Part shown: positions 1 through 64,000 of the stretch, in pieces | Position numbering within the stretch: the stretch's first letter is position 1 | Layout: the number at the start of each line of letters is the position of its first letter | Assembly: GCA_963729635.1 (NCBI GenBank) | Contig: CAVSOP010000006.1 | Span: forward strand, 27,283-91,282 | DNA: 64,000 nucleotides | From: an uncultured archaeon | Lineage (GTDB): Archaea; Micrarchaeota; Micrarchaeia; Micrarchaeales; CABMGC01 | Direction: 5' to 3' | Translations under genes and position numbers: made by a program | The notes under the pieces: model-generated | Database searches by the model: none | What the model saw: the letters and a program-made list of their open reading frames with translations, nothing else | What the model was told of the DNA's origin: nothing

Positions 1-16
1 CTGGTGTAGTGATGTC

Positions 17-1152
17 ATGAAAAAGGTCGCGCTCGCAATGCTCCTGCTCCTCGTCTCCAGCGCGAGCGCCTTCAGCATGCCCTCGACATTCTGCTCCGAC
101 CTCTTCACGGGCACCAACGCCAACAACCCGCTGCTCAGCGCGAGCTCGTACGCCTCCCTGCTCGGCATCTCCCTCGTCGTGGTGCTCATGGTGCTGACCG
201 TCCTCGGGATAACCTACGCCATCGGCATGGCCTTCAAGGTTGAGTCGCTGAAGAGCTTCACCAAGTCGGAGTTCCTCGAGAGCTTCTTCAACATCGTTCT
301 GATAGTGGTGATCTCCTCGGGCGTGGCGTTCTCCGGGAGCGCGATAGCGTTCGTGACGAACGTCGGGCTCGCGGGGATACAGTCGGTGTCATCGCAGTCC
401 GCGTCGTGCAGCGCGTCTTCGGCCGGCGGCCAGTGCGCCTCCTCTATAGCGCCCGCGCAGGCGGTGCAGGTCACAGACACGGAGAGCGTCTACCTGGGCA
501 TCTGCAACAATTACGTCCAGAACGGGATCGACACCAGCATCAACAACGCAGTACAGGGGCAGGGCTCCGTGCAGATACTCACCGCCATGCTGGGCATGAC
601 CTTCGACTGGAGGGTTAGCGGCAATGGGGTCGTGTTCATCCCGCTGTGGGGCATCTTCCCGGTCGTCTCTCTGGTCAACACCCAGGTCGGGATCTTCGAC
701 GCCATAATCGGCATGCTGCTGCTGATAACCTTCCTCCTGTACATAATCTACTCCGTCTTCCCCGTCTTCCTGTACGTCGGGATACTGCTGAGGTCCTTCC
801 CCTGGACGCGCGCGGCCGGGGGCACCTTCATCGCGATGTTCATAGCGTTCTACATAATATTCCCTGCGATACTGTATCCGTTCTCGCTCTACCTGCAGAA
901 CATCTACGCGGCGCTGAGCATCCTCCGGGCAGCCTCGACCGGTTTCTCTTCAGCGGCGTGCTGGCCGTGCTGCCTCTCATCTCGGGCACGAGCATGCTGA
1001 GCGAGATAAGCGGCTTCGCGCAGACCATCGCCTCGACGGGGCTGCAGCTGATGGGAGTACTGATCGGATTGATGATATCCCTGGACATCGTGGAGGCGAT
1101 AGGCAAGCTCCTTGGAGCGCCGTCGACGCACACCAGAAGCCTTCTTGGGTAA
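17..1152 (+). CDS. Polytopic membrane protein with signal-peptide-like N-terminus (paralog 1 of 3; VirB6/CedA-like candidate), one apparent frameshift
   Basis: ORF 17..1000 starts MKKVALAMLLLLVSSASAFS and has many hydrophobic spans. Reading continues in the frame of ORF 646..1152 after an apparent 1-nt indel near 930-960. The motif RAAGGTFIAMFIAFYIIFP recurs in the next two genes. Confidence 0.55.
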
Positions 1153-1158
1153 GTTACT

Positions 1159-2185
1159 ATGATGGGAATCCTGCTTCAGAGCATAGCGGGGTACATCACC
1201 TCGCCCCTACTGCTGTGGTTCCCCGTGGCGCTGGCGGGGCCGCCGCCATAATCGGGATAATAGCCATGATCTACATGCTGAGCACGTTCACGGGCAGGCA
1301 GGACCTGAAGGTGTGGGCGAGGGCCAAGATCTACGAGGTCCTGATGTCGATAGTCCTGATCCTGATCTTCTTCGCCGTGGTGGCGTCATTGCTCCCTGAA
1401 CTTCCAGCAGGTGTTCAATTCCGCGGGGCTGGTACTCTGCGGAGTGCCTGCCCCCGATGAACACGGCTACGGACTTCTTCACCCTCGCGGTCTGCAACAT
1501 GTACCAGTTCAACCAGGGCGTGGCCAACCTCGTGGGCGTGGTCTACGAGCTCGGCGCGGTCTCCGCGATGGTGCCCCAGGTAAAGCTGAACCTCGTGGTC
1601 ATCTCCACCAGCTTCAACCCGATCTCCCCAGGCCTCACTTCCTTCCTGGGCTACCTCGTCGACATAATCTTCGCCGCGTTCGTGCTGTCGCAGGTCCAGC
1701 TCCTGCTCCTCGCCGCGTCCCTCCTGCTCTTCTCGCTCTTCCTCGGCATGGGCCTCATCGCAAGGATATTCTCCGTAACCCGCAGCTTCGGCGGGGCGAT
1801 GATCGCCCTAGGCGTGGGTCTGGGCATAATCTATCCGATGCTGGTCTGCCTCACGTACGGATACATCAACGTCAGGCTGGACCAGACCAGCGCAGGGGTC
1901 ATGGGAACGGCGTTCGGAATCCCAGGCACGGGGATATTCACTCTGGCAGGGGGGATGATACCCAACGTGATCCTGTTCTTCATTGGCTCCCTGGTGAACT
2001 TCACGCCGTCCTCTGCTGTGCAGAGCTGGCTCATCGGCCTGCTCACGTACGGCGGGCTGGCGGGGGCTGGGTTGATATTCATTCCGTTCCTCAACTTCAT
2101 CATAGTCGACATCTTCATGATAGACTTCTCCCAGGCAATAGGGGAGAGGATGGACTTCCTGAAGCTCTTCACTTCCCTGGTATGA
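1159..2185 (+). CDS. Polytopic membrane protein (paralog 2 of 3), apparent frameshifts
   Basis: ATG at 1159 (MMGILLQSIAGY). The reading joins the frames of ORFs 1215..1460 and 1457..2185 and has many hydrophobic spans. The motif RSFGGAMIALGVGLGIIYP parallels gene 1. Confidence 0.5.
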
Positions 2186-2195
2186 GGCTGATCCG

Positions 2196-3264
2196 GTGCG
2201 CAAGAAAATCGCGATCTACGCCTTCGCGGCCCTCCTGGCGCTCCTGGCCGGGACTAGCTGGGCGCAGGGCACGACCCAGTGCGCCGCGGAGGGCACGGCC
2301 AACGTGCTCGCGCCGTGGTACTGCAGCCAGGTGAACCAGGCCGTCGCGGGGACGTGGGAGGCTTGGGCGCCCCTTGCTTTCGTCACGATCACCCTCGCGT
2401 TCCTTATCGCGGCGACGATATTCATGGCTGGGACGGCCATGAGGAACGACAAGGTGAGGAACTTCGGCGTCGGCGAGATGTACGAGGCGGCGGCCACGGC
2501 CCTGATAGCCATCTTCTTCCTCACACTGGCGGCGGTCCTGTTCGGGATCGTGCCCGCGTTCGTCACCGGCCCGATAAACCCCTACGACACTGCCCTCACC
2601 TACATAAGCAACACGGCGGGCGCCACGCAGCTAGTCGTCAGGAACCTCTACAACATACTGATCATATCGCTGTACTACACCACGGTGAACCTGAACGTCT
2701 CGTCGTTCGGCTTCGCCAGCTCGATATTCAACGCCCTGGCTCCGGCCATCGCCCTGCTCTTCGCGCTCCCCGCAGAGGCCGATGGGCAAGCTGCTCGTGG
2801 ACGGCCTCATGGCGCTCTCCATGGAGTTCTACCTGCTGATCTTCTTCATGTACCTGGCGATACCTGTGTTCCTCATGCCCGGCATAATACTGAGGGCCAT
2901 ATTCCCGCTCAGGGGCCTCGGGGGGATGCTGATAGCCGTCGCGATATCGTTCTACCTGGTGCTGCCCCTGCTCTTCTCGGTCGCATATTATTTCACTAAC
3001 ACGGGCGTCATCGGGCGCTGGACGCATCCGCCGCGGCGCTCTGACGTCCACGGCGCCGGGACGCTCGCCGAGACCAACGCCGCGTCGGCGACGGCGCCGC
3101 TCGTGACCGACGTGAAGGGGCTTGAGAGCGGCATGGGGGCGTACTTCCTCGCGGTGATCGTCTACCCGGGGCTCATACTCGCCCTGACGTACGTCGCAAT
3201 GACGCAGATAGCCGAGTTCATAGGCGGGGTCTCGAAGATGTCAGGCAAGATGAGGCTGCTGTAG
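2196..3264 (+). CDS. Polytopic membrane protein with signal-peptide-like N-terminus (paralog 3 of 3), one apparent frameshift
   Basis: GTG start, MRKKIAIYAFAALLALLAGTSWAQG. ORF 2196..2999 continues in the frame of ORF 2782..3264 (indel near 2775). Motif LRGLGGMLIAVAISFYLVLP. Confidence 0.55.
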
Positions 3265-3307
3265 ATACATTATATATCCCTAACTCACAACTATAAGTCG
3301 TGGTCCC

Positions 3308-4138
3308 TTGGCTCTATCTGAAAGACTGGTGTTCGCGCTTCTCATCATGGCGTCGATGGCGCTGGTGCTCTTCACCATCCTCTTCGCCCTGCCGGACGCG
3401 GTCAAGTTCGTCTTCGTAGTCGTCGCGCTCGCGCTCGACGTCCTGGCGTTCTCGACCAAGTACTACTTCCAGTTCTTCGTGCCCTTCTCCCAGATGAAGG
3501 GCAGGACGGTGCTCCTCAACGACGGCGAGGCGTTCACCATCGCGCCCTCGGGGAACGCTATCGTCGTCAGGAACGGGCAGGACACATACGCGAGCGCGAT
3601 CGTCAAGATACCGTCGTACAGGTCCGCCACGGAGATGACGGACGCGGAGAAGGTCGATTTCGCTAAGATGTTCGGCAGGGTCGTGAGCCTGGCGAGGAGC
3701 CCGGTGAAGTTCGCCGCCCAGCTCTACGTGATAAACAAGGACGCGTACATCTCCAACATAAAGGCCAAGCTCGACGAGGCGGAGGAGAGGTACCAGGGCA
3801 CGGTCCTCAGCAAGAGCCTCTCCAAGGCAGACTCCGAGAGGATAAGGGGGGAGGTGACGATGTGGCACAACCTCTTCGACAGCGTGAACAAGACCCGGTC
3901 CCAGTCGCTCGAGGCGTACGCGATGGTGACTTCACCGGGGAACACGGAGGAGGAGGCGGTGAACCTCGCGCTCCAGCAGGCGGACGAGATAGCGACCGGG
4001 GTGAGCGCGATCTTCGGGATATCGGCAAGCATCGCCGAGGGGACGGACCTGCTCAAGTTCCTTGAGCCGGACTACATGATACCCGCCGTCACGATAAGCG
4101 AGCAGATGCGCGAGAGGACGGTGGACAGGGAGGCATAG
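3308..4138 (+). CDS. Bitopic membrane protein: N-terminal TM hairpin plus about 200-aa soluble domain (paralog A)
   Basis: Intact ORF. Two hydrophobic segments (LVFALLIMASMALVLFTILFAL, FVFVVVALALDVLAF) are followed by a charged soluble domain. Length and layout match the next gene. Confidence 0.6.
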   Translation: MALSERLVFALLIMASMALVLFTILFALPDAVKFVFVVVALALDVLAFSTKYYFQFFVPFSQMKGRTVLLNDGEAFTIAPSGNAIVVRNGQDTYASAIVKIPSYRSATEMTDAEKVDFAKMFGRVVSLARSPVKFAAQLYVINKDAYISNIKAKLDEAEERYQGTVLSKSLSKADSERIRGEVTMWHNLFDSVNKTRSQSLEAYAMVTSPGNTEEEAVNLALQQADEIATGVSAIFGISASIAEGTDLLKFLEPDYMIPAVTISEQMRERTVDREA

Positions 4139-4146
4139 GTGGGAAG

Positions 4147-4971
4147 ATGGACGAAAAGACGATGATCTACCTTGCCTTCTCCTGCGGGGTGGCTTTCCTG
4201 GTGCTCTTCGGCAGCGCTTCCTACGGCCTCTTCGCGGTGCCTTCCGTGCTCCTGGCCCTGCTGGCGATCACAGCGATATTCGTGATAAACTACGCGGACT
4301 TCCTCGTCTTCCCTCTGATCACCAACCTTCTCGGGGTAAGGATGGTCCCGGCGAAGAACTACTACATACCGAAGGAGAACAGCTGCATAATAAAGACAGT
4401 GAACGGGCTGTACTACGCCACGGGATACCTGACGGCCAACATATACAACTACGTCTTCGAGGCGGAGGCCGTTCAGGAGGGCGAGGACGCTGTGCTCGGG
4501 GCCGCCCCGGACAAGTGGGAGAGGATAGTCATGAACGCTGGCTTCCCCTTCAAGTACAACATGATCGCCGTGGCGCAGGAGGTGCAGAAGTACAGGGACG
4601 AGCTCGAGGGCAAGCGAGGGGTGTTCGAGTTCCAGCTCTCGCACGAGATGAGCAGCGAGTCCCCGGACCAGATGACGATAGACGATCTGCAGAGGAAGAT
4701 GAACATACTAGGCGCGAGGATAGGCAGGCTCTCCGAGGGCGAGAGGCCCGTGGACTCCATAATGTACATAGAGAGCACGGCAGTGGGGGTGAGCGAGAAG
4801 GAGGCCGCCGACGCGCTGACCAACCAGCTCAACCACCTGCAGACCCTCTTCAGCTCCTTCGACCTCGGGATAAACAGGGTCGTGGGCAGGGAGATGTACC
4901 ACCTCTTCACGTTCAACTACGCGCTGCCGGAAGAGGACATGCTCACGCAGGTATTCAGCATGCAGAGGTAG
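4147..4971 (+). CDS. Bitopic membrane protein: N-terminal TM hairpin plus soluble domain (paralog B)
   Basis: Intact ORF of 274 aa starting 9 nt after the previous stop. Two N-terminal hydrophobic segments are followed by a soluble domain. Confidence 0.6.
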   Translation: MDEKTMIYLAFSCGVAFLVLFGSASYGLFAVPSVLLALLAITAIFVINYADFLVFPLITNLLGVRMVPAKNYYIPKENSCIIKTVNGLYYATGYLTANIYNYVFEAEAVQEGEDAVLGAAPDKWERIVMNAGFPFKYNMIAVAQEVQKYRDELEGKRGVFEFQLSHEMSSESPDQMTIDDLQRKMNILGARIGRLSEGERPVDSIMYIESTAVGVSEKEAADALTNQLNHLQTLFSSFDLGINRVVGREMYHLFTFNYALPEEDMLTQVFSMQR

Positions 4972-5013
4972 GCGTCGGTAAAGCGATATAAGCTTATAGA
5001 GGATTGTTGGACC

Positions 5014-6520
5014 ATGGCACTCGTGAAGATCCAGAACGTGATGAGCAACGAGCTGGCGAAGAGGGTCATCTTCAGCAGGCCTCCGGAGCCGCCTCAGGAG
5101 TTCCTCCTCAACGACCCCACCAACTCGATATTCATAGGCATAACGAAGCTCTTCGGCGTGCCCTTCACGTGGACTTTCGCCAACCTGACGAACCCGCACA
5201 TCTCCGTCGTCGGAATAACCGGCGCCGGAAAGAGCTTCTTCGTCAAGACGTTCCTGACCAGGGCCAGCTACGTCTGGAAGACCAACGCGATAATAATCGA
5301 CTGGGCGGGAGAGTACAAGGCGTGGGTGCAGCAGAGCGGAGGGATAACCGTCGCGCTGGGCAAGGGCGACTACCTCAACATAATGGACCTCTCGGGCATG
5401 AAGCCGCTGGACAGGTCCAAGCAGATACTCACGTCCCTGGAGATACTCACCGACATGAGCGACTACCCGGAGCAGAAGAGGCTCACGGAGGAGGCGATAG
5501 AGCAGGCCTACGTGAACGCCGGCTTCAACCTGGCAGAGATACCACCGGCGGGCAAGGACGCGCCGACGCTCAAGGAGGTCATAAACCTGCTGGAGGAGAA
5601 GCTGCAGGAGGGCACGTACGCGTATCCCGCGGAGCTCGAGAACGCGGTCTACAGGCTCAGGCAGTTCGCGCGGGAGGGCGAGGACTACTTCGCCAAGAAG
5701 AGCACGCTCGACCTCGGCAAGCTGATCACTTCGGGGCTGGTGGACATCGACCTCTCCAGCCTGCCGGACGAGAGGTTCAGGGCGCTCGCGGCGCTGTTCA
5801 TACTGCAGACGCTCAAGGAGAAGATGAGGATGGAAGGCTGGAACGCCTCCAAGGGCCTCAAGGCGCTGGTCGTCCTCGACGAGGCGTGGAAGATCGCCGG
5901 CGACGAGAGGAGCGACGCGGTGACGATAATAAGGGAGGGCAGGAAGTACCAGTTCGGGCTCATAGTCGCGTCGCAGAACCCGACCGACATAAACGAGGCC
6001 ATCTTCTCCAACGTCGGGCACGTCCATAATGCTGAGGGTGAAGTTCGAGAAGTTCCTCAACTACCTCCAGGGCTCGCTCAACTTCTCCAACTTCATGAGG
6101 AAGGAGATAAGCGGCCTCGGCGTCGGGCAGGCCGCGGTCGACATGTCCTTCCAGACCTCGGTCCAGTTCCCGGAGGTCTTCCTGCTCGACAAGATAGTCG
6201 GGGAGATACCTCTCGACGTCTACACCATAACGCTCGCGGACGTGCTCAGCCAGGCGGAGCTCGAGAACCCGGACGTGCAGAAGGAGTACTACCTGGAGAG
6301 GATAGACCTGAACTCGAGGTTCATGCAGGCTAACATAAACTCCGGGGCGATAGAGAACGTCTTCAAGGAGCTCGACTCCAGGGGGAGGACCCTGGACGTG
6401 AGGGGCCTGATGCAGGTCATGATTAACGAGAAGGTGAACAAGGACACAGTAGTCCAGCTCCTCAGGGGATTCGGGCTCTCGGACGCCACGATAACCAAGG
6501 CGTTCGGCTACCTGGCGTGA
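5014..6520 (+). CDS. VirB4/TrbE/CedB-like (HerA-FtsK superfamily, DUF87-type) P-loop ATPase, one apparent frameshift
   Basis: Walker A GITGAGKSFFVKT, Walker B ALVVLDEAWK, then GRKYQFGLIVASQNP. ORF 5014..6333 joins ORF 6029..6520 if one G is removed from the GGG at 6016-6018. Confidence 0.75.
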
Positions 6521-6531
6521 CCCCGGGCGCG

Positions 6532-7047
6532 TCACTTGCCGACCTGGCCGGCCAGGTATCCGACCTTCGCGAACTCCTTCGGCGAGAACCTTATGCCGCT
6601 GAACTCGTCCCCTCCAGCGCCGACGACGTGGTCCTTGCCCATGACGCCTGAGTCGACGATAGCGGGTATGCCGCTCATGTAGAACGCGAAGGGCGGGACT
6701 CCTCCGATCTCGAAGCCGAGCGCGGCCTTTATCTCGTCCGGCCTGGCCAGCCCGAACTTGCCGGAGCCGAACCTGCCGGAGGCACGGGCGCATTCCCGCA
6801 CCCTCCCGAAGTCTATCCTCTGGTCGCCGCCCACGATCACGCCAAGATACTCTGACTTGCCGTTCTTCAGCAGCATCGACTTGACTATGCTGCCGCGCCC
6901 CTCGCCTGTCGCGGCTGCCGCTGATTCGGAGGTCTTGCCGCTCTCCTTGTGCTCGATCAGCGCGTACTCGATGCGCAGTTCCCCCAGCAGCTCAAAGAGC
7001 GCGGCGCGCGCGTCAGTGTTCCTCAGTTCGCGCCAATCCAAAGGCAT
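6532..7047 (-). CDS. YbaK/ProX-type aminoacyl-tRNA deacylase (editing domain protein)
   Basis: Intact 171-aa ORF. The pattern IVKSMLLKNGKSEYLGVIVGGDQRIDF ... IGGVPPFAF is typical of YbaK/EbsC-family trans-editing domains. Confidence 0.75.
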   Translation of the reverse strand: MPLDWRELRNTDARAALFELLGELRIEYALIEHKESGKTSESAAAATGEGRGSIVKSMLLKNGKSEYLGVIVGGDQRIDFGRVRECARASGRFGSGKFGLARPDEIKAALGFEIGGVPPFAFYMSGIPAIVDSGVMGKDHVVGAGGDEFSGIRFSPKEFAKVGYLAGQVGK

Positions 7048-7154
7048 AATACCCTCAGAAGTATTCTGAACGTCTGCTTCTTAAAATGACAGTACTCCTT
7101 CCGCCAAATGGCGCCGCACAAACAATATAAACTCAAAAGAACCTATGCATATCG

Positions 7155-8573
7155 GTGATTTGCGTGGGAGCTGAAGAAGCGCTTAATCTGCTGAAGGAGA
7201 AGAACGTAAAGTGGGTCGACGTCCAGTTCACAGACCTGCTCGGGAGGCTGCAGCACATAACCGTACCCTCGAAGGACTTCGACGATAAGTGCTTCGCGGA
7301 GGGATTCGGGAAGCTCGACGGGAGCAGCATAAAGGGCTTCACCTCGATAAACGAGAGCGACATGCTCCTGGTCCCGGTGCCGGAGACCATGACGATGATC
7401 CCTTGGATGGAGAAGACCGCCAGGGTCCTCGCCAACGTCCAGTGGGGCGGGGGGCGGGGCAGGTTCGAGAAGGATCCCAGATTCATAGCCGAGTCCGCCG
7501 AGAAATACCAGAGGGAGCGCGGGTTCAGCAGCTTCTACGGGCCCGAGCTGGAGTTCTTCATATTCGACAAGGTCGAGCTCGACGTCTCGACTCCTCAGAG
7601 CGGCACGTCCTACAGGCTGAGCTCGAGGGAGGCCCCATGGCAGAAGACCGGGAACTTCATGGTCAGGTACAAGGAGGGCTACTATCCCGCGCCTCCAGTG
7701 GACCAGCTGATGGGCGTCAGGATGGAGGCGGTCAACGCGCTCACGGACTATTTCGGATTCAACATAGAGGCCACGCACCACGAGGTGGCTACGGCTGGCC
7801 AGGGCGAGATAAACTTCACTTTCTCGACGCTGACGGATTCCGCCGACAAGGTACAGACGCTCAAGTACGTTCTGAAGAACATTGCCGCGAGCCACGACAT
7901 GGTCGCGACATTTATGCCGAAGCCCATGTTCGGGGACAACGGCACGGGCATGCACACCAATCTCAGCCTCTGGTCGGTAGACGGGAAGAAGAACGAGATG
8001 TACGACCCGAGCGACTCCTACGCCGAGATCAGCCAGACGGGGAGATACGCGATAGGAGGCATACTCGCCCACGCGCGGTCGCTCTCCGCGATCTCGTCTC
8101 CCACCACGAACAGCTACAGGAGGCTGATACCGGGATACGAGGCACCGGTCTACACGGCGTGGAGCAAGGCCAACAGGAGCGCGATAATAAGGGTGCCCGC
8201 ATACTACAAGGGGATGGAGAAGGCCAAGAGGATAGAGTACAGGGCCCCGGACCCTTCGGCGAACCCGTACCTCGCGTTCGCTGCGCTGCTAATGGCCGCG
8301 ATGGATGGCATAAACAAGAAGATCGAGCCTGCGGGGCACGTCGACGAGAACATATACCACCTCAGCAAGGACAGGAGGAAGGAGCTGAAGATAGGGGAGC
8401 TCCCGAGGTCCCTGGACGACGCGCTCGACGCCCTGGAATCCGACAGCGCGTTCCTGAAGCCGGTCTTCAACGACTCACTTCTGGACTCATACATCGAACT
8501 CAAGAGGGACGAGACCATGACGATGGCTCAGTACCCCCACCCGATGGAGTTGTACTACTATCTTGACGTCTGA
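7155..8573 (+). CDS. glnA: Glutamine synthetase type I
   Basis: Intact 472-aa ORF with GS hallmarks ([71 protein letters not shown]). GTG start is uncertain by a few codons. Confidence 0.95.
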
Positions 8574-9099
8574 GGGAGGACAGGACGGGGTGCGACTCCT
8601 CCTTATCCTCTACGCGGTTGAGATACAGCGCCGCGGCGAAGAGGTACGAGGACAGCCGGTTGAGGTATGCCTTGACATTGCCGTCCACCTGGTGGCTCCC
8701 GGCGGCCTCCAGCACGCTCAACTCGGCTTCCCTGGTCATGGCCCTTAATACGTGCAGCCGCGCCGCACCTGCGCACCCTCCCGGGTTTACGAAGCGCCCG
8801 GGACAGGGCACCACTTTCTCGATGACGTCCATGCGCGCCTCGAGCCGCGCTATCGGGTCTGCTAGGGCCCTGGAATCGCCGAGACCCGACAGCACTGCGC
8901 CTACCTCGAAGAGATCGTTCTGCACGCTCGCGAGCCCCGATCTGACGCGGCCGTCGCTCACGTAGCAAAGGGCCAGGCCGAGGCCGCTATTCAGCAGGTC
9001 TATGTCCGCCAGCGCGCGTATGATGGGATCAGTTTTGGGAACGGACTTGCCTAGGGCGAACGTCGTTCCCCCGTCACCGGCTCTGGTGTAAAAAGGCAT
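8500..9099 (-). CDS. pduO: PduO-type ATP:cob(I)alamin adenosyltransferase
   Basis: N-terminus [13 protein letters not shown] ... [10 protein letters not shown] ... [10 protein letters not shown] ... [13 protein letters not shown] matches the PduO/MMAB family. The C-terminal tail overlaps glnA convergently by 73 nt, so the true stop may be earlier. Confidence 0.85.
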
Positions 9100-9135
9100 G
9101 AGTTAACCTCGTTTAGCAGATGACGAAGCCCGGAG

Positions 9136-11472
9136 TCAGGCGTATTTCACCGATGCGCGCAGCTTCCTTACGACCTCGCCCTCCTGCGCACCGATCTCCT
9201 TCTTCAGGCTCTTCCTTATTCCCGACAGCGAGCGCTCCACGCTCTCGTACGCCCGCGTCAGCTCGTCGAGCCGGCCGGCGTTCTCCCTCAGCCGCAGCAG
9301 CACCTCCGCGTCGGCGGTCTTGCTCATGAGCTTCCTGTTCGCGGCGCTGAGCTTCCTCACCGACCTGCCGTACTTGATGAACCCCTTGAATGTCGAGTTT
9401 GAGACCCTGTCGAACCTCCTGCTCCACGCGCAGACCTCGTCCATCACGGTGGCTAGTTGGTCGGCGGTCAGGGGCGCGGACGTCGCATTCCTGAACTTCT
9501 CGAAATCAGCTTCGCGGGCCTTCATGTACCTGCCCAGCAACTCGTCAGATATCCGCTTGGCGTCGTCGGCGCGCACGCCCTTCGCGCCGGATGTGAATGC
9601 CTTGTCGTACTCCTGCTTCTGCTCGCCGTTCAGGGTCGCGTACGCCTCGTTTATCTTCTGCATGATCTGGCCCGCGTCTATCTCCTTGCTCACGTCGGGG
9701 TGGTGCTTCTTGACCAGCTCCTTGTATGCGCGCCTTATCTCCTTCTGGTCGGTGGTGTACTTTATCCCGAGAACCGAGTAATAGTCTGCGGCGCCGGATA
9801 CGCGGAGGTCCATGCCGAACGCGCCGGCCTCCTTCTCGAGCATCTTCACGAAGCGATCGCTGTTCAGCAGCAGCCTCTCAGTGTACCTGTCCCTCATCGC
9901 CGTGTCGAAGGCTCTGAATGCGCCAGCGGCCCTTCCCAGAATGCCCAGAAGGGCGAGCATCAGCAGTTCAATCAGCGAGCCTCCGCGCTTCGCCGCGCCT
10001 TCGGTGGAATGCGCGGATGAGGCGGTCCCGCGAAGCCCGGTCTTCGGGCCAAGGCCGCCCGAGGCAGGGGATTTCTTGCGGATCCTGCCGCCGATACTCA
10101 GGTAGTGGGATTTCTTTTTCACTGCTTCGCCTCCATCGTCTGTCGTGTGCGACGCGGGCAGGCTAGCCTGGATTACCGCGTCCTTGGGAATCCCGTCGCT
10201 CGACCTTAGGACCTGCTTGTACGTCTCGTGCGGATGCTTCCCTTGCTTCCCCGTCAGGGCCTGCGGCGTTGCGCGGCGGTCAGCCATCGAAGGCCCGAGG
10301 GCGCCCTTCCCATCGCGAATCGCCCCTGGTCTGTAATCCGCAGTCCCCAGAACATATGAGCGGCCGGCAGTTGTCAGGTCGACTCTCGCTTGTCGCGAAT
10401 CATGAGGAGCATTCAGCGAGAGTTCGCTTACAACGGAAATTTCGCCAGTATTCCCAATCGCGTACACGAGCCTTTCCGCTCCGGTACGATTCACTACTGC
10501 GGAGTTCTCCCTGTGATATCCGACAGGAGGGATGAACTGATTCGCCGCGTAAGCAGGCAAAGCTGCGAACTGCTGCGCCATCGCGAATGCCGCGACGGCT
10601 TTCAGGGATTCGGATCCTTCAAGAAGTCCCGCCTTCGGCAGGGCTTCCGAGTAGCCCGAGAACACGGGAGCCCAGAGAGAGGCGGCAATCAGGGACGCCT
10701 TGAATCCCCGCGCGTCCCCTGCAGAGAAGCCTTCTTGCCTCGCTATCTGCATCACCCTTCCGAGAGCCGCGGTATGCTCTGAGTAGGTCGCGGCCCGGGA
10801 CGAGCCCCTTTGGGCGGAGACCTGCGCGATCGACGATACGGAGCCCTGAGTATTCTGCACTCCTGAAATCGCAGACGGTACCCTGACTTCGCCGAATGAC
10901 GCGATGATCCTGGCTCCCGATTCCGCGCCGGCAGTCGCCCCGCCATACGACATGCGGATCGTGGGACTGCCCGCAACCGGGCTCAGCGACGGCTGCATAT
11001 CGTGCAGCTTCGAAATCCTCAGGAAATCTACGACGTCCCCGCTCTGCGCCATGAACTTCACGCCGGAAGCACTTAGGGCAAGGGCGGCATTCGGAGTGAT
11101 CGCGCCGCCGCCGAGGAACCTTATATCGCCATGGCCGTTCGCCCGCAGGTAAGCCACGGTATCCGCAGCCATCCTCAGATGCGAATCGCTCGGCAGGCTG
11201 AACGCCACGGCTCTCGCGCCGTACTGCGCGACAGCGTCCGAGATTGCCGCGTAGTCTTGCGGGTCGCTCAGATATATCGCCCTGAAGCCGGCGCGGTTGA
11301 GGTCGTGGGCGACGGTCCTCGCGCCCATGGCGTGCGGGTCGTCCCCGAGTTTCACCACCAGAACCGCTTCGCCCGAGTTGCTCTCTCCATCTCGATCCAC
11401 GCGTCCGCCAATATCTTTGACGCGGCCGCGGTCCCCAAGCTCTTCAACTGCCCGCTGTTGGCGGCGAGCCAA
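9136..11472 (-). CDS. Multidomain protein: cobalamin-binding (DxHxxG) Rossmann-like domain, long linker, TM segment, DnaJ (J) domain, coiled-coil tail
   Basis: B12-binding motifs: VLVVKLGDDPHAMGARTVAHDL (DxHxxG), FSLPS (SxL) and FLGGGAI (GG). TM segment GSLIELLMLALLGILG. J domain DYYSVLGIKYTTDQKEIRRAYKELVKKHHPD. The start is uncertain: a GTG is possible near 11390, or the gene may fuse to the upstream ORF. Confidence 0.7.
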   Translation of the reverse strand: MARRQQRAVEELGDRGRVKDIGGRVDRDGESNSGEAVLVVKLGDDPHAMGARTVAHDLNRAGFRAIYLSDPQDYAAISDAVAQYGARAVAFSLPSDSHLRMAADTVAYLRANGHGDIRFLGGGAITPNAALALSASGVKFMAQSGDVVDFLRISKLHDMQPSLSPVAGSPTIRMSYGGATAGAESGARIIASFGEVRVPSAISGVQNTQGSVSSIAQVSAQRGSSRAATYSEHTAALGRVMQIARQEGFSAGDARGFKASLIAASLWAPVFSGYSEALPKAGLLEGSESLKAVAAFAMAQQFAALPAYAANQFIPPVGYHRENSAVVNRTGAERLVYAIGNTGEISVVSELSLNAPHDSRQARVDLTTAGRSYVLGTADYRPGAIRDGKGALGPSMADRRATPQALTGKQGKHPHETYKQVLRSSDGIPKDAVIQASLPASHTTDDGGEAVKKKSHYLSIGGRIRKKSPASGGLGPKTGLRGTASSAHSTEGAAKRGGSLIELLMLALLGILGRAAGAFRAFDTAMRDRYTERLLLNSDRFVKMLEKEAGAFGMDLRVSGAADYYSVLGIKYTTDQKEIRRAYKELVKKHHPDVSKEIDAGQIMQKINEAYATLNGEQKQEYDKAFTSGAKGVRADDAKRISDELLGRYMKAREADFEKFRNATSAPLTADQLATVMDEVCAWSRRFDRVSNSTFKGFIKYGRSVRKLSAANRKLMSKTADAEVLLRLRENAGRLDELTRAYESVERSLSGIRKSLKKEIGAQEGEVVRKLRASVKYA

Positions 11473-12161
11473 TCGGGGTTTACTTGCTTGTCCAGTGCAA
11501 ATTTGGAAGCATAACTCGCGAAGGTCGGGTCCTTGAGCATGTCGCGCAGATCCCGATTCTGCACCAGTTTCTTATCAGTCAGTGCGTCCGCATCGCCAAT
11601 CTTGTTGGCAGAGGCCAGCCAATTGCTGGTCCCGCCGGCACCCATGTGCTCGTATAGGTCCCACATCCTATCTGAGAAGAACCTCTGGTCTGCCAGTGCG
11701 TCGTACCCTTTCCATCCGATCACGAACAGGACGGAGGCCGCAACGTACAGGTCCCGACCTCGCATGGAATCGAAGAATTCCCCGGCGGTGAGCGCTTCGA
11801 AATGGCTCCCGTTGCTGTCTTCGTTGAGGGCGATCATGTGTTCGAGGCGGATGAGCGGGTCGAGCCGCATCATCTCGCCCCCTATCCTCTCCAGTTTCTC
11901 CGCCGAGATGCCAGGGGAGACATGGTTGATCAGCGCTTCGACGTTCGCGGGCGTCCCGATTCTTCCGGCATACTCGCGCATCTTCCGCTCCTCGTTGAGA
12001 GACCGCTCCTCCCCTTTCTCTTCCTTGCTCTTCTTCTCGCTGTCGCAGAAGAATTGGCCGATTACGGGCTTCGCTTCTCTGATGGATTCATTTACCGCGG
12101 AGTAATCCTGCGTCTTCGGAGTCGGCTTCCGGACGGTGGCTGAGATGGTCTGGACCGCCAT
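11352..12161 (-). CDS. Hypothetical protein, first gene downstream of the cobalamin riboswitch-like leader (possibly the N-terminal part of the B12-binding protein)
   Basis: Intact 269-aa ORF with GGAAGGGGTGA upstream of the ATG. No family recognised. Its 3' end overlaps the next ORF by 120 nt in another frame. Confidence 0.5.
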   Translation of the reverse strand: MAVQTISATVRKPTPKTQDYSAVNESIREAKPVIGQFFCDSEKKSKEEKGEERSLNEERKMREYAGRIGTPANVEALINHVSPGISAEKLERIGGEMMRLDPLIRLEHMIALNEDSNGSHFEALTAGEFFDSMRGRDLYVAASVLFVIGWKGYDALADQRFFSDRMWDLYEHMGAGGTSNWLASANKIGDADALTDKKLVQNRDLRDMLKDPTFASYASKFALDKQVNPDWLAANSGQLKSLGTAAASKILADAWIEMERATRAKRFWW

Positions 12162-12276
12162 TCAATCACCCCTTCCGCGCGGGGCCAGCCGCTGCGGGCT
12201 TATCTGACAAGGATGACGCTTTGCGTTCTCGGCTGGTAGAAATAGGCGCGTTTTATACATCTATACCCATGCTCGT

Positions 12277-12459
12277 GAGCTACATAGGACTCAGGCAGAC
12301 TGGCTTACCCGCGAGCGGGATTACAGTTGCGGCACAGCAGTGGAATCGCACCACTTTCCCCTGACTTTAGCTGGATCTGAACCCAGCTGTCCGGTGATAC
12401 CATTCGGAAGGATACGCTTATAATCCCTGCCAAGAAATTCTGGCACAGGACTATAGCTC
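12277..12459 (-). promoter_or_regulatory. Cobalamin (B12) riboswitch-like aptamer
   Basis: Minus strand reads AGGGGAAAGUGGUGCGAUUCCACUGCUGUGCCGCAACUGUAA, which matches the conserved core (compare E. coli btuB AGGGAAUCCAGUGCGAAUCUGGAGCUGACGCGCAGCGGUAA). This is followed by a CCCG-CUCG-CGGG hairpin and a B12-box-like AAGCCAGUCUGCCUG. A P1-like pairing GAGCUAUA (12452-12459) / UAUGUAGCUC (12277-12286) encloses it. Confidence 0.75.
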
Positions 12460-12541
12460 CAAGGCAACCTAACGTGCGCGTAAAGTCTTATAATCTTGCT
12501 CATCCTGTAGCTCTCGGACTGCTTTATCGCTGGATGAGAGA

Positions 12542-12739
12542 ATGGCCAAGGACAAATACAAAGGATGCATGCCTGGATGCGGATGCGGCAGCGCGGCCTA
12601 CGGGCTGGGGTTTATCGGTTCGCTGGTGTATTACGTGAGCACCGCGGCGACCTTCTGGCTCGCGGTCCTGGGATTCTTCAAGGCGCTGGTCTGGCCGGCC
12701 TTCCTGGTATACGGCCTGCTCAAGTTCCTGGGAATGTGA
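12542..12739 (+). CDS. Small Cys-rich membrane protein (65 aa)
   Basis: ORF MAKDKYKGCMPGCGCGSAAYGLGFIGSLVYYV... with two hydrophobic spans. No family recognised. Confidence 0.4.
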   Translation: MAKDKYKGCMPGCGCGSAAYGLGFIGSLVYYVSTAATFWLAVLGFFKALVWPAFLVYGLLKFLGM

Positions 12740-12837
12740 AAGGCCATCGCAGAGATAGGAGGGGCTCCAGCACAATTGAAACCGAATCCCAAGATTACTC
12801 CGAAATACTGCACGTTGGTGTCTTGCACTAGGCTAAC

Positions 12838-13908
12838 TTATTTTAATGTCACAGATTTTTCGATAAACCTGCCATAGCTGTCGGCGGCTTCCTTGATCCC
12901 TTCGTTTTGTTCCTTGTTTAACTTGGTGAAAGGAGACAGGGCGATCGTGACCCTGTTCTTCTCTTCCTTGCGCCTCCACGTGCCAATCACTCGACCTTCC
13001 GACACCAGAGCAGGCAGGAACGTCCCATTCGATCCATTGATGACCTTCGTCGCGTATTTCGGTTCGATTATTGATGCCCGATTCTTGTAAGCGACAAGAT
13101 ATTCGTCGAATGCTGGCAGCAAGTATGTGGTCCGCTTGGCTTGGTTGGCAGATGGATTCTTCTTCGGCATCCAATAGGTGTCCCCTGTCGATGTGTCTTC
13201 CTTCATGCGGGATGAGATTGCATCAAGGCCCGATTCAGCATCGCCCAGGCCGATGCCGGCCCACCACGCAAAATCCTTCAATGTTGCGGGACCATGACTC
13301 CCGAAATAGGTCCTGGCCAGCTTTGCAAGCACCGCGTCACGATTCGGCGGCTTTGGCACGGGGCTCTTAAACAGCGCGAACGCGGGACGGCCGCTGACGT
13401 GCTCGCTAAAGCAGATTATTCCCTTGCGGCCCGACCTTCGGATTATGTGCCTCTGAACATCGATTTTCCTGAACTCAGGTATGCCGGAATCTGAAAGCAC
13501 CCTGCCGAGATCTTTGTAGGTTAGCTGCCTTTCGTGCTTGAACGCATCTGAAACGAGCTCCATCCCCTTCTTGAGAAGTGGCCTGGTCAGTCCGTTCTTG
13601 CGCTGGCGACTTGGGATGCTGGCGTCTTCATGGTAAAGGCTCAGCATCCATTTCACCTCTTTTGGCGGAACCAGGTGCCATGTGCCGCGCATCGCCCAGG
13701 TCCTTATGATCTTTCTCTCCGCAATTGCATCCTCAACATCGGATTGCGTCGCCTTCTTGCAGCGGAGCCCCACGGCCCACAACGCATCCCGGTAAGCCTG
13801 CGCCTGAACTGCACCAAGATAGGATACGAGCCCTTCTGGTCTCATCGGCGATGGCTGGGAGATGCATTGATTGGCGAGCCTTAGCCTCGTTATCTCGTCG
13901 TTATCCAT
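12838..13908 (-). CDS. AlkZ/YcaQ-like winged-helix DNA glycosylase (DUF1006 family)
   Basis: Intact 356-aa ORF. N-terminal LGAVQAQAYRDALWAV contains a Q-x-Q motif like AlkZ. RTWAMRGTWHLVP, FAWWAGIGL and LLPAFDEYLVAYKNR match the family pattern. Visibly lower GC than the surroundings. Confidence 0.7.
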   Translation of the reverse strand: MDNDEITRLRLANQCISQPSPMRPEGLVSYLGAVQAQAYRDALWAVGLRCKKATQSDVEDAIAERKIIRTWAMRGTWHLVPPKEVKWMLSLYHEDASIPSRQRKNGLTRPLLKKGMELVSDAFKHERQLTYKDLGRVLSDSGIPEFRKIDVQRHIIRRSGRKGIICFSEHVSGRPAFALFKSPVPKPPNRDAVLAKLARTYFGSHGPATLKDFAWWAGIGLGDAESGLDAISSRMKEDTSTGDTYWMPKKNPSANQAKRTTYLLPAFDEYLVAYKNRASIIEPKYATKVINGSNGTFLPALVSEGRVIGTWRRKEEKNRVTIALSPFTKLNKEQNEGIKEAADSYGRFIEKSVTLK

Positions 13909-13912
13909 TGCC

Positions 13913-13929
13913 CCAGCCAGATTCGAACT
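13913..13929. repeat. 17-nt direct repeat of the 3' end of tRNA-Gln (CCAGCCAGATTCGAACT; second copy 13946-13962)
   Basis: Perfect 17-nt copy located 33 nt from the copy inside the tRNA. It looks like a truncated T-arm/acceptor remnant. Confidence 0.8.
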
Positions 13930-13940
13930 CGAACATGAGA

Positions 13941-14013
13941 TAGCTCCAGCCAGATTCGAACTGGCGTCAACGGGTTCAGAGCCCGCTATCCTTGGCCGCT
14001 AGACTATGGAGCT
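13941..14013 (-). tRNA. tRNA-Gln (anticodon CUG)
   Basis: Reverse complement AGCTCCATAGTCTAGCGGCCAAGGATAGCGGGCTCTGAACCCGTTGACGCCAGTTCGAATCTGGCTGGAGCTA folds as a cloverleaf. It has a 7-bp acceptor stem, a GTTCGAATC T-loop, anticodon loop CUCUGAA and discriminator A. Confidence 0.9.
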
Positions 14014-14030
14014 GCAAATTCAGTTTGCCA

Positions 14031-14805
14031 TTGCACATTAATAATATTTTCTCACTAATCCTAAGCTATGCTGAAGCGGAGGGCCTCGGCCTGTCGAAGG
14101 AGCTGGAGGACATAATCGTCGCGGACCTGGTGCTCTCGTTCGCGTTCACCATGGTGCTGAGCGGAGGCATCTTCGGCGGCGCGCCGAGCGTCGCGTCGCT
14201 GCTGCCCCTATTCGCGATATCGCTCGTGGCCGTGACGCTCTCCTTCGTACTGCACGAGATGATGCACAAGTTCGTGGCGCAGCACTTCGGCGCCGTGGCC
14301 GCGTTCAGGAGGTCGGACAACGGGCTGATGATCACGCTCATTCACGAGCCTCTTCGGCTTCCTCGTGGGCATTCCCGGGGCAACGGTCATCTACGCCCAC
14401 AATTTCACCAAGAAGGAGGAGGGTTACGTCTCGCTCGCGGGGCCTCTCACCAACCTCGCGGTCTTCGCCGTCTTCCTGGCCCTGGGGCTCTTCGCAGCGA
14501 GGTCGATCGGCTTCGCGAACGGGCTGTTCAGCGTAGGCTCGAGCGGCTTCGTGGGCGACCTGATAGGCACGACGATGCTCATCAGCCTGATACTCGCGTT
14601 CTTCAACATGCTGCCCATCTACCCGCTCGACGGGAGCAAGGTGCTGAGATGGAGCAGGCCGGTCTACTTCGTCGTCCTGGCGGCGGTTCTGGCGCTGCTG
14701 TTCCTGTTCTTCTCCACAAGCGACATAGTGTACAGCCTGGCCTTCATGCTGGTCTTCGCCTTCGCGATGAGCTTCTTCTTCAGGGGAGGGGGGCTGCGTC
14801 TTTAG
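14031..14805 (+). CDS. Site-2 protease family (M50) membrane metalloprotease, one apparent frameshift
   Basis: HEMMHKFVAQHFG (HExxH) in ORF 13992..14813, and FNMLPIYPLDGSKVL in ORF 14365..14805, with the frame switch near 14340-14365. The start is uncertain (TTG at 14025/14031 just after the tRNA). Confidence 0.7.
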
Positions 14806-14839
14806 AAAAGTAGGGTATGAGCAAGCCGCGCGTCTCGGA

Positions 14840-15177
14840 TTATCTGGTCACGCACCCGTAAACATGGCCTTTCTCCGTCGGTCCGCCCTCATCGAGTTTG
14901 ATGCCCAGCGCCTCCGCCTGCCTCCTGGCGTCCTCGTTTGCCTGGTGCGTCCACCCTTGCAGGTAGAGCCTGGAAGGCCCCTGCCTTTCCGGCCCTTCTC
15001 CCATGGGAGCCATGCGTGAAGTTGCTTTGAAACGGGTGGCGTCCATCCCGGCGCGGTCGCGCCTGCCTTCCCTGTAATCCGTGAGTTCCCTGCCCGCGGA
15101 TCGGGCATCATGCTCCAGTGCTCGGATCTGCGCATCAGGCTCGCCAGGAGCTCGTTGGCGCGGATCTCCTTTTCCAT
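14840..15177 (-). CDS. Hypothetical small protein, apparent frameshift
   Basis: ORFs 14848..15177 and 14840..15046 overlap in two frames and may be one gene. No family recognised. Confidence 0.25.
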
Positions 15178-15270
15178 GGATTTATTTCCGCAGGCAGGTT
15201 AAAATAACTCGCGGCGCGGCTCTCCAAGACCTTTATTAATTTTTACGACATAAATCCTAGTGGTATACTG

Positions 15271-17434
<2,164 letters not shown>

Positions 17435-17435
17435 T

Positions 17436-17858
17436 TTGCGATTAGAAGGTGTTTTTATAAAAATAGTATTCTCAGACAAGAAGACCGGGAAAACAGCGCA
17501 GCTTGAAGTGCCGAAGGACAGCGAGCCCATGCTCATAGGCAGGAAGATGGGCGAGACGGTGGAGGGCTCGGTAGTGGGCCTCGACGGATACACCCTGAAG
17601 ATAACGGGCCTCAGCGACAAGACGGGCGCCCCCTCCAGGAGGGAGGTCGAGTTCAGCCGGAAGTCGTTCGTGCTTCTCAGCGGCGGGCCGGGGATAAGGA
17701 ACTCGAAGAAGGGCAGGAGGATAAGGAGGCTCATAAGGGGCAACACCATAAGCGTCGACACGGAGCAGATAAACACCGTGATAGAGCAGTACGGCTCCAA
17801 GGGCGCGGACGAGATCTTCCCGAAGAAGGCGCCGAAGGAGGAGGAGAAGAGCGAGTGA
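17436..17858 (+). CDS. rps6e: 30S ribosomal protein S6e
   Basis: KIVFSDKKTGKTAQLEV ... GYTLKITGLSDKTGAPSRREV ... GIRNSKKGRRIRRLIRGNTIS is typical of S6e. The start codon is uncertain. Confidence 0.85.
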   Translation: MRLEGVFIKIVFSDKKTGKTAQLEVPKDSEPMLIGRKMGETVEGSVVGLDGYTLKITGLSDKTGAPSRREVEFSRKSFVLLSGGPGIRNSKKGRRIRRLIRGNTISVDTEQINTVIEQYGSKGADEIFPKKAPKEEEKSE

Positions 17859-17875
17859 TCGAGCCCGCTTGACTG

Positions 17876-19099
17876 ATGTTTATGGAAAAGATAAAGCAGA
17901 GCCAGATGAACATAGGCACCCTCGGCCACGTCGACCACGGGAAGACCACGCTGACCTTCGCCATAACCCACGCCTGGACCGACGTCCACAGCGAGAGCAT
18001 AAAGCGGAGCATGACCATCAAGCTCGGATACTCCGACGCGACGATATACCGCTGCGGCGAGAGCGGCTCGATGGAGTCCTACATCACCGAGGAGAAGTGC
18101 AAGGACGGCAAGGACGGCCGACGCCGGTCAGGAGGATATCGCTTCTCGACGCGCCCGGGCCACGAGACGCTCATGGCCACCGCCATAGCGGGGTCCAACA
18201 TAATAGACGCCGCGCTCTTCGTCATAGCCGCCACGGAGCCGTGCCCGATGCCGCAGACGAAGGAGCACCTGATGCTGATAAACGCGCTGGGGATAAGGAA
18301 CGTCATAGTCGTCCAGACCAAGGTCGACATAGTCGGCAAGGAGCAGGCGATGAAGCACCACGCTCAGATAAGGAACTTCATCAAGGGCAGCAGCATAGAG
18401 AACGCCGAGATAATACCGGTAATGCCGAACAAGAACATAAACGTCGACGCGGTGCTCGAGGCGATCGTGAAGATGGAGCTGCCCAAGCGCGACACCACGT
18501 CAGACCCCACGATGTACGTCGCGAGGTCCTTCGACGTGAACAGGCCGGGCACGAAGATGTCCGAGCTCCTGGGAGGGGTCGTCGGCGGATCGATAATAAA
18601 GGGGAAGCTCAAGGTCGGCGACGAGATAGAGATAAGGCCGGGCATCAACACTTCAAAGGGCGACAAGAAGAAGGTATCGTACTCGCCGATAATAACGACG
18701 GTCGAGAGCCTCCTCGCCGGGAAGGACCCGCTCGACGAGGCCATAGCTGGCGGGCTCATAGCGGTCGGCACGGACCTGGACCCGTCGTTCACCAAGGCCG
18801 ACGCCCTCGTCGGGCAGATGGTCGGGCGCGTCGGGAAGCTGCCCGGAGCCGGTCATGGAGATAGACGTCAAGTACACCTCGCTCGACAGGAACGACATCC
18901 CGAAGCAGGCCTTCAGGCCCAACGAGCCCCTCATGCTCGGCATAGGCACCGGCACGAACGTCGGCTACGTCAAGGTCGCCAAGAAGAACTCGCTGACCAT
19001 AGAGCTCAGGCACCCGGCGTGCATCGACAAGAACACGAAGGTCTCGGTGCTGAGGAACTTCTCGCAGAGGTGGCACCTCTCGGGCTACGGAGTGCTTAA
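17876..19099 (+). CDS. eif2g: Translation initiation factor aIF2 gamma subunit, apparent frameshift near 18845, 3' end approximate
   Basis: G domain NIGTLGHVDHGKTTL, DAPGHETLMATA-like RPGHETLM, and VQTKVDIV (NKxD-like). The C-terminal domain continues in ORF 18855..19298 (MEIDVKYTSL...RWHLSGYGVL). The conserved S6e-aIF2gamma neighbourhood is present. Confidence 0.9.
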   Translation: MFMEKIKQSQMNIGTLGHVDHGKTTLTFAITHAWTDVHSESIKRSMTIKLGYSDATIYRCGESGSMESYITEEKCKDGKDGRRRSGGYRFSTRPGHETLMATAIAGSNIIDAALFVIAATEPCPMPQTKEHLMLINALGIRNVIVVQTKVDIVGKEQAMKHHAQIRNFIKGSSIENAEIIPVMPNKNINVDAVLEAIVKMELPKRDTTSDPTMYVARSFDVNRPGTKMSELLGGVVGGSIIKGKLKVGDEIEIRPGINTSKGDKKKVSYSPIITTVESLLAGKDPLDEAIAGGLIAVGTDLDPSFTKADALVGQMVGRVGKLPGAGHGDRRQVHLARQERHPEAGLQAQRAPHARHRHRHERRLRQGRQEELADHRAQAPGVHRQEHEGLGAEELLAEVAPLGLRSA

Positions 19100-19184
19100 C
19101 GTGACTAGTCAGAGCAGGCCCAGCTTCTTCGACTTCGACACGATCGCTCCGAGAAGCCTCTTCCTTCCTGAAGCCTTGCCGATG

Positions 19185-20104
19185 TCATACTGCCCTCGGC
19201 ACCTCGAATCCCGCCGCGTGCGGATGGCCTCCGCCGCCGAACGCCATAGCCAGCGCGGTCATGTCGCTCTTGACGCTCCTGATGCTGGCAGTGCGTGAGC
19301 CGGTCTTGATCAGGATGCTTATGTCCGCACCAGTCCTGTCGAGCATCGCGCGGCAGGCGTCGCTCGAATCGACCTCCTTGGAGAATCCGACGGCCATCTT
19401 CCCCGAGACCACTTCCAGGCCGCCCAGCAGGGCCCTTATCCTCAGGTTATTGGTGCGCTCGTAGCTCTTCGCGGCGTCGCGCATGCTTCTTGTCGAAGAA
19501 CCTCCCCGAGCCGATGACATCGGCGATCCTCCTGAGCCGCTTCTGCCTTGCGTCGAACGAGCCCCCGCTGCCCAGGTGGTTTATGCTCATCGAGTACGTC
19601 CTTGCCGCGGAGCGGGACCATGAGGGGTTCGGCAGGGAATCGAAGCCCAGGAATAGGTCGATGCAGTGCACGAGGCCTGACGAACCTCTCCACGAAGTCG
19701 CCGGTGAGTCGGGTGTACTTCTTGGTTATGTCCGTGGCGCAGGCGCACCTGTTCTCCCCGACGATCGCGGTCTCGCACCTCCTTGGCTATCTCACTGAGT
19801 CGCCTGTCGCTCCAGTAGTGGTGGTCCAGCCAGACCACCGCGCCGCCCTTAGACCTGACAAGCCTGACGAAACGGGAGACAGTGGCGTGGCAGGTTCGGG
19901 TTCAGGGAGAGGTCCGTGAAGAACACGAGGGAGCCCTTCCCCAGGCGCGGCGCGATCCTGCGGATGGCGTCCTCGAAGTCCGCCAGCGAGTGGTTGACGA
20001 AGAAAAGGTCTGCCGGAGTCGAGGTGGTACCTCATCTTGAGCAGCGAGGCGCTGCCCACGCCGTCTATGTCGTCGGCATGGGAGACGACGAAAGTGCTTT
20101 CCAT
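19185..20104 (-). CDS. DHH/DHHA1-family phosphoesterase (NrnA/RecJ-like), several apparent frameshifts
   Basis: N-terminal MESTFVVSHADDIDGVGSASLL (DHH-type motifs) in ORF 19787..20158. C-terminal GGGGHPHAAGF (DHHA1 motif) in ORF 19185..19520. The middle lies in other frames. Confidence 0.7.
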
Positions 20105-20238
20105 GTTCTTATCTGCACGGCAAGAATAATAGAGCTTTTCGGGATCACGGGCGGGCACGCCTCCGGCTGGGGTCCATTACACTAATTGAAGGATTAGAAG
20201 GGCCTGGACTTGGGGGAAGTGCAGGCCCCTGGTCCCCC

Positions 20239-20798
20239 TTACGGGGGAGATACAATTAGTGTGTTGATCGCCTTGCCAGCATCATATTTGTAATAAACCT
20301 TGTGACCGAGCTGAAGCCTGTCGAGCAGGCCGAGCCTGTGAAGGTTGTTGAGCCTCGCGCAGGCGGCGTTATTGCCCTTGTAATTCATGAACGCCCTGAC
20401 CTCCTCGCGCGCACGCCATACCCTTCGTCTGCACGAAGTTTATCAGCTTGGCGTCGACGCCCGAGAGGGGCACCTCCCTGCTGTTCTGGGGGGCGTAGTC
20501 GTCCTGCTGCCCGCTCAGCTCCAGAGCGCTTATCTCGTCCTCCAGCTGCTTGAGCTTCAGGGTCACGTTTTCTAATATCCTATTAGTCTTCCCGCGCTCG
20601 TCCACCAGATACTTTATCAGCGTCGGACAGGCCGGCGTTCTCGGGGATCTCCTCTTGGTTCTTCTCGGAGACGACCTTGAGCTCCCTCCTGAGCTCCTCG
20701 ATCTCCTTTTCGACCTGTTTGTTGTCCATTCGACCATCCCCTGCGCGCATTCCAGATGCATCCCTGATACTTCCCTGATCCTTACCTGATGAGCTCAT
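20239..20798 (-). CDS. Coiled-coil plus winged-helix (MarR/TrmB-like) DNA-binding protein, apparent frameshifts
   Basis: MDNKQVEKEIEELRRELKVV... then LKLKQLEDEISALE and VDAKLINFVQTKGMACAEEVRAFMNYKGNNAACARLNNLHRLGLLDRL after frame correction. The stop lies inside the hairpin CCCCCTTACGGGGG. The start is uncertain (20729/20750/20798). Confidence 0.5.
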
Positions 20799-20873
20799 AA
20801 TTGATTCACGCCACAAGCATGAAACAATCATGAAACAATCATATGTAACGCTTGTCAAGATATTTAAACATTG

Positions 20874-20881
20874 CGTTTTTG
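20874..20881. repeat. 8-bp target-site duplication CGTTTTTG (left copy; right copy 25929-25936)
   Basis: An identical octamer directly abuts both terminal inverted repeats. 8 bp is the duplication length characteristic of the IS6 family. Confidence 0.85.
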
Positions 20882-20935
20882 GGTTCTGTCCATAAACTCG
20901 GCACCTAAATCATAGTGTCGCATTCGGCACCTGAG
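20882..20935. repeat. Left terminal inverted repeat of the IS6-family element
   Basis: GGTTCTGTCCATAAACTCGGCACCTAAATCATAGTGTCGCATTCGGCACCTGAG aligns with the reverse complement of 25876-25928. It contains two copies of the sub-repeat TCGGCACCT. Confidence 0.85.
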
Positions 20936-21593
20936 CGATATTGCTCTCTGAACTAAGTTTTATCAGGCTTAGCCACCTGTTTCTTTCGTTTCCTATGCTT
21001 ATTCCAGCGACCTCTGACGGCGTTAGCCCATTAAAGGTCTGGTGTGGTCTTACGAAATTGTAAAAGGTCTTCCAGTTCTCTATGTATCGCTTTGCGGTCT
21101 TTTCGCTCTTAAGACCACGAATGACCTTATCCCTTTCACGATAGGTCGCATGATACCTCTCTATGAGTTGGTTGTCCATCTTGCTTGTTGCGTGCAATAA
21201 ACTCTCGTCCTGCACGTTCAAGCCGTGTATCCTATGCCAACCTATCATAAACTCCCTTCTTATCGCCTTAGGGTAGAATTTGCCCTTGTCCGTCGCTATC
21301 TCTGTCGGTTTCTGCGATAGGTAAGGTTTAGCCTTCTGCATTATGCTTCTTGCGTCGTTTATGAACCTTGACTTTGTTATCTGGTTTGCGAGCAGGAAGC
21401 GTGTTTTGTTGTCAAGGACGTTCCAGCACCACTCATTCGCTTTGCCTATCTGCACCGATTGTTCGTCTATGTGTATCCTTTCGCTTGTCTGTGGCTTTAG
21501 GGTGTTGGTGTAATCGTTTATCCTTGACATGAAGCGGTTATAGCCTTCCACTAAAGTCTTCGGGGACAAAAATACATAAATCTGCGTTTCTGA
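20910..21593 (-). pseudogene. IS6-family DDE transposase, C-terminal (catalytic) fragment
   Basis: HIDEQSVQIGKANEWCWNVLD (D), IATDKGKFYPKAI (D) and NQLIERYHATYRERDK (E; compare IS26 NNVIECDHGKLKR). There is no ATG. The reading frame opens right at the IS630 boundary. Confidence 0.8.
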
Positions 21594-22651
21594 ATGTCAA
21601 CCGCGACCAGAAATGACCTTGGAAGAAGATTCTTCCACTTTGAATGAACTTGCAGAAAAGTCCAAGAGTGCGAAGGATTATGAGAGATTGAGGGTGCTAT
21701 ACGCAGTTAGCATCGGCAAATCTGTCAGAGAGATCGCGGAAATCTTTTGTATTGACGAGGACACTGTATATACATGGATAAAGAAGTGGAAAGAGAAAAG
21801 AAACGTGTTCGATGAACCGCGCAGTGGTAGGCCACCATCATTTACAGAAGAAGAGAAAAAGGAATTGAAGAAACTGATTGATGAGAACGACCCCGGTAAG
21901 CACGGCATGAATGCCAGTTATTGGGATACGAAGGAACTGACGAGATACTTCGTGAAGAAGGGAATAGATGTCTCTCAGGAGACGCTGCGAAGGACCCTCC
22001 ACGAGATGGGCGCGCACTACGTGAAGGCAGAGATACATTACAGCGAAGCAGATTTCGGAAGGCAGGCGGAATTTGCAAGGCAATTCCTATCTGATGTCGA
22101 GGAGAAACCCGCAAATGTCATAATTCTGTTTGGCGATGAGATGGGTGCCAACAGGTCACCAAAGAAGGGGTATGGATGGACCTTCAACAAGAGACTTGTC
22201 GTCAAGGCGCAGCAGTCCCAAAAGGAAAAGACGAATTGCTTCGGCGCGACAGATTCCATAAATGGCGATACGATACAAATGCAATCGAAGAGTGCAAAAA
22301 GCGATGCGTTTGTGAGGTTCCTACAGAAAATAAGCGCAAAATATCCCGATAACATTGTCTGGCTCTATTTGGACAACGGACAAGTGCACAAGTCGGTCAA
22401 AGTGAAGAAGTATCTTCAGAATAATCCGAATATAACCTTGAAGTTCCTTCCGCCCTACTCTCCAGACCTTAACCCGCAAGAACAGATGTGGAAACATGAA
22501 CGGCGGAAGTTCCTGAACAACAGGTGTTTTGATTCGTTACATCAGTTGTCTTTGTCATTGAACTGGTTCGTAAAGAGACTTGGAAAGGACGAAGTGCGTA
22601 GCGTCTGTTCACTCATTCCTATTGAACAGATGATTGTACCTCAGTACTGAT
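21579..22651 (+). mobile_element. IS630/Tc1-mariner-family insertion sequence nested in the IS6 transposase gene (boundaries approximate)
   Basis: It sits exactly between the two halves of the IS6 transposase. Candidate TA dinucleotides are at 21577-21578 and 22652-22653. I could not identify convincing TIRs. Confidence 0.6.
21613..22650 (+). CDS. IS630-family transposase
   Basis: Intact 345-aa ORF. N-terminal HTH (SVREIAEIFCIDEDTVYTWIKKW, RSGRPPS), then DDE-type core (ILFGDEMG, WLYLDNGQVHKS, LPPYSPDLNPQEQMW). Confidence 0.9.
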   Translation: MTLEEDSSTLNELAEKSKSAKDYERLRVLYAVSIGKSVREIAEIFCIDEDTVYTWIKKWKEKRNVFDEPRSGRPPSFTEEEKKELKKLIDENDPGKHGMNASYWDTKELTRYFVKKGIDVSQETLRRTLHEMGAHYVKAEIHYSEADFGRQAEFARQFLSDVEEKPANVIILFGDEMGANRSPKKGYGWTFNKRLVVKAQQSQKEKTNCFGATDSINGDTIQMQSKSAKSDAFVRFLQKISAKYPDNIVWLYLDNGQVHKSVKVKKYLQNNPNITLKFLPPYSPDLNPQEQMWKHERRKFLNNRCFDSLHQLSLSLNWFVKRLGKDEVRSVCSLIPIEQMIVPQY

Positions 22652-23237
22652 TACTTCTGTGGAATGCTATAATCCAGCGTCTTACTGTTTCATGGTGCAG
22701 TTTCAGACCAAAATTCTTATAGAGTGTGTCCTGAATATCCCTAAGCGAATTGCCCTTGTAATACATATCAAGGACAAGACAGACCATACGGGCGTTGCCC
22801 TTGATACCCTTAGTCGGGTCAAGGACAAAGAAGGTGTTGCAGGTCTGGCACTTGTATTTCTGTTTTGCACCCGATTTGTTCTTCCTCTTGCCTTTCTGTA
22901 TCAACTTGTCGCTCTTGCAGTTAGGGCATATTCTTTCGTCTGTTATACTTTCAACGTCAAAGTCTTCAAGTTCTACCTTGTTCTTTAGCTTGTTGAACAG
23001 GATTATCGACTGAATGTGCTTGCAGTATATTCCGTTTCCCCTGCATCTGCTTAGGTAATCGGGACAAGTGCAAGAATAGGCGTCTATGTGGCTTACTGTG
23101 TATTTCTTGGTGCCATCAGAGGAAGGCACCAGATAGACGCCTTCGCTTACTGTTTCTGGGACTGCCTTGTTTAGCAGAGCCGAAGCCCTTTCCTTCCTAT
23201 CGTCAGACAGCTTTTTCAGGTCTGTGTTTGCGTTCAT
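22641..23237 (-). pseudogene. IS6-family transposase, N-terminal fragment (SWIM zinc finger, zinc ribbon, HTH)
   Basis: CTCPDYLSRCRGNGIYCKH (SWIM-like CxCx(n)CxH), CPNCKS...CQTC ribbon, and SLRDIQDTLYKNFGLKLHHETVRRW (HTH). It terminates at the IS630 junction. Confidence 0.75.
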
Positions 23238-23264
23238 ATTTACACCTTCTTTGTTTCCTTCTGT

Positions 23265-23283
23265 TCTATATATAATATATAGA
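23265..23283. promoter_or_regulatory. 19-bp perfect palindrome TCTATATAT-A-ATATATAGA in the divergent transposase / RHH-methyltransferase promoter region
   Basis: 9+1+9 palindrome in the AT-rich 85-nt spacer between the transposase start (23237, minus) and the RHH start (23323, plus). Confidence 0.6.
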
Positions 23284-23322
23284 GCATATAGATATATATA
23301 CTTATTGGTTCATTACTTAATC

Positions 23323-23484
23323 ATGGGTAAAACAAAGAAACCTGAGGATAAGGCAATAACTAAGTCCATTACTATTTTACCTCGCCATGAGGAATATATA
23401 CAGTCTAATTTTATAAACTTGTCAAAGTTCGTGCAAGGCAAGATAGACGAGGAAATAAACAAAAAGAAAGGTGTTAAAAAATGA
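23323..23484 (+). CDS. Small ribbon-helix-helix-like DNA-binding protein (controller-like)
   Basis: 53 aa, MGKTKKPEDKAITKSITILPRHEEYIQSNFINLSKFVQGKIDEE. It follows a beta-strand then helix pattern like CopG/RHH proteins. Its stop overlaps the methyltransferase ATG (ATGA). Confidence 0.5.
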   Translation: MGKTKKPEDKAITKSITILPRHEEYIQSNFINLSKFVQGKIDEEINKKKGVKK

Positions 23485-25871
23485 CTGAGGACACCGAAAA
23501 GAAGTCTGAGATGGACGTTATTTTCAAGCAGATTGCACCAGTATTGGAGAAGTTGGGATATAGCGAAAAGGTCAAGGGAGAGATTGAGCATGAAAAGTCA
23601 ATTCAGATAGGTAAAGGCAAATACGTCTATCCAGACATAGTAATCAGCATTAAAGGCGTTCCTGTAATCGCCCTTGATGGAAAGAACCCAAACGAGAATT
23701 TAGACTTATACGAAAGGCAGATACTCGCTTATGGCTTGTTGCTAAAGACACCTTATTCAGTTCTATCAAATGGAAGCGTAATCAGGGTCTATGAGACACA
23801 AACAGAAAAAGTGATATGGGAAAAGGCGATAGACAAGACGCCGACCTTCCTCTCTAAAGAAAATCTAATCAAGAAGATAAGTAAGACAATAGAGACAGTC
23901 TCCGAGGAAAGACTGGAAGAAGCCAAGAAAACGCTGCTCGTCTTTGAGGGGATAAAAGAGTTCTCAAATATCCTATCAAAATGCGAAGACACAATAAGGG
24001 ATATTGATGGTCTAACTGGTGCTGACGCTTTTGATGAGATTAGCAAATTGCTTTTTACGAAGATGTATTTTGAGAAGAAGGCGATAGAGGGTGGTTCAAA
24101 CTTATTCTCGCTCACAAACATAAAGAGTAATGGCGGTGCGAAGTACGTGCGAGAGTATCTTTTCAAGGCAGCGAAGGACAACAACAAGGACATATTCTTA
24201 GGGAATGAGACGATAAAGCTGGAAGATGCGAGCATAGAAAAGATGGTCGGACTTTTGCAGGATTACACCCTCATACGAACAGATGTAGATGTTAAGGGCA
24301 AAGCGTTTGAGATATTCTTAGGGAAGACCTTTACTGGCGATTTGGGTCAGTTCTTTACACCAAGAACGATAGTTAGGTTTGCGGTGCTTTTTGCAGACCC
24401 AGAGATAAATTCGCCGATAGATGAGAAGGGCAAATCGCCCTATCTTGTCCTTGACCCTGCTTGTGGTTCTGGCGGTTTCCTCATAGAAATATTTAACGCC
24501 ATACTGGAAAAGATAAAACGCCAGCCAGCGAGCAAACAAGGCGAGCTATTTGAACAGCTTAGAATGAAGCAAATCTTCGGGATAGACATTAATGAACGCT
24601 TGGTCAGAGTAGCGAAAATGAACATGGTGCTACACGGGGACGGACACGGTGGCATATACAAAGCGAATGGACTGGAAGGAACAGATAACATCAAAGATGG
24701 CACGTTTGACCTCGTTATCACAAATCCGCCTTTCGGCAATAAGGACACCAAGCCCGACCTGCTAAAGAATTTTGAACTGGGAAAAAGAGAAGGCGCACCC
24801 ATGAAAGAGCAGCTAAGGGAGATACTTTTCGTTGAAAAATGCATTAATCTCTTGAAAGCGGGGGGGGGCGAGCTTGCAATTCTGTTGCCTGATGGGATAC
24901 TAAACAACGAAAGAGGAACGTATGTAAGAGACTTCATAAAGTCAAAGACCATAATCAAGGCAGTTGTCAGCTTGCCAGACAGGGCATTCAAAGCCACTGG
25001 TGCGAACAGCAAGACAAGCCTACTATTCCTCAAAAAGAAGTCTGATGAAAATGAGCCACAGCCACCGATATTCATGGCAGTTGCAGAGTATGTTGGTTAT
25101 GAGACACGGACAAAGGAAGCCAAGCAGATAGAGGCTAATGACCTTCCTAAGATACTGGACACTTACAAAGAATATAAGTCTGGCAAGTTCTTTGAGAACG
25201 TGAAAACAAAGACGGACACACTTGAGATTTTGCAGAATACACCTTCTTGTTTCCTGATAGGCACTGATTTTGTGAAGGACAGGATAGATGCAACTTACTA
25301 CTATGCGAAGTATATCTTTGAACTGGAAAAGGAAGGTTGCATAGTCAGTGATGTTGCGAGCAGGTCAGAGGTAATAGTCAATCCTCAGAAAGAACCCACA
25401 AAAGCGATAAGATACATTCAATACAGCAACATAGAGAAGAATTTGGGCGACGTGATAAATTACCTTGACTTATTGGGAGAGGAAGCACCATCAAGGGCAA
25501 AGCTGTTCGTGAATGCTGGTGATGTTATCGCTGCTAAGGTCAAAGACAGCGAGGAAAACATAGCGATAATCCCTAAGGAACTGGAAGGGTCAATAGTCTC
25601 ATCAGGGTTCGTAGTGGTCAAACCGATAAAACCCATGACCTCTGAAGCACTATTCGTATTGATGAGACTTAGAACCACCACCAATCAGGTCAGATGGAAG
25701 TCGTCAGGAACGATACTTCCCTCTATCTCCGATGAGGAATACATGACCATCAAGATACCCAAATTGACTGAAAAGGAGATAGAACGGATAACAAAAGAGG
25801 TCAAAGAAGTCAATATCCAAAGAGCAATAATAAAAGACACGCTCAACAAGCTCTCAGTAGAATTCAAGTGA
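23481..25871 (+). CDS. Single-chain R-M-S-like protein: HSDR_N/PD-(D/E)xK-like N-domain, gamma-class N6-adenine DNA methyltransferase, one HsdS-like target recognition domain
   Basis: Intact 796-aa ORF. N-domain YVYPDIVISIKGVPVIALDGK (PD...DxK). MTase motif I VLDPACGSGGFLIE and motif IV ITNPPFGNK. C-terminal TRD-like RAKLFVNAGDVIAAKV...SSGFVVVKP...ILPSISDEEYMTIKIP. Confidence 0.85.
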   Translation: MTEDTEKKSEMDVIFKQIAPVLEKLGYSEKVKGEIEHEKSIQIGKGKYVYPDIVISIKGVPVIALDGKNPNENLDLYERQILAYGLLLKTPYSVLSNGSVIRVYETQTEKVIWEKAIDKTPTFLSKENLIKKISKTIETVSEERLEEAKKTLLVFEGIKEFSNILSKCEDTIRDIDGLTGADAFDEISKLLFTKMYFEKKAIEGGSNLFSLTNIKSNGGAKYVREYLFKAAKDNNKDIFLGNETIKLEDASIEKMVGLLQDYTLIRTDVDVKGKAFEIFLGKTFTGDLGQFFTPRTIVRFAVLFADPEINSPIDEKGKSPYLVLDPACGSGGFLIEIFNAILEKIKRQPASKQGELFEQLRMKQIFGIDINERLVRVAKMNMVLHGDGHGGIYKANGLEGTDNIKDGTFDLVITNPPFGNKDTKPDLLKNFELGKREGAPMKEQLREILFVEKCINLLKAGGGELAILLPDGILNNERGTYVRDFIKSKTIIKAVVSLPDRAFKATGANSKTSLLFLKKKSDENEPQPPIFMAVAEYVGYETRTKEAKQIEANDLPKILDTYKEYKSGKFFENVKTKTDTLEILQNTPSCFLIGTDFVKDRIDATYYYAKYIFELEKEGCIVSDVASRSEVIVNPQKEPTKAIRYIQYSNIEKNLGDVINYLDLLGEEAPSRAKLFVNAGDVIAAKVKDSEENIAIIPKELEGSIVSSGFVVVKPIKPMTSEALFVLMRLRTTTNQVRWKSSGTILPSISDEEYMTIKIPKLTEKEIERITKEVKEVNIQRAIIKDTLNKLSVEFK

Positions 25872-25875
25872 TTTC

Positions 25876-25928
25876 CTCAGGTGCCGAATGCGACAAATTA
25901 GTTCAGGTGCCGATTATGCGACAGAACC
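25876..25928. repeat. Right terminal inverted repeat of the IS6-family element
   Basis: Reverse complement GGTTCTGTCGCATAATCGGCACCTGAACTAATTTGTCGCATTCGGCACCTGAG. It starts 5 nt after the methyltransferase stop codon. Confidence 0.85.
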
Positions 25929-26078
25929 CGTTTTTGGCCCGTACTTCCAATACTTCAAGCGCCAGGGGAGGGCCTTCCACGGGGATAATTGACAGAAAAG
26001 GCTATAAATGTTGAAAATGTAATGGGCAGGTGGCCTTCTGAAGGCGGAGGCGTTCCAGTTCCTGACGCAGTGATTACG

Positions 26079-26584
26079 ATGCAGCAATTCCTGATATCGG
26101 CGAAAAGGGCCAAGCTACTCGAGGACCCCACTCTCGTCAGCTCCATCTGCGAGCGCCTGGGGTGCGAGATCGCTCTGCGCGACGGGAAGGAGCTCGTCAT
26201 AACCGGGGACCCGTACGACGAGTACAACGCGAAGAACGTGATGCAGGCCTTCGCCCGGGGCTTCGACATCGAGACCTGCCTACAAGCTCCTCTCCGACGA
26301 CTACTACTTCAAGTCCATAGACCTGAAGGACATCTTCGACAAGAAGGAGAGGATCAGGAGGATAAAGGCCAGGATCATAGGCAGGGACGGCAGGGGCCAA
26401 GGAGTACATGCAGTCGATCAGCGGGGCGGAGCTCTGCGTCTACGGCAACACCGTGAGCGTGATAGGCACCGTCGACGAGCTGAGGATAATCAGCGCCGCG
26501 CTCGACATACTCATCGAGGGCGGGACGCACAAGAAGGCCTACGTCGTGATGGAGAAGACCAAGAGGAACGTCAGGGGAAGATGA
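26079..26584 (+). CDS. KH-domain RNA-binding/processing protein (Krr1/Pno1-like), apparent frameshifts
   Basis: MQQFLISAKRAKLLED...ITGDPYDEYNAKNVMQAFARGFD, continuing as IRRIKARIIGRDG and CVYGNTVSVIGTVDELRIISAALDILIEGGTHKKAY in other frames. A TATA-like CTATAAAT at about 26010 argues for the 26079 start. Confidence 0.65.
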
Positions 26585-28216
26585 GTATGGCGGACGAGGT
26601 AAAGACGTCGGAGGAGATATTCAAGGAGTTCAAGGAGCACTCCATAACCGAGTTCTTCAGGAAGAACAGCCAGATGCTCGGCTACTCCGGCAAGGTGAGG
26701 TCGCTCACAACCGTCGTTCACGAGTACGTCACCAACGGGCTCGACGCCTGCGAGGAGGCCAACATCCTGCCGAGCATAGAGGTCTCGGTCAAGGAGCTGG
26801 GCGAGAACAAGTACGGCATAGGCGTCCAGGACAACGGCCCGGGCATACCCAAGAAGATGGTCGGCAAGGCCCTCGCGTCGGTGCTCTCGGGCACGAAGTT
26901 CCACAGGTACATGCAGCAGAGGGGCCAGCAGGGCATAGGCGCAGCCGGGTGCACCCTCTTCGCGCTCATAACCACCGGCAAGGGCATACACGTCAAGGCG
27001 GGCACGGGCAAGGAGGCCTACGAGTGCGACCTCACGATAGACATCAAGTCCAACAAGCCGGTGGCGACCAACATCGTCGACCTGCCGGGCGACTTCCGCG
27101 GGCTCTACGTCTACGGCGAGTTCGGGGACATCAAGTACGAGAAGAGCGACCACGGGGTCTACGAGTACATAAGGAGGACTGCCCTCTCGAACCCCCACGT
27201 CAGCATCAAGCTCACCGAACCCGACGGCAACGAGGTCATCTTCCCGAGGTCAGTGGACACCATGCCGAGGAGGCCTAAGCAGATAAAGCCGCACCCGCTG
27301 GGGGTCAGCACCAGCGACCTGCTCGACTTCGCGAGGATGAGCGTCGAGCAGGAAGGTCTCGTCGTTCCTCGAGGAGGTCTTCTCCAGGATGACCCGCGAC
27401 AAGGTCAAGGAGCTGGCCGGACTGGCAAAGAAGGTGGACTTCGAGAAGGAGCCCAAGGACCTGACCTGGGCCGACGCCGAGGCGCTCGTCAGGGCCTTTA
27501 AGCAGGTCAAGTGGATAGCGCCGGAGATGGACTCGATGTCCACTATAGGCGAGGAGCAGATAGGCATCGCGATAAAGAACATAATCGACCCGACCTTCCA
27601 GAGCGTCGTCGAGAGGAAGCCGCGTGTCTTCAAGGGCGGCATACCCTTCGTAGTCGAGGTCGGGATAGCCTACGGGGGCAAGGCCGGGAAGTCCAACGGC
27701 CAGACTGTCTCTGGGAACGTGCTCAGGTTCGCGAACAAGGTCCCGCTCCTCTTCGACAACGGCAGCTGCGCGATAACCGAGGCCGTGGGGGGCGTCGACT
27801 GGAAGAGGTACTCGATAAAGAGGTTCGACGAGGAGCCAGTCAGCGTGCTCGTCAACGTCTCTTCCGTGTACATACCCTACTCAGGCGTCGGGAAGCAGGC
27901 GATAGCCCAGGAGGACGAGATAATCGAGGAGATAAAGCTCGCGGTAATGGACGCCGGGAGGAAGCTCGAGAGGTACCTCAGCGGCGAGCGCCACAGGAAC
28001 ATGCAGGCGACGGGCTACAACATGATAGTCAGGTACGTCGGGCAGCTCTCCGGGGACCTCAGCAGCATAACCGGCAAGAAGAAGGAGGAGATAGAGAAGG
28101 AGCTCAAGAGGCTGATAGACAAGAAGTACAAGAGCCTCTTCAAGGAGCAAAAGGAGGAGGCAAAGGAGAAGCAGGAAAAGCCGAGCGCGCCAGAAGAGCC
28201 AGAAGGAGAAGCGTGA
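26581..28216 (+). CDS. top6B: DNA topoisomerase VI subunit B, one apparent frameshift near 27351
   Basis: GHKL ATPase motifs (VHEYVTNGLDACEE, GVQDNGPGIP, RGQQGIGAAG), then transducer region in ORF 27389..28216. The ATG overlaps the KH gene stop. Confidence 0.9.
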
Positions 28217-28279
28217 ATCCACTCCGCCAGATCACTGACTATTGATTTGCAGGTCGAACTGAACGCACGGGCAATTCCT

Positions 28280-30640
28280 TCATAGCGTCATCTGGTCCAG
28301 GTGGTCGCAGTCTATCAGCTTCAGGTAGTTGTAGTCTATCCCCAGCTTCAGCGTCTCCGCGTCATTCCCGAAGGACGCGTAGAGACCGTTGACGAACTCC
28401 TGCTTCCTCGTCTCGTCGAGGAAGACCAGGAAGGACCTCGACTCGCCCGATATCGTGACCTTCTTGGGCTTCGACCCGGTCGAGTAGACGAAGACGCTGC
28501 CCTGCTTCCCCTCCTTGGTTATCGTCAGGTCCACGGCCTGCTCCATGTCTATGTCCGTGAAGAGTATCGAGTGCACTACGCAGTAGTCCCTCAGCTTCCT
28601 GAATATGAGCAGGTACTCGACGTCGTGCTTCGAGGCGTCCACCCACGCCTTCGGCGCGTAGTAGTTCAAGGCGCTCGACCAGGTCGCCCTTTGCGGCGAG
28701 CTGCGAGAGGATCGCGTCGGCGTTCTGGGTGGTGACCGAGACGGGCATGTTGTTTATCCTTATGTTGCTGTTTATCCCGAGCCTGACCTCCTCCACGCTG
28801 AGGGGCATGTACTTCCAGTGGTAATAGTAGTTGATCTTGTCGAAGACCCCCAGGACCGAACCCGACGGCACGCCCACCTTGTCCTTCTTGAGTGGGGGGA
28901 ACTCGGGCACATCTATGTAGTACTCGTCCCTCGTCGGCGGCTTGAGTATGAAGTTAAGTAGGACCACGACCACTATCGCCACCGCGAACTCAAGGTCTAT
29001 CGCGGGCACGTAGAATATGGTCTGCACGTACTGCTCGGGTATCAGGTAGCGTTGCCGAAGAGGGCGATGGTGAACTCGTGGCTTCCATAGTTTATCGCGC
29101 CCTCGCGGCACGCGGTACGCGATGGTGCCGTTGCTGACCGTGCCGTTGGCCTCGTAGGCACCGTCGAGGCTTATCGCGTACGACGCGTTCGAGACGGGGA
29201 GCCCGTTGCTGTAGACGCTGAAAGCGAACGTCCCGTTCTTGAAGTCCGCTGACGGTCAGGGTTATCGTCGCGTTCGCGAGGTAGAAGAAGGACTCCGCGT
29301 AGTAGCGGTTGGAGAAGTCCTTCAGCGCGAGTATGTAGTAGCCGCTGGGCAGCGAGAAGGTCGGGGTCACCTCCTACCAGGGAGCCGGACGGGACCGAGC
29401 CCGTGCCTATCCTTATCGACTTGACTATCTGGCTCATGTTCCTGTCGTAGACGTCGATGTGCAGCTGCACGCTCGTGCTGGTCTTGCTGACTCGCCGAGA
29501 CGGTTATGCTGGCCACCTGGCCCTCCCCTATGACCGCGGGCGCGTCTACGGTGCCGTTCCAGGCGTACCCGTTCCTGAAGGAGAGCTCGACGGTGTCGCT
29601 GTGGCGGGGGTTCCTGAAGACGACCGTAACCAGCGAGTAGCTGGCGTTCACCGCCGCGGCCTTGGCGTAGGAGGTGTTCGAGACGCGACCCGGTGACGTT
29701 CGCGAAGACGCCGAAGCCGCCGCTCGCCGGCGGCGCGGTGACTGAAGCCGCCCGAGCCATGCGCCGATCTCGGGTATCCAGAACCTCGAGTCTATCACCT
29801 TGGCGATGTCCCTGGCCATGTTGGACGCGTTGTTCCAGGCGGACGTCGGGTAGTTGGGGAACGCTATCATGGTGCCGTTCTCTGGAGTTCACGTAGGTCG
29901 CGTTGCCGTACTCTGACCCGTACGCGAACTGGAAGGCCGGGCCCCTGAAGCTGAGGTTCTCGGGCGTTGAAGGCCACCTTGGCGTCGGCTAGTGAAGGGG
30001 GCGGGTGAGAGGTTGTACTGGGTGAGCATCGCGCTCGTGGAGTGGCGAGGCGGAGAAGGTGACGCCGTCCTACCTTATCTCGCTCGACAGGTTCCTGCCT
30101 GTGTATATCACCGTGTCGCCCTGGTCGAGCATCCTGAAGAGCGTGGCGCCCGTGCTGTTCGCGAGGGGCAGGGGCAGCTCCCCGGACGGGATTACGACTA
30201 TCGATCCCGGCGGGATCAGGCTGGCGTTGAGCAGGCCGACGTACGTGAAGCCGCTCGCGTTGAGCAGGCCGTAGGCGCCCGAGGTCCGAGACCAAGTCGG
30301 CCCTGAGCGCGGCCTCGCTGAAGCACGACAGGCAGTAGGTGCTGACGTTAAGCAGGTATATCCTCTGGCATGGGGTTCTTCGTGTAGGCGTCGAGGGTGA
30401 CGGTCGCGTTGGTCGCGTTCACGAGGCGGTAGGAGATCAGGGAGTAGATGGCGATTCCGTGCGAATTGTTGTAGAACATCGCCCTGCTCGCGTTGATGCT
30501 CACGCTCGCGGAGATGGTGCCCAGGGCCGTCTGGTTCACCGGCGCCCTTATGTGGCCGACTGCCGCCCAGACGTAGATGAACAGAGCTAGGATAAGCACC
30601 GCAAAGACCGCGGCGGCAATTAGATATTTTTGTATCTCAT
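28280..30640 (-). CDS. Large membrane-anchored, sequon-rich (NxS/T) uncharacterised protein, many apparent frameshifts
   Basis: Pieces lie in ORFs 30348..30599, 29867..30295, 29367..29870, 29171..29470, 29092..29370, 28362..29111 and 28280..28669. N-terminal anchor LIAAAVFAVLILALFIYVW. A second TM AIDLEFAVAIVVVVLLNFIL precedes an about 230-aa C-terminal domain. The ATG at 30640 needs a 1-nt correction in an A-run. Confidence 0.4.
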
Positions 30641-30656
30641 TCGCATCCCGAACGCA

Positions 30657-30809
30657 CTAGCCTCCCGCCTTCGCCCTCTTCGCTATCCACTTGTCGACGA
30701 AGGAGGCGAGCGCCTTGGACAGGGGATTCACGTTCTCGTTTATCCTCTTCAGTACGCCGAAGACCTTGACGTAGTGGTACTTCTTGTTGACAGTGACGTC
30801 GTACTTCAT
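30657..30809 (-). CDS. Small basic protein (50 aa), translationally coupled
   Basis: MKYDVTVNKKYHYVKVFGVLKRINENVNPLSKALASFVDKWIAKRAKAGG (my own translation; below the ORF-track length cut-off). The ATG overlaps the upstream stop (TGATG). Confidence 0.4.
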   Translation of the reverse strand: MKYDVTVNKKYHYVKVFGVLKRINENVNPLSKALASFVDKWIAKRAKAGG

Positions 30810-31935
30810 CAGATCAACCCTTCAGCTCCAGGTAGCCCAGGGACACCATCTTGTCCAGGATCTGCTCGATCCTCGGCTCCGGCACCTTGTAGGTCTTGGA
30901 GAACTCGCCCGACGTCTATGGAGCTGGAGTGCACCTCTATCCAGTCCTGGACCATCGCCATGAGCGCCTCGTCGGAGTAGGTCTGCAGGGACCTGAGCTG
31001 CTCGACGAGCGACTTGTTCTCCTCGTTGAGCTGGCCGGTCTGGATCGTGAGGTTCCTGTTGGCGATGCCGAGCTCCTGGGAGAGCTTCTTGAGCTCGGTG
31101 TACTCGCCGAACATGGCGTCGTACTTGTTGAAGAGCGAGCTGTAGTCCTGGGACATGCCCCCGACGAGGTTGTCGACGACGGAGTCTATGTACTGGAAGA
31201 GCTTCACCTCGTCCACGTGGAAGCTGTCGGCCATTATCGAGAGCACGGAGGCGAAGTTCTTTATGATGACGGCCCTGCGGAGCCTGTCGCTGCTGCCGGG
31301 TATTATCGAGTAGGTGACCGAGACGCGTCGGGCTTCACGGTTATTATGTAGAAGAGGAAGGGCTTCTTGTGGAGGTTCACGTTCTCGACCCTCACTATGT
31401 CGAGCTTGCCCTCGCCCTCCTGGAACGAGTAGAACTGCAGCTGCGAAACCTTGCGCCTTTATGTCCTCGAAGGTCCCCGTGAGCTTCCCGGCGAACTCGA
31501 CCTGCTCGATCTTGGGCTCTACCTCGACCTCGTCCTCCACGCTCTCACGACGGCTATAACCATTAAACCTATTTATTGGTTGTGATGGCGCCCTCGAGGC
31601 GTCTATCTTGGGGATGTAGCTCATCAGCGAGAAGAGGTAGACCACGGCGAGCACGAGGAACGAGACCAGCACAGTGAGGGCACGGGGCGACAGCACCAGG
31701 CTGACGACGACGAAGATAATCGCCCAGCGCCAGGTAGAGCCTCTGCCTGGACTCGTAGGAGCCCCTCCTCTTCTTGTACTCGGGGTAGCAGTCCCTGCAG
31801 ACGACCAGGCGGTTCCCCTTCTCGTCCTTGGTGACGTTCCTCTTGAACCACCTGAGCGCGCCGAGGACGCTGGTCCTCCTTCACGGCTATGCCCTTCCTC
31901 TCCTTCCCGCACATCATGCAATAGCTATTGGCCAT
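30809..31935 (-). CDS. Zinc-ribbon / TM / coiled-coil / C-terminal wHTH-like protein, apparent frameshifts
   Basis: MANSYCMMCGKERKG...VVCRDCYPEY (two CxxC pairs), TM IIFVVVSLVLSP...LVLAVVYLF, coiled-coil ELKKLSQELGIANRNLTIQTGQLNEENKSLVEQLRSLQ, and tail VPEPRIEQILDKMVSLGYLELKG after frame correction. Confidence 0.45.
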
Positions 31936-31944
31936 CTGACCACG

Positions 31945-32277
31945 CTACTCCACGTATATCTCGACTATCCTGCCGTAGGCGCTCTTTATCCTCTCCTCGT
32001 CCAGCATGTTGAAGACGCTCGAGATGGTTATGTCGTCTATGCCTATCCTCCTGAGGACGTTCGCTATGCTCTCCGACTTGAGGCCGAGCCTCTGGAGCAT
32101 GCCCGCGAAGGCGACGGCGTTGACGTGCCTGTGCATCTTGTTCAGGTTGGCCAGGAGCTCGTCTATGCTCTTCTCGCTCAGCTGCAGCACGGTAAGCATG
32201 CGCTTCAGCGCGATCCTGTTCACGGTGAAAGTCGATCCCAGACGAAGACCCCTGTCCCTACATATGTTTGACCGCAA
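31945..32277 (-). CDS. Hypothetical small protein
   Basis: ORF of 110 aa. The likely start is the internal M (MLTVLQLSEKSIDELLANL). No family recognised. Confidence 0.35.
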   Translation of the reverse strand: MRSNICRDRGLRLGSTFTVNRIALKRMLTVLQLSEKSIDELLANLNKMHRHVNAVAFAGMLQRLGLKSESIANVLRRIGIDDITISSVFNMLDEERIKSAYGRIVEIYVE

Positions 32278-32356
32278 AGTTTGATATTCCTTACACTGGG
32301 CGGGCGCGGAACAAAAAATTATATAGCCTCGCAGTGCATACTGCTAAGGCAATTGC

Positions 32357-32781
32357 ATGGCCGCCAACGATATGAAGGATCACGTTATAGTCTGCGGTTA
32401 CGGGCTCGTCGGCGAGAACGTCGTCGACATACTGCTGCAGCACGGCATCAAGGTGCTCGTGATCGACCAGAACGAGAAGACGGTCAGGCTCCTGAACGAG
32501 AAGGGCGTGCCCGCGATGGAGGGCGACGCCACCTCGGCGAAGATCCTCAGGGCCGCTGGGATCGAGAGGGCGAGGGCCATAGCCATCGCGATGGACGACG
32601 ACGCGAAGAACCTCTTCGCGTCATCACGGCGAGGAGCCTCAACGGCAGGATAATCATAGCGACCAGGGCGAACGACGAGCTGCTCAAGGAGAAGCTCAAG
32701 GAGGCGGGCGCGGGATTCGTCGCTACGCCCAACAAGTCCGCCAGCGACGAGCTTTTCAAGGAGCTGGTGAAGGGAGTTTGA
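32357..32781 (+). CDS. TrkA-N/RCK NAD-binding domain protein, one apparent frameshift
   Basis: HVIVCGYGLVGENVVDILLQHGIKVLVIDQNEK (GxGxxG Rossmann). It continues in the frame of ORF 32281..32781. TATA-like AAAAATTATATAG lies about 30-40 nt upstream. Confidence 0.75.
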
Positions 32782-32794
32782 TGGCGGGTGCGCG

Positions 32795-33575
32795 ATGCAG
32801 AACGAGGACACCTTCAGCGTGATGGCGCTTACGCTACTCGTAGTGGCGGCGGTGCTGCTCGTCTCCGTCGTGATCCTCTGGATCTTCACCAACGACCCGT
32901 ACCTGGACGCCTACTACGTGCTCGAGACCTTCTTCGACGTCCAGAACACCTCCGCGGCCTCGAGCCTCGCGCTCATAGCATTCGCGCCGGGAGCGGCGAG
33001 CCTCTACTACGTGCTCGCGGTGGTGGTGGCCGACAACCTGAGCAGGCTGCTCATAGTGAGCTTCATACTCGCGGCGGTGATCGACCTGCTGGAGTTCGCC
33101 AACGTTGAGGAGTTCATAAACGAGTTCAAGGCCCGCGCGCTCAGGGACCACGTCATACTCTGCGGCTACAACGACATGTCCAGGTCCCTGATAAAGAAGC
33201 TGAGGGGCGCGAGGATGTCCTACATGGTCCTGACCTCGGACAGGAAGGAGAACCAGCAGCTCAACGAGGGCAAGACGCTGAACCTCTTCGGCGAGAGCGC
33301 GGATCTCGAGACGTGCTGAAGAAGGCGGGGATAGGGAACGCCCGCGCCGATAGTGTTCACCTCGGAGGACTCGATGCGAGAACGTCATGAGCGCGCTGAC
33401 CGCTAGGAGGAGCAGCGGCAGGGTGAAGATAATGAGCAGGCTCGGCGACGAGCACGTGAGGAGGAAGGTCTACGGCATAGGGGTGAACCTCGCGGTGATA
33501 CCCGAGCAGCTGGCGGGCCTGGAGATGGGCGAGTACATATCTGAAGGTATTGGGTGCTTGAGATGGTGCAGATAA
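32795..33575 (+). CDS. Membrane protein with C-terminal RCK/TrkA-N domain (K+ channel-like), apparent frameshifts
   Basis: N-terminal TM spans (LTLLVVAAVLLVSVVILWIF, LYYVLAVVVADNL), then HVILCGYNDMSRSLIKKL. The C-terminus lies in ORF 33387..33575. Confidence 0.6.
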
Positions 33576-34304
33576 GAGCGATACAGGTCATGGCCGCGGT
33601 GCGCGATAATCGTCACGCTCGTGGTGTCGACGGCGCTGGTGATGCTGGACAACTTCGGCTTCTTCCCGCGCGGTGCTCTTCAGCTTCCTCAACATCATAG
33701 GCGCGACCTTCCCGCCGAGCCTGGGCCTCGTCGACACGAAGAACCCCCTCGTCCTCACCGCCGTTGCGCTGGGAACCCTGGGCAACCTGGCCTTCACGAT
33801 CATGTTCACCACGATACTCTACCAGATCCTCAGCGGCATGGACCTGAAGTACTTCTTCTCCAGGCAGAGGATAAGGAGGGTCACGAAGCACGTGATCATG
33901 ACGCCCATCAACGGCATAGGGCTGGAGCTGGCAGGAGGCTCGCGAGCAGGAAGATAGGCACCGTCTTCATAGACCAGAACAGGCAGCTGGTGAGGAAGAC
34001 CATCAGGGAGGGGTTCATGGCGCTTCACGGCAACCCCGCCGTCCAGGAGGCGCTCGCTGCGGCGCGCGATCTCCAACGCGATAGCCGTCTTCGCCCTGGG
34101 CGAGCAGCGACGTGGAGAACACGTTCATAACGATGGCCGCCAGGAAGGCGAACGGCAAGGCGCTGGTCGATTCCCAGGATAGGCAGGCTCGAGGACCTGT
34201 CCAAGATGAAGCGCGCCGGGGCGAAGAGGGTGATCCAGCCCGAGGCCGCGGTCGGGGAGGAGATGGGCGACTTCCTGCTCTCCGGGGCGCAGGCCGCGGA
34301 GTGA
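33563..34304 (+). CDS. Membrane protein with C-terminal RCK/TrkA-N domain (K+ channel-like), apparent frameshifts
   Basis: TM spans in ORFs 33621/33673 (VLFSFLNIIGATFPPSLG, LTAVALGTLGNLAFTIMFTTILY), then HVIMTPINGIGLELA and a TrkA-like tail in other frames. Confidence 0.55.
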
Positions 34305-34409
34305 TGCCGCCCTTTCGTGAACTGGCTGCTGCCTTTCGGTGGCGCCGCGGCGGGCGCCGACTCCATGAAAGGTTTAAATCTTTTTAATAATGATGAAGAT
34401 GAGTGTATC

Positions 34410-35604
34410 ATGGCCGGCCAGAACATAACCACAAGCATCGACGCGCTCATGAAGTACCTGAGCGAGCACGGCGAGACCGAGTCCGGCGAACTGGCCAAGG
34501 CGCTGAACGTCAACGAGAGCATAATCGAGACGTGGGCGGACGTGCTCGAGAAGGCCAAGATAACGAAGATCACCTACAAGGTCGGGAAGATGTACGTCTC
34601 CCTCGCCACGTCGGGGAAGGGCGGCACGAGACCGCGAAGGCGACGGCGGAGTTCAAGAAGGGCATAGCCGAGACGGAGCTGCAGGCGCAGGTCGTCGCGA
34701 TAAACCAGGTCGAGCGCCAAGATAGACCAGTTCAAGCAGTACGTGACCGGCGCCGAGGCGACGTTCAAGAGCAAGGCGGGCGAGACGAAGAGCACCCTCG
34801 AGGAGATAGACAAGCTCGACGCGCAGATCGGCGGCGCGCTACAAGAAGCTCAAGGAGAAGAAGGACTACGTCGACGGGCATGGTCGGGAAGCTCGACGAG
34901 AGCATGCAGACCCTCGAGCAGAAGTCGGGCGAGCCTGGCTGCGGTGAGCTCTGGCGGGGACGCGAAGGCGCTGGTCGACGACATACGCGCCAAGCTCGAG
35001 AACGCCGACTCCATGATAGCGGGCCTCGAGCAAGGAGTTCGACAGGGCCGATGGGGGAGAGCAGGAAGAGCTTCACCGAGCTCGTGGACGGCATGAAGAA
35101 GCGAGAGCGGCGCGCTGAGGAGGCTGCTCTTCCAGCACGAGAAGGAGATGGGAGGAGTACGACGCCATGGCGAAGGCGTACGGCCGCGAGCTGGAGAAGA
35201 CCAGGAGGCAGGTCGCGGGCGAGAGGGAGAAGATGCTCGACGACATCGCCAAGACCTCCGTACGAGGTCGGCAAGGTCTACGCCGTCGCAGACGGGCAGA
35301 TAGACGCTCTGAGGAAGAGCCTGGCGGAGATGAAGAAGCGAGTTCGGCGGGCTTCGCGGAGCTGAGCGACAAGATCGCCAAGGTCAAGGCGGAGATAGCG
35401 GACGTCGAGAAGCAGAGGGACGCCATCGCGAAGGAGCTCGGCGACCTGACGATACAGCTGAGGGCGCTGTTCGACGCTCGAGGACATGACCGGCAAGAGC
35501 CGCGAGGCGGAGGAGATCGACAGGAAGGTCTCCGCATCGGGCAAGAAGATCGGCAGGCTGGACTCGAAGCATGGACGAGCATAAAGGAGGAATGGACGAC
35601 ATAG
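34410..35604 (+). CDS. wHTH plus long coiled-coil protein heading the pilus-assembly gene set, many apparent frameshifts
   Basis: MAGQNITTSIDALMKYLSEHGETESGELAKALNVNESIIETWADVLEKAKI (wHTH-like), then heptad-rich segments spread over ORFs 34403, 34743 and 35167. TATA-like TTTAAATC/TTTTTAATAA lies 20-40 nt upstream. Confidence 0.5.
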
Positions 35605-35608
35605 GCAG

Positions 35609-37139
35609 ATGATCGATTGGACGACGCGCAAGCAGCGTGACACGGGAAAGGAGTACGCTTCGTACGAGCTTGACGCGCACGGCCTGAAGGTCAAGGTCAG
35701 GATAATCGACAAGGGCGACTTCGCGCCGATATACGAGGTGACGACCCCGGGCCTCGGGGAGGCGACCAAGGTGCTGATGATCTCGCTCAGGCAGTCGCTC
35801 CTGTCCATGGTCCCGATAGACCCGTCCAGGATCGAGGACAAGGAGTACGTCGACGAGCTCATACACAGGTACGAGGACGCCTCCGAGATAGTCATAGAGA
35901 GGTACCTCCCGGGCTCGTCCGAGGAGACGAAGAAGGTGCTGATCGCCTACGTGATAAACGTCATGCTCGGGCCTCGGCGACCTCGAGGCCCCGCTCGCCG
36001 ACGAGAACCTCGAGGAGATAGCGGTCAACACGTCCAAGGAGCCGGTGTGGGTCTACCACAAGAAGTTCGGCTGGTGCAAGACGAACCTCACGATAGCCGA
36101 CGAGACGATAATATACGACAACGCCGAGCAGATAGGCAGGAGGGTGGGCAGGCAGATAACGAGCCTGACCCCGCTCATGGACGCCGAGCTGCCGGACGGG
36201 TCGAGGGTCAACGCGACGCTGTACCCGATATCGCAGAAGGGCAACACCATAACCATAAGGAAGTTCGGGAAGAACCCGTGGACCATGACCGCGATGATAG
36301 CCAACCAGCACGCTCTCCGCCAGAGATGGCGTCGCTGGTGTGGCTCTGCATCGAGAACGAGATAAGCCTGCTGATATCGGGGGGCACGGCGAGCGGGAAG
36401 ACGAGCTTCCTCAACGCGATGAGCATATTCATGCCTGCGAACCGCAGGATAATCTCGGTCGAGGAGACGAGGGAGCTCACGCTTCCCGAGCTTCCTGCAC
36501 TGGCTGCCGATGCTGACGAGGCAGCCGAACCCCGAGGGCAAGGGGGAGGTCACGCTCTACGACCTCATGATAAACTCGCTCAGGCAGAGGCCGGACATAA
36601 TGCTCGTGGGGGAGGTCAGGATAAAGAAGGACGCCGAGACGCTCTTCGAGGCGATACACACCGGGCACGCGGTCTACGGGACGGTCCACGCGGACAGCGC
36701 GCAGGACACGGTCATAAGGATGACGAACCCGCCCATAGAGGTGCCCAAGCTGATGATGAACGCCTTCGGCGGGGTCCTCACCTCTTCAGGCACAGGAGGC
36801 TCGGGATAAGGAGGGTGCTCGAGTTCGGGGAGATGAACCGGGAGGGCGACATAAACGTCGTGTACAGGTGGGACATGCGCAACGACACGTTCTCGCACAT
36901 ATCCGAGATAGCGAGGCTCAGCGAGATGATATCGCTCTACGGCGGATTCACCAGGGCGGAGCTGCTGAAGGACATAGACGAGAAGAGCAAGGTGCTCGAC
37001 TGGATGGTCAAGAACAACATGGTGGACGTCGACGACGCGGGATTCGTCATGGCCAACTACTACAAGAACAGGGAGAAGGTGATGGACATAGTGCGACAAG
37101 GACCTGCCCTACTCGCGCGAGCTGATGGAGAAGGTGTAG
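35609..37139 (+). CDS. Type II/IV secretion family ATPase (archaeal PilB/FlaI/GspE-VirB11 class), about 5 apparent frameshifts
   Basis: LEEIAVNTSKEPVWVYHKKFGW, RVNATLYPISQKGNTITIRKF, Walker A LISGGTASGKTSFLNA, RIISVEETRELTL, RQRPDIMLVGEVR (Walker B/Asp box), HTGHAVYGTVHA (His box). Confidence 0.88.
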
Positions 37140-37141
37140 GA

Positions 37142-37836
37142 GTGGCGGACGGGACCGACTACGAGAAGGCCGTCTCCCTTATAGGGACGCGGCGCGCCGC
37201 AGGCGGGGCCGGGCCAGGTCGCGATAGACCTGGACGACCGTGCTCTCCGACAAGATAGGCATAAGGCGCGTCGATTACTCCGAGGTCGAGCGGCCTCCTG
37301 GAGAGCCTCGAGGCCAAGAAGGCGGAGCGAGGCGGGCGAGACCACGTCCAAGCAGAGGGTTCAGAAGAACGTTGAGCTGGGGAAGGCGCATCATCGGCAA
37401 GGGCGTCTCCGGGGCGGAGACGGGGTTCGGCAGGGCGGCGTCGCTGCTCGGGAAGGAGTTCGGGGAATCGTCGAGGGGCAGTGCCATAGCCGCGAGGCGC
37501 CGCAAGGGGGCTGGGCCGCGCGGCGAGATCCGTGGAGAGGGAGTTCGCCGAGGCGGTGAAGCAGGGACCGCCGGAAGGTCGGGCGAACGGGCCTGGTGCT
37601 GCCGAGGCTCTCGCTGCAGGACCAGCTCTCCGAGCTGGAGAAGATCGAGGCTGGGCTCGACAGGGGCGCGTTCAGCGCGGACCAGAAGAGGACGATAATG
37701 AGCGAGATAGTCGGGCCTGGACGCGGCCGCCGCAAAGGAGGGCGCCGTCCGAGGCGCGGCGGAGGACCAGAAGGAGCTCGTCGCCCTCAGGGCCAGGAGG
37801 ATAAGGGATATAAAGGGCAAGCTGAACATCAAATAG
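37142..37836 (+). CDS. Hypothetical charged protein between pilus ATPase and platform genes, apparent frameshifts
   Basis: GTG start 3 nt after the pilB stop. The readable tail is LSLQDQLSELEKIEAGLDRGAFSADQKRTIMSEIVG...LVALRARRIRDIKGKLNIK. No family recognised. Confidence 0.3.
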
Positions 37837-37850
37837 TGATAGTTGGTCCG

Positions 37851-38910
37851 ATGAGTTTGTTTGGAGGGAAGAAATCTGGGAAAGGTACCGGGGCCGCAGC
37901 AGGCCGGCATCGCCGGCTTCACGAAGCCCAAGAAGTTCCTGTTCTTCAAGATCAAGCCCAGGCCCGTCTTCGCCGCGCGGCCAAGGCGGCCCGGAGGCGC
38001 CCGCTGCGGCGCCTTCTGACAAGGCCGGCGGGCCGGCCCGATGTCATAAACTACAAGAGACCCGACAAGCTCGCAGATGTACTTCATGAGCGTGGCCGCG
38101 AAGCAGAAGAACCTGGAGGACGCGCTAAGGGCCCGCGGGATAAAGGAGGCGCCGTACGAGTTCGTAAAGAAGATGTTCACCTACGCGCTGATCGTGGCCG
38201 CGGTGATGGTGGTGGCGTTCGCGGTGCTGCTCTCCACTTCGGCATGGGCACCGACGGGGTGATCCTCGCTCGCTGCGATGCTCGGGGTCGCGATCTTCCA
38301 GGCGCTCTTCAACAAGTTCGTGAGGTACCCGCTCGACAGGAGCAAGGCCGAGGGGACCGAACATAGAGAAGGACATACTCTTCGCCGCGAGGGACCTCGT
38401 CATAAGCATGAGGTCGGGCATGCCGCTCTTCAACGCCATGGCTACGGTGAGCAGCGGCTACGGCGCGGCGAGCAAGGAGTTCGGGAAGGTCGTCGAGCTC
38501 ATCCAGCTGGGCACCCCCGCGGAGCAGGCGATAGACGACGTGAGCGGCAAGAGCCAGTCGAAGACGTTCAAGAGGATCATGCTCCAGGCGAGCGTCAGCA
38601 TAAGGGTGGGCGCGGACGTCGCGGGGGCCCTGCAGGGGGTCGTCGACGAGGTCACGCAGGAGAGGATAATAGAGCTCAGGAGGTACGGGCAGAGGCTCAA
38701 CGTGCTCTCCATGTTCTACATGCTCTTCGGCGTCATATTCCCCAGCATGGGCGTGGCGGTCGCTGGTGATACTCACCACGTTCGTGAACGTCTTCACGGT
38801 GGACGATCACGACGCTCATATTCGTGCTAGTGGGCATCTTCTTCCTGCAGGTAATATTCCTGAACGATGATGCGAAGCTCGAGGCCGGTCTTCGCGATGT
38901 GATGCGATGA
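37851..38910 (+). CDS. PilC/FlaJ/TadC-type platform protein, first half (one T2SSF-like domain), apparent frameshifts
   Basis: KDILFAARDLVISMRSGMPLFNAMATVSSGYGAASKEFGKVVELIQLGTPAEQAIDD...IELRRYGQRLNVLSMFYMLFGVIFP is a typical T2SSF domain pattern. The stop overlaps the next ATG (ATGCGATGA). Confidence 0.65.
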
Positions 38911-39903
38911 AGATAGATTTCGAGAGACTGGTATCCAGGGGCGTGGCGAACTTCCTCGCCAGGGAGCTGAAGCTCTCCGGGTCGAAGATGAAGGTCGAGC
39001 GCTTCCTTGAGATCGCGATACTCGGCGGCTTCGCGCTCTTCATCGTGGTGCCCTTCCTGCTTCTACCTCGTCCGGCAGCTGAGCGCGGGGGTAGCGACCA
39101 TAGCCGCGTTCGGCGCGACGGCGATATACGAGGTGCTCCTCTACGCCATGCTCGAGTTCAAGATAGAGCAGAGGAAGTCCTTCGTGGAGAGCATACTCCC
39201 CGACTACCTGCAGCTCACCGCGGCGAACGTCAGGAGCGGCATAGCCCTGGACAAGGGCATGGTCCTCGCCGCCAGGCCGGAGTTCCTCTACTTCAGCGAC
39301 GACCTGAAGGAGATGACGAAGCAGCTCTACTCCGGGTAGCCCTCAGGAACGCGCTGCTCGAGCTCTCGGCGAGCTACAGGTCTCTGCAGCTGCAGCACAC
39401 GATAAGGATGATCATTGAGAGCATACAGTACGGCGGCGGGATGACCGACCTCCTGAACCAGATAGCCAAGGACATGAGGAACCAGAACATCGTCCAGAAG
39501 GAGATAGCCGGCCAGCTGTTCATGTATACGATCTTCATAGCCTTCGCCACGGTGGCGGGCGCGCCCGCGCTCTTCGCGCTGACCTCGCAGATGATCACCG
39601 TCACCGACACCATACTGGTCAGGCATACTCGCGCAGAACCCCGGCGGCCTGTCCAGCACGGGGATATCCTTCCTCAAGATCAGCGCGCCGCAGATAACGT
39701 CCGGCGAGTACTACGACTTCTCGCTCGTCGCCATCATAATGATGACCGCGCTCGGATCCTTCATCGTCAGCACGATATCCACGGGCTCCGCGTTCAAGGG
39801 CATTAAGTACCTGCCTTTCTTCATCATAGGCGGGCTGGCGGTGTTCTTCGTGGTCTCGATGCTCATAGGAGGGATCTTCACCTCGATAACCGGCGTGGGA
39901 TGA
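38907..39903 (+). CDS. PilC/FlaJ/TadC-type platform protein, second half (one T2SSF-like domain), apparent frameshifts
   Basis: ILPDYLQLTAANVRSGIALDKGMVLAARPEF...LQLQHTIRMIIESIQYGGGMTDLLNQIAKDMRNQNIVQKEIAGQLFMYTIFIAF, plus C-terminal TM spans. Confidence 0.65.
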
Positions 39904-39925
39904 GACGGGCAGAAGCAAGAGGAGG

Positions 39926-40105
39926 TTACGTGTTCGCGAGCGCCAGCGCCTGCCACTCGTTCGCGGTGCTTGTTATAGTGGACATTCCCGGGGTGCCGTA
40001 AGTTCCGGAGAAGTAGGGATAGGTCAGGCCGTAGGCGGTCCCGTTGAATCCGTCGCCCGAGTAGTCGTTTGCGTTGCCGTTGAGGGGCCACCAGTCGGAT
40101 AACAC
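39926..40105 (-). pseudogene. C-terminal remnant (about 58 codons) of a LamG pilin-like paralog
   Basis: Translates VLSDWWPLNGNANDYSGDGFNGTAYGLTYPYFSGTYGTPGMSTITSTANEWQALALANT, near-identical to the C-terminus of gene 41572..44203. It includes a 41-nt identical run GCCTGCCACTCGTTCGCGGTGCTTGTTATAGTGGACATTCC. It starts directly at the ATPase stop. Confidence 0.8.
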
Positions 40106-41455
40106 TTATTCCAATGCATCCGCATTGCCAAGCAGCCAGCTACGCAGGTCAACGTAATTAATTCTGAAGCCCTTTACCGTTTCCTTTCCCTTCTTGTCGT
40201 AGGTTATGATTGTGCCCTCCTTGAGACCGAGATCCTGCATGCACTCGATCAGCGCGTCGAGTTCCCTTCCCTCCGTCTCCTGACTGTCCATCTTGTACGC
40301 GGCCTGAATTGCGCGAAGCGTCTTGCCCGCCTTTACCAGAAAATCCACCTCCCTGCCGCTTGTTTTAGATTTCCAGTAGAAAATCTCGGTTGGTTTGCCT
40401 GAATGGCTTCTTCTAAGCAGTTCTATCGCGATGGCGTTCTCCATCAACCGTCCTTTTATCTCCATGAAACTGAATCCGAGTACTGTGGAAAACCCGTTGT
40501 CTATTGAGTATACCTTTCGCGGGCTGTTCTCCTGTTCCTTGACTGAGAACGAAAACCGTTTGACGAAGAAAAGCAGTAAGGAGCTGCCCAGGTATTCGGA
40601 GAAGCGCTGCACGGTCTTTACAGGCATCCCTTTTCCGCCGCCTGACCTTGTCGAGCGCGATATGCTGTTGTAAGTCACAGTTGATGATATGTTGGTGAGA
40701 TAGAATTTCGCAAGGAAGCGCAATTTTTCCTGGTCCCTTATCTTGTACCTGCCGGCGACGTCCTTTATCAGTATCGTATCGAAATAGCTGACCAGAAGGT
40801 CCTCCTTGTTCCTGGCCCGAACTACTGCGGGAAACCCCCCATATTGCAGGTAGTCCTCCAGCAGGGCGTCAACCTCGCCAGAGCTGGCCGCCAGGTCCAG
40901 CCTACTCCTTGCGTGCACGCCGTTGAATTCCAGGAATTCGGAGAAGCCCAAAGGGGAAACGTTGACGATTATGTGCCTGCCCGAGAGCAGCGTGGAGTAT
41001 TCGGAGCTTAGAAGGGCGGACGACGAGCCGGTCACCACGAATGATGCATCATCCCGCTCGCTGAGCCCCCTTACGAACCGTTCCCAGCCGGGCACCTCCT
41101 GGGCCTCGTCAAGCACTATGAGCGGCCTCCGTTTCGGACGCAGTTCCCTCTTGTACAGCTCGTACGCCGCCAACAGGAGGCCGTAGTTCTTCTCGACGAG
41201 CCTTTCGTCGTCGAGGTTTATTATAAGCACATCCTCTTTGCCGAGACCGTCCTCTATGAATCTTGCTGCCACCTGCTTGGCTATGAACGACTTGCCGCAC
41301 CTCCTTATTCCGACCTCCGCCACCACCTTGTTGCCGTCCTTGAGGAGGTCCGATATCCTATCGGTGTAGACATCCCTGCCCACTCCGACGTCAGGCGCCC
41401 TGGAGCCCCAGAAGTTCCAGTCGGACAGAATCCTCAGCAGCTTGCCTTCCTCCAT
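40106..41455 (-). CDS. AAA_14 / DUF4143-family ATPase (COG1373-like), copy 1
   Basis: Intact 449-aa ORF. Walker A GIRRCGKSFIAKQV, Walker B LIVLDEAQEVPGWERFV, VTGSSSALL, GRHIIVNVSPLGFSEFLEF, then a DUF4143-like C-terminal half. GC is lower than the surrounding pilin genes. Confidence 0.8.
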   Translation of the reverse strand: MEEGKLLRILSDWNFWGSRAPDVGVGRDVYTDRISDLLKDGNKVVAEVGIRRCGKSFIAKQVAARFIEDGLGKEDVLIINLDDERLVEKNYGLLLAAYELYKRELRPKRRPLIVLDEAQEVPGWERFVRGLSERDDASFVVTGSSSALLSSEYSTLLSGRHIIVNVSPLGFSEFLEFNGVHARSRLDLAASSGEVDALLEDYLQYGGFPAVVRARNKEDLLVSYFDTILIKDVAGRYKIRDQEKLRFLAKFYLTNISSTVTYNSISRSTRSGGGKGMPVKTVQRFSEYLGSSLLLFFVKRFSFSVKEQENSPRKVYSIDNGFSTVLGFSFMEIKGRLMENAIAIELLRRSHSGKPTEIFYWKSKTSGREVDFLVKAGKTLRAIQAAYKMDSQETEGRELDALIECMQDLGLKEGTIITYDKKGKETVKGFRINYVDLRSWLLGNADALE

Positions 41456-41467
41456 ATTTGTGACTTA

Positions 41468-41515
41468 TGTGACACAAAATATTAATATCTTGTGTTTCGT
41501 GTGACACAAAATATT
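41468..41515. promoter_or_regulatory. Two copies of TGTGACACAAAATATT (41468-41483, 41500-41515) upstream of ATPase copy 1
   Basis: Perfect 16-nt direct repeat with 32-nt periodicity in the 116-nt spacer. Each copy contains the near-palindrome TGTGACACA and an AT-rich TATA-like part. Confidence 0.5.
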
Positions 41516-41571
41516 GAAGCGGTCGCCTCGGACCGCCAGCTGACATGCACACGCCATGAGACGAAGCGCAT

Positions 41572-44203
41572 TCACGTGTTAGCCAGGCCGAGAGCCTGCC
41601 ACTCGTTCGCGGTGCTTGTTATAGTGGACATTCCGGGGGAGTTGTACGTTCCTGAGAAGTAGGGGTAGGTAACGCTCGTCGCAGTCCCGTTGTTGCCCTG
41701 GCCGCTGTAGTCGTTGGCATTGCCGTTGAGGGGCCACCAGCCTACCGGACCCGCGCCATTCAGAGGTAGGCCCGTAATGCCCCCTTGGTAAAGCAATTGC
41801 ACCTGATTCGCCGAAAGGGCGGTGTTGTAGACCTGGACGTCCGAGATTGAGCCTGCAGGGTAATAGTAGCCCAGGGAGCTGGCCAAGCCTATATCCGAGG
41901 CGCCAGACGTGGTGGCGAACGCGATTCCCCCTCCTGTTGTAGATTGGGACTGCCCGTCGACGTAAACCGTCGCCTGGGTGGCACCCGAAGCGTACGTGTA
42001 GCCTACGAAATGCCATACGTTGGGAGTTATGGCCAGCGTAGAAGAATAACCGACTCCTGGCGTGGAAACATACAAATTGCCGTTATAGATGAGCAGCCCG
42101 GTACCCGTCTGCCCGCTGACACCCCCGTACCAATAGATGGTATAAAGTCCGCTGGTTATGGCCGTCGGGGCATTCACCCACGCGAAGACGCTTCTCGGGC
42201 TGCTGCCGAGAGGCTGTCCCGTCGTGCCCGTGCTTATGTAGCTGCTCTGGCCGTTGAAGTTGCCGGTCTGCGCGTACCCGCTCTGCACCTCGAGGGGCAT
42301 GCTACTCAAGTAGATGTCGGGCAGGCCGCTGTTCGAGCACCTGCTGTTCGAGGTGCACGAGAGGATTCCCGGGACCGGCTGGGGCGGCGCCGGCGTTACG
42401 TATGAGAGCGCGCTGTCCCTGGCGTAGTTCGTGGGCAGCGCATAGATCACGTTATAGGTCACGCCGTTGTCCGCGTAGCCGCTGAGGTCGTTCGCGTTGC
42501 CGTTGAGGGACCACCAGCCCGAGAGGCTCGACCAGCCGCCCGCGAAGTTCAAGTTGAATACCGGCAGGCCGGAGACGCCCTCCTGGTAGAGCTGCTGGAT
42601 CTGGGTCGGCGAGAGGACCGAGTCATAGACCTGCGCGTTCGCTATCATGCCGTTGAAGTTGAAATATGGGCTGACGGAGGCTTCCCCGATAACCACAACA
42701 CCGGGCGCCAGGCTGCCGCTGATGGGGGCGTTGGCCACCAGCACGCCGTTCACGTACAGCCTGGCAGTGGAGCCGTCGTACGTGCCGACGTACTGCGTCC
42801 ACGCCCCGATGGCGGGGCACGAGCCGCCAGTCGCGAGGGCGCTATTACCGTGCGGGTAGTAGCCGGTGTAGACCCCGAAACCCGGGCCGGTCGAGGTGCA
42901 CGAGTCTAAGTAAGTCGCGCTCTGCGCCATCAGTATGCCCCTCGGGTCGCCGTTTCCGGGCCCGAGCTGGTCCGCCCAGACTGCCATCGTGACCTGGTTG
43001 CCCTGGGCGAGCGCGGTCGGGGAGATGCTCACGTAGCTGCTCTGGCCGTTGAAGACGCCTGCCTGCGCGTTGTAGTTCGAGAACGTGAATATGCCGTTGG
43101 GCGACTCGTTGAGCAAGTTGGCCGCCGGCCCTGTCCATGTAGGACGGAGCGAAGGGCGAGGCGAAGTAGTAGCCGTTCGATACCGCGTTCCTCAGGCCTT
43201 CCACGTTGAGCGTATCCATTCCGGGCCCGTAGAGCAGTACGCGCATCCCCGTCGGCAGGCTCGGCATTATGCCGGGCGCGGCGCCGCTGTAGACCAGATA
43301 TGGCATCGCAGGCATGGATGGCGGGAGATAAGTTATGAGGCCGGCGTAGCCGCTTATGCACCCGCTCAGGCTCACCGAGTTGTAGGTCGCTATTATGATG
43401 TTCCCGCTGTAGGGCGCGGAATTGAAGGGCGACCGGATTCCCGTGCAGTTCGCGCTGCTGGTGGAGCTGCTGGGAATGTTGTATATGGTGCCATACGCGA
43501 ATCCCACGTTGTTTCCGGAAGCCGCGTAGACCCCGCCTATCTGCGAGGTCAGGTTCCCAAGGCTCGCGAACTTGATCGTCTTCCATATGCCCTGCTGCGC
43601 GTAGAAGAGGTCGGGGGTGTTGTTCAGCGCTATTGACGCGTTGACGGGTATGCTGTACCTGTAGAGGATCCCCGATGCGTTCAGCGCGACGTTCTCCACG
43701 TACGAGACGCGGAGGTGATACGGATCGGTCTGGAAGAAGACCGGCGTCGTCTCGTTTATGATGACGTTCTGTCCGAGGCCGAGCTGGCCCGACACCAGGA
43801 CGTTGTAGCCGCTGAACGTAAGGCCGCCCATCGCCTTCTGGGTATATCCGGTCGCGTACGCGTCGTTGGGCAGGGTCCCGGTCATCATCAGTCCGGAAGC
43901 GTATGTGCTGAAGTTTGAGATGAGGTTGCCCCTGCTCGGCGCCGCGCTGTACTCGTAGTTCGCCAGGACAGTGAGCGCCCTCGAGGCGCTCTCCTTCGCG
44001 AAGAGGTTCGCGCTCTGCCTCAGGAGGGTGCCGTAGTTCATCGAGCTCAGCGAGACGGAGAGAGACTGCGACGCGGCGTTCGCGTTGATGTTGAGGAGGG
44101 AGAAGGCGAAGAGCGCCGAGACCATGAGCAGGAACATCACCAGCACAAGTATCGTCATCAGCTGGGCCTTGCTTGACCTTCCAAGGGGATTAGTCATTTC
44201 CAT
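41572..44203 (-). CDS. Pilin-like (class III signal peptide) giant surface protein with two LamG-type domains, one apparent frameshift near 43100
   Basis: N-terminus MEMTNPLGRSSKAQLMTILVLVMFLLMVSALFAF. The C-terminal half has FNGQSSY...W.HVA/YVG...LYVNG motifs and GWWPLNGNANDYSGQGNNG repeats, typical of concanavalin A-like LamG (Laminin_G_3) domains. Confidence 0.7.
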
Positions 44204-46369
44204 GTGTAGACACCTACTTTGATGACGTTATCCGCGCCAGTAGTATAGTTCAGCAACGGGACGAAGACGCTCGCCGAGCCTATCGAGTAAGCGTTGGCGA
44301 GGCTCAGCGCCGTGTAGTTCTGCGATACGAATGCGACTCCGCTGTTGTATCCCGTGTTGAATCCCGCGTAGTCGTTAGCGTCTCCCCCGAGAGGCCACCA
44401 GCCCGCCAGACCTGCGTTGCTCAGGGGAAGGCCGGATATGCCCCTCTGATAAAGGGTCTGGATCTGGCTTGGCGAGAGCGTGGTGCCGTACATCTGGAAA
44501 TCCGCCAGGCTCCCGCTGAAATAGGAACTTGCCCTTGCGCTGTCGCCGATGTAGAAATTATAAGTGCTCCAGGACAGGGGTCCTGTTAGCCCGGCTTGCT
44601 TGGCCACCTGGACCCCGTTCACGTACACCGAGATTGCGTTGGCGCTCTGAGTCCCGTTCCACTGGGCGACGACGAAGGTCCATGTGTTGATGGGGAAAGT
44701 GCTCAGCGGAATCTGCGACGACGTCGATGCCCTGTTCGCCGAATTGTATATGTCAAACTCGATGTTCGGCGGGCTCCCGGCCGGATACGCAGTTAATGCT
44801 ACGCCTCCCTGGGTGCCGGGGCTCCCTAGGCCTTCGCCTCCGAAGACCGCGGGGTAGGTCGAGGCGGACCAGCTCGAGGGATTGAGCCAGAGGGAGATTG
44901 CGAAGGCTCCGACAGGTTCGGCAGAGGCCGGAAGCTGGACGTAGCTGCTCGCCCCGTTGAAGCTCCCGACAAGGGTGTTGTGCGCCGAGGCGTTGCCGGC
45001 GACGACGGTATAGTTGGCCGCGGGGAACGCCGCGCTCGAGAGCGCCTCCGCGCAGCCCGGATCGGAGTTCAGGTAGAGGGTCGCGATGGCGGAGAGGGCC
45101 GACGAGTGCATGGGCGCGTTGCAGGCGCCGTACGCGATCACGCTGCTCCCTACGACGACGTAGAGCCTCCCGTACGCCAGTGCCATGTACGGCAGGGCTC
45201 CGGCGGAGCCCGGGATCGGCGTGAACCATGCGACCGTGCCGTTATTGACGTACTGTCCTGCCAGGCCGTTCGACCAGAGGGTGTAGACCATCTTACCCGA
45301 AATCGCAGGGGTTGCACCCGCGAGCGCGGTCCCGAAGGACGAGGGGACCGTCGCAGTCCAGAGCTGCACTCCAGAGGGGGAGAACGCCGCTTCGCCGGTC
45401 GCGACTTGGTATATCACGTAATTCTTGTAATCCGCCACGCCGGTGGCTGAGGCTGTTGTTATGGGGAATCCGGCCGCGGGCAGGCTGTTGACGACCAATG
45501 CGTTGGCCATCGAGCTCCCGCCGAAGTATATCTCAGATCCCTCGCCTGCAAGACCGGTCGTGATGGAAGGTGGCGTAACGCTCCAGAGCTGGCTGGCCGC
45601 ATTTCCCGTCTGCATCAGGAGAAGCACGTTGCCAGAGGCTCTCGCGGCCAGGTTTCCATCGGCCACGATTATGTTGAAGGGGGAAGTTCCTGCGCCGGAG
45701 ACAGTCCATGCGGACGTTCCGTTGCCCGCGAAGAACGAGTACACGCCGCCGTTCGTCGCGCCGAAGATCACCCTGTTGTCGTACGCCAGGATCGGCGAGG
45801 TTACCGCCGAAGGCAGGCTAACGCTCCAGACCGGAGCGCCCGTTCTGGCATTGAGCGCCACGAGGTTGGCAGAATTGGCAAAGACCAGGGTCCCCGCATA
45901 CAGGGCAGGTGTGGACGCCACGCTCGATGCCGTGGAGCTGCTCCAGACGACGTTGTTCGTCGTCGCGTTCACGGCGTAGACGAGTGCTGCCCGCGGCGAA
46001 GTAGATGTTGCCGTAATCCGCCACGACGCTAGTGGTTATGGTGTTGCCCGCGGCGAACACGGAAGAGAATATGGGCTCAATCGGCCCGAAATCGTTGCTG
46101 TTGTTCCTGAAGATTCCGCCCTCCGAATTGCTGCCAGGTCGCGTTGGCGCCGGCGAACTGGTTCGACATCGCCTTGGCGAGCGCGCTGCTGTTCTGCATG
46201 ACGTCGACGGAGGTCGAGAGGAGGTTCGAGAGCGCCGACTGCGCGTTCGAGTATTGGATCGGTGTAGGGGCGTCTGGTTCGAGTAGTTGAAATAGAGCAG
46301 TATCGATATGCTGGCGACGGCTATGGCCAGCGCGAAGATCGCATCCAGAGTGAATACCACGCCTTTCAT
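44194..46369 (-). CDS. Pilin-like protein with PQQ-like beta-propeller repeats and a C-terminal LamG domain, apparent frameshifts near 45975 and 46250
   Basis: N-terminus MKGVVFTLDAIFALAIAVASISILLY. Repeated strands of the type LVALNARTGAPVWSV / VYSFFAGNGTSAWTV / GVQLWTATVP. C-terminal FNGASSYVQLP...GLAGWWPLGGDANDYAG. Confidence 0.65.
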
Positions 46370-46914
46370 CAACTGACCCCGAATGTCTTGTTCGTCCAGA
46401 CGATTATCTGCACCCTGACGGGCGCGCCGTTAAGCGTCGCGGACTGCATCGCGACCTGCGACGCGGTGGCCTTGTTGCTGTAGGGCGGCACGCCCAGGGA
46501 CATCGTCATGTTATTTCCGTACATGACAATATAATACTCATACCCCACCCCGAGCAGGGGCTTGGTGTCCTGGTAATAGACCGAGTTGGAAGTAGTCGGA
46601 CATGGCCATGAAGGTCATGACCTTGCCCGGCGAGAGCGCGGTGCCCGCTGCCGGTGCCGAGGCCGATGCTTGATATTGGACCAGGTCATCGTGTTAGACA
46701 CGTTCAGCACCGAGTTCCAGTTTGACGGGGTGCCAGGGCCGAGTATCCTGTTCTGAAGGCTCTGCAGCTGCGCCTGGAGGTTGGCCGACCCCAGCCCGTA
46801 TGACAGGGAGTACTGGTTGCTTATGCTCGTCCACACGAAGGTGAGGAGCACGAGCGCCGTCCCGAAAATCACCACTGCGAAGATAACGTCGAATGACCAG
46901 AATTGCGCTCTCAT
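46369..46914 (-). CDS. Small pilin-like protein, apparent frameshifts
   Basis: MRAQFWSFDVIFAVVIFGTALVLLTFVW (class III signal peptide-like: basic residue, Q, hydrophobic helix). Its stop overlaps the next ATG and its ATG overlaps the stop of ATPase copy 2 (ATGA). Confidence 0.6.
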
Positions 46915-48185
46915 GGCGATGCACCAGTCATAATAGATTCCTTACCCAGAAGAACTTTAAGTATATTCATTATCTTTATCGTCTTTTCGTCCCTCTGCAC
47001 CTCTTTATCTACTTGCGAGGAAATCACATATCCTTCACGCTGCTTGAATTTATTTAGGAAGAAAAACACGTTTTCCAGTTCTATGCCTCCGTACTTCACC
47101 TCTATCGGAAAGCCACCTTCCGTGACGATATCCACTTCGTGCTTGTACGCGTCCCTCCAGAAGAATTTGGCGTCGAGTTGGCTCACTGCAAGCCATTCGA
47201 ACACCTTGGACCTGTAAAGGTCGTCCGTCTTGTAGGTAAGTTCCGGAGACAGCACAGTGGGATAATACTTTTTGAGCTTCTTCTCCTGCCTTCTGGACTT
47301 TTTCGAGTAGTTATAGAGCCTCCTTATCAGAAAGGCGTCCTCTAGGTAGGAGAGATAATCCGAAGCTGTCTGTCTTGAGATGCCCAGGTCACTTGCAAGC
47401 CTGATGTACTCTATGATCTGCCCCGGGTCCTGCATGAGCATGTTCAACATGGCCTTCAGCGCTCCGATGTTTTCGACCTCGAACGCCTCCGGAATGTCCT
47501 TGTACAGGATCCTCTCAGCTATCCCTTCCACTATGTACTTCCTTATGGCGACCGGATCATCGATGCCTATCAGCTCCGGGAACCCCTGGATTCGTATGAA
47601 CTCGTTGAGTAGCCTCCTGAGCTCGCCCTCGTGGAGCCTGATATTGTCGAAGTGCCTCCCTTTGAAATCTAAGAACTCCGCGAAAGACAGGGGATTGACC
47701 TTAAACTCGAAGATCCTCCCCGCGAGACTCTCTTTCGATTTCTTCCTTATGGAAAGAGACTCGGAACCGGAGAGCAGTATCTTGGTGGTGGCGGAGTGGA
47801 TGTCGTAGACCGTCTTCACCTGGTTCTCCCAGTCGGCGAGCTTCTGCACCTCGTCTAGCACGAGAAGGTGCCCGCCATCCTTCAGGCTCCTCTCGCAGAA
47901 GTTCTCATACTCCTTTATGACGTCCCTCAGTTCGACATCCCTGGCCTCGTCGAATGAGAAGAATAGGATGTCCTTTGGATCCATGCCCGAGGCTATGCTG
48001 TCTTCGATGATCTTGAGGAGCAACGTGGTCTTTCCCACCCGCCGCAGGCCGGTGAAGGACACTATCTGTTTCATTCCGAGATACTTCTTGACCTGCCTGT
48101 AGACCTCCCGCTCCTTGAAGGCCACCTTGAAGTCTCCGCTCCACCATGCGTTCCTTTCAATCATCAGGTCCAGAATCTTTGGCAT
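46911..48185 (-). CDS. AAA_14 / DUF4143-family ATPase (COG1373-like), copy 2
   Basis: Intact 424-aa ORF. Walker A GLRRVGKTTLLLKI, Walker B LLVLDEVQKLADWENQV, LSGSESLSI, GRIFEFKVNPLSFAEFLDF. Clearly AT-richer than its neighbours. Confidence 0.8.
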   Translation of the reverse strand: MPKILDLMIERNAWWSGDFKVAFKEREVYRQVKKYLGMKQIVSFTGLRRVGKTTLLLKIIEDSIASGMDPKDILFFSFDEARDVELRDVIKEYENFCERSLKDGGHLLVLDEVQKLADWENQVKTVYDIHSATTKILLSGSESLSIRKKSKESLAGRIFEFKVNPLSFAEFLDFKGRHFDNIRLHEGELRRLLNEFIRIQGFPELIGIDDPVAIRKYIVEGIAERILYKDIPEAFEVENIGALKAMLNMLMQDPGQIIEYIRLASDLGISRQTASDYLSYLEDAFLIRRLYNYSKKSRRQEKKLKKYYPTVLSPELTYKTDDLYRSKVFEWLAVSQLDAKFFWRDAYKHEVDIVTEGGFPIEVKYGGIELENVFFFLNKFKQREGYVISSQVDKEVQRDEKTIKIMNILKVLLGKESIMTGASP

Positions 48186-48384
48186 GTGTAACCATCATTA
48201 AATCGATTTAATGTTAATCATAACTAACATCAAATATAAAAACCTATTCCCATGATCTTTCGCCACTGGTGTCATCCAATTCGTCCCTAATTTATGATTA
48301 ATCTATGATACTTATATGTCTCATAGAATCGATTCTATGATACTTAGCATTAACATCAAATATGCGATCTGGTGCTCGGGAAAG

Positions 48385-48404
48385 CCAGAACTGCGCCCTC
48401 ATGG
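48385..48404. repeat. 20-nt duplicate of the small-pilin gene start (CCAGAACTGCGCCCTCATGG; other copy 46897-46916, 2 mismatches)
   Basis: Both copies read ATGAGRGCGCARTTCTGG (MRAQFW) on the minus strand, and each overlaps the stop of the preceding gene as ATGA. Only the 46897 copy continues into a pilin ORF. Confidence 0.8.
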
Positions 48405-51400
48405 AACCCATCCCAGAGGTACGCTCGCCGAGGCGCTGGGAGGCATCTGGCTCTGGTAGAGCTGCTGGACCTGGCTTGGACTCAAGGCGGTGCTGTAGAC
48501 CTGCGCGTCCGCCAGCAGGCCGTTGAAGTTGTAGAAACTGTATAGGCCCCAATCTCCCATCGAAGTAGGCCCGTATGCCCCTAGATTGCCGCTCTGGACG
48601 GCGTTGGCCACCAGCACGCCGTTCACGTACAGCCGGGCCATGGAGCCGTCGTAAGTTCCTACGTACTGCTTCCAGATGCCGTTGGCGGGGCAGGTTCCTC
48701 CGGTTGCAAAGCCCCAGCCGCTGGTGTATGTCGCAAACGTTGGCGCGCCGGAATTGCACGCGTCCAGATAAGTCGCGTACTGCGACATCATGACGCTCCT
48801 GGCCGAGTTTCCTGGGCCGAGCTGGTCCGCCCAGACTGCCATCGTGACCTGGTTGCCCTGGGCGAGCGCGGTCGGGGAGATGCTCACGTAGCTGCTCTGG
48901 CCATTAAATCCGGCACCGTACGAGTTGAGCGAAGAAATGAGGTATGGGCCTATCGCCCGCTGGGATATGTAATTCGCGGCTATCGCCGTCCCGTTGTTGC
49001 CGTTGCCACTGTAGTCTTGGGCGTTGCCGTCGAGCGGCCACCAGCCCGCGAGGCCCGAATTGCCTAAGGGCAGACCGGAGATGCCTTCCTGGTAAAGGGA
49101 TTGTACCTGGTTCGCCGAAAGGGCAGTGCCATAAGCCTGGACATCTGCGAGGGAACCTGACCAGAAATTGGAAACCGGGGCCGCGGCATCACCGCCTATT
49201 ACTGAAGGATTCTGCACATTGAGAGCTATGTTCTGCGCCGTCACCGTCTGGGAATACGCTAGATTATTCAGATAAAGGGTAAGGGTGTTGCCTGAATAGG
49301 CGTATCCCGCGAAATACCAGGTGTTGGGCAAGACCGAAAGGGGACTTGCATACGCTGACGCTCCATTCCAAAAACCGAGGGTTCCGGAACTGACGAAAAG
49401 ATTTGCCATCCTGCCAACTGCACCGTCACTTCCGTAGCTATACGCGTCAAGATTTGAGCTCGGGGATTTGTCATAGATCCATGCGAAAGCGGAACTTGGG
49501 GCGTTGCCAAGGGGCAGCCCGTTGGTTCCCGTAACCACATAACCGTTCTGGCCGTTGAAGTTTCCGGTAAGCATGCTCGTGGCATTGGCGTTCACGTTTG
49601 GAATCGATGACGTGCCGGCGAAGTTTAGGTTCCCGTAGATGACTCCGCTGTTGCCATTGCCGGAGTAGTCGTTGGCGTCGCCGTCGAGGGGCCACCAGCC
49701 GGAGAGCCCTGAGCTCGTGAGGGGCGGGCCGGAGATGCCTTCTCGATACAGAGTCTGAATCTGGTTCGCCGAAAGGGCGGAACTGTAGACCTGCGCGTCC
49801 GATATTTCACCGTTCAGGAACCAGTCGCCTGCGTAATAATGACTCATGAATAGGGACGTGACCGAGCCGTCGCAGAATCCGAGTGCTCCGGACGCCGAAC
49901 CGGTTGCCACGGCCACTCCGTTAATGTAAAGGGCATAGGTGGTACCGCTCCAGGTTTCTACGGCGTGCAGCCAAGTGTTTCCAGAAAAGGATGCCGATAT
50001 CGGCCCGACCCACCCTCCATTGACGCATACATATGCGGATATTGCGGAATTTCCATTGTCTTGCAGGGCGAACTGCCCATTTCTGATGAATACCTGATCA
50101 AATGATGGTGAGAAATCATTAAACCAGATGGACGCGGTTAAGCCCGAAGTGAGCGGAGGCGAGAGGGAGTTGCCCGTCGCTACATAACTGCTCGCCCCGT
50201 CGAATTTCGCGACGTAGTTCGGCTGACTCCAGCTCGCGTAGCTCATCGCTCCGCTGTTGCCGTTGCCGCTAAGGTCCGCGGCGGCGCCGCCCTGACCGAG
50301 GTTGAGCGGCCACCATCCGACGAGATTGCCCTGTAGCGCTAGCGTGGCGTTGCCGTTAAAGGCCACTGCCTTCACAAGCGCCTGGCCGTTGTTCCCCTGC
50401 TGGCTTAGGAACGCCGTCGCAATGCCGTTGGAGTTAGTGTAGCTCGCGGTGGCCTGGCCTTTCGTGAAATTCCCGGAGGTGGTCGCGAAGCCTACGAGCG
50501 CGTTCGGCAAGGTCTGGCCGAACTGGTTGGTCGCTTTCGCGAAGAGTTGCGCGACAGTGGTATATGTCAGCGGGCCTACGACGTTTCCGTTGTCGTTATT
50601 GCCGGAGTAGTCCTGGGCGTTGCCGTTGAGGGGCCACCAGCCGACGAGACCCGCGCCGCTCAACGGGGTGCCGGAGATGCCCCCCTGGTAGAGCTGCTGG
50701 ACCTGACCCTGTGAAAGGGCGGTGCCGTACACTTGGACGTTTGCGAGGGAACCATTTAGATATCCTGCGTAATTGCCCAAGGCGAGAGGGCTTACCGTGA
50801 CCATAGTGCCGCCACTAGTAGTGACGCTTCCTTGAACAGGGACACCATTCAAGTATCCGACCATTGTTGCTCCATTATAAATCAATACCGCCTGATACCA
50901 GGTGTTAGCGAGAGGTAAGGTCGCAGTAAAGGCTCCGCCCGACATTGTAGAAGTGTACAGCTCGTACCTTAGCTGACCGGTGCCAGGAAGCCAAAGGTCT
51001 ATGTAAGGCGCTCCATACTGAGCCATAATCCCTTGCGCACTGGTCAGGGAATTCGTTTTGAACCAGACGACATAAGTCACTTGGCCGTTGGAGTATTGCA
51101 GAGAGGATGAGTCAGGTATGTTCACATAGCTGCTCTGGCCGTTGAAGTTGCCGGCGTGCGTCACCTGCGCCGAGAGGCTCACGTTGGTTGCCTGGCCTCC
51201 GGCCGTGGGGCACTGGTAGTCGATGCAGATCGTGCCGAAGGAGTTCTGCACCTCCAGGGAGCCGTTCGCGGTGGGCATGGCGTAGTACGCCGAGTTGGCC
51301 GTCAAGTACGACGGGTTGGAGACCACGCCCTTGACGGAGCTGTACGCCACCGCCTGCACGACCTGCCCGCCTATGAGGGAGTTGACTATCACAGCCCCGT

Positions 51401-51665
51401 TCCGGGTTATGCTCAGGTTGTAGTTCACCGAGCCTATCGCCGTGGCGAGGGGCACGCTCGCCGCGTATCCGGGCCCGGCCTGCAGGGCCGCGTCGAGCTG
51501 CGCGGCTATGCCCTGCGCGATCGCCTGGCCCACGGAGTAGAGCTGCCTGTTCTGCTGCTGCACCCTCTGCGTCGAGACCTCGGCGAAGAGGACCGCGAAG
51601 ATGACTAGCACGATGGAGAAGACAAGCATGTACTCGAGGGCGATCTGCGACTTCTTTAGGGGCAT
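48399..51665 (-). CDS. Giant pilin-like (class III signal peptide) adhesin-like protein with about five LamG-type domains and an Ig-like segment
   Basis: Intact 1088-aa ORF. N-terminus MPLKKSQIALEYMLVFSIVLVIFAVLF. There are four repeats of G(L/W)xGWWPL(N/D)GNAxDYSGNGN(N/S)G, each preceding a FNG/FDG-x-SSYV...LYxNG LamG pattern. Confidence 0.8.
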   Translation of the reverse strand: MPLKKSQIALEYMLVFSIVLVIFAVLFAEVSTQRVQQQNRQLYSVGQAIAQGIAAQLDAALQAGPGYAASVPLATAIGSVNYNLSITRNGAVIVNSLIGGQVVQAVAYSSVKGVVSNPSYLTANSAYYAMPTANGSLEVQNSFGTICIDYQCPTAGGQATNVSLSAQVTHAGNFNGQSSYVNIPDSSSLQYSNGQVTYVVWFKTNSLTSAQGIMAQYGAPYIDLWLPGTGQLRYELYTSTMSGGAFTATLPLANTWYQAVLIYNGATMVGYLNGVPVQGSVTTSGGTMVTVSPLALGNYAGYLNGSLANVQVYGTALSQGQVQQLYQGGISGTPLSGAGLVGWWPLNGNAQDYSGNNDNGNVVGPLTYTTVAQLFAKATNQFGQTLPNALVGFATTSGNFTKGQATASYTNSNGIATAFLSQQGNNGQALVKAVAFNGNATLALQGNLVGWWPLNLGQGGAAADLSGNGNSGAMSYASWSQPNYVAKFDGASSYVATGNSLSPPLTSGLTASIWFNDFSPSFDQVFIRNGQFALQDNGNSAISAYVCVNGGWVGPISASFSGNTWLHAVETWSGTTYALYINGVAVATGSASGALGFCDGSVTSLFMSHYYAGDWFLNGEISDAQVYSSALSANQIQTLYREGISGPPLTSSGLSGWWPLDGDANDYSGNGNSGVIYGNLNFAGTSSIPNVNANATSMLTGNFNGQNGYVVTGTNGLPLGNAPSSAFAWIYDKSPSSNLDAYSYGSDGAVGRMANLFVSSGTLGFWNGASAYASPLSVLPNTWYFAGYAYSGNTLTLYLNNLAYSQTVTAQNIALNVQNPSVIGGDAAAPVSNFWSGSLADVQAYGTALSANQVQSLYQEGISGLPLGNSGLAGWWPLDGNAQDYSGNGNNGTAIAANYISQRAIGPYLISSLNSYGAGFNGQSSYVSISPTALAQGNQVTMAVWADQLGPGNSARSVMMSQYATYLDACNSGAPTFATYTSGWGFATGGTCPANGIWKQYVGTYDGSMARLYVNGVLVANAVQSGNLGAYGPTSMGDWGLYSFYNFNGLLADAQVYSTALSPSQVQQLYQSQMPPSASASVPLGWVP

Positions 51666-51666
51666 C

Positions 51667-52149
51667 CTACACCTTTGGAGACATGTAAACGCACGGTACC
51701 ACGCTCCCTGGGAGGCTGCTCGGGCAGGCGGAAGTGGATGTCACGTTGACGAAGTAGGTACCGGCCGAGCTTATGCCGCCGAGGGAGCCGCTCACCGAGG
51801 CGGGGGTGTAAGCCGTCACATAGCTGAGCCCCGACGGCGAGCTGACTCCGAATATTATCTCGTGCCCCACAGCGTTGTTTAGATTGCCGACGTAGATGTA
51901 CCTGACGTTCGGGGGTATCGATATCTGCACGACCTGCTTGGCCAGGGCGCCCTCGCTGCCCACGAGCGTGGCGGCGCTGGCGAGCTTGCTCGCCGCCTGC
52001 TGCGCCTCTATTGACGATAGCGAGGCGTTGGCGTTCGAGAGCTGCAGGAAGGCGATCACCACGAGGGGCATCAGGACGGCTAGCCCGAAGGATAGCGTTA
52101 TGAGAAGCTCGAAACTCGATTGGAGGCGCCCGCCCCTATTCCTCGCCAT
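51667..52149 (-). CDS. Pilin-like protein (class III signal peptide), first gene of the pilin operon
   Basis: MARNRGGRLQSSFELLITLSFGLAVLMPLVVIAFL resembles the archaeal type IV pilin N-terminus (basic-G, Q, S, x, E then hydrophobic helix). Its stop is 1 nt before the giant gene start. Confidence 0.65.
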   Translation of the reverse strand: MARNRGGRLQSSFELLITLSFGLAVLMPLVVIAFLQLSNANASLSSIEAQQAASKLASAATLVGSEGALAKQVVQISIPPNVRYIYVGNLNNAVGHEIIFGVSSPSGLSYVTAYTPASVSGSLGGISSAGTYFVNVTSTSACPSSLPGSVVPCVYMSPKV

Positions 52150-52945
52150 AGTATCGCTCGGCCCCCTTCCTGCCGCTGACAATTATTTCCTTCCTCTCGG
52201 TGACCTGCTTGAGCAGGTTGTCCAGGAGGGACGTGAGCGTGCTGTCCAGGCCGTAGCCGGTGGCGGTGGCGAAGATGACTCCCTTCTTCTCGAAGCCGAG
52301 CCTCGCCTTGAGCTCGTAGCCCTTGTTCTTGACCTTGTTTACGTGGATCGCGGCGTAGCTGACCTCGGTCCTGCCGAACTTGTCGATCCGCTCTATGAGC
52401 CTGTTGACCTCGTTCTCCATGTCCTGCTCGTAGTCTATCGTGCTCTCGTCTATGCCCGTTATCACGACCGCGCGCTTCACCTTCTCCATCTGGGCGGCGG
52501 CGAGCTCGAAGACGTCCCTTATCGAGAGCAGGCCCACGGGCTTCCCGCCCCTGGTGACCACCAGAGACGAGATGTTCTTGCCGAGTAGCTGCCTTATCGC
52601 GTCCTCCAGCGGGTCGTTGAAGTCCGCGGAGTACGGGTTCGCGTTGGCGACGTCCCTGACAAGGACGTTGTTCAGGGAGCGCGGCTCGGGCGTCATCTCC
52701 GGATGCCTCTCGTCGAGCCTTGCGAACTTTGAGTAGACGTCCCCCTGCGTCAGTATCCCGGCGAGCTTCCCGCCGTCGAGCACGACGAGCCTCCTTATCC
52801 TATTCTGGCCCATGACGCTGACGGCCTGGGAGAGGTTGGCGCTGGCGTCGATCGCCATAACCGGGGTCGACATCGCGTCGCTGACCTTGGCCTTGGATAG
52901 GAGGTGCAGAGACACTATCGACCTGAGGACTATGTCCCTCTTCAC
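52136..52945 (-). CDS. CBS-pair protein with C-terminal HPF/RaiA-like domain
   Basis: Two CBS motifs (VSDAMSTPVMAID...IRRLVVLDGGKLAGILTQGDV; VRDVANANPYSA...SSLVVTRGGKPVGLLSIRDV). The tail VVITGIDESTIDYEQDMENEVNRL...YELKARLGFEKKGVIFATATGYGLDSTLTSLLDNLLKQV resembles ribosome hibernation factor folds (low certainty). Confidence 0.6.
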   Translation of the reverse strand: MKRDIVLRSIVSLHLLSKAKVSDAMSTPVMAIDASANLSQAVSVMGQNRIRRLVVLDGGKLAGILTQGDVYSKFARLDERHPEMTPEPRSLNNVLVRDVANANPYSADFNDPLEDAIRQLLGKNISSLVVTRGGKPVGLLSIRDVFELAAAQMEKVKRAVVITGIDESTIDYEQDMENEVNRLIERIDKFGRTEVSYAAIHVNKVKNKGYELKARLGFEKKGVIFATATGYGLDSTLTSLLDNLLKQVTERKEIIVSGRKGAERYYGEE

Positions 52946-52951
52946 GACGCC

Positions 52952-53312
52952 CTAGACCTTGTCGCCCTCGCCGAACGGCAGGGCCTTCGTCGAGAACTCG
53001 TGGAAGTATCCTATCGACGTTTCCTATCGAAGTGTCCTTGGTCAGCAGGGGCAACTTCCTCGCGAACTTGCCTATGGAGAGCGCCTTCGAGAACTTGGTC
53101 GGCCTCTCCGAGCCCGTCCTCGACATCGTCCTGTTGTCGGCTATCCCGAAGTAAGCCTTGTCCTTCGTCACTATCACGGCTCCGAGACGGTTCATCTCGC
53201 CGATGACCTGCGTCAGTGGCGTCTTGTAGTCGAAGAATGCGGTCTGTGAAACAAATTCCTGGGGAAGCTGCTCGTATAGTGTCGACATATAATAACCTAC
53301 AAAATCCTTCAC
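52952..53312 (-). CDS. Small CBS-domain protein, one apparent frameshift
   Basis: TPLTQVIGEMNRLGAVIVTKDKAYFGIADNRTM is CBS-like. It ends at a TAG at 52952-52954 after frame correction. Confidence 0.45.
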
Positions 53313-53361
53313 TTTAAAATTCTTCGTTTATAAAGAATATATACGTATCTATTGCTACCGC

Positions 53362-53432
53362 GCCAGGGTGGCAGATCGGCTATGCGTCCGCCTGCAGAGC
53401 GGAAAAGTGGGGTTCAACTCCCTACCCTGGCT
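53362..53432 (+). tRNA. tRNA-Cys (anticodon GCA)
   Basis: GCCAGGGTGGCAGATCGGCTATGCGTCCGCCTGCAGAGCGGAAAAGTGGGGTTCAACTCCCTACCCTGGCT. 7-bp acceptor stem, anticodon loop CUGCAGA, discriminator U. TATA-like TTTATAAA lies about 30 nt upstream. Confidence 0.9.
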
Positions 53433-53451
53433 TCTCCTTCTGGAGGAAGGG

Positions 53452-53892
53452 TCACACGTCCATGACGACCTTTATGACGTACCTCTTGCCTGACTTCCTT
53501 ACTTCCATCCCGTAGGGCGTCACGGCCTTGACCTCCGCCAGGAAGCAGTCGTCGACATCGGACTTGTAGCGGAGCAGCCCGCTCGCCACGAACCCGCCCT
53601 TCCCCTCGTTCAGCAACGACACCCTGAATTCGAATGCCCCTCTCTCACGCTCGTCGACCTTGGTCAGGATGTCCTGCAGGACGTACCAGATCAGGTTCTC
53701 CACGGTGTCCGCCTTCTCCATTATCTTCAGGCTCCGCGGGGCTTTCGCCGCCTTTCGGATTTTCTTGGTATCGAGCATCACGTTGAGCATCGCGGAGGCG
53801 GCGTTCTCGAGCAGCTCGGCGTAGTCCCTGCCGTACGCGGCGAACATTATGTCGGCGGTGTGAGGCAGGTACTCGAACTTCTTCAATCGCAT
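53452..53892 (-). CDS. Archease (RtcB tRNA-ligase cofactor family)
   Basis: Intact 146-aa ORF. N-terminal FEYLPHTADIMFAAYG signature and C-terminal KAVTPYGMEV pattern. Confidence 0.85.
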   Translation of the reverse strand: MRLKKFEYLPHTADIMFAAYGRDYAELLENAASAMLNVMLDTKKIRKAAKAPRSLKIMEKADTVENLIWYVLQDILTKVDERERGAFEFRVSLLNEGKGGFVASGLLRYKSDVDDCFLAEVKAVTPYGMEVRKSGKRYVIKVVMDV

Positions 53893-53941
53893 GATTAGGA
53901 TTGCAAGAGCAGTTATTTAATCTTCCCGAACCAATACTATT

Positions 53942-53999
53942 GTCCTGTGACGAACAGAGTAACTACTGACTTGTGATGAAGTCTATATCGGCTGAGGAC
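53942..53999 (+). ncRNA. C/D box sRNA (2'-O-methylation guide)
   Basis: GUCC-U-[C: GUGACGA 53947-53953]-12 nt-[D': CUGA 53966-53969]-CUU-[C': GUGAUGA 53973-53979]-12 nt-[D: CUGA 53992-53995]-GGAC. This is the canonical archaeal layout with two 12-nt guides and a 4-bp terminal stem GUCC/GGAC. Confidence 0.75.
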
Positions 54000-54010
54000 A
54001 TCGTGATACT

Positions 54011-55548
54011 ATGAGGTATGACGGGAAGCTTGGGATACTGGTCTTCCTTATCGCCACAGTGGTGCTGCTGTCCACTTCCCTCTTCATAACTCCTCTCGCT
54101 GTCAGCGACGCCGACCCGTCGACATACGTCATCGTCCCTATGCTTATGCTTCCGCTCTTCGTGCTCTTCTCGCTGAAGGCAGGCGCGGATCCCGACGTCG
54201 GAAGGCGCGACGTGGCCATAGGTTCCGCGATGTTCGCCGCGTTCATCCTGCTCACTCTCTTTCTGAGGTTCTACTTCTCGTTCCTGTTCCTGAGCTTCAG
54301 GATGGACCTCCTGGTCCTGCCCCTCGCGCTCGCCGCGCTCGCGGTGCTCCTCTTCGGGACCAGGAACCTCGGCAAGTTCAGGGGAGTCATACTCTATGCG
54401 CTCTTCGCGTCCCCGCCCGTGCTCTTCCTCCTGCTCGAATCGTACAACGCGTTCACTTCCATAAACTCTGTCATAGTCTACGGCCTCCTCAGGCCTTTTG
54501 TCGCGGGCGTGAAGTACGTGGCGCCAATCACCATAAGCGCCAACGGATACAACATAGGCATAGGGCAGGCGTGCGTCAGCATAGGCATCTTCATCGCGCT
54601 GGCGCTCTTCCTCGTGCCCGTCGCGTACCTCTATGACGGGAAGGACTCTAAGAAAGCGGCGTGGGTGGCAAGCGGGGTCGCGCTCCTGTTCGCGTTCAAC
54701 ATATTCAGGATGCTATTCGTGTCCTATGAATGGCTGGCCTACGGTCCCAGCGAGCATAATCGCGCTGGTGCACGCCACCGCCGGGGTGTTCCTCTTCTAT
54801 GCCGCGATAATCGTCATGGTGCTCGCGGCGGGCGCTTACGGACTGTCCTTGGGAGCCAAGGCCGAAGCCGCGGAGAAAACGCAAGCAGAAGGGCGGCGCG
54901 GGCCCGTGGCCGACAGCGGTTGTGCTCGCGCTCGCGTTCGCTCTGGTCTACGCGTGCACAACGCTGGGCTACTGCCGGCGCGCTCGTGCGTCTCACCGCT
55001 GGCCTCTGGCGAACGGAGTCGCCTTCAACTTCAGCAACGCGGGGATCGCGCATTCGGTGTCGGGGATCGTGGGCGGCAGGGGCTTCAACTATTCGGTGGT
55101 GCCGGGCCAGGACGGAACCTACGTCTTCTTCGACCTGGCCAACAGGACGATAAACGCTTCGGAACCCGCCGTGCTCCTGGTGGCGAGGCCAGGCGCTGAA
55201 CATCACAGGTAGCATAGAGAGCAACAGCACGGTGGAGGGCAGGTTCGGGTTCCTGAACGCCAACGGCGCCAGCGAGGAGGTCGACGACGTAATCTCGAAC
55301 GGCACGGAGTTCTTCCTTTACCATACCGTCATGCCCCTGTCCCTGGGCGACATGTCGTACGTCGATCGCTGACGTCTACGTGATACTTCCGGGAAGCGCG
55401 GTGCGCGGCAGCGCCTGCGCCGCGGGCTACGACCCGATCTACGCCGTCGCGCTCAACGCCTTCAACGCCGAGAGCTACAACGGGACGGCACGCGATGGCG
55501 CGCTGAAGGCGCTCTGCATCTCCGACAGGCATAGTGTGGTCCCAATGA
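54011..55548 (+). CDS. Exosortase/archaeosortase-family membrane protein with long C-terminal extracytoplasmic extension, several apparent frameshifts
   Basis: Multi-TM N-half carrying candidate catalytic triad contexts IGQACVSIGIF (Cys), AFNIFRMLF (Arg) and IIALVHATAGVF (His). A C-terminal sequon-rich segment is spread over 3-4 frames. The proposed stop TGA at 55546-55548 overlaps the next ATG. Confidence 0.5.
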
Positions 55549-56500
55549 AGTTCGAGTACTCGGCCGGCGTGTTCGTGTACGCGAGGGAGCGCGGCAGGAC
55601 GAGGATCCTGTTCCTGATAAGGCCCAACGACTACGACCTTCCCAAGGGCCACATAGAGAAGGGCGAGAGCGCCGAGATCGCCGCACACAGGGAGCTGAAG
55701 GAGGAGACGGGATGGACGTGCGGCTCGTGCCACACTTCGTGGAAAAGAACAGGTACTTCTTCATGAAAGGGAAGGAGAAGGTGCTGAAGCAGGTCACGTT
55801 CTTCCTGGGCAAGGCGAAGACCAAGAGGGTCAGGGTATCAGACGAGCACATAGGGTACGAGTGGCTAGACCTCGGGGGAGTTATGGAGAAGGTGAAATAC
55901 AAGGACATAAAGCAGCTCATGCCAAGACTGTTCGACTACATAGATAGGTACGAGGCGATGGAGAAGCTCAATTCCGAGTACGCCCTGCTTCCGAAAAGGA
56001 CAGCCGGCTGGAACCTCAGCGGAAGGCTCGTGCCCGGGGACGGCCCGCTGGACGCTGGAGCGATGCTGCTCGGCGAGGCGCCGGGCGCGAAGGAGGACGA
56101 GCAGGGGAGGCCGTTCGTGGGGCGCAGCGGGGCGCTGCTCGGCAGGGCCCTGAGGGAGGCCGGCCTCAGGCGGAAGGACTTCTACGTCACAAGCGTCGTG
56201 CAGTTCAGGCCCCCTGAGAACAGGCTGCCGAAGAGGGAGGAGATAGAGGCGTGCGGGGGCTTCCTCGCGGGGCAGATGTCGATAATAAAGCCGAAGATCG
56301 TCGTTCTCCTGGGAAGGACTGCTAGCAAGACAATACTCGACCTAGACAGGATGGTGGAGATCCACGGAAAGACAGTGGAGAAGGACGGCATAACCTATTT
56401 CGTCACGTACCACCCCGCGGCGGCGCTCAGGTCGACGACTAACCTGAAAAGGATGACAGACGACTTCAGGAAGTTGAAAAGGTTGCTTACCGCAAAATAA
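55545..56500 (+). CDS. Nudix hydrolase fused to family 4/5-type uracil-DNA glycosylase, one apparent frameshift near 55710
   Basis: Nudix box LPKGHIEKGESAEIAAHRELKEETG. ORF 55712..56500 carries the rest of the Nudix fold and, without interruption, the UDG motifs GEAPGAKEDEQGRPFVGRSG and VTYHPAAALR. Confidence 0.75.
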
Positions 56501-56529
56501 TTATAACCTGAACGCCAAAGTAATAGTAC

Positions 56530-56604
56530 GGGCTCGTAGCTCAGCTTGGTTAGAGCGTTCGACTGATAATCGAAAGGTCTGGAGTTCAAATCTCCGCGGG
56601 CCCA
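56530..56604 (+). tRNA. tRNA-Ile (anticodon GAU)
   Basis: GGGCTCGTAGCTCAGCTTGGTTAGAGCGTTCGACTGATAATCGAAAGGTCTGGAGTTCAAATCTCCGCGGGCCCA. Anticodon loop CUGAUAA. TATA-like ATAATTATAA lies about 27 nt upstream. Confidence 0.9.
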
Positions 56605-56630
56605 CTACACTGAACACGCGAGGGGAAGCG

Positions 56631-57209
56631 ATGGGCGAAGAACTCATAGACATCACTGATGAGAAGGGCAATGCGCTGGGAGCGAGCAGGACAAGGGGCG
56701 AGATACACGCGAAAGGCCTGTGGCACAGGGAGGTGCACATCTGGATCTACGACTCCAGGGGGGATGTGCTGCTCCAGAAGCGTTCTATGCAGAAGGACAC
56801 CTGGCCTGGCAAATGGGACGTCGCCACGGCGGGACACGTCTCGGCCGGGGAGACGCCGGAGCAAGCGGCGCTGAAGGAGATGCGCGAGGAGATAGGGATC
56901 GGGGCCAGATTCGGAGACATACGGCAGGTCATGGTGTGCAAAGCCAGCACCAGCCCTAAACCGGACTACTACAACAACAAATTCGAATACGTCTACCTAT
57001 TCAAACTCAATAAGCTGCCCAAGAACCTACAGAAAGAAGAAGTTGATTCTGTGAAGTTCGTTCCCCTCCCCAAATTTGAGGAGGAGCTGAATAATCATCG
57101 GACCATGAAAAACTTCGTGCCCCACGGCTATCTCCCTGATCTGCTCAAGGTGCTGAGAAAGGAGATCGCCAGGGAGGAGAAAGCCAACCTCAAGGTACGA
57201 GGGCGCTAG
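56631..57209 (+). CDS. Nudix hydrolase (isopentenyl-diphosphate isomerase type 1-like subfamily)
   Basis: Intact ORF. GLWHREVHIWIYDSRGDVLLQKRSMQKDTWPGKWDVATAGHVSAGETPEQAALKEMREEIG matches the IDI-like Nudix pattern. Confidence 0.7.
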   Translation: MGEELIDITDEKGNALGASRTRGEIHAKGLWHREVHIWIYDSRGDVLLQKRSMQKDTWPGKWDVATAGHVSAGETPEQAALKEMREEIGIGARFGDIRQVMVCKASTSPKPDYYNNKFEYVYLFKLNKLPKNLQKEEVDSVKFVPLPKFEEELNNHRTMKNFVPHGYLPDLLKVLRKEIAREEKANLKVRGR

Positions 57210-57273
57210 GGAGCGGATCTTGCCCCGATTCCCGCTGGAAGTATTATATATTTTTAGCGACCCTCTTCATCTT

Positions 57274-57912
57274 ATGACGGCAGCAGGCAACCGTACGAAG
57301 GCATACTCCCTGGCTGAGGGCGAGCTGCTCGTCAGGGCGGCAAGGAACGCCGTGGAGCTATACCTCACCTCGTCCAACTTCAGGCGTGAGGCGGCGGAGA
57401 TGGGCCTCTCTGGATTCGAGCGCAGGCACGGGGTCTTCGTGACCATATACCACTATCCTACGAGGACGCTCAGGGGATGCATAGGGTTCACGGAGGGCGT
57501 GAAGCCGCTGGGAAAACTGATCGTTGACGCCGCAGTCTCCGCGGCCACTGATGATCCGAGATTCGTGCCGCTGTCGCCCCCCGAGTTCGGGCACATCGTG
57601 CTGGAGGTCAGCCTGCTCACCGAGCCGGAGAAGATCTCAGGAGACCCTTCGGAGATAAGAAAACAGGTCAGGATAGGAAAGGACGGGCTCATGATAGAAT
57701 ACGGCTACAACAGGGGGCTGCTGCTTCCGATAGTGGCCGTGGAGGAGGGCTGGGGCGCCGAGGAGTTCCTGGACAACGTGTGCATCAAGGCGGGCATGGC
57801 GAAGCAGACTTGGAGGCAGCGGGGCGTCTCCCTCTACAGGTTCTCGGCGCAGGTGTTCGCGGAGACGGAGCCCAGGGGAAGGGTCACGGAAGTAAGGCTT
57901 GAAGGACCATGA
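57274..57912 (+). CDS. AMMECR1-domain protein
   Basis: HGVFVTIYHYPTRTLRGCIGF, AATDDPRFVPL, DGLMIEYGYNRGLLLPIV. Confidence 0.85.
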   Translation: MTAAGNRTKAYSLAEGELLVRAARNAVELYLTSSNFRREAAEMGLSGFERRHGVFVTIYHYPTRTLRGCIGFTEGVKPLGKLIVDAAVSAATDDPRFVPLSPPEFGHIVLEVSLLTEPEKISGDPSEIRKQVRIGKDGLMIEYGYNRGLLLPIVAVEEGWGAEEFLDNVCIKAGMAKQTWRQRGVSLYRFSAQVFAETEPRGRVTEVRLEGP

Positions 57913-58979
57913 GACTGATAGTGCTCGTAGACATGGACTACTTCTTCGCCGCATGCGAGGAACTCCGGCGGCCCGACATAAAGTCCAAGTCCGTGATAGT
58001 CGGCGCCGACCCGAAGGGAGGGACAGGCAGGGGGGTCGTGAGCGCCTGCAACTACGTGGCGAGGAAGTACGGGATAAGGAGCGGGATGCCGATATCGATG
58101 GCCTACCGCCTAAAGAGGGACGCTGTGTTCCTGCCCGTCGACTACGACTACTACGAGGCCGAATCCAAGAAGGTCATGACGATAATAAAGGCCTACGCGG
58201 ACAGGTTCGAGCAGGTCAGCGTGGACGAGGCGTTCGCCGACGTGTCAGGCAGGGCGAAGGACTACGCGGATGCGGTGGCGATCGCGGGCAGGATAAAGGA
58301 AGAGATCAGCAAGGAGCTCGGGCTGCCCTGCTCGGTCGGCGTCAGCACGAACAAGCTGGTTGCCAAGATGGCGTGCGAGGGAGCGAAGCCCAACGGCGTG
58401 AAGCTCGTCAGGGAGGAAGAGGCCGCCGGCTTCCTCGCGGACAAGCCCGTGGGCGACCTCTACGGAGTCGGCAGGAGGATGAACGAGAGGCTCAAGGCCA
58501 TGGGCTACTCCAGGATAGGCGACCTCGCCAAGGCCAACGTCATGGACCTGGTGGAGGAGTTCGGATCCTATGGCGCGGACATATACCACTACGCGAACGG
58601 GAAGGACGACGCCGAGGTGCAGGAGAACTACGAGGTGAAGTCGATAGGGAGGGAGAAGACCTTCGAGACCGACACTGACGACGCAAGAGTCGTATCCGCC
58701 GCGGTCTGGGACATGGCGCGGGAGGTCGCCTCGGAGGTGAGGAAGGGCGGTTTCGCGTTCAAGGTGATCACGCTCAAGATAAGGTACCCCGACTTCGAGG
58801 AGCACATGCACAGCAGGAGCCTCACCCACAGGTCCAACGCGGTCGAGGACATAGCGAGGTCAGCCTTGGACCTGTTCGCCAAGAACCTGGAGAAGGGGGA
58901 GAAGGTGAGGAAGGTGGGGGTGAGGGTCTCCAACCTCGTCAAGTACACCGGGCAGAAGCGGATTGAGGAGTACTTTTGA
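57909..58979 (+). CDS. dinB: Y-family DNA polymerase IV (Dpo4/DinB)
   Basis: Intact 356-aa ORF. IVLVDMDYFFAACEELRRP, VVSACNYVARKYGIRSGMP, SVDEAFADV, SVGVSTNKLVAKMA. Confidence 0.9.
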   Translation: MRLIVLVDMDYFFAACEELRRPDIKSKSVIVGADPKGGTGRGVVSACNYVARKYGIRSGMPISMAYRLKRDAVFLPVDYDYYEAESKKVMTIIKAYADRFEQVSVDEAFADVSGRAKDYADAVAIAGRIKEEISKELGLPCSVGVSTNKLVAKMACEGAKPNGVKLVREEEAAGFLADKPVGDLYGVGRRMNERLKAMGYSRIGDLAKANVMDLVEEFGSYGADIYHYANGKDDAEVQENYEVKSIGREKTFETDTDDARVVSAAVWDMAREVASEVRKGGFAFKVITLKIRYPDFEEHMHSRSLTHRSNAVEDIARSALDLFAKNLEKGEKVRKVGVRVSNLVKYTGQKRIEEYF

Positions 58980-58986
58980 CTGCCGA

Positions 58987-59916
58987 CTAGGCCTTCTCTA
59001 TCAGATATCTCCGCGCCTGCAACGCGGCCTTCACGCCGTCGCCGCTCGCGACAGAGGCCTGTCGGTAGGTCCTGTCGGAGACGTCCCCGGCCACGAAGAC
59101 GCCCTCAACGCTCGTCCCGACCTCGCCGCTCTTGATTATGTAACCCAGCTCGTCGATCGCCAGCTGGCCCTCGAAGAGCTTTGAGCGGGGTGCGTATCCT
59201 ATCGCGACGAAGATTCCGTCAATGGGCATCTCGGTCACCGCGTTGGTGACCAGGTTCTTTATCCTCGCTGAGGTGACTGCCTTCGAATCGCCCTTTATCT
59301 CCTCGATCGCCGAGTTCCACAGGACCTTTATCTTCGGGCTGGAGAGCACCCTGTCCTGCATTATCTTGCTGGCCCTGAAGGCGTCGCGCCTGTGCACGAC
59401 GGTCACGCTGCGGACGAACCTCGTGAGGAAGAACGCGTCCTCCATGGCGGTGTCGCCGCCTCCGACGACTATGACGTCCTTGTTCTTGAAGAAATTCGCG
59501 TCGCAGGTCGCGCAGCTCGACACGCCCTTGCCCATGTACTCCGCCTCGGATTCGAGGCCGAGCATCCTGGCCCTCGCTCCGGTGGCTATGATAAGCGAAT
59601 CTGTCTCGTATGTCTTGCCGTCTACGGTGATTTTGAAGGGGCGCGATTTCAGGTCGACGCGCGACACGTCCTCATCGATGAACCTGGCGCCGAACTTCTT
59701 CGCCTGCTTCCTCATCAGGTCGATGATCTCGTAGCCCTGGATCCCGTCCGGGAATCCGGGCATGTTCTCGACCTCCGTGGTGAGAAGCAGCTGTCCGCCG
59801 GCGTCCGAGCCTCCTATGACGAGGGGATCGAAACCCTCCCTCGCGGTGTATATCGCGGCCGAGAGGCCCGCTGGGCCGGAACCGATTATCATTACCTTCT
59901 CGGACATGTGATGCAC
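58987..59916 (-). CDS. trxB: Thioredoxin-disulfide reductase
   Basis: VMIIGSGPAGLSAAIYTAR (FAD GxGxxG), redox-active CATCD, VIVVGGGDTAMEDA (NADPH site), GVFVAGDV. Confidence 0.9.
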   Translation of the reverse strand: MHHMSEKVMIIGSGPAGLSAAIYTAREGFDPLVIGGSDAGGQLLLTTEVENMPGFPDGIQGYEIIDLMRKQAKKFGARFIDEDVSRVDLKSRPFKITVDGKTYETDSLIIATGARARMLGLESEAEYMGKGVSSCATCDANFFKNKDVIVVGGGDTAMEDAFFLTRFVRSVTVVHRRDAFRASKIMQDRVLSSPKIKVLWNSAIEEIKGDSKAVTSARIKNLVTNAVTEMPIDGIFVAIGYAPRSKLFEGQLAIDELGYIIKSGEVGTSVEGVFVAGDVSDRTYRQASVASGDGVKAALQARRYLIEKA

Positions 59917-59976
59917 AAGTTATTTGTGCGCAACAAGATTTAATAAGTTTAGAATCGCTATCTACGAGGCGACCTG

Positions 59977-60946
59977 ATGGCACTAGTCCTTGGCGACTTT
60001 AGGGTGGCGCTCGACTCGAGCGACAAGAGCGCCAACGTGAACTTCGTCTCCCACGCGCACACCGACCACATGGCCGGCCTGAGGAAGAACAGGAAGGCGC
60101 TCGCCAGCGACATAACCAAGGACCTGATCGAGTGCAGGAGCGAGCTGAAGGTGGAGCTCGCCGAGGAGCCCGACTGCGTCGACCTGCTCGACGCGGGGCA
60201 CATACTGGGCTCGAAGCAGCTCTACGTGGAGAACGACCTCTACGGCTACTCGGTGGTCTACAGCGGCGACTACCAGATGTCCCAGCCGCTGATCGCCGAG
60301 AAGATACAGATAAGGCAGGCGGACGTGCTCATAATGGATTCCACCTACCCCGACCCGAAGGTGGTCTTCGAGGAGAGCGGCGAGGTGGTGACAGCGATAC
60401 AGCACTACGCGCAGGATGAAGCTCGAGAAGGGCATAGTCCTCTTCGGTGCGCACATCATAGGGAGGGCGCAGGAGCTGATACACATACTCAACGAGGTGG
60501 GGATAGATCCCCTTGTCGACGAGAGGATCTGCAGGGCCAACGAGGTGTACAGGCAAGCACGGGGTGCGCCTCTCCTACCAGCAGGCGGACCTCTCCGGGG
60601 GCGACCTCGAAGGGCAGGGGCAACTTCGTTGCCATAGCCGAGCAGCCCAAGCTCGACCCAGATCAGCGAGAGGCTGAAAGCGGAGTGCCCCCGGCGCGTC
60701 TTCACCGCGATCGCGACGGGCCTGGCGAAGTCGTTCCGCTTCGGCACCGACGTGCAGTTCGCGCTGAGCGACCACGCCGACTTCTCGCAGGCGGTCGACT
60801 ACATAAACGCGTGCGGTCCCAAGATAGTCCTGACTTTCGGACAGCGCGCCGACGTCTTCGCGAAGAACCTCTCGCTGAAGGGCTACAACGCAAGGCCGCT
60901 CAGGGACACGTCGGCGCTGCACGGCATAATGCTAAACCATATCTAA
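59977..60946 (+). CDS. MBL-fold / beta-CASP-like nuclease, about 3 apparent frameshifts
   Basis: VSHAHTDHMAG (HxHxDH), DAGHILGS, LIMDSTY, FGAHIIGRAQELIHIL, and C-terminal ALSDHADFSQAVDYI (beta-CASP motif C-like). Confidence 0.65.
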
Positions 60947-61047
60947 TGGGCTCGATGAAGGAGAGGATTTACCAAGCCCACCTTGGGGAGGGCGGGGAGT
61001 ACGGCGCCTTGATAGCTATTTAAAACAGAATTCGCCAAGTATTAGCG

Positions 61048-62109
61048 ATGGTGCAGAGGATGGCAACGGACAAGGAAGCTGAGGAGAGCGCGAACTACAA
61101 ATACCTCCTGATCCTCCTCGGGATGGCCAGCGTGGTGCTCGCCGCGGCGACGATCTACATGATGCAGGTGCTGTCGATCAGCTACGGCGCCGACTACGGC
61201 ATCGGCAGCCTGATAAGCTCCGGCACGCTCAACGGGGTGCTGAGCCAGGAGAACCTCACGGTGCTCGCCGCTCAGGCCAGCCTCAACATGAGCGGCCTGC
61301 ACGACGCGATGAGGGAGATCTACGTGGTATTCCTGCTGTCGCTCGGCATGCTGGGCTCCTCCTTCGTGCTCTACACGGCCAGGCGGGCGAGGCACAGCTC
61401 CCTGGTGAGGAAGTACACTCTGCTCCACTCCACGCTCACCCTGCTCTACGTGGTTCTCTTCTACATAGTGTTCTCGAGCGGCTTCAACATAGACCTTGGC
61501 AGGCCCTATTTCCTCCTGGTCTACTTCGCGATGGCCGCGGCGCTGTGCATAGACGCATACCTGGAGTTCGGGGTCCAGGGCTACGCCCAGAAGCTGCTGA
61601 GGAGGGAGATAAGCATAGAGCCCAACACGCCTTACACGAACCTGATAAGGCTCAGGGAGGGCGTCTTCTCCAACCTCGGCGGCGAGGTCAGGATCGTGGA
61701 CAAGCACTTCAACTCCCAGGCGATCTCCAACCTGCACCGGCTCCTCGAGGGAGGCCTCTCCAACGTCAAGAGGGTGGACGTGCTCACCACGAGGGAGATG
61801 TTCGACTCCAGGTTCCTCGACAACTACAACGACTTCAAGAAGGAGCTCTCCAACTCCGGGGTGGAGCTGAACTTCATGCTCATGGCCGACGCGGACAGCA
61901 CGAACCAGCACGAGAGGTTCGTCTTCGACGACAAGAGGGCGTACAAGATACCTCCCCTCAACATCATCAACAAGAAGAGCGAGCACGTCGTGAGCTTCAG
62001 CGTGAGGGACGCGAGGAACAGGTTCGACGCGCTCGCGAGGAACGCGATGAAGTACGAGAACTACCTAGTCAAGCAGGCGAGGGAGCCGAGACCCCAGGGC
62101 GTTGAATGA
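61048..62109 (+). CDS. Membrane protein (about 4 TM) with C-terminal soluble domain of PLD-like/MIT_C-like pattern
   Basis: Intact 353-aa ORF. TM spans lie in the first 180 aa. The C-domain reads VRIVDKHFNSQAISNLHRLL...VDVLTT...GVELNFML...HERFVFDDKRAYKIP. This family assignment is pattern memory only. Confidence 0.4.
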   Translation: MVQRMATDKEAEESANYKYLLILLGMASVVLAAATIYMMQVLSISYGADYGIGSLISSGTLNGVLSQENLTVLAAQASLNMSGLHDAMREIYVVFLLSLGMLGSSFVLYTARRARHSSLVRKYTLLHSTLTLLYVVLFYIVFSSGFNIDLGRPYFLLVYFAMAAALCIDAYLEFGVQGYAQKLLRREISIEPNTPYTNLIRLREGVFSNLGGEVRIVDKHFNSQAISNLHRLLEGGLSNVKRVDVLTTREMFDSRFLDNYNDFKKELSNSGVELNFMLMADADSTNQHERFVFDDKRAYKIPPLNIINKKSEHVVSFSVRDARNRFDALARNAMKYENYLVKQAREPRPQGVE

Positions 62110-62384
62110 GAGCGGCTAACATCTACAAAGCGGAGAAGGGCCTCATACGGGTGAGCGCGGAGATAGACGGAGGCACCATCAGGGAGATAAGGATAACCGG
62201 CGATTTCTTCATGCTCCCCGAGAGGGCGGTGCTGAGGCTGGAGGGCCTGCTGAAGGGGAAGGCCTTCGAGAGGCGGGCGATCTCCGACGCGCTCGACGCG
62301 TTCTACGCCAGCGGCGTGGAGACGCCATGCGTGACCAAGGAGGACTTCCTGGAGGCAATAAGCGGTGCGAAGGATGAAATTTAG
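62106..62384 (+). CDS. lplB: Lipoate-protein ligase accessory (C-terminal) domain protein, LplB-type
   Basis: 92 aa, KAEKGLIRVSAEIDGGTIREIRITGDFFMLPE is typical of the LplA C-terminal domain. It is encoded separately, directly upstream of the catalytic subunit, as in Thermoplasma. Confidence 0.7.
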   Translation: MRAANIYKAEKGLIRVSAEIDGGTIREIRITGDFFMLPERAVLRLEGLLKGKAFERRAISDALDAFYASGVETPCVTKEDFLEAISGAKDEI

Positions 62385-63160
62385 ACTCATAAGCAAGGAC
62401 TATCCGGGCGATCCCTACAAGAACCTCGCGCTGGACGAGGCGATATTCACCGAGGTCAGGGAGGGAAGGTCGCCGCCGACGTTCAGGTTCTACAGGAACG
62501 CTAACGCCGTGATACTCGGGTGCTTTCAGACCGCAGAGGAGGAGGTGGACCTCGAGTACGCGGAGGCCAACGGGATAAAGATAGCGAAGAGGATAACCGG
62601 CGGCGGGCGCGGTCTACCACGACATGGGAAACCTCAACTACGCGATAATGACCAAGGACGTCTTCGATATCGGGCTTGACGTGCGGAAGCTCTTCTCCAC
62701 GCTGATGGACGGCGCCGTCTGCGCCTTCGAGAACTTGGGCATCGACGCCGAGCTTGGCAGGCTCAACGACGTGAGCGTGGGAGGCAAGAAGATACTCGGA
62801 GCCGCTGCCACGATGGACTCCGGAGCGCTTCTCTTCCACGCCGCCGTGCTGGTCGACGTAGACCTGATCAGGCTGGCGAGCGTACTGAAGGTTCCCGGGA
62901 TAAAGCTGAAGGACAAGGGAATATCGACCATCTTGGAGAGGGTGACCAACATAAAGACCGTAAGCGGAAACACCGTGGACGACCTGAGGGAGGCGCTGCT
63001 CGAGGGATATGCGGACTCCCTGGAATTCGAGTACGCGGAAGGGAGGCTGACCGATTCCGAGACGAAACTGCTTGACAGGCTCTATGACAACAAGTTCTCC
63101 CTTCCGAAATGGAACCTGGGCAGGGAGATGATTGACATGGCCGGCCCGAGGCAGCAGTAA
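62374..63160 (+). CDS. lplA: Lipoate-protein ligase A catalytic subunit, one apparent frameshift near 62610
   Basis: PYKNLALDEAIF, FRFYRNANAVILGCFQ, ITGGG-(A)VYHDMGNLNYA and VGGKKILGAAAT (lipoyl-AMP lysine motif context). Confidence 0.8.
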
Positions 63161-63167
63161 GTGGAGG

Positions 63168-64000
63168 TCACTTCTTCGTCTTGCCGTAGAAGAAGTCCAT
63201 AGGCCTGCCGAGCGCCGCCTCCGCGGCTTCCTGCAGCGCCTCGCTGTAAGTGGGATGCGGGTGTATCGAGTCAGCTATGTCCTCGAGCGTGGCTCCCATC
63301 TCTATCGCCACCACCGCCTCGCCTATGATGTCGTTGGCGTCGTCGGAGACTATCTCCACGCCCTTGATCACGTTGCTCTCGTCGTACGCGATCTTCACGA
63401 AGCCGTTCGTGGTGTCCAGCGCTATCGCCCTGCCCGACGCGGTCAGCGGGAACTTCGTGACGCTCATCACCCTCGCCCTCGAGCGTGCCGGCAATCGCGA
63501 CCTCCGGATCGGAGAACACGACCGCGGGGACGACGAGTGTTGTCGTAGCCGGAGTTCAGCCCCGACGCCACCTCCGCCGCGACCACGCCCTGCCGCATCG
63601 CCTTGTGGGCCAGGAGCGGCTCTCCTATGACGTCGCCCACCGCGAGTATGTTCGGGTCCGTCGTCCGCAGCGAACCGTCGACCTTCACGAAACCCTTCTC
63701 GTCGAGCTGGACGCTCGTGTTCTCAAGGCCGAGGCCTTCGGTGTAAGGGGAGAGGCCCACCGCGACGACGATCAGCTCCGCGTCGAGGGTCTTGCCGTCG
63801 CTCGAGCGTCACTGAGTTGCCAGAGTGCGACACTGGATTCACGCCGGCGTGCACCTCGATGCCCAGACTCGGCCATCTTGGCCTTTATGAGCTCCACCGC
63901 ATCCCTGTCGAAGCGCGAGAGGACGTCGGATCTCGCGACTATGTGCACCTTCGTGCCGAGCTTCGCGAAGAGGGTGCCTATCTCCACCGAGACGTATCCC
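63168..64000 (-). CDS. lpdA: Dihydrolipoyl dehydrogenase (E3), C-terminal part, runs off the window; apparent frameshifts
   Basis: Fragments EIGTLFAKLGTKVHIV, TDPNILAVGDVIGEPLLAHKA and the interface domain ending HPHPTYSEALQEAAEAALGRP in ORFs 63772, 63467 and 63168. Confidence 0.8.

Follow-up and report, generated by a model that had tools for sequence, protein, structure and literature searches.

A probable Ced-like translocation operon of Micrarchaeota with a split VirB4-type motor and six VirB6-like paralogs

Introduction

Six tightly packed membrane-protein and ATPase genes in the chromosome of a tiny symbiotic archaeon raise the question of what kind of machine they encode, and whether it resides in the genome or arrived with a mobile element. 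The window analysed here is a stretch of 64,000 nucleotides from a Micrarchaeota (DPANN) genome. A previous sequence-only reading had proposed a resident Ced/T4SS-like translocation module at its beginning. The explanation that we consider probable is that these genes make up the distal half of a translocation apparatus derived from T4SS, inherited vertically on the chromosome and of the same kind as Ced and Ted. Each part predicted by the sequence-only reading found support; the proposal is amended in that the polytopic paralogs number six, the anchors are hairpins and the fold matches to VirB6 and VirB4-NTD are each weak. The split VirB4 and the six-fold VirB6-like expansion define the Micrarchaeota apparatus, of which no description was found in the literature searched.

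The locus and its reading frames

The six genes lie co-directionally on the forward strand at 17-6520. Their tight packing, already described from the sequence, was borne out, with intergenic gaps of -4 to 43 nt once the frames are repaired. Polytopic membrane proteins are encoded by g1 (17..1162, +; 381 aa repaired), g2 (1159..2185, +; 342 aa repaired) and g3 (2196..3264, +; 355 aa), which are the fourth, fifth and sixth of six VirB6-like paralogs; g1 and g2 overlap by 4 nt. The next gene, g4 (3308..4138, +), encodes a two-helix membrane hairpin followed by a cytoplasmic alpha/beta domain of ~200 aa, and its product measures 276 aa from a TTG at 3308 or 263 aa from an ATG at 3347. Its ancient paralog g5 (4147..4971, +; 274 aa) has the same hairpin-plus-domain architecture. 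The last gene, g6 (5014..6520, +; 501 aa), encodes a stand-alone motor ATPase of the FtsK/HerA superfamily.

Several of these frames are interrupted in the window. At 1434, 2782, 3043 and 6015, the very positions where the frames break, one base is absent from Illumina contigs assembled from as many as four independent soil/peat metagenomes. Since the surplus bases do not recur in these independent short-read assemblies, the interruptions are errors in the assembly of the window. Compared with the same contigs, indels lie near 943 and 1135 in g1, which overlaps a strain-variable stretch (~750-1231), and g2 has a surplus base at 1434, seen against 3 runs; another g2 indel lies near 1239. An indel at ~2782 affects g3, which also contains a compensated pair at ~3015-3045, detected by alignment to the 92%-identical ortholog P0241. 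One base too many is present in g6 at ~6015, and the g5 frame is intact. The repaired g1-g6 have the same lengths as their counterparts predicted on a second assembly, which encodes identical g5 and GlnA proteins.

The complete operon and its distribution

Related genomes revealed that the window opens in the middle of an operon, after the third of six polytopic paralogs; the upstream part, which the sequence-only reading had noted as unseen, does carry further genes in these relatives. The 5' part of the full operon consists of (MoxR), a small pilin-like protein, (a 13-TM protein of ~600 aa) and a DUF4013-like membrane protein, and the 3' part of the six polytopic paralogs, the two paralogous proteins with hairpin anchors and the ATPase. 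Thus, g1-g6 close an operon of 10-12 genes that is present in nearly all Micrarchaeota. Genomes of 146 GTDB species encode the ATPase, and the best 80 are Micrarchaeota MAGs save for a few with other labels. The order uA-uB-uC-g1-g2-g3-g4-g5-g6 is kept in ~50 loci from species-level genomes, across which identity is graded from 65-84% for g6 to 25-46% for g1. Membrane genes and ATPase therefore co-occur across genomes. The flanks differ between genomes and are housekeeping, with genes for tRNA editing, GlnA, ribosomal proteins, PCNA and Topo VI. No relaxase, coupling protein or integrase was found in the flanks of the loci examined, which extends to related loci what had been noted for this one, and in G+C content the operon matches the remainder of the window.

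The pilin-like candidate encoded upstream in relatives, outside the window, has a signal peptide and two hydrophobic helices. It matches T4SS_pilin in three of four orthologs (best E 0.0012) and TrbC/VirB2 in two of the four, below Pfam thresholds. More distant archaeal contigs carry a minimal module with one pilin-like protein, one polytopic protein, one anchor and one ATPase. At one such locus (L093), a homolog of the pilin candidate lies directly 5' of the sole polytopic gene (E 5.5e-10, this and the other distant-locus HMM E-values being computed on small local sets). A candidate for the small VirB2-like protein that had been suggested as a thing to look for upstream is thus present in relatives and adjoins the module in its distant version. 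The existence of a simpler, one-of-each module in distant archaea indicates that the Micrarchaeota form is a six-fold plus two-fold expansion. Newer Pfam annotations of the contigs, CedA1 family included, list none for the Micrarchaeota genes.

Six VirB6-like polytopic paralogs

The first three genes had been taken for paralogs sharing a motif. Their paralogy holds in profile-profile comparison (hhalign 97.9-99.3%), and it is the number three that does not, since related genomes have three further members, uA, uB and uC, giving six in total. All 15 pairs of the six families are related (hhalign 96.4-99.6%), g1 matching the other five at 97.7-99.6%. The motif R-x-F...GG-x-[FM]-IA...P is common to g1-g3, and its R, G, G and P are invariant in 59 orthologs of g3, the best conserved of the three. 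It is carried by g1 as LLRSFPWTRAAGGTFIAMFIAFYIIFP, together with a signal-like N-terminus; the N-terminus of g3 is also signal-like, and that of g2 is not. The N-terminal hairpin of g2 is weakly similar to the pilin-like protein (hhalign 14%; 76% for the uB paralog).

Pfam, NCBIfam and PDB sequence searches gave no match for the polytopic proteins or for g4 and g5, even when 44 orthologs were scanned, nor did hhalign relate the polytopic or pilin-like families to the one CedA and one CedA1-like sequence compared. The AlphaFold2 model of the g3 ortholog P0241 (pLDDT 82.4) has very long helices, and its best PDB match is 7o3v_G, a 261-residue chain that we take to be TrwI/VirB6 of plasmid R388 (Foldseek E 0.14, probability 0.87). 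The proposed VirB6-like nature of these proteins thus agrees with their top fold match, although this match, like that of g5 below, is individually weak (E 0.13-0.14, TM 0.29-0.35).

The ATPase and its separate anchors

The Walker A (GITGAGKS, residues 67-74) and Walker B (VVLDEAWK, residues 286-293) motifs of g6 are invariant in 55 orthologs, and the protein matches DUF87, AAA_10 and P-loop_TraG. All 55 orthologs match CedD (best 4e-22), the VirB4-like CD1110 (1e-19), CedB (5e-19) and HerA (3e-17), with scores all far below the curated cut-offs, about ten-fold (67 vs 600-700 bits in NCBIfam); the HerA families trail the Ced and VirB4 families by a few orders of magnitude. PDB sequence searches return HerA-type chains first and also the VirB4 C-terminal domain 4ag5. 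Over 1100 homologs of g6 were found, of which the best 120 are 70-100% identical and ~500 aa long, and its relatives on plasmids are TraC/VirB4-type proteins with at most 28% identity. The HerA N-terminal barrel has no room in g6 because Walker A already sits at residue 67, and the C-terminus ends with an extra helical domain of ~100 aa. Profile comparison identifies g6 as a free-standing motor domain, the equivalent of the C-terminal domain of CedB/CedD/VirB4, in line with the original description of a DUF87/VirB4-like P-loop ATPase.

The remainder of such a protein was recognised in g4 and g5. Their paralogy, also suggested previously, is evident at the profile level only (hhalign 96.8-97.4% over 238-254 columns), BLASTP between the two being not significant; the single membrane span attributed to them is replaced by an N-terminal two-helix hairpin. 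In relatives of 870-913 aa, residues 3-250 match the g4 HMM (E 5e-7 to 5e-4 in a local set of 150 sequences) and residues ~290-630 are g6-like. The N-termini of these fused proteins align with g4 (hhalign 96.3%, E 1.6e-9) and g5 (86.3%), and their sequences match the CedB model from ~13-99 to 587 of 590 positions (E 1e-26 to 7e-42). One fused CedB-like gene of a metagenomic relative lies in a CedA1-CedA-CedB operon whose CedA1-family genes encode 84 and 291 aa. At the distant loci, a single 260-aa protein matches both the g4 and g5 HMMs. The best three PDB matches of the g5 model (AlphaFold2, pLDDT 78.9) are 747-808-residue chains of the R388 inner-membrane complex, presumably TrwK/VirB4 (E 0.13, probability 0.90, 198 columns); the independent fold searches with g5 and with the g3 family both land on the R388 machine. 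Profile alignments through the fused intermediates establish g4 and g5 as homologs of the membrane anchor and N-terminal domain fused to the motor in CedB-like relatives. VirB4/CedB is therefore split into three genes here, which gives substance to the VirB3/VirB4-NTD-like parts sought by the sequence-only reading. By eye, from sequence alone, the fused relatives also end with a C-terminal wHTH plus a nuclease-like domain.

Comparison with known systems

The Ced system of Sulfolobales (CedA/CedE, CedA1, CedA2, CedB/CedD) is, like the Micrarchaeota operon, chromosomal, non-mobile and without relaxase or coupling protein, and both build on a minimal complement of pilin-like, VirB6-like and VirB4-like components. 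In Ced, the VirB6-like CedA/CedE and the VirB4-like CedB/CedD occur as paralogs (PMC11868833), and these two parts are duplicated in both systems. CedB and CedD comprise a transmembrane segment, a partial VirB4 N-terminal domain and a HerA/VirB4-like ATPase (PMC11868833). The same pieces are present in Micrarchaeota as g4/g5 and g6, but as separate genes for two anchors and one motor, whereas Ced has two complete fusion proteins. The operon has six VirB6-like paralogs against one or two in Ced, its polytopic and pilin-like proteins have no detectable sequence similarity to CedA or CedA1, and its host lineage is DPANN rather than Thermoproteota. The operon also gave no sign of being controlled by UV or DNA damage. 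Ted of Thermoproteales (TedA, TedB, TedC), a domesticated T4SS, likewise has VirB2-like, VirB6-like and VirB4-like parts. Its pilin TedC has a cleavable signal peptide (PMC9905601), and the Micrarchaeota candidate appears alike. Compared by description, Ted differs in its complete VirB4-like TedB and its single VirB6-like gene. The Ted components have no recognisable sequence similarity to those of Ced either; divergence of such order is therefore normal for these systems.

Among bacterial systems, the R388 inner-membrane complex (TrwM/VirB3, TrwK/VirB4, TrwI/VirB6) is the source of the best fold matches of g5 and the g3 family. VirB3-VirB4 fusions exist in some bacterial systems, and the hairpin before the N-terminal domain in g4 and g5 recalls these. 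The small upstream protein resembles bacterial VirB2 pilins in its layout and weak T4SS_pilin/TrbC matches. Unlike bacterial T4SS, the operon is without VirB1, B5, B7-B11, VirD4 and relaxase, has no Pfam VirB3, VirB4-NTD or TrbL/VirB6 match, and operates in cells that have no outer membrane. It includes six distinct VirB6-like genes where R388 has a single one; the 7o3v study reportedly describes several copies of VirB6 in the R388 complex.

The T4SS of Patescibacteria and the giant proteins of Nanohaloarchaeota are, like the Micrarchaeota operon, lineage-wide, vertically kept and found in ultrasmall host-dependent cells, and in the former two groups this machinery is thought to serve the symbiotic lifestyle (PMC12102498, PMC10266531). 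Patescibacteria have a complete VirB4 of the monoderm MPF-FATA class that standard HMMs detect, in contrast to the split Micrarchaeota motor, and in Nanohaloarchaea the ATPase is fused to giant adhesin-like proteins, unlike the stand-alone g6. The split motor with six channel paralogs occurs in neither group.

Possible function and alternative explanations

By analogy with these systems, the six VirB6-like paralogs, each with its own ortholog group, might build a hetero-oligomeric channel or stalk whose 45-50-residue helices would reach past the membrane. The g4/g5 hairpins could dock a g6 hexamer beneath this channel, and ATP hydrolysis would then power one or both of two processes, the polymerisation of the pilin-like subunit into a tube and the passage of a polymer along the channel. 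The analogy with Ced and Ted, and the absence of relaxase and coupling protein, would make DNA (or a different nucleic acid) the most likely cargo, either imported from host or sister cells or traded with them. The operon is a concrete candidate for material exchange between Micrarchaeota and their hosts.

Two alternatives concern the identity of the locus itself. T4SS-type genes are usually mobile, the bacterial-plasmid relatives of g6 are mostly on conjugative plasmids, and an IS/restriction-modification island lies within the window, so that the operon might be a remnant or domesticated piece of a conjugative plasmid or integrative element, present in this genome by chance. This is very improbable and close to refuted: the same gene order in ~50 species-level genomes, a sequence divergence in step with that of the genomes, the housekeeping flanks without relaxase, coupling protein or integrase, and a G+C content equal to the genome's, whereas the true island has 42-49%, uphold the earlier view of a resident operon. 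Even less credible is the reading of g6 as a HerA-type helicase for DNA repair or defence that lies next to unrelated membrane transporter genes by chance, although the top Pfam match of g6 is DUF87, the 'HerA central domain', HerA-type chains head its PDB sequence matches, and JGI names its orthologs 'DNA helicase HerA-like ATPase'. The protein is without the HAS-barrel N-terminus, and NurA, Mre11, Rad50, Sir2 and other defence partners are absent from every locus listed. Linkage to the membrane genes is fixed, g4-like and g6-like domains are fused in relatives, and these relatives sit in a Ced-like operon; fusion and synteny already contradict an ATPase unlinked to membrane partners, the case that the sequence-only reading had itself named as adverse.

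Other alternatives accept the machine and change its purpose. The minimal archaeal VirB2-like, VirB6-like and VirB4-like set is what pilus biogenesis needs (Beltran et al., PMC9905601), the operon has a linked pilin-like gene, and the very long helices of the polytopic models could project into the pseudo-periplasm. The product might accordingly be a surface structure without cargo, a pilus-like tube or envelope-spanning platform for host attachment. An example would be the barrel-shaped docking platform of ~21 nm that cryo-ET shows in the envelope of the Micrarchaeon ARM-1, where it receives host nanotubes (PMC11329633). Yet substrate transport is common to every known relative (T4SS, Ced, Ted), conservation of the motor is exceptionally high (at least 70% identity in the top 120 of more than 1100 homologs), and no link exists between operon genes and the cryo-ET densities, which makes this reading unlikely, though deserving some weight. 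A conduit for protein, effectors or other macromolecules or nutrients between symbiont and host, rather than a DNA importer, is also rather unlikely. It is suggested by the relaxase-free T4SS of Patescibacteria, reported essential for epibiotic growth in Saccharimonadia (PMC12102498), by nanohaloarchaeal SPEARE-type proteins with VirB4/TraG ATPase domains, proposed as secretion channels (PMC10266531), and by the host dependence of Micrarchaeota, to whose phylum the operon is core. The nearest sequence relatives are, however, CedB/CedD-type proteins of DNA-import systems, the wHTH plus nuclease-like C-terminus of the fused relatives, as read by eye, would point to DNA, and effector-like genes were not recognised in the operon.

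Displaced neighbours and other features of the window

In most Micrarchaeota, four further genes come immediately after g6, in an order read from loci L003, L014, L016 and L033; tblastn located their homologs in the window at 28283..32277 (-). They encode a 98-aa helical protein (~31945-32277, -; in 77 of 80 loci), a Zn-ribbon protein (~31624-31935, -), a coiled-coil plus wHTH-like protein of ~240 aa (~30809-31516, -; in 68 of 80 loci) and a membrane protein of ~783 aa with many window indels (~28283-30638, -). No Pfam family was above threshold for any of the four. Their membership in the machine is possible, and at the distant locus L092 a 230-aa gene after the ATPase is weakly similar to one of them. 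The IS/restriction-modification island of the window is located at 20.3-25.9 kb, with a G+C content of 42-49%.

Organization and distribution of the operon

Positions 17-6520 of the window (forward strand) contain six co-directional ORFs with intergenic distances of -4 to 43 nt. They encode three polytopic membrane paralogs (g1-g3), a pair of hairpin-anchored proteins (g4 and g5) and an ATPase (g6). Frame changes interrupt four of the ORFs, and gene calls from the window require frame repair. The frames were repaired by eye at homopolymer runs, giving proteins of 381, 342, 355, 263/276, 274 and 501 aa for g1 to g6. A sibling assembly (ENA contig, 33.6 kb), whose encoded proteins are identical to g5 and to the neighbouring GlnA of the window, carries six consecutive genes with exactly the repaired lengths. 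The extra bases of the window at 1434, 2782, 3043 and 6015, which coincide with frame breaks, are absent from short-read contigs of four independent soil/peat metagenomes, and a compensated indel pair inside g3 was exposed by a 92%-identical ortholog. Single-base indels are numerous in the window at 1-12200 and 28283-30638, roughly one per kb. They break g1, g2, g3 and g6, a gene for a B12-binding/DnaJ protein (near 11.4 kb) and a 783-aa gene (28.3-30.6 kb). Because the extra bases are missing from the short-read contigs and genes elsewhere in the window are also broken, the frame breaks are assembly errors and not gene decay, and a pseudogene reading of the six genes has been rejected. The segment 750-1231, comprising the C-terminal third of g1 and the g1/g2 junction, is densely substituted relative to the otherwise near-identical short-read contigs and also carries several small indels. 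The stretch is strain-variable within g1, a recombination patch or a locally poor consensus.

More than 1100 homologs of the repaired g6 were retrieved, of which the best 120 share 70-100% identity with it, have 499-508 aa and, where named, belong to Candidatus Micrarchaeota or Micrarchaeia. In a scan of one genome per GTDB species, g6 is present in 146 genomes, and the best 80 loci are Micrarchaeota MAGs except for a few with other labels. The loci of relatives were labelled by tblastn and phmmer, and one of them (L002) was read directly. A gene order common to about 50 genomes comprises a 245-aa DUF4013-like membrane protein, three further polytopic paralogs (uA, uB and uC), g1, g2, g3, g4, g5 and g6. 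The window thus begins in the middle of the operon, whose upstream part was unseen by the sequence-only reading. Farther upstream, four genomes encode a MoxR ATPase and a small protein of 122-149 aa; a 13-TM protein of about 600 aa is often present too. A search for transcripts found no RNA run containing the locus.

The cohesion of the operon varies among genomes. In a few of them, only g4, g5 and g6 stay together. In the complete Micrarchaeota chromosome OY969902.1 (852,977 bp; loci L003 and L082), g6, 83% identical to that of the window, lies about 130 kb from the remaining operon, which ends with g5, and retains its downstream partners. The linkage of motor and membrane genes is therefore not obligatory. 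In a more distant Micrarchaeota locus (L089, 16520-20866), the block of MoxR, pilin-like, DUF4013-like and 611-aa membrane protein genes is found downstream of the ATPase and not upstream of the polytopic genes, indicating that this block shifts as a unit relative to the channel/motor block. The 13-TM protein (about 600-640 aa; L082 976-2886, L085 820-2742, L087 1047-2945 and L089 19031-20866) has a sequon-rich C-terminal domain and regularly stands between the pilin-like and DUF4013-like genes. As judged by gene lengths, it is apparently absent at that position in the sibling contig. The Pfam scan gave nothing above threshold for this protein, which might be a glycosyltransferase-like modifier of the pilin.

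The four genes that follow g6 in 68-77 of the 80 loci encode a helical protein of 98 aa, a Zn-ribbon protein, a protein of about 240 aa with coiled-coil and wHTH-like parts, and a membrane protein of 783 aa; nothing above threshold was found for these conserved downstream genes in the Pfam scan. Homologs of the four are located in the window at ~28.3-32.3 kb on the reverse strand.

The ATPase and its anchors

The Walker A (GITGAGKS) and Walker B (VVLDEAWK) motifs of g6 are invariant in 55 orthologs, giving it the P-loop of the FtsK/HerA superfamily that is expected of VirB4/TrbE/CagE proteins. The protein matches DUF87, AAA_10 and P-loop_TraG, the last two above the Pfam cut-offs. The best curated NCBI families for all 55 orthologs are, in order, CedD (best 4e-22), the VirB4-like CD1110 family (1e-19), CedB (5e-19), mycoplasma ICE VirB4 and TraC, with HerA families close behind (3e-17). 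The scores are far below every family cut-off: 46 bits against 643 for TIGR00929, 59 against 325 for the CD1110 family, and 67 against 600 for CedD, where only the ATPase part is aligned (positions 223-511 of 527). Among PDB sequences, g6 retrieved HerA-type proteins and, with comparable scores, the VirB4 C-terminal domain 4ag5. Its relatives on bacterial plasmids are only of the TraC/VirB4 type and DUF87, with at most 28% identity. Walker A lies at residue 67 of 501, and only about 55 residues precede the P-loop region, which leaves g6 without a HerA barrel and without a VirB4 N-terminal domain; PF03135 has no match in the polypeptide. As judged from its sequence, g6 alone is an unclassified member of the HerA/VirB4 branch. 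Its C-terminus carries about 100 extra residues, for which the Pfam scan gave nothing above threshold. Residues ~400-501 of g6 (P0001) and the 98-aa protein usually found after it (L003, 11515-11811) have in common the repeated helical motifs 'L..(L/I)G(L/I).....I...L'. The motifs are reminiscent of small three-helix or helix-hairpin modules, the Pfam matches (UBA-like, RuvA_C) being weak, and could constitute a nucleic-acid or partner-binding module.

The two anchor proteins are paralogs, although this is visible in profiles only: BLASTP of g4 against g5 is not significant, and hhalign relates them at 96.8-97.4% over 238-254 columns. Direct searches of Pfam and NCBIfam with g1 to g5 gave no meaningful match, even when the searches for g4 and g5 were extended to 44 orthologs of each and to E values of 5-10, and the profiles of g4, g5 and the pilin-like family retrieved coiled-coil noise or nothing from PDB sequences. 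In an AlphaFold2 model of g5 (pLDDT 78.9), an alpha/beta domain comes after a membrane hairpin of two helices. The three best PDB fold matches of the model in Foldseek are weak (E 0.13, probability 0.90, 198 columns) and fall on chains of 747-808 residues in the inner-membrane complex of the R388 T4SS, which we take, from their length, to be TrwK/VirB4. The model tentatively points to a VirB4-NTD-like fold for g5.

The relation of the anchors to the motor became visible through fused proteins. An exhaustive g6-profile search retrieved, besides stand-alone relatives, proteins of 870-913 aa with the g6-like domain at residues ~290-630. The g4 HMM matches the first 250 residues of these fused relatives (E 5e-7, 2e-6 and 5e-4 in a set of 150 sequences), the second match being confined to the soluble part. 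In hhalign, the fused N-termini are related to g4 at 96.3% and to g5 at 86.3%. The fused relatives match the CedB model from near the start to the end, with E values of 1e-26 to 7e-42. As g4 and g5 match the N-termini of proteins that are themselves CedB-like, g4/g5 and g6 together correspond to a split CedB/VirB4-type protein, and the equivalent of the VirB4 N-terminal domain seems to be supplied to g6 by g4/g5. A single protein with a TM segment, a partial VirB4 NTD and an ATPase scoring above the equivalog cut-off, as in CedB and CedD (NF041017, NF053655), is not what was found here. Homology to the whole CedB architecture is visible via the fused intermediates only, g4 and g5 having no direct match.

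One of the fused genes lies in a Ced-type operon on a metagenomic contig (L091, 8659-12742). There, the 913-aa CedB-like protein is encoded directly after genes for a CedA1-family protein of 84 aa, a CedA-like protein of 291 aa and a 65-aa protein, and both the 84-aa and the 291-aa genes have CedA1-family hits. The 913-aa protein has an extra C-terminal region resembling, by eye, a wHTH and a PD-(D/E)xK-type nuclease. This extension also occurs in four other fused relatives (P0344, P0346, P0358 and P0382) and is absent from the shorter P0349.

The polytopic and pilin-like proteins

The six polytopic families are all related to each other, the fifteen pairs giving 96.4-99.6% in hhalign of ortholog alignments. 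Every paralog has retained a position and an ortholog group of its own, which means that the duplications are old and none of the copies is redundant. The g3 family was modelled with AlphaFold2 on the 92%-identical ortholog P0241 (pLDDT 82.4, pTM 0.74). Apart from one beta hairpin, the model is helical throughout, with helices 45-50 residues long. Its best fold match among 350,542 PDB chains is the 261-residue chain 7o3v_G of the R388 stalk complex, and a second copy of this chain appears at rank 21. The match is weak (E 0.14, probability 0.87, TM 0.29-0.34, 325 columns). We assume from its length that chain 7o3v_G is TrwI/VirB6. Two fold searches carried out independently, with the predicted structures of g5 and of the g3 family, thus land on parts of the same machine, either alone being unconvincing. 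The polytopic proteins may accordingly be VirB6-like in fold, a tentative assignment. They have no match to TrbL in Pfam, and PF27251 (CedA1) has no match on record for the polytopic and pilin-like genes in the contigs of relatives and of the sibling assembly.

The small upstream protein, which is encoded outside the window, combines a signal peptide with two hydrophobic helices that are connected by a short charged loop; cysteines are conserved near its two ends. Its orthologs match PF18895 (T4SS_pilin) in three of four cases (best E 0.0012) and PF04956 (TrbC/VirB2) in two of four (best 0.075), below the gathering scores; the family has no match among PDB sequences. These hits tentatively suggest a VirB2-like protein. 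Hhalign of this family against the polytopic N-termini gave 76% for uB, 14% for g2 and nothing for the other paralogs. A relation between VirB2 and the VirB6 N-terminus, as reported for Ced, is not claimed here, these values being too weak.

When compared by HMM and hhalign with the 291-aa CedA-like, 84-aa CedA1-like and 65-aa proteins of L091, the six polytopic families and the pilin-like family gave nothing above noise, in a comparison of low power with single sequences. The ATPase is in strict genomic association with polytopic and pilin-like genes, though their sequences are not recognisable as CedA or CedA1.

More distant stand-alone relatives of g6 led to two short operons. One of them (L093) encodes a 79-aa protein homologous to the pilin-like one (E 5.5e-10), a 314-aa polytopic protein, a 260-aa anchor and the ATPase. 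The polytopic protein matches all six paralog HMMs (1e-17 to 1e-20), and the anchor matches the HMMs of g4 and g5 alike. In the other (L092, GCA_023247775.1), polytopic protein and anchor are likewise single, a 5-TM protein is encoded as well, and the ATPase gene is followed by one for a 230-aa protein with weak similarity to the 240-aa protein found after g6 in Micrarchaeota. These operons show that the four parts travel together and that the pilin-like protein belongs to the system. They also show that in Micrarchaeota the channel protein has undergone a six-fold and the anchor a two-fold expansion. The short modules may represent a minimal, ancestor-like version of the machine.

A probable resident system related to Ced and Ted

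A conjugative or integrative mobile element was considered as an alternative. In five genome contexts, the genes called around the operon and having Pfam hits include no relaxase, coupling protein (VirD4), integrase or replication gene. The flanks of the operon are housekeeping genes that differ between genomes. The G+C content of the operon region (0.60) is like that of the remainder of the window (about 60%). This alternative has been rejected given the lack of mobile-element genes, the occurrence in 146 species genomes and the matching G+C, and the resident apparatus proposed by the sequence-only reading is retained. The closeness of g6 to HerA families could also suggest a repair or defence helicase, a candidate rejected because g6 has no HAS barrel and because a NurA, Sir2 or other nuclease partner was found neither in the neighbourhood in the window nor in the related loci.

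The operon is best compared with Ced and Ted. In Sulfolobales, CedB and CedD each have a TM segment, a partial VirB4-like NTD and a HerA/VirB4-like ATPase, and CedA and CedE are VirB6-like paralogs (PMC11868833). The split into g4/g5 and g6 fits the domain make-up of CedB and CedD (PMC11868833). The authors of the Ted study found Ced and Ted to be without mutual sequence similarity, a situation paralleled here by the polytopic and pilin-like proteins and the CedA/CedA1-like proteins of L091 (PMC9905601). Domesticated T4SS of the Ced/Ted type are already known as a kind of system. What appears to be new is that such a system is a core trait of a DPANN phylum, that VirB4/CedB is split into three genes and that six VirB6-like paralogs are fixed. 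No description of the operon was found in the literature on Micrarchaeota/DPANN and T4SS, Ced, HerA or secretion systems, and in the Mia14 genome paper, which lists type IV pili and the Sec system, no mention of the locus was found.

With this locus, the Ced/Ted class of domesticated conjugation machines reaches beyond Thermoproteota into DPANN. Two evolutionary moves can be followed in it. One is the splitting of VirB4/CedB into anchor and motor genes, of which fused and minimal intermediates are extant. The other is the six-fold, orthologously fixed expansion of a VirB6-like protein, which implies a hetero-oligomeric channel, unlike bacterial T4SS with their single VirB6 gene.

Possible function

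To the question of how DPANN archaea get material from their hosts, the locus contributes a defined gene set, conserved phylum-wide, with the predicted roles of membrane channel, pilin-like subunit and polymer-pumping motor. Six different VirB6-like subunits would form the channel, and a g6 hexamer would be docked to it by g4/g5. The complex might drive pilin assembly and/or polymer translocation at the expense of ATP; if Ced and Ted are a guide, nucleic acid would be the likeliest cargo.

The function of the operon may be related to host dependence. In the cultivated Micrarchaeon ARM-1, cryo-ET has revealed host-derived nanotubes entering an envelope barrel of ~21 nm under the S-layer, to which no genes have been assigned (PMC11329633). 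A link between the operon and this barrel is speculation. In its boldest form, the operon would be the symbiosis envelope machine of Micrarchaeota: a pseudo-six-fold hetero-hexamer of VirB6-like proteins, matched via g4/g5 to the g6 hexamer, would be the 'docking platform' of ARM-1, drawing nucleic acids or other polymers from the host cytoplasm into a symbiont unable to make its own nucleotides. We regard this proposal as improbable.

Other features of the window

The window also contains a real mobile insertion, unlike the operon studied, at 20300-25900. This island has a low G+C content (42-49% vs 60%) and three transposase-like ORFs (219, 345 and 198 aa). A 796-aa ORF in it resembles, by eye, an N6-adenine DNA methyltransferase/restriction-modification fusion. 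At 9136-12161, on the reverse strand, a large protein with B12-binding and DnaJ domains, an unusual fusion, is encoded by a gene that is frameshifted in the window. The protein has 1007 aa in the sibling assembly and 1060 aa in the related locus L085, and its gene is conserved beside glnA in close relatives.

Follow-up and report, generated by a model that had tools for sequence, protein, structure and literature searches.

A fused protein with a predicted B12-binding domain and a J domain behind a cobalamin riboswitch in a micrarchaeal genome

What might an archaeal protein achieve by joining a predicted cobalamin-binding domain to a J domain, behind a cobalamin riboswitch and beside an adenosyltransferase gene? 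The question is raised by the window, the 64,000-nucleotide stretch of micrarchaeal DNA analysed here, in which all features described below lie on the minus strand. The gene structure, domains, conservation and riboswitch association observed at this locus provide an opportunity to weigh a role in cobalamin trafficking against regulatory, storage, light-sensing and catalytic alternatives.

Gene structure and the riboswitch leader

The initial annotation described open reading frames of 269 aa (12161..11352), 778 aa (11472..9136) and 199 aa (8500..9099), all of which were recovered at these coordinates, and suspected an indel within 11352-11472 that split one protein of ~1030 aa. Comparison with Logan short-read contigs from three soil metagenomes (runs X1, X2 and X4) locates the fault exactly: the contigs lack bases 11392 and 11394 and are otherwise identical. 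Removal of these two spurious bases fuses the 269-aa and 778-aa frames into a single 1007-aa ORF (9136..12161). The junction LADAWMDGESNSGEAVLVV corresponds to LAEAWMSGEGNSGEAVLVV in P0002, an equally fused 984-aa orthologue to which the 269-aa ORF is also related in direct comparison (4e-71). The frameshift is an assembly error, and the short-read comparison revealed no further indels between 8400 and 11100. The intact reading frame of the short-read contigs rules out a pseudogene or split gene.

Directly upstream of the gene, as annotated, lies a cobalamin riboswitch aptamer (RF00174, 12275..12405; 36.8 bits, above the gathering score of 31.5), and homologous aptamers occur in 12 other loci (33.5-48.9 bits). 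In the short aptamer of the window, a 6-nt hairpin stands in for 61 model positions and the peripheral extension is therefore absent, as in the class II env8-type short forms of RF00174. The conserved core, the B12 box and the 5′ leader position right before a start codon are likewise shared with known members; unlike these, the present aptamers occur on archaeal contigs, are preceded by a TATA box and carry an invariant 11-nt tail with an AUG. In an alignment of the 13 sequences, compensatory double changes were found at 7 of 34 predicted pairs, in P1, P2 and P6, the core being too invariant to test; RNAalifold did not exactly reproduce the canonical fold. The TATA box (TTATAA, 12418..12423) precedes the first aptamer helix by ~25 nt, and its occurrence at an equal distance in all eight loci inspected suggests, by position, that it is the promoter.

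The tail, CACGAGCAUGG (12267..12277; AUG at 12270-12268), directly follows P1 and is identical in all 13 aptamer loci, regardless of the downstream gene. The genes that follow in L011 and L017 start at its AUG, and in the other loci a start codon or the start of an upstream ORF is found 10 nt beyond the tail. The window follows the second pattern, with a putative upstream ORF of 32 codons (12162..12260) whose TGA abuts the main ATG in frame (TGAATG). Identical junctions occur in L001 and L002 (upstream ORFs of 23 and 32 codons, respectively), and the differences between the upstream ORFs of the window and L001 are mostly synonymous. A search for RNA-seq runs containing the locus returned none. 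RNAduplex gave no pairing partner for the tail that was consistent across loci, and an OFF switch is therefore assumed from the behaviour of most cobalamin riboswitches. To our knowledge, the fluoride riboswitch is the only one experimentally tested in Archaea. The literature searched contained nothing relevant on a cobalamin riboswitch in DPANN or other Archaea, and cobalamin does not figure among the riboswitches of the archaeal surveys quoted in two papers (PMC8281238, PMC8241225).

Beyond the main gene, 36 nt from the stop of the 778-aa ORF to its ATG, lies the 199-aa ORF (8500..9099), with its own GAGGT Shine-Dalgarno sequence. The annotation of this third gene as a PduO-type ATP:cob(I)alamin adenosyltransferase is borne out by PF01923 (2.7e-37) and TIGR00636 (120.5 bits against a cut-off of 108.45), and a 2644-nt short-read contig confirms its presence and junctions. 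The proposed operon linkage did not hold up in relatives. PduO is absent from the downstream position in the two closest relatives (L001 and L002) and in all eight other loci with downstream sequence, so that adjacency is a feature of the window only.

The B12-binding head and its nearest relatives

The protein begins with an all-helical domain (11397..11984) that has no match in Pfam or NCBIfam; the 269-aa ORF as a whole likewise belongs to no family in either database, in keeping with its annotation as unknown. In typical family members a repeat of ~36 aa that carries a GNVxALTD motif occurs five times in this domain, and the repeats are degenerate and shortened in the window lineage. AlphaFold modelling of the head of P0002 (pLDDT 87, pTM 0.81) places helices at residues 9-247, including a tryptophan (W246) that is invariant in the family, followed by a Rossmann part of five beta-alpha units at 256-376 (pLDDT ~90).

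The corresponding B12-binding Rossmann domain of the window (11059..11364; PF02310, 9.6e-11) spans residues 37-138 of the 778-aa ORF at 42 bits against a cut-off of 32.1, and PF02310 is detected in relatives too. The histidine ligand of the His-on mode (codon 11332-11334, within DDPHAMG) and the GG motif (GGG in the window) are invariant in all 19 family heads, in support of a genuine B12-binding domain. Of the three cobalamin motifs originally proposed, the DDPHAMG and GGG elements stand, but SxL is only approximate: its serine is nearly invariant in the family, with a spacing that reads FSL. The aspartate of DxHxxG is kept in the window and varies among D, E, N, G and P across the family. 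The predicted Rossmann fold of the DxHxxG region matched the corrinoid proteins CarH, MttC and MetH, consistent with the annotation. No signal peptide was found in the head, which would thus be cytoplasmic, and a secreted B12 binder is ruled out on the same ground. Our inference is that cobalamin is bound by this head within the cytoplasm, in the base-off/His-on mode.

Judged by sequence, the B12 domain is nearest to the small subunits of AdoCbl-dependent mutases. The head-family profile matched the MCM small subunit 2yxb (2.4e-24) and the acyl-CoA mutase HcmB (4r3u, 2.5e-21), as well as MCM, and methylmalonyl-CoA mutases made up most of the homologues found from the head alignment. With mutase B12 domains the head shares a His loop of the HDRGAK type, the GG motif and the Rossmann fold. 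These matches, together with one to TIGR00640, raise the possibility that the protein is the small subunit of an AdoCbl-dependent mutase with its partner encoded apart, as in archaeal split methylmalonyl-CoA mutase. However, the TIGR00640 match (35.4 bits) falls under its cut-off of 57.45, and in none of 15 loci does a gene for a mutase large subunit or MeaB lie next door. The head occurs here without a catalytic partner, between a new helical-repeat domain of ~250-260 aa and a linker and J module, none of which has a role in a mutase, and cobalamin riboswitches seldom repress B12-dependent enzymes. A mutase subunit is accordingly regarded as extremely improbable.

Structural comparison of the whole head points elsewhere. 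The best Foldseek matches are the dark and light states of CarH (E ~4e-5), with others to MttC and the Cob domain of MetH; in this CarH/AerR/MttC/MetH class, too, the Rossmann domain has helices packed on its N-terminal side. The annotation had raised a CarH-like AdoCbl light sensor; in this reading, photolysis would alter the recruitment of Hsp70. The adjoining adenosyltransferase gene and the inclusion of lake water and surface soils among the samples would also fit such a photoreceptor. However, the fold similarity is modest, with low to moderate TM-scores (0.44-0.58) at an rmsd of at least 8 Å, and in sequence the mutase small subunits are much nearer relatives than the MetH/AerR-type corrinoid-binding domains, the fold class of CarH. 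The Wx9EH motif in the helical cap is a feature of CarH-type photoreceptors; a regular-expression search found it missing in 20 of 21 heads, the lone match being off-register. Pfam and NCBIfam revealed no DNA-binding domain, the match to NF052513 covers the B12 domain only (22.8 bits against a cut-off of 400), and the head lacks a methyltransferase context. In addition, PduO adjacency is not conserved, riboswitch control matches a nutrient logic, and the genes sharing the riboswitch point to B12 acquisition or trafficking. Light sensing was therefore set aside as very improbable.

Linker, helix and J module

The head is followed by a variable, Ala/Gly/Ser-rich linker of ~330 aa (10003..11007; Ala+Gly+Ser = 39%), with a column conservation of ~0.3 compared with 0.5-0.8 in the flanking domains, and this segment is probably disordered. 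Beyond it, after a basic cluster, lies the hydrophobic or amphipathic helix LIELLMLALLGILGRAAGA (9919..9975), which in the model forms the N-terminal end of one ~50-residue helix. The same motif occurs at the extreme N-terminus of stand-alone J proteins and at the C-terminus of a sister family that lacks the J module. The transmembrane segment annotated here is correct insofar as the hydrophobic stretch exists, but it is not conserved at a transmembrane level in orthologues: the Kyte-Doolittle mean over 19 residues is 1.87 in the window segment, below 1.5 in P0002, P0003, P0004, P0007, P0008 and P0014, and at most 0.7 in stand-alone relatives. A true transmembrane protein is ruled out by this lack of conserved hydrophobicity, and also because a single pass would split the head and the J domain across the membrane. 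The hydrophobic helix N-terminal to the J domain recalls the membrane-anchored J proteins of the DjlA type, from which the present helix differs in not being a conserved transmembrane segment; a match to NF006948 is confined to the J region.

The J domain itself (9604..9786; PF00226, 4.1e-15) is bona fide, as the annotation had it. PF00226 covers residues 563-623 of the 778-aa ORF at 56.1 bits against a cut-off of 27.8, the HPD loop is present, and the four-helix fold of the model matches the CbpA J domain (3ucs) with a TM-score of 0.83, an rmsd of 1.7 Å and 46% identity in Foldseek. The domain is conserved in relatives, with HPD at least 90% conserved among 36 sequences. The C-terminal helical bundle or coiled coil (~150 aa, 9139..9585; model pLDDT >90) returned no PDB match by Foldseek for the module beyond the J domain, and is conserved in more than 35 stand-alone J proteins of ~268 aa. 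This stand-alone module is found without any B12 context, and the J module may therefore serve localisation rather than cofactor transfer.

The arrangement of a J domain followed by a helical bundle resembles HscB, which is dedicated to one cofactor pathway and offers a model for an Hsp70-driven handoff by mechanistic analogy only. TIGR00714 matched weakly over the J region. Unlike in HscB, the cofactor-binding domain here lies in the same polypeptide, and outside the J domain there is no match in sequence or fold. No dnaK gene was found within the 64-kb window. DnaK/DnaJ/GrpE are reported from ~61% of Micrarchaeota MAGs (PMC8407392) and from many DPANN (PMC8204110).

Family, regulon and a possible role in cobalamin handling

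The order of N-terminal domain, B12-binding domain, linker and J domain recurs in at least nine diverged relatives, down to 26% identity (P0002, P0003/L002, P0004, P0005, P0007, P0008, P0009, P0014 and P0018), all on archaeal contigs, probably of Micrarchaeota/DPANN. The architecture had been flagged as unfamiliar and as one to be sought in other archaea; it is conserved in these, and the literature searched contained nothing relevant on proteins that unite a J domain and a B12-binding domain. A sister family possesses the same head but no J module, and retains the linker and, in L011, the riboswitch; a 268-aa ORF in L011 was considered as a J protein and rejected. P0047 joins the head to a homologue of NeuTTM, an inorganic triphosphatase; this is a CYTH domain that was missed by Pfam and recovered only against PDB sequences. 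Triphosphate is a by-product of adenosyltransferases, and the head is thus linked to adenosylation in two independent ways, through PduO downstream in the window and through the triphosphatase fusion in P0047.

Among the 13 head-family loci with an intact upstream region, 11 carry the riboswitch directly upstream (the window, L001, L002, L003/4, L005, L006, L007, L011, L016, L018 and L019), and it is absent upstream of two sister-family loci (L009 and L010). Apart from the riboswitch, no conserved neighbours were found among the loci compared. This riboswitch subtype is also found in front of a PduO adenosyltransferase gene adjoining nrdJ (L017) and of a gene for a small DUF6580 membrane protein, a candidate transporter (L015) on which the literature searched held nothing relevant. 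With these members the regulon looks like one of B12 uptake and adenosylation, and the shared subtype suggests a B12-acquisition regulon.

The reading we favour, tentatively and at somewhat less than even confidence, is that the protein carries or escorts cobalamin, is repressed through the riboswitch and works by recruiting Hsp70; ligand binding, the direction of regulation, the use of Hsp70 and the handoff are what we infer. The locus would form one transcription unit of TATA box, short-form riboswitch, 1007-aa protein and, in the window lineage only, PduO. With the AUG-bearing tail directly after P1, the riboswitch would turn off translation at high cobalamin, so that the protein would be made when B12 is scarce. 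The cytoplasmic head, binding base-off/His-on and tethered by its long flexible linker to the helix, J domain and bundle, would take up scavenged corrinoid and hand it to or from the adenosyltransferase, and then to AdoCbl enzymes such as NrdJ. The C-terminal module would recruit DnaK/Hsp70, and perhaps the membrane or a partner protein, with Hsp70 providing the conformational work needed to load or release cobalamin, in analogy to the transfer of Fe-S clusters by HscB/HscA. The proposed role is that of human MMACHC/MMADHC and of MeaB/MMAA with the adenosyltransferase MMAB, which escort cobalamin through the cytoplasm from uptake and adenosylation to client enzymes, and linkage of the gene to a PduO/MMAB-type adenosyltransferase recalls these trafficking chaperones. 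However, the protein has no homology to MMACHC, MMADHC or the G-protein chaperones, and a J domain with Hsp70 would replace the GTPase. The bolder form of this proposal, a dedicated Hsp70-powered device for cobalamin handoff within the first conserved archaeal cobalamin-riboswitch regulon (carrier, PduO and candidate transporter, in B12-auxotrophic DPANN), is conceivable and, in our judgement, unlikely.

Two other uses of a cobalamin-bound head were considered. As a sensor of B12 status, the protein would carry no cofactor, and cobalamin occupancy of the head would determine if, and at which site, Hsp70 is recruited by the J module, so that chaperone activity or a membrane process would follow the supply of B12. 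B12-binding domains without an enzyme are often regulatory, CarH and AerR-type proteins lead the Foldseek matches, and the J module, which is widespread on its own, seems to have gained the head as an addition. We nevertheless consider a sensor quite unlikely: it would be an odd design for its synthesis to be shut off by its own ligand, the PduO and triphosphatase links suggest cofactor chemistry, and the J-less sister family, in keeping head, linker and riboswitch, indicates a role of the head that is independent of Hsp70. Alternatively, the head could be a high-affinity cytoplasmic sink near the membrane that stores or buffers cobalamin, with the J domain only assisting folding or turnover. 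Repression at high B12, a single cofactor site, and a flexible tether ending in a hydrophobic or amphipathic helix in both families would fit such a scavenging sink; one site per ~1000 aa would be costly for a reduced genome, and the conserved HPD and helical bundle suggest a specific Hsp70-dependent step, which together make storage decidedly improbable.

DPANN archaea have reduced genomes, and cofactors must come from their hosts. The locus offers a concrete and testable candidate for the acquisition and distribution of B12 in this group: a protein predicted to bind B12, placed behind a B12 riboswitch and connected with an adenosyltransferase as well as, via the shared riboswitch subtype, with nrdJ and a putative transporter. 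The known range of cobalamin riboswitches would then include Archaea, and the locus would offer a compact archaeal translational switch with the start codon inside an invariant tail. A J protein dedicated to a non-Fe-S cofactor, if true, would widen the known uses of Hsp70.

Gene layout and genomic setting

The minus-strand features listed in the initial annotation were all recovered in place by ORF calling and searches of Rfam, Pfam and NCBIfam: a cobalamin riboswitch (RF00174, 12275-12405, 36.8 bits; gathering score 31.5) and, 3' of it on the same strand, ORFs of 269, 778 and 199 aa. The 778-aa ORF carries B12-binding (PF02310, 42 bits) and DnaJ (PF00226, 56 bits) domains in Pfam, the 269-aa ORF matched no Pfam or NCBI family, and the 199-aa ORF encodes a PduO-type adenosyltransferase, scoring above the NCBI equivalog cut-off and convergent with a glutamine synthetase gene. 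The indel suspected between the first two ORFs proved to be an assembly error; bases 11392 and 11394 are absent from otherwise exactly matching, in-frame Logan contigs of three soil metagenome runs from one study (X1, X2 and X4). With these bases dropped, both ORFs read through as a single 1007-aa protein (main gene, 9136-12161), the corrected junction of which, LADAWMDGESNSGEAVLVVKLGDDPHAMG, matches LAEAWMSGEGNSGEAVLVVNVGDNSHPMG in P0002, a single-ORF orthologue of 984 aa and 62% identity. Since a 2644-nt short-read contig spanning 8400-10745 shows no indel, the rest of the main gene, the PduO gene and the junctions are sound. Elsewhere, CDC48 (15271-17431) is broken into at least four frames compared with the related loci L001 and L009, and the M50 peptidase ORF (13992-14813) departs from frame midway relative to its L002 orthologue. 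Indel errors are thus frequent in this assembly, and other apparently split genes of the window should not be trusted as such.

Archaeal genes flank the locus both in the window and in its relatives (aIF2-gamma, S6e, CDC48, aIF-2 with an intein, exosome subunits, TBP and L21e). The aIF2-gamma, S6e and CDC48 neighbourhood is shared with the Micrarchaeota contig L009, at ~65-70% protein identity over the best-matching stretches of these three proteins, and related head proteins that lack a J domain carry the NCBI label Candidatus Micrarchaeota. We infer a Micrarchaeota-like DPANN host, sampled from soil, peat and lake.

Upstream of the riboswitch, the 3' end of a tRNA-Gln (13941-14013, minus strand) is repeated over 23 nt at 91% identity at 13907-13929 and again, in degenerate form, near 12450-12465; the stretch between the copies contains the gene of an AlkZ-like DNA glycosylase (12838-13908) as well as a 65-aa membrane ORF rich in Cys (12542-12739). 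The L001 tRNA directly adjoins the riboswitch promoter, and a PIN gene occupies this place in L002; the region 12440-14013 resembles an integration hot spot or what is left of one. A low-GC island at 20000-26000 (0.42-0.49, against ~0.60 elsewhere), carrying a DDE_3 transposase (21613-22650) together with a 796-aa N6-methylase/Eco57I-type restriction-modification enzyme (23481-25871), was probably acquired horizontally. Large Laminin_G_3 (LamG) proteins are clustered between 40106 and 55153 (41572-43116; 44194-45972, with a PQQ beta-propeller; 48399-51665), interspersed with two AAA_14/DUF4143 ATPases (40106-41455 and 46911-48185) and close to an exosortase/EpsH-like membrane protein (54011-55153). 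Together these genes may encode a system of surface proteins and their sorting, of a type that DPANN cells might employ in host contact.

Architecture of the B12-binding J proteins

A full HMMER scan with P0002 as query returned full-length relatives of 26-64% identity (P0003 from L002, P0004, P0005, P0007, P0008, P0009, P0014 and P0018). In Pfam, every one of them has the B12-binding domain followed by DnaJ, the order for which the initial annotation proposed to search other archaea, so the order is conserved and no one-off fusion. The head was modelled from P0002 residues 1-401 with a 19-sequence alignment (pLDDT 87, pTM 0.81), giving helices at 9-247 and then a five-stranded Rossmann domain. 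The helical part of a typical member is built from five ~36-aa repeats that bear a GNVxALTD motif; in the window lineage the repeats are degenerate and ~37 residues are missing ahead of the Rossmann domain. His267, Gly342-Gly343 and Trp246 (P0002 numbering) are invariant in family heads, and the Asp of DxHxxG is not constant. The first long helix contains a Cys in about three quarters of heads (columns ~77-80 of the head alignment; FFCDSEK in the window); in BtuM and the MMADHC-MMACHC complex, cobalt is ligated by a thiolate.

In sequence, the small subunits of AdoCbl mutases are the nearest relatives of the Rossmann domain (2yxb, 2.4e-24, versus ~1e-7 for MetH). Database names for the head-family proteins are generic ('cobalamin-dependent protein', 'CbpA/MCM cobalamin-binding subunit'). 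The main protein could be read as a mutase subunit, a reading that fails a defining test. The closest folds to the whole head are CarH, MttC and the MetH Cob module, although the resemblance is only moderate (TM 0.44-0.58), and the Wx9EH motif of CarH is absent from the heads; a photoreceptor, the corresponding alternative, likewise fails a defining test. A signal peptide was looked for in the head proteins, and none is present.

A weakly conserved, Ala/Gly/Ser-rich linker of ~330 aa leads to the C-terminal module, modelled at pLDDT 88 as one ~50-residue helix, a J domain superposing on that of CbpA at 1.7 Å, and a helical bundle lacking a PDB match. The proposed transmembrane segment corresponds in the model to the first turns of the long helix and reaches transmembrane-level hydrophobicity in some members only. 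We take this helix to be amphipathic or peripheral and no membrane span; a single span would, besides, separate head and J domain across the membrane.

The C-terminal module also occurs alone, in more than 35 stand-alone proteins of ~268 aa. In L012/L013 (8001-8807) and L014 (6879-7685), such a protein, with the same amphipathic helix, J domain and helical bundle, is flanked by a CCA-adding enzyme on one side and, 3 nt away on the other, by a 199-aa His_Phos_1 phosphatase. The CobC alpha-ribazole phosphatase is a member of the His_Phos_1 family; a B12 tie through this neighbour is unproven. Conversely, a sister family (including P0024, P0027, P0039, P0051, P0061 and P0069) has the same head and linker, lacks a J domain and terminates just past a short helix that is first basic and then hydrophobic. 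One sister member, P0047 (874 aa), ends in a CYTH/TTM domain (residues ~690-874) that was missed by Pfam and is homologous to the Nitrosomonas inorganic triphosphatase NeuTTM (PDB 2fbl/3typ, E = 3e-15).

The cobalamin riboswitch and its regulon

In 11 distinct loci, a head-family gene is directly preceded by an Rfam-significant cobalamin aptamer (the window, L001, L002, L003, L005, L006, L007, L011, L016, L018 and L019), with L003 and L004, one gene on two contigs, counted once; L008 is truncated upstream of the gene, and L009 and L010 have no cobalamin aptamer upstream. The aptamer is a short form, with a 6-nt hairpin in place of 61 model positions and covariation in P1, P2 and P6, and a TTATAA box precedes P1 by ~25 nt in all eight loci whose upstream sequence was inspected. 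Just after P1, an 11-nt tail, CACGAGCAUGG, is identical in 13 of 13 loci. Translation of L011 and L017 would begin at the AUG within the tail, and the remaining loci have their start 10 nt downstream of it. As a pairing partner of the tail was looked for and not found, we infer translational control from position. In the window, L001 and L002, this second AUG appears to open an upstream ORF of 23-32 codons (12162-12260, minus strand; 9906-9977; ~9685-9783), the stop of which abuts the main start in frame (TGAATG), and the main ATG seems to have its own Shine-Dalgarno sequence. Differences between the window and L001 versions are mostly synonymous, and the ORF could be a termination-reinitiation device or an insertion relic. 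Most cobalamin riboswitches repress upon ligand binding, and by analogy we assume repression here.

The riboswitch-led arrangement is kept across 11 loci, whereas the proposed operon linkage to PduO holds in the window only: at every other locus examined PduO is absent beside the head-family gene, its position being taken directly by glnA in L001 and by a PIN gene in L002. A scan of metagenome contigs with the aptamer's invariant 24-mer yielded five further loci, three with head-family genes. In L017 (47-3628), the riboswitch (48.9 bits) precedes a PduO-type adenosyltransferase gene directly after an AdoCbl-dependent ribonucleotide reductase (NrdJ_Z, 7.7e-112) split into two ORFs (2360-3628 and 1217-2296), with a convergent NrdR nearby. 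In L015 (975-1681), it stands (42.9 bits) ahead of a 186-aa multi-pass DUF6580 membrane protein, a candidate cobalamin transporter; a tRNA and a fragment of diphthamide synthase lie on this contig as well. Taken with the head-family loci, these arrangements suggest that the riboswitch subtype governs B12 adenosylation, probably uptake, and most often head-family genes.

Literature searches for cobalamin riboswitches in DPANN or Archaea found none; cobalamin is not listed in an archaeal riboswitch survey as quoted by papers citing it (PMC8281238), and the fluoride riboswitch is stated to be the only one tested in Archaea (PMC8241225).

A putative cobalamin carrier or escort

Two independent observations link the head to adenosylation: the PduO gene downstream in the window, and the P0047 fusion, which does so because adenosyltransferases release triphosphate as a by-product. 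On the best-supported reading, the main protein would be a cytoplasmic carrier or escort for cobalamin, repressed through the riboswitch; rival readings include a B12-status sensor and a B12 store. The modules are all of known kinds, and what is new is the N-domain, the module combination and the archaeal riboswitch regulon; a literature search for a B12-binding J protein found none. As the J module implies, the carrier or escort would recruit Hsp70, and most Micrarchaeota MAGs reportedly have DnaK systems (PMC8407392, PMC8204110). The nearest mechanistic parallel, as an analogy only, is the HscB/HscA Fe-S system. The host is probably unable to make B12, and the carrier or escort would be made under B12 scarcity.

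Follow-up and report, generated by a model that had tools for sequence, protein, structure and literature searches.

Introduction

Riboswitches are rare in archaea. Surveys (PMC5473149, PMC8241225) give TPP and fluoride besides a few classes of sporadic occurrence, namely FMN, Mg2+-I and guanidine-II (PMC5473149), and the fluoride riboswitch of Thermococcus kodakarensis is the sole archaeal one that has been tested experimentally (PMC8241225). Cobalamin does not figure in the passages of PMC5473149 and PMC8281238 (the latter citing Gupta and Swati 2019) in which archaeal riboswitch classes are listed. Our search of the literature found no paper describing a cobalamin riboswitch in archaea, nor one mentioning riboswitches in Micrarchaeota.

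A first point of reference for the RNA described here is given by the bacterial cobalamin riboswitches of Rfam family RF00174 (clan CL00101), with E. coli btuB, B. subtilis btuF and Thermoanaerobacter tengcongensis (PDB 4GMA) as examples. A second point of reference is the env8 hydroxocobalamin riboswitch (PDB 4FRN), a minimal Cbl-II RNA without P6 extension that was reportedly described by Johnson et al. in 2012. The J1/3 T-loop is the defining feature of Cbl-II (PMC6158498), and the role of the kissing loop in cobalamin riboswitches is treated in PMC9600662 and the papers cited there.

The locus studied in this work is on the minus strand of a 64-kb stretch of archaeal DNA (the window, i.e. 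the whole stretch that was analysed), for which a first-pass annotation had proposed a cobalamin riboswitch in front of B12-related genes. Its features are collected in Table 1.

Results

The window RNA is a member of RF00174

A cmscan search of the whole 64-kb window with 4227 Rfam families gave one match to RF00174 (Cobalamin), with 36.8 bits and E 1e-5, an E-value computed for this window and this number of families. The score is above the curated gathering score of 31.5 bits, the comparison which had been chosen beforehand as a check, and the alignment spans model positions 1-189, i.e. the full length. In competition between the models of the clan RF00174 was left as the best model. No second riboswitch was found in the 64-kb window by the Rfam scan at relaxed E-value; a C/D sRNA-like match was also present.

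The cobalamin core claimed by the first-pass annotation, GGGGAAAGUGGUGCGAUUCCACUGCUGUGCCGCAACUGUAA, is indeed on the minus strand at 12361-12321, and the short P6-like hairpin and the B12-box-like AAGCCAGUCUGCCUG were found where it had placed them. All RF00174 core motifs are present between 12361 and 12292: the GGGAA junction, the GGUGnnAnUCC L4, GCUG..CCGCAACUG and the AGCCAG..CC B12 box. When a degenerate form of the core pattern was searched for, the window gave a single match, and none of 100 shuffles gave one. The orthologous leaders have kept the core and score 40.2 (L001), 33.5 (L002) and 35.2 bits (L138), the range for the relatives overall being 33.5-42.9 bits. The window RNA belongs to the cobalamin riboswitch family RF00174. 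The span originally drawn for the element, 12277-12459, ends within a conserved hairpin, P13 (12279-12266), which had gone unnoticed.

Table 1. Features of the riboswitch locus in the window (positions in window coordinates)
Feature	Position	Strand	Remarks
Archaeal promoter, TATA box GATTATAAGCG	12415..12425	-	core TTATAA 12423-12418; 26 nt before P1
Cobalamin riboswitch aptamer	12275..12405	-	RF00174, 36.8 bits; 91-99% identical in L001/L002
P1 5' strand GGAC	12392-12389	-	pairs with GUCC 12290-12287; compensatory changes in archaeal copies
P2 hairpin GCUGGGUUCAGAUCCAGC	12370..12387	-	aligns with optional hairpin of RF00174
P3 5' strand/J3-4 GGGGAA and P4-L4 hairpin AGUGG UGCGAUU CCACU	12339..12361	-	pairing, covariation
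P5/L5 GCUGUGCCGCAAC	12326..12338	-	kissing-loop nucleotides G12333, C12332, C12331, G12330
Short P6 hairpin UCCCGCUCGCGGGU	12307..12320	-	without peripheral P6 extension
B12 box/J6-3 and P3 3' strand AAGCCAGUCUGCCUG, P1 3' strand GUCC	12287..12306	-	AAGCCAGUCUGCCUG 12306-12292; GUCC 12290-12287
P13 hairpin, expression platform, CUCA-CGAGCA-UGGG	12266..12279	-	SD-like 3' strand; L13 complementary to L5
Leader ORF, 32 codons, MYKTRLFLPAENAKRHPCQISPQRLAPRGRGD	12162..12260	-	AUG 5 nt after P13
CCCC-GCGCGGAA-GGGG hairpin and SD-like GGGGUGAU	12165..12184	-	hairpin 12184-12169, SD-like 12172-12165; window sequence
Regulated gene, B12-binding and J-domain protein	9136..12161	-	one CDS with frameshift at ~11390-11380
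PduO-type ATP:cob(I)alamin adenosyltransferase gene	8500..9099	-	36 nt downstream of regulated gene, same strand

Relatives and archaeal context

The window carries genes for aIF2-gamma, S6e and CDC48. Synteny of these genes is shared by three assemblies, those of the window, L001 and L002. This bears out the assignment to an archaeal genome made in the first-pass annotation. The L002 contig is labelled 'uncultured archaeon', one further copy, L129, belongs to a MAG entered at NCBI as 'Candidatus Micrarchaeota', and the nearest riboswitch copies are located in Micrarchaeota-type contigs. Judged by its relatives, the host of the window locus is most likely Micrarchaeota-like (phylum Microcaldota), within the DPANN archaea. 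The archaeal information-processing genes, the TATA box described below and the independent assemblies identify this as an archaeal locus, not bacterial contamination.

From the aptamer to P13 the identity with the window is 98.6% in L001, where 2 of 140 aptamer positions differ, and 90.8% in L002. The platform is less conserved, with 63% in L001 and 59% in L002; for coding DNA the best-conserved part gives 77% and 70%. Altogether there are nine distinct archaeal-type copies, standing in front of two different families of B12-related genes. They form a tight group with 78-99% mutual identity, and the next best sequence (L064) is clearly more distant. Four homologous genes (L127, L130, L136 and L137) lack the riboswitch even at E 0.01, thus the regulation is patchy.

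Helices and kissing loop

Covariation in homologous leaders, which the first-pass annotation had suggested looking for, was found both in a broad set of 107 short-P6 relatives and in the nine archaeal-type copies. In the broad set 77% of the cells are paired against 66% in shuffled alignments (0 of 500), and covariation is 0.255 against 0.101 in the shuffles; slid controls gave 34-47% paired cells. In the archaeal set 94% of the cells are paired (slid controls 27-42%), compensatory changes occur at nine pairs, distributed over P1, P2, P4, P5, P6 and P13, and the covariation score was reached by 0 of 500 shuffles.

P4 is 99.4% paired with three covarying pairs among the 107 relatives, and one of its pairs changes from U-A to C-G among the archaeal copies. 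P2 has 97.6% of its cells paired in alignment A6, one pair covarying. The short P6, with 6 nt in place of 61 positions of the Rfam model, covaries at all five pairs of the 107-sequence set and shows a G-C to A-U change among the archaeal copies; in P5 a G-C pair is replaced by A-U in L132. P1 is weak in the window (4 bp and two outer pairs), with compensatory changes at three pairs in the nine archaeal copies. In the 107-sequence set it was only 35% paired as a result of MAFFT misalignment, and the support for P1 is therefore limited to the archaeal set.

In the window L5 and L13 are complementary in four pairs: G12333-C12271, C12332-G12272, C12331-G12274 and G12330-C12275. At P13 the sequence CACGAGCAUG is unchanged in all nine archaeal copies. 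Two pairs of P13 covary, and the four kissing-loop pairs are all kept and invariant in these copies. Among the 107 relatives the variable L5-L13 pair covaries (CG 71, GC 22, AU 3). By itself P13 is weak (-3.4 kcal/mol). Two other pairings were considered and discarded: that of L13 CGAGC with the P6 loop GCUCG breaks down in L046 and in bacterial relatives, and a 6-bp pairing of L5 (CUGUGC) with GCAUGG gave way to the register that covariation supports, GCCG with CG-x-GC.

The cobalamin fold was not obtained by thermodynamic folding alone, whether of the aptamer or of whole leaders, and the stability was about that of shuffles (z 0.07 to 0.54). Single-sequence MFE folding is uninformative for an RNA with tertiary structure such as this one. 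RNAalifold on four sequences gave some non-canonical pairings and zero compensatory pairs; explicit structure counting was used in its place.

Promoter and predicted transcript start

All nine archaeal-type copies have the motif (C)TTATAA(A/G) 22-27 nt 5' of P1. From the position of the TATA box in the window and the usual archaeal TATA-to-start spacing, the transcript is predicted to start at ~12398-12394, so that a few nucleotides would precede P1. Features of a bacterial promoter or terminator were not seen at the window locus.

The TATA-like sequence ATTATAAG occurs twice, and the first-pass annotation had taken the copy at 12495-12485, which is not conserved, instead of the conserved one at 12425-12415. 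Its 8-bp enclosing P1 (12460-12451 with 12286-12277) was rejected, because the 5' strand GGAGCUAUAG (~12460-12451) is left over from the 3' end of a tRNA-Gln and located upstream of the conserved TATA box, and because L002, L138 and the other relatives lack the complementarity.

The regulated genes

The riboswitch sits in the 5' leader of a B12 gene, with a B12-binding protein and a PduO adenosyltransferase encoded downstream, in agreement with the B12-related genes that had been expected there. The window assembly is rich in indels, and the first gene is interrupted by a frameshift. Its product consists of a helical N-domain, a B12-binding Rossmann domain (DDPHAMG; ~11364-11059), a long disordered region and a J-domain (~9786-9604), the two named domains having Pfam matches of 9.6e-11 (B12-binding) and 4.1e-15 (DnaJ). 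An unbroken homologue (P0002, 984 aa) is 60-62% identical. The structure model is confident for residues 8-375, and the closest PDB folds are the MetH Cob domain, CarH and MttC. Named relatives are 'cobalamin-dependent protein [Candidatus Micrarchaeota archaeon]' and one from Marsarchaeota. For the 269-aa ORF a word-index search gave no match, and an exhaustive phmmer search found 15 relatives.

The second gene is probably co-transcribed with the first. Its protein matches Pfam Cob_adeno_trans with 2.7e-37 and TIGR00636 with 120.5 bits (cut-off 108.45). It is missing from the corresponding position in L001 and L002.

Other archaeal copies of the riboswitch precede a gene for a DUF6580 protein. 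This is a membrane protein, whose model resembles ECF vitamin S-components in a fold search (TM 0.6-0.72); a search of PDB sequences with the DUF6580 profile gave no match. In relatives the DUF6580 gene adjoins B12-radical-SAM or DUF4430 genes.

The start-codon region and the leader ORF

The AUG that follows P13 is the start of a leader ORF (uORF) in the window, L001, L002 and L134, and the equivalent AUG is the start of the regulated gene itself in L046, L129, L132 and L138. In the window the UGA stop of the leader ORF (12164-12162) directly adjoins the AUG of the main gene (12161), in frame. The ORF has 23 codons in L001 and 32 in L002, and in both it begins at the position known from the window and ends likewise in UGA|AUG; the indel between the window and L001 is 27 nt, thus the frame is kept. 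A rough estimate of the chance of conserving both the frame and the end is ~0.003, a figure that belongs to a post hoc argument resting on two to three lineages. The leader ORF of L134 overlaps the main start and does not abut it.

These features suggest the following mechanism. The aptamer would fold as a classical four-way junction with P1, the P2 hairpin, P3-P6 and the B12 box, P6 being a simple hairpin. When a corrinoid, the expected ligand, is bound, L5 (GCCG) would dock on L13 (CG-A-GC) through four base pairs, and P13 locked by this kissing interaction would bury its SD-like 3' strand (UGGG) together with the AUG located 5 nt downstream. Because the locked P13 would hide both, the archaeal 30S subunit would be unable to start at this AUG, which corresponds to a putative OFF switch. 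In the window, the main gene would depend for its translation on that of the leader ORF, and so, probably, would the gene for the PduO adenosyltransferase; the coupling might proceed by termination-reinitiation, by melting of the SD hairpin, or by both.

Discussion

The computational analysis established that the window RNA belongs to the family and is conserved, that its helices and its kissing loop covary, and that it is accompanied by the promoter motif, the B12-related gene content and a fixed P13-AUG geometry. Taken as a whole, these features are best explained by a genuine cobalamin riboswitch that is located in the 5' leader of an archaeal mRNA and maintained by purifying selection, and we regard this explanation as highly probable.

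It is conceivable, although we think it unlikely, that a genuine cobalamin riboswitch acts here on transcription or RNA stability instead of translation initiation, by pausing or termination at a U tract or by ligand-dependent cleavage. For intrinsic termination in archaea oligo-U alone suffices. A T8 tract lies ~25 nt after P13 in L134/L135 and hints at a termination-based variant in L134, U-rich stretches are found 3' of P13 in the window (CUAUUUCU), L001 (AAUUUUCC) and L046, and terminator hairpins are used by part of the bacterial-looking relatives in this subfamily. However, with 3-4 U the tracts of the window and L001 are short, and their position is not conserved. The geometry that is invariant is that of P13 and the AUG. 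In five archaeal copies the start codon of the gene comes 4-6 nt after P13, which leaves no space for a terminator.

The first-pass annotation had placed the OFF switch elsewhere, in the CCCC/GGGG hairpin. If this hairpin directly masked the SD of the main ORF upon ligand binding, P13 and the leader ORF would have no role. We consider such an arrangement quite improbable. The hairpin does exist in the window, overlapping GGGGUGAU 4 nt before the AUG at 12161, but L001 and L002 have no equivalent of it, just an SD-like purine stretch and UGAAUG. It is constitutive in MFE folds, no alternative pairing connects it with the aptamer ~100 nt upstream, and the element that is conserved and covaries is P13/L13. 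Judged from sequence, the L5-L13 kissing loop with P13 right before the start codon appears to be the better-supported control element, and the CCCC/GGGG hairpin may contribute as an element melted by translation of the uORF.

That the RNA is no longer regulatory, being the decaying remnant of a bacterial leader acquired by horizontal transfer, seems very improbable to us. The bacterial type of the fold, the bacterial look of L064 and the other non-archaeal sequences closest to it, the weakness of P1 and the patchy distribution among homologous genes would agree with a relic, but the aptamer is more conserved than the adjacent coding DNA, the helices are maintained through compensatory changes in the nine archaeal copies with the L5-L13 complementarity intact, and a conserved archaeal TATA box upstream is combined with B12-related genes downstream in two unrelated gene contexts. 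A chimeric fusion of a bacterial fragment to archaeal DNA during assembly or binning can hardly be right. The window assembly is error-prone with many frameshifts, but two contigs of independent origin, one of 237 kb from JGI and one of 242 kb from a MAG, show the same riboswitch-gene arrangement with shared flanks (tRNA-Gln, M50 peptidase, CDC48, S6e and aIF2-gamma to one side, GlnA to the other), and the locus has an archaeal TATA box and no visible bacterial promoter or terminator features.

Returning to a genuine riboswitch under selection, two origins had been offered for it, horizontal acquisition and an overlooked archaeal class. The second fits best, because there are nine archaeal-type copies before two B12-related gene families. 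The first is not displaced by this: an old horizontal transfer from bacteria is likely, as far as sequences can tell, because the fold and the kissing loop are common to many bacterial-looking metagenome sequences.

A wider proposal, which we regard as evenly balanced, is that Micrarchaeota-like DPANN archaea keep a cobalamin-riboswitch clade of their own, with archaeal promoters, a transcript starting from P1 and a platform rebuilt for archaeal translation, in which P13 gates the start codon or, in the lineage of the window, a leader ORF coupled through UGA|AUG. This would be the first such regulon described in Archaea, serving the scavenging and handling of corrinoids. If the proposal is true, the scavenging arm would be the ECF-S-like DUF6580 protein, the handling arm the B12-binding J-protein and the PduO adenosyltransferase, and the organisms would presumably rely on B12 from hosts or neighbours.

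A conserved archaeal clade would add a second cofactor class to the archaeal riboswitch repertoire. It would also provide a compact natural test case (~140 nt, transcript from P1) for the coupling of a bacterial-type aptamer to archaeal translation initiation, with a candidate uORF relay included. The results suggest B12 acquisition as a regulated trait of genome-reduced DPANN archaea, and flag DUF6580 and the B12-binding N-domain/J-protein as candidate families of corrinoid uptake and handling. An inducible expression tool for archaea is a possible use.

Comparison with known systems

It is instructive to compare the window RNA with the riboswitches described previously. With bacterial RF00174 members it shares GGGAA, the GGUG..A.UCC T-loop, GCUG..CCGCAACUGUAA and the AGCCAG B12 box, the P3-P6 four-way junction, the closure by P1, the association with B12 genes, and an L5-L13 kissing loop to a hairpin bearing translation-initiation signals. 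It differs from them in having an archaeal host and, in place of a sigma-70 promoter, a TATA box located 22-27 nt upstream of P1. In the window RNA P6 consists of a bare hairpin, and L5 is one nucleotide below the consensus length. The 3' strand of the archaeal P13 is UGGG, UGGU or UGAU, at best a partial archaeal SD, and not AAGGAGG, and the AUG under control in the window opens a leader ORF whose end adjoins the start of the main gene.

Cbl-II RNAs such as env8 also lack the peripheral P6 extension, have the L5-L13 kissing loop directly 3' of P1 and are ~130 nt long. The window RNA, unlike these, retains the classical RF00174 core (ACUGUAA ... AAGCCAG) and the P2 hairpin, which occupies the J1/3 position, and the Cbl-II J1/3 T-loop was not identified in it. 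Besides the J1/3 T-loop, which contacts J6/3, the variant core of RF01689 marks the Cbl-II subclass; Rfam clan competition prefers RF00174, and the window RNA is not filed under Cbl-II. The ligand preference of Cbl-II (small upper ligand vs AdoCbl) is not transferable because of the J1/3 T-loop not being identified, and any particular corrinoid form sensed by the window RNA would be a putative assignment.

Bacterial-looking riboswitches with short P6 from metagenomes (e.g. L028, L113 and L064) have the same pairing register between L5 (GCUGUGCCGC) and L13 (CGAGC), the short P6 and the same spacing from P13 to the AUG. In contrast to the archaeal copies, they carry AAGGAGG in P13 or rho-independent terminators and have no TATA box. 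With the riboswitches known from archaea the window RNA has in common a bacterial-type aptamer behind an archaeal promoter and a mode of action that is probably translational, and it differs from them in belonging to another ligand class.

Results

The divergent intergenic region 12162-12541 carries, on the minus strand, a match to the Rfam family RF00174 ('Cobalamin') at 12275-12405, in which the model was matched end to end (36.8 bits, E 1e-5; gathering score 31.5). This was the only riboswitch match when the whole 64 kb was scanned against 4227 Rfam families, and a relaxed Rfam scan of the window found no second riboswitch copy. A degenerate core pattern occurred once in the window and in none of 100 dinucleotide shuffles. 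The minus strand bears all three elements quoted in the first-pass annotation (core, short P6 hairpin, B12-box-like sequence), and with 36.8 bits the score lies above, not below, the gathering score. The span given there (12277-12459) implies a P1 helix formed by GGAGCUAUAG (about 12460-12451), a stretch that turned out to be a leftover of the 3' end of tRNA-Gln; in the related contig L001 an intact tRNA-Gln ends at this place. GGAGCUAUAG also lies 5' of the one TATA box that the relatives conserve, and L002, L138 and the other relatives do not keep its complement. The proposed TATA element ATTATAAG does exist, in two copies in the window, but the copy that had been used (12495-12485) is not conserved.

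Coordinates of the riboswitch elements and of neighbouring features
Feature	Sequence	Position	Strand	Remark
TATA box	window	12425-12415	-	GATTATAAGCG
P1	window	12392-12389, 12290-12287	-	GGAC paired with GUCC; two weak pairs lie further out
P2 hairpin	window	12387-12370	-	
GGGGAA junction, then P4/L4	window	12361-12339	-	
P5/L5	window	12338-12326	-	
P6 bare hairpin	window	12320-12307	-	six nt vs 61 in model
B12 box	window	12306-12292	-	
P13 hairpin	window	12279-12266	-	CUCA-CGAGCA-UGGG
Insert	window	12451-13929		about 1.45 kb
Partial tRNA-Gln 3'-end repeat	window	12461-12451		TGGAGCTATAG
Membrane ORF	window	12542-12739	+	65 aa
AlkZ-like DNA glycosylase	window	12838-13908	-	
Partial tRNA-Gln 3'-end repeat	window	13907-13929		91% identical to 13940-13962
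tRNA-Gln	window	13941-14013	-	
Frameshift-affected stretches	window	15271-17445, 17876-19298, about 11380-11390		
Low-GC island	window	20000-26000		
IS630-like DDE_3 transposase	window	21613-22650		
N6 DNA methylase / restriction-modification protein	window	23481-25871		
Laminin_G_3 and exosortase/archaeosortase-family proteins	window	41572-51665	-	
C/D-box sRNA-like match	window	53943-53997	+	Rfam sR14
Laminin_G_3 and exosortase/archaeosortase-family proteins	window	54011-55153	+	
tRNA region	L001	9639-9711		
tRNA region	L002	3239-3311		
CopG/RHH-like and PIN-domain genes	L002	7564-8198		
tRNA region	L046	1761-1831		
DUF6580 and following genes	L130	3047-5546		
DUF6580 and following genes	L136	3034-3483		
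tRNA region	L134	2003-2184		
DUF6580 locus	L134	2397-2525		also L135

The genome carrying the riboswitch is that of an archaeon. In the window lie genes for aIF2-gamma, ribosomal protein S6e, CDC48/VAT and an archaeosortase-like protein, together with a C/D-box sRNA-like element. The riboswitch stands in the same gene order in L001 (a 237-kb JGI contig) and L002 (a 242-kb contig, 'MAG: uncultured archaeon'), flanked by GlnA at one end and by tRNA-Gln, M50 peptidase, CDC48, S6e and aIF2-gamma at the other. Going by its relatives, the host probably belongs to the Micrarchaeota. The sR14-like match, a candidate archaeal guide sRNA adjoining tRNA-Cys, scored 32.3 bits (E 8e-5), below its gathering score of 38. 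Three large Laminin_G_3 (concanavalin-like) surface proteins are encoded in the window, and in L129, a Micrarchaeota contig, the riboswitch also has such a protein as a neighbour. The low-GC island (0.42-0.49 vs about 0.60 elsewhere) contains a transposase and a large methylase gene.

With many essential genes split by frameshifts, the window assembly is evidently indel-rich; even so, the aptamer differs from that of the independently assembled L001 at only 2 of 140 positions. CDC48/VAT is in at least five pieces and aIF2-gamma in two, the riboswitch-controlled gene is also split, and the L001 homologues are intact. Indel errors of a long-read assembly, rather than pseudogene formation, are the likeliest cause of the splits.

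Both comparisons suggested in the first-pass annotation, conservation in orthologous leaders and covariation in relatives, came out in favour of the aptamer. RF00174 matches precede the orthologue in L001 (40.2 bits), L002 (33.5) and L138/L139 (35.2). From the aptamer to P13, L001 and L002 are 98.6% and 90.8% identical to the window, versus 77% and 70% over the 1.46 kb of coding DNA that is best conserved; by this measure the RNA element is more constrained than the protein downstream. When nine distinct archaeal-type riboswitches were aligned, 94% of the cells were paired (27-42% in slid controls) and nine pairs showed compensatory changes (three in P1, two in P13, one each in P2, P4, P5 and P6); none of 500 shuffles attained the covariation score. 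All nine copies have (C)TTATAA(A/G) 22-27 nt before P1, which predicts a transcript start no more than a few nt away from P1.

One scan with a degenerate pattern for a short-P6 core detected at least 120 metagenome loci; among the matches listed, most look bacterial, with AAGGAGG and ATG or with terminator hairpins. Directly 3' of P1 the relatives have a hairpin with the loop C-G-x-G-N, in which N changes together with the L5 base that is the second variable one (G with C, C with G, A with U). In an alignment of 107 sequences this kissing-loop pair was CG in 71, GC in 22 and AU in 3, P4 was 99.4% paired with three covarying pairs, all five P6 pairs covaried, and overall covariation was 0.255 vs 0.101 in shuffled (0/500) and 0.05-0.11 in slid controls. 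The window holds a matching combination, GCCG in L5 and CG-A-GC in L13.

In the window, ORFs 11352-12161 and 9136-11472 form a single regulated gene (9136-12161, minus strand), broken at about 11390-11380; the homologous protein P0002 is unbroken (984 aa) and 60-62% identical. The product is an unusual fusion, consisting of a helical N-domain, a Rossmann B12-binding domain (Pfam 9.6e-11, DxHxxG motif), about 370 disordered residues and a J-domain (4.1e-15). The confident part of its structural model, residues 8-375, comes closest to the cobalamin modules (cap plus Rossmann) found in MetH, CarH and MttC. The N-domain has about five 35-aa repeats with a 'TGNxxALT' motif, a hydrophobic helix lies between the disordered stretch and the J-domain, and a coiled coil follows the latter. 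An exhaustive phmmer search gave 15 representative relatives, the named ones being 'cobalamin-dependent protein [Candidatus Micrarchaeota archaeon]' and one from Marsarchaeota; the B12-binding domain follows the N-domain in 10 of the 10 scanned against Pfam, the J-domain is present in the closest three only. On the same strand, a PduO-type ATP:cob(I)alamin adenosyltransferase gene follows after 36 nt. At its position L002 has a probable VapBC-type pair, by visual inspection of the translations.

In L046, the closest metagenome relative among the matches listed, the riboswitch is closely preceded by a TATA box and a tRNA gene, and downstream is a gene for a 186-aa DUF6580 membrane protein, whose NCBI-named homologues belong to DPANN archaea (Micrarchaeota, Micrarchaeales, Diapherotrites, 'ainarchaeum'). 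Seven contigs with DUF6580 homologues were examined: RF00174 immediately preceded the gene in L129 (38.5 bits, in an assembly that NCBI labels 'Candidatus Micrarchaeota archaeon'), L131 (40.7), L132 (38.2) and L134/L135 (40.0), and the Rfam check found none in L127, L130 and L136. The DUF6580 model (pLDDT 86.7) resembles ECF vitamin S-components (TM 0.6-0.72, probability about 1, weak E-values), and in relatives the neighbours are B12-radical-SAM or DUF4430 genes. In the riboswitch-less Diapherotrites contigs L130 and L136, B12-binding radical-SAM genes or a DUF4430 protein follow DUF6580, which supports a corrinoid link; a role in corrinoid uptake would be plausible.

An insert separates the riboswitch from tRNA-Gln in the window; in L001 the distance is 45 nt. 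The insert has a lower GC content (0.545), is flanked by partial tRNA-Gln 3'-end repeats and looks like the scar of an element integrated at the tRNA, with no integrase left in it. Repeatedly, an archaeal riboswitch copy follows a tRNA gene of the same strand at a distance of 45-800 nt. Such proximity could come from genome compactness, or from the cassette having spread via tRNA-linked integration sites.

Discussion

The bacterial-looking relatives have their Shine-Dalgarno sequence in P13, as its 3' strand, with an AUG 6-8 nt later. In the archaeal copies this strand is UGGG, UGGU, UGAU or UGGUGA, a partial to good match to the archaeal SD GGUGAUC, and the AUG comes 4-6 nt after the helix. 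The regulated gene begins at this AUG in L046, L129, L132 and L138, and 9 nt after it in L131. In the window, L001 and L002 it opens a leader ORF (32, 23 and 32 codons), whose UGA abuts the main AUG, in frame; the leader ORFs of the window and L001 differ by an in-frame 27-nt indel. The chance of this pattern was roughly estimated at about 0.003 in a post hoc test.

We propose that the corrinoid-bound aptamer would capture L13, occluding P13 and the adjacent initiation region, and would thus keep the P13-proximal AUG from being used for initiation. By itself P13 has little stability (about -3 kcal/mol), as expected of a helix that needs a ligand-stabilised kissing loop to persist. In the window lineage the leader ORF would relay the block to the main ORF, by termination-reinitiation and/or by melting of a CCCC/GGGG hairpin covering the main SD; we infer this relay from few lineages. 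The hairpin, put forward in the first-pass annotation as the OFF switch itself, exists in the window but is not conserved, thus it is an accessory element at most. It is possible that a variant of the platform acts by transcription termination, as the T8 tract after P13 in L134 would suggest. At this locus and in L135 the P13-proximal AUG opens a 42-codon ORF, with a 25-nt out-of-frame overlap at the annotated gene start. Either the platform here is of another type (termination), or the gene start has been mis-called.

The early comparative studies of Vitreschak and Rodionov in 2003 reportedly found no B12 element in archaea. In our full-text literature searches, no description of an archaeal cobalamin riboswitch came up, nor any paper that treats Micrarchaeota and riboswitches together. 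The archaeal riboswitch classes according to McCown et al. 2017 are TPP, fluoride, FMN, Mg2+-I and guanidine-II (PMC5473149), fluoride being the only one tested experimentally in archaea (PMC8241225); a review calls the cobalamin class widespread 'in bacteria and archaea', with no example given (PMC9600662). Because the aptamer passes the Rfam threshold, annotation pipelines may already tag such matches silently, and the element belongs to a known RNA family rather than being a new kind of RNA; what is new is the host domain and the adapted expression platform.

Johnson et al. 2012 reportedly found that known cobalamin riboswitches without a P6 extension mostly favour corrinoids whose upper ligand is small. 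The adenosyltransferase of the operon would fit AdoCbl feedback equally well. Cbl-II and the window RNA both lack the P6 extension, but the latter retains the classical RF00174 core and the P2 hairpin, and on these sequence features we would keep it out of Cbl-II.

Follow-up and report, generated by a model that had tools for sequence, protein, structure and literature searches.

Classical members of the IS6 family are 0.7–0.9 kb long, with one gene, repeats of 14–20 nt and a transposase of 213–254 aa, and the family's clades h and i have zinc-finger transposases of 340–350 aa and 450 aa in elements of up to 1.76 kb (PMC7986276). The 2021 family review listed only one member with a passenger gene, ISDsp3 of Dehalococcoides (PMC7986276). 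The element described here, which spans positions 20882–25928 (5047 bp) of the window (the whole 64,000-nt stretch of archaeal DNA that was analysed), resembles IS26, IS257/IS431, IS6100 and IS240 in its DDE_Tnp_IS240-type domain, in its GG tips followed by TGT, and in its 8-bp duplication. Unlike classical members, it measures 3.9 kb even without a nested insertion sequence, has three genes and two-site ends of 54 nt, and encodes a transposase of 398 aa whose N-terminal side carries two further domains; it fails the family criteria of 14–20-bp inverted repeats (its ends are 53 and 54 nt), a single gene and a length of 0.7–0.9 kb, or of no more than 1.76 kb for clades h and i. Clades h and i share with it an N-terminal zinc-finger extension ahead of a helix-turn-helix and DDE core; however, they are bacterial, 1.2–1.8 kb long and described without cargo (PMC7986276), whereas the clade to which the present element belongs has an added SWIM-like domain, archaeal hosts and cargo as a rule. 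ISDsp3 likewise holds a passenger gene within a single IS6-type element (a "tIS"), but is present as a single copy and has just one hypothetical gene, in contrast to a clade with diverse, largely defence-type cargo. In IS26 pseudo-compound transposons and translocatable units, too, IS6-type enzymes move genes unrelated to transposition, yet these require two directly repeated IS copies, whereas here the cargo lies within one inverted pair of ends.

We consider it very probable that the segment represents a single copy of a cargo-bearing unit transposon, or "transporter IS", with a long archaeal IS6-type DDE transposase: passenger genes lie within one inverted-repeat pair, and an empty site lacks the whole unit. 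The analysis confirms a genuine IS6-type transposon, inserted with precision, whose own inverted repeats enclose a restriction-modification gene. A preliminary description, made from the sequence alone, had called it an unusual transporter IS; the unit with its cargo stands, but it is no singular oddity, belonging instead to a clade whose bounded elements all carry cargo.

Termini and transposase

The segment is sharply richer in AT than its flanks, as previously noted (GC 0.433 inside the element versus 0.597 in the remaining window). Its tip, GGTTCTGTC, occurs in the window only at 20882 (+) and 25928 (-), and the terminal inverted repeats on the transposase side (20882–20935, + strand, 54 nt, beginning with this tip) and on the cargo side (25876–25928, - strand, 53 nt) are 83.6% identical over 55 columns. 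The preliminary description had inferred imperfect inverted repeats of about 54 bp and had proposed a computational alignment of the ends as a check; a blastn comparison of one arm with the other against the whole window was significant (E = 2.4e-8), with no third match to the arms elsewhere in the window. The octamer CGTTTTTG lies immediately outside each tip, at 20874–20881 and 25929–25936, and can be read directly as the 8-bp target-site duplication, of IS6 length, that had been claimed for it. The element tip GGTTCTGTCGCATAA fits the IS6 pattern (GG, cTGTt, caaa), although not letter by letter. An Rfam search of positions 19000–28000 gave no match.

The transposase gene is in two pieces, a C-terminal catalytic DDE part at 20910–21540 (-) and an N-terminal part at 22672–23237 (-), the latter with SWIM-like, zinc-ribbon and helix-turn-helix domains; taking out 1131 bp restores the 398-aa frame, whose stop codon falls within the transposase-side terminal inverted repeat. 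Pfam searches matched the catalytic part to rve_3 (38.5 bits) and, well over the cut-off, to DDE_Tnp_IS240 (PF13610; 61 bits versus 27), and residues D214, D273 and E316 are invariant across 39 homologues. A structural model predicts an RNase-H-type fold; a PDB sequence search using the transposase gave no match. The N-terminal module is common to 658 representative proteins (E ≤ 1e-3). In a plasmid tblastn search with the transposase, the annotated matches listed were all labelled IS6 family transposase, the best being that of Clostridium perfringens, aligned over residues 104–379.

The IS6-type assignment made beforehand is borne out by the transposase domain, the tips and the 8-bp duplication, but the same comparisons leave some room for a separate family that merely resembles IS6, a sister of IS6- and IS1-type DDE elements with its own chemistry (e.g., cut-and-paste or another non-cointegrate route), in which case the IS6 label and a replicative cointegrate would both be wrong. 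IS6 is the best NCBIfam family for the transposase, but its score of 112 bits is under the curated cut-off of 125, with IS1 second; identity to classical or annotated IS6 transposases is just 22–29%; and the SWIM-like domain is additional. The 54-nt two-site ends and the 2.2–7.7 kb span of the related elements described below likewise depart from norms of 14–20 nt and 0.7–0.9 kb (PMC7986276), and two relatives have 9-bp duplications. Against this, besides the strong DDE_Tnp_IS240 match, the tips fit the IS6 pattern of GG, (c/t)TGT and an A-rich stretch, the duplication is of IS6 length, and the series of zinc ribbon, helix-turn-helix and DDE domains aligns with that of the clostridial zinc-finger IS6 transposase, an accepted type (PMC7986276). 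We judge a separate family unlikely and retain the IS6-type reading in what follows.

Two-site ends and related elements

Several transposase-binding sites per end are found in Tc3, Sleeping Beauty (IR/DR ends), Mu and Tn7. Each ~54-nt end of the present element consists of two ~18-nt repeats, each made up of TGTCGCA and an element-specific box of ~8 nt. The inner repeats are exact copies of the 18-mer GTCGCATTCGGCACCTGA, at 20917–20934 (+) on the transposase side and 25877–25894 (-) on the cargo side, and two such matches occurred in none of 100 shuffles. The outer repeat on the transposase side is the degenerate GTCCATAAACTCGGCACCTAA (20888–20908, +), a form also present in the relatives L002, L003, L004 and L009; that on the cargo side is GTCGCATAATCGGCACCTGA (25903–25922, -). 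Two sub-repeats per terminal repeat had been proposed previously, and two-site ends were indeed found, but the spacer within the sub-repeat is 0 or 2 nt rather than 1–2.

Two TGTCGCA-plus-box copies were present at every end across the clade, the inner copy being significant at 41 of 54 ends and offset 28 or 39 nt inward from the outer copy. The box varies from element to element, being TCGTCAG in L010, for example, and agrees across the four sites within one element; the long repeat is thus a two-site (outer plus inner) end throughout the clade. The tips of the relatives read GGnnnTGTC(G/A)CA(A/T)A, with one subclade beginning CTCTCTGTC. As in Tc3, Sleeping Beauty, Mu and Tn7, there are outer and inner repeats at each end, here with spacings about one helical turn apart (28 versus 39 nt); those systems, however, use unrelated or distantly related DDE enzymes and other duplication lengths, and there are no binding data for this element. 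The exact 17-mer TGTCGCATTCGGCACCT was identified at 103 loci in metagenome contigs, of which L171 alone, a truncated copy, shows complete ends; we therefore take the others to be chance matches at such a database size and reject them as further elements.

Approximately 26 relatives from other archaeal genomes, 2.2–7.7 kb in length, have IS6-type tips and perfect 8-bp duplications. Extra ORFs are present in all 26 bounded relatives, and 9 of 27 elements have restriction-modification genes; other cargo includes AbiEi with a nucleotidyltransferase, ParB-like proteins and proteasome-like proteins. Copies with the methyltransferase outside the repeats would, according to the preliminary description, have refuted its reading; instead, L002, L003 and L004 (transposase identity 92%, 84% and 84%, respectively) have different or similar methyltransferase fusions inside repeats of the same type, at other sites and with 8-bp duplications of their own. 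No bare, cargo-less member was found among the bounded elements. As 28 of 49 well-flanked relatives were not bounded under our strict test, the statement that these elements always carry cargo rests on the bounded subset, together with a negative search for a short IS6-type repeat pair around the transposase in 40 unresolved relatives. A scan of viral contigs identified three distant relatives (37–38% identity), from which no bounded element could be drawn. Homologous loci number 147 in the genome collection, with more in metagenomes. The clade is widespread in DPANN and other archaea and apparently undescribed; our literature searches found no description of it, but many subscription papers and ISfinder were outside reach and a prior description is not excluded.

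Empty sites and the state of the window copy

Contigs from two independent metagenomes join position 20873 directly to 25929 and keep one copy of the octamer, skipping 5055 bp (5047 + 8). One is from run X1 (depth 3) and the other from X10, a different study (depth 4, shorter side 67 nt). In X1 the depth of the element (5–6) is below that of its flanks (9–13), and the insertion is hence polymorphic. Empty sites and junction support were both among the checks proposed beforehand, and both were obtained: the left, the right and both junctions of the nested insertion sequence are crossed by independent short-read contigs from several runs, including L001, so the element is no assembly artefact. 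The simple insertion deduced earlier from the intact duplication is supported, although an empty site alone cannot tell insertion from precise loss.

The empty site also bears on whether the mobile unit might be the transposase with short ends only, the methyltransferase being adjacent by chance or left in a decayed two-element composite. Classical IS6 members do move cargo solely through pseudo-compound transposons, which have two copies of the IS (PMC7986276), but here a single transposase gene and a single pair of ends are present, and no end repeat lies between transposase and methyltransferase; the empty site lacks the entire 5047 bp; L004 keeps transposase, small ORF and methyltransferase in identical order at a different site, flanked by a different 8-bp duplication; and the search of 40 unresolved relatives turned up no short repeat pair of IS6 type bracketing the transposase. 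We regard such a chance or composite arrangement as very improbable. Fainter still is the prospect of an assembly chimera, with the AT-rich block as foreign DNA wrongly joined into a high-GC contig, for despite the abrupt composition step at the block edges and the many 1-bp differences between the window and short-read contigs, which suggest an error-prone long-read assembly, the junction-crossing contigs contradict it and the edges match the inverted repeats and duplication to the base. Transfer between a DPANN symbiont and a host of a different phylum, as an account of the GC step, was also rejected: the aIF2-gamma encoded in the window is closest to Micrarchaeota proteins, and the host is accordingly a high-GC Micrarchaeota-like archaeon itself.

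The unit transposon of the window is itself interrupted by an IS630-family insertion sequence of 1129 bp (21541–22669, +; NCBIfam IS630, NF033545, 223 bits, cut-off 100). This nested element meets the criteria of its family, i.e., a DDE transposase (345 aa, 21613–22650, +; Pfam DDE_3, 95.7 bits; NCBIfam transpos_IS630), short inverted repeats (17–20 nt, the 20-nt arms being 85% identical) and a duplicated TA (21539–21540 and 22670–22671). A related intact copy in X10 lacks it, with a precise joint from 21538 to 22670 (TA..TA), and the depth of the nested element in X1 is ~70, versus ~9 for the flanks. As the IS630 element splits the transposase gene, the window copy is defective. The history we envisage is that the transposon inserted into a Micrarchaeota-like archaeon of 60% GC, between a pair of divergent genes, and that the multi-copy IS630 later entered its transposase gene, after which this copy would be unable to move by itself, with the methyltransferase fusion gene still intact.

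Cargo, proposed mechanism and significance

Between the transposase and the genes read in the opposite direction lies an AT-rich divergent intergenic region (23238–23322) with a palindrome (arms 23265–23273 and 23275–23283), presumed from its sequence to hold promoters and an operator. It is identical to that of L004 (97/97), in contrast to the neighbouring transposase DNA, which is just ~80% identical. A small ORF of 53 aa follows (23323–23484, +) and overlaps the methyltransferase start by 4 nt. The preliminary description counted it as a ribbon-helix-helix (RHH) passenger gene; it does lie inside the repeats, but a small RHH-like ORF adjoins the transposase in restriction-gene-free relatives too (L010, L012, L014 and L033), and so it is a core gene and not a passenger. 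The same occurrence leaves a role solely as a restriction "controller" unsupported. Its RHH fold is unproven: the 53-aa protein had no match in Pfam or NCBIfam, three homologues matched CcdA only below threshold (E ~0.03), and a single-sequence model gave one long, uninformative helix.

The restriction-modification-like gene that had been placed inside a single inverted-repeat pair is indeed there (23481–25871, +), as an intact ORF for a type IIG-like fusion of 796 aa. Its product has, in order, a PD-(D/E)xK-like N-terminus, an N6-adenine methyltransferase and one specificity domain. The methyltransferase domain (PF02384, 149 bits) contains an NPPF motif and has BsaXI and HsdM as PDB relatives, and the specificity domain (residues 634–775) matches HsdS (5ybb_D, 1.7e-18) and PADLOC Specificity_I (9.5e-16). 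The nuclease region falls just short of the Pfam threshold for HSDR_N (24.2 versus 25.1 bits); five divergent cargo enzymes preserve a D...(D/E)xK motif, in which the K is invariant, D52, D66 and K68 being the corresponding residues of the 796-aa protein. Scores against the named models MAD2 and HsdM were far under their cut-offs. The fusion resembles type IIG, or single-chain R-M-S, enzymes in joining an NPPF methyltransferase core and an HsdS-like domain within a single chain, at whose N-terminus a putative nuclease region looks PD-(D/E)xK-like, and differs in having a single specificity domain; among solved structures, the nearest are the BsaXI RM subunit and type I HsdM and HsdS. Judged by codon differences from L004 (177 synonymous versus 19 non-synonymous, 97.6% aa identity), the gene stays under purifying selection. 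In the absence of cleavage or methylation data, we infer that the enzyme is probably a defence system, an addiction module stabilising the element, or both.

In the intact, 3916-bp form the 398-aa transposase, with SWIM-like, zinc-ribbon and helix-turn-helix domains ahead of an RNase-H-type catalytic core, reads toward one end, and the small DNA-binding-type ORF and the cargo the opposite way from a shared, presumed promoter region of 85 bp. The small ORF product may regulate both divergent promoters, and expression of the cargo may start at the small-ORF promoter. We propose that transposase molecules would bind two sites, an outer and an inner one, at each end, an inference made without binding data, the tip and conserved TGTCGCA half being recognised in the manner of other IS6 members and the variable box being contacted by the added N-terminal domains. 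After synapsis, the ends would be joined to the target with an 8-bp stagger, and, by analogy with IS26/IS6, host recombination may resolve a replicative cointegrate to leave a simple insertion with its 8-bp duplication (PMC7986276). This pathway remains inferred, as only the end product is visible and no transposition experiment exists for any member. In sum, the IS6 kind here has a new variant that carries cargo, represented in the window by a defective copy, and its mechanism of transposition is inferred and not demonstrated.

A broader reading, to which we would give even odds, is that these elements form a distinct, unclassified archaeal IS6-type branch of obligate cargo carriers that lack a bare form, with IR/DR-like two-site ends, a private code linking box and N-terminal domains, a small DNA-binding partner gene of RHH-like or zinc-ribbon type that is always required, and cargo modules that can be exchanged and serve chiefly restriction-modification or other kinds of defence. 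Two-site ends with a co-varying box offer a natural system in which to study how a transposase discriminates between its own ends and the ends of its relatives. The window copy represents the later life of such an element, stranded by IS630 and with its restriction gene kept under selection, and filled and empty alleles exist side by side within the same populations in soil and peat. The IS6 elements of textbooks are minimal insertion sequences, and a clade with 658 representatives of its transposase module (E ≤ 1e-3), whose bounded members all hold cargo within a single pair of ends, alters our view of what an IS6-type element can do. Mobile elements are poorly known in small-genome DPANN archaea, and the clade provides a concrete route by which single-chain restriction-modification and other defence genes spread among them; if the broader reading is true, such elements would be a principal means by which defence genes pass among DPANN archaea and their neighbours.

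Boundaries and gene content of the element

The element (window 20882-25928, 5047 bp) has a GC content of 0.433, against 0.597 in the remaining window, and the preliminary description of an AT-rich block with inverted ends, flanking octamers and sub-repeats was correct, all of these features being re-found. The nonamer GGTTCTGTC occurs twice in the whole window, at 20882 on the plus strand and ending at 25928 on the minus strand, and the octamer CGTTTTTG lies immediately outside both tips. The transposase-side end (20882-20935) and the cargo-side end (25876-25928) align with 83.6% identity over 55 columns, and a blastn comparison of the element with the whole window returned this inverted pair as the only match (E = 2.4e-8). 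Both ends contain an exact copy of the 18-mer GTCGCATTCGGCACCTGA (20917-20934, plus; 25877-25894, minus), two matches to it being found in 0 of 100 shuffles. The outer sub-repeat is well preserved at the cargo-side end (25903-25922), whereas its transposase-side counterpart (20888-20908) is degenerate. The sub-repeat is thus present twice per end, as had been claimed, with a spacer of 0 or 2 nt and not the 1-2 nt originally given.

Two minus-strand ORFs are parts of one IS6-type transposase, the N-terminal part (22641-23237) carrying a SWIM zinc finger and a zinc ribbon, and the C-terminal part (20910-21569) matching Pfam DDE_Tnp_IS240 (61 bits, cut-off 27). Between these parts is nested an IS630-family element (21541-22669) with 20-nt imperfect inverted repeats and TA at either side, encoding a 345-aa transposase (NCBIfam IS630, 223 bits versus a cut-off of 100); removing 1131 bp (IS630 plus one TA) regains a 398-aa frame. 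The boundaries of IS630 are fixed by metagenome run X10, which contained a related, uninterrupted transposase gene without it (joint 21538 to 22670, TA..TA). Based on its high depth in run X1 (~70, about 8 times the flanks) and its many different flanks, of which at least five distinct right-hand ones were seen as loose ends, we infer IS630 to be multi-copy and active in the community. Most IS630 copies have one additional G after 21561.

On the plus strand, a 53-aa small ORF (23323-23484) overlaps by 4 nt the gene for a 796-aa methyltransferase fusion (23481-25871), which has a weak HSDR_N-type N-terminus, an N6_Mtase domain (149 bits) and a C-terminal domain similar to type I specificity subunits (5ybb_D, 1.7e-18); the closest relative of the protein with a solved structure is the BsaXI RM subunit. 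A D...(D/E)xK pattern is conserved at the N-terminus of five such cargo enzymes, divergent from one another, and its lysine is invariant. Because the fusion gene begins within the stop codon of the small ORF, the two are probably co-transcribed. In an X2 contig the right end of IS630 (22674) is connected, across 10 unmatched letters, to 24861 within the methyltransferase gene; single bases are missing from X1 contigs at 24381 and at 24860. A second IS630 insertion or a frameshift may be present in this gene in some cells.

Both outer junctions and both IS630 junctions were spanned by short-read contigs, which came from several metagenomes of soil and peat. An independent 3.7-kb contig (L001) matches at 99.8% identity and extends over the methyltransferase fusion gene and across the right junction. 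A depth-3 contig in X1 joins 20873 to 25929, as does a depth-4 contig in X10, from a different study (67 nt on its shorter side, 9 shared letters); because the skipped 5055 bp corresponds to the element plus one octamer, this joint is an empty site. Depths in X1 of 5-6 over the element and 9-13 over the flanks fit a mixture of filled and empty alleles; the insertion is both genuine and polymorphic. To the right of the element, among host genes, X1 and X2 contigs skip 155 bp at 26483-26639, which reflects either strain variation or a local duplication in the assembly.

The aIF2-gamma of the window is closest to proteins of Micrarchaeota (74% for the best named matches, 94% for an unnamed metagenomic protein), from which we infer that the host is a Micrarchaeota-like archaeon with a high GC content, from soil or peat. 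A host of a different phylum that acquired a DPANN element was rejected on the same affinity. Many 1-bp indels separate 19800-27000 from same-strain short-read contigs (e.g., 19891, 20009, 20146, 20406, 20624, 26279, 26391, 26585), and aIF2-gamma, a topoisomerase VI B-like gene and a KH-like gene right of the element seem frameshifted (ORFs 17876-19099 and 26581-28216); these are probably homopolymer errors of long-read assembly rather than true pseudogenes.

Relatives, cargo and core

The rebuilt transposase had >200 homologues of about 385-400 aa, in Micrarchaeota, 'Marsarchaeota', Woesearchaeota, other DPANN and Thermoplasmata. In all three of the closest relatives, whose contigs we inspected, a large methyltransferase fusion gene adjoins the transposase and ends of the same kind enclose both: L002 (92% transposase identity, 785-aa cargo, target duplication CGATGTTA), L003 (84%, 1130-aa Eco57I-type cargo, GAATAAGG) and L004 (84%, 796-aa cargo, GCTTTAGA). 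The placement of the methyltransferase within the repeats therefore holds in other copies, each with its own duplication. The preliminary description had put this forward as a check that might refute it, and the outcome favours its claim. The methyltransferase gene is divergent from the transposase in L002 and L004 and codirectional with it in L003. L003 also has a perfect 40-nt inverted copy (7750-7789/9014-9053) of a piece of the transposase gene, intergenic and upstream of that gene; the 55-aa 'small ORF' predicted at this locus is probably artefactual, a product of that rearrangement.

Scanning one genome per species, we obtained 147 encoding loci and fetched 80 of them, which come from DPANN lineages, Thermoplasmatales, Methanosarcinales, Methanoregula and Nitrosopumilales. 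With a perfect 8-bp duplication and matching tips as the criteria, we bounded 26 distinct relatives (2175-7743 bp, median ~3.8 kb), the perfect-duplication search succeeding in 21 of the 49 loci with enough flank, and every one of the 26 had ORFs beyond the transposase. No IS6-type repeat pair <2 kb apart was found in 40 unresolved loci, and a two-site-end detector located additional ends in 25 loci, the cargo-side end always lying at least 600 bp upstream of the transposase. Two relatives (L063, 55-6020; L066, 5149-9604) have GGG tips and 9-bp, not 8-bp, direct repeats (TGAAATAAT, TTTAGGGGA). A third end-sequence copy lies 1.1 kb outside the bounded element of L086 (3243, 4367, 10221), and the duplication ACAGAACG of L012 (197-2697) resembles an element tip, which suggests insertion beside or into older copies. 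A truncated copy on a JGI metagenome contig (L171, 430-1207), with a 249-aa transposase remnant and an intact transposase-side end, adjoins an unrelated transposase-like ORF. Distant transposase relatives (37-38% identity) occur on three predicted viral contigs from IMG/VR (L190, L191, L192), possible vehicles between cells.

Pfam scans of the larger cargo ORFs in the 27 bounded elements (window plus 26 relatives) identified restriction-modification genes in nine: single-chain HSDR_N, N6_Mtase/Eco57I and specificity domain proteins (window, L002, L003, L004, L029, L046), N6_N4_Mtase fused to Mrr_cat (L009, L075), and a ResIII helicase with N6_N4_Mtase (L022). Other cargo comprised AbiEi with a nucleotidyltransferase (L065), a ParB_N protein (L081), proteasome-like proteins (L068, L073) and, in many elements, small membrane or unknown proteins. 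In its methyltransferase fusion the window copy is nearer to L004 (97.6% identity) than to L002 (23.5%), whereas its transposase is 92.5% identical to that of L002 and 81.9% to that of L004; window and L004 DNA match at ~92% in the fusion gene, 97/97 in the intergenic region and ~80% in the transposase. These opposite nearest relatives and steps in DNA identity indicate that core and cargo have recombined, and the 177 synonymous versus 19 non-synonymous codon differences in the fusion gene indicate purifying selection on it.

The small ORF, taken in the preliminary description for an RHH passenger gene, is not borne out as cargo. In L004, L010, L012, L014 and L033 a homologue reads divergently from a position just upstream of the transposase (in L019 the orientation differs). 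L010 and L012 have no restriction gene whatever, and the small ORF therefore belongs to the core; in L002 and L009 a 47-48-aa zinc-ribbon ORF occupies its place. Pfam gave no match for the 53-aa protein, and the RHH fold is not established: three homologues match CcdA below threshold, and a single-sequence structure model was uninformative. Between small ORF and transposase start, L010 (1318-1396), L033 and L014 have inverted TATACGTATTAT/ATAATACGTATA copies around a TATA-like centre, candidate operators for the small protein, for which there are no binding data.

Two-site ends and transposase structure

Each end of all bounded elements opens with an IS6-like tip, GGnnnTGTC(G/A)CA in most; one subclade has CTCTCTGTC instead, and the Methanoregula group GGTTCTGGTGC. 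A 7-9-nt box follows, and the unit from TGTC through the box is repeated 28 or 39 nt inward, the inner copy exceeding shuffled controls (p <= 0.01) in 41 of 54 ends. The box varies by element (TCGGCACC, TCGTCAG, ATGGACTT, CGGGTGAT, CGTGACTT and others); the four sites within an element agree in it, and it is common to elements with similar transposases, as would be expected of sequence-specific transposase binding sites co-evolving with the protein; here too binding data are lacking. In the window element and the 26 bounded relatives, the starts of the outer and inner repeats are 28 nt apart at cargo-side ends and 39 nt apart at many transposase-side ends; this difference of about one helical turn sets the two ends apart as non-equivalent. 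In the structure model of the transposase (mean pLDDT 76.7), three small modules at the N-terminus (SWIM-like, zinc ribbon, three-helix bundle) are followed by an RNase-H-type core resembling those of the ISCth4 transposase, retroviral integrases, MuA and TnsB.

Family placement and possible transposition

According to a 2021 review, IS6 members are 0.7-0.9 kb long (up to 1.76 kb in the zinc-finger clades h and i), with 14-20-bp repeats, 213-254-aa transposases and 8-bp duplications, and ISDsp3 is the only one given with a passenger gene (PMC7986276). The IS6-type assignment is upheld by the transposase domain (DDE_Tnp_IS240), tips and duplication; the element departs from the family in size, gene number and repeat length, and its transposase scores 112 bits against NCBIfam IS6, just below the cut-off of 125. 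A minority possibility is that formal classification would make the clade a sister family of IS6. We file the element as an apparently undescribed cargo-carrying form of the IS6 kind; no paper describing the clade was found, with ISfinder and much of the literature outside our search.

By inference from IS6 (PMC7986276), the transposase would bind both ends and catalyse replicative strand transfer into a target with an 8-bp stagger, and the resulting cointegrate would be resolved by host homologous recombination to a simple insertion, for which a long element would provide more homology. This mechanism rests on analogy and sequence patterns. A single-chain restriction enzyme would be a compact, self-sufficient cargo and, we infer, could serve as a defence and addiction module.

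The structural conclusions are held with high confidence: the finding is real, and in essence its original interpretation as a cargo-carrying IS6-type insertion holds. The copy in the window, stranded by the IS630 that breaks its transposase gene, belongs to an archaeal clade of IS6-type unit transposons that is widespread, has two-site ends and carries cargo mostly of the defence type.
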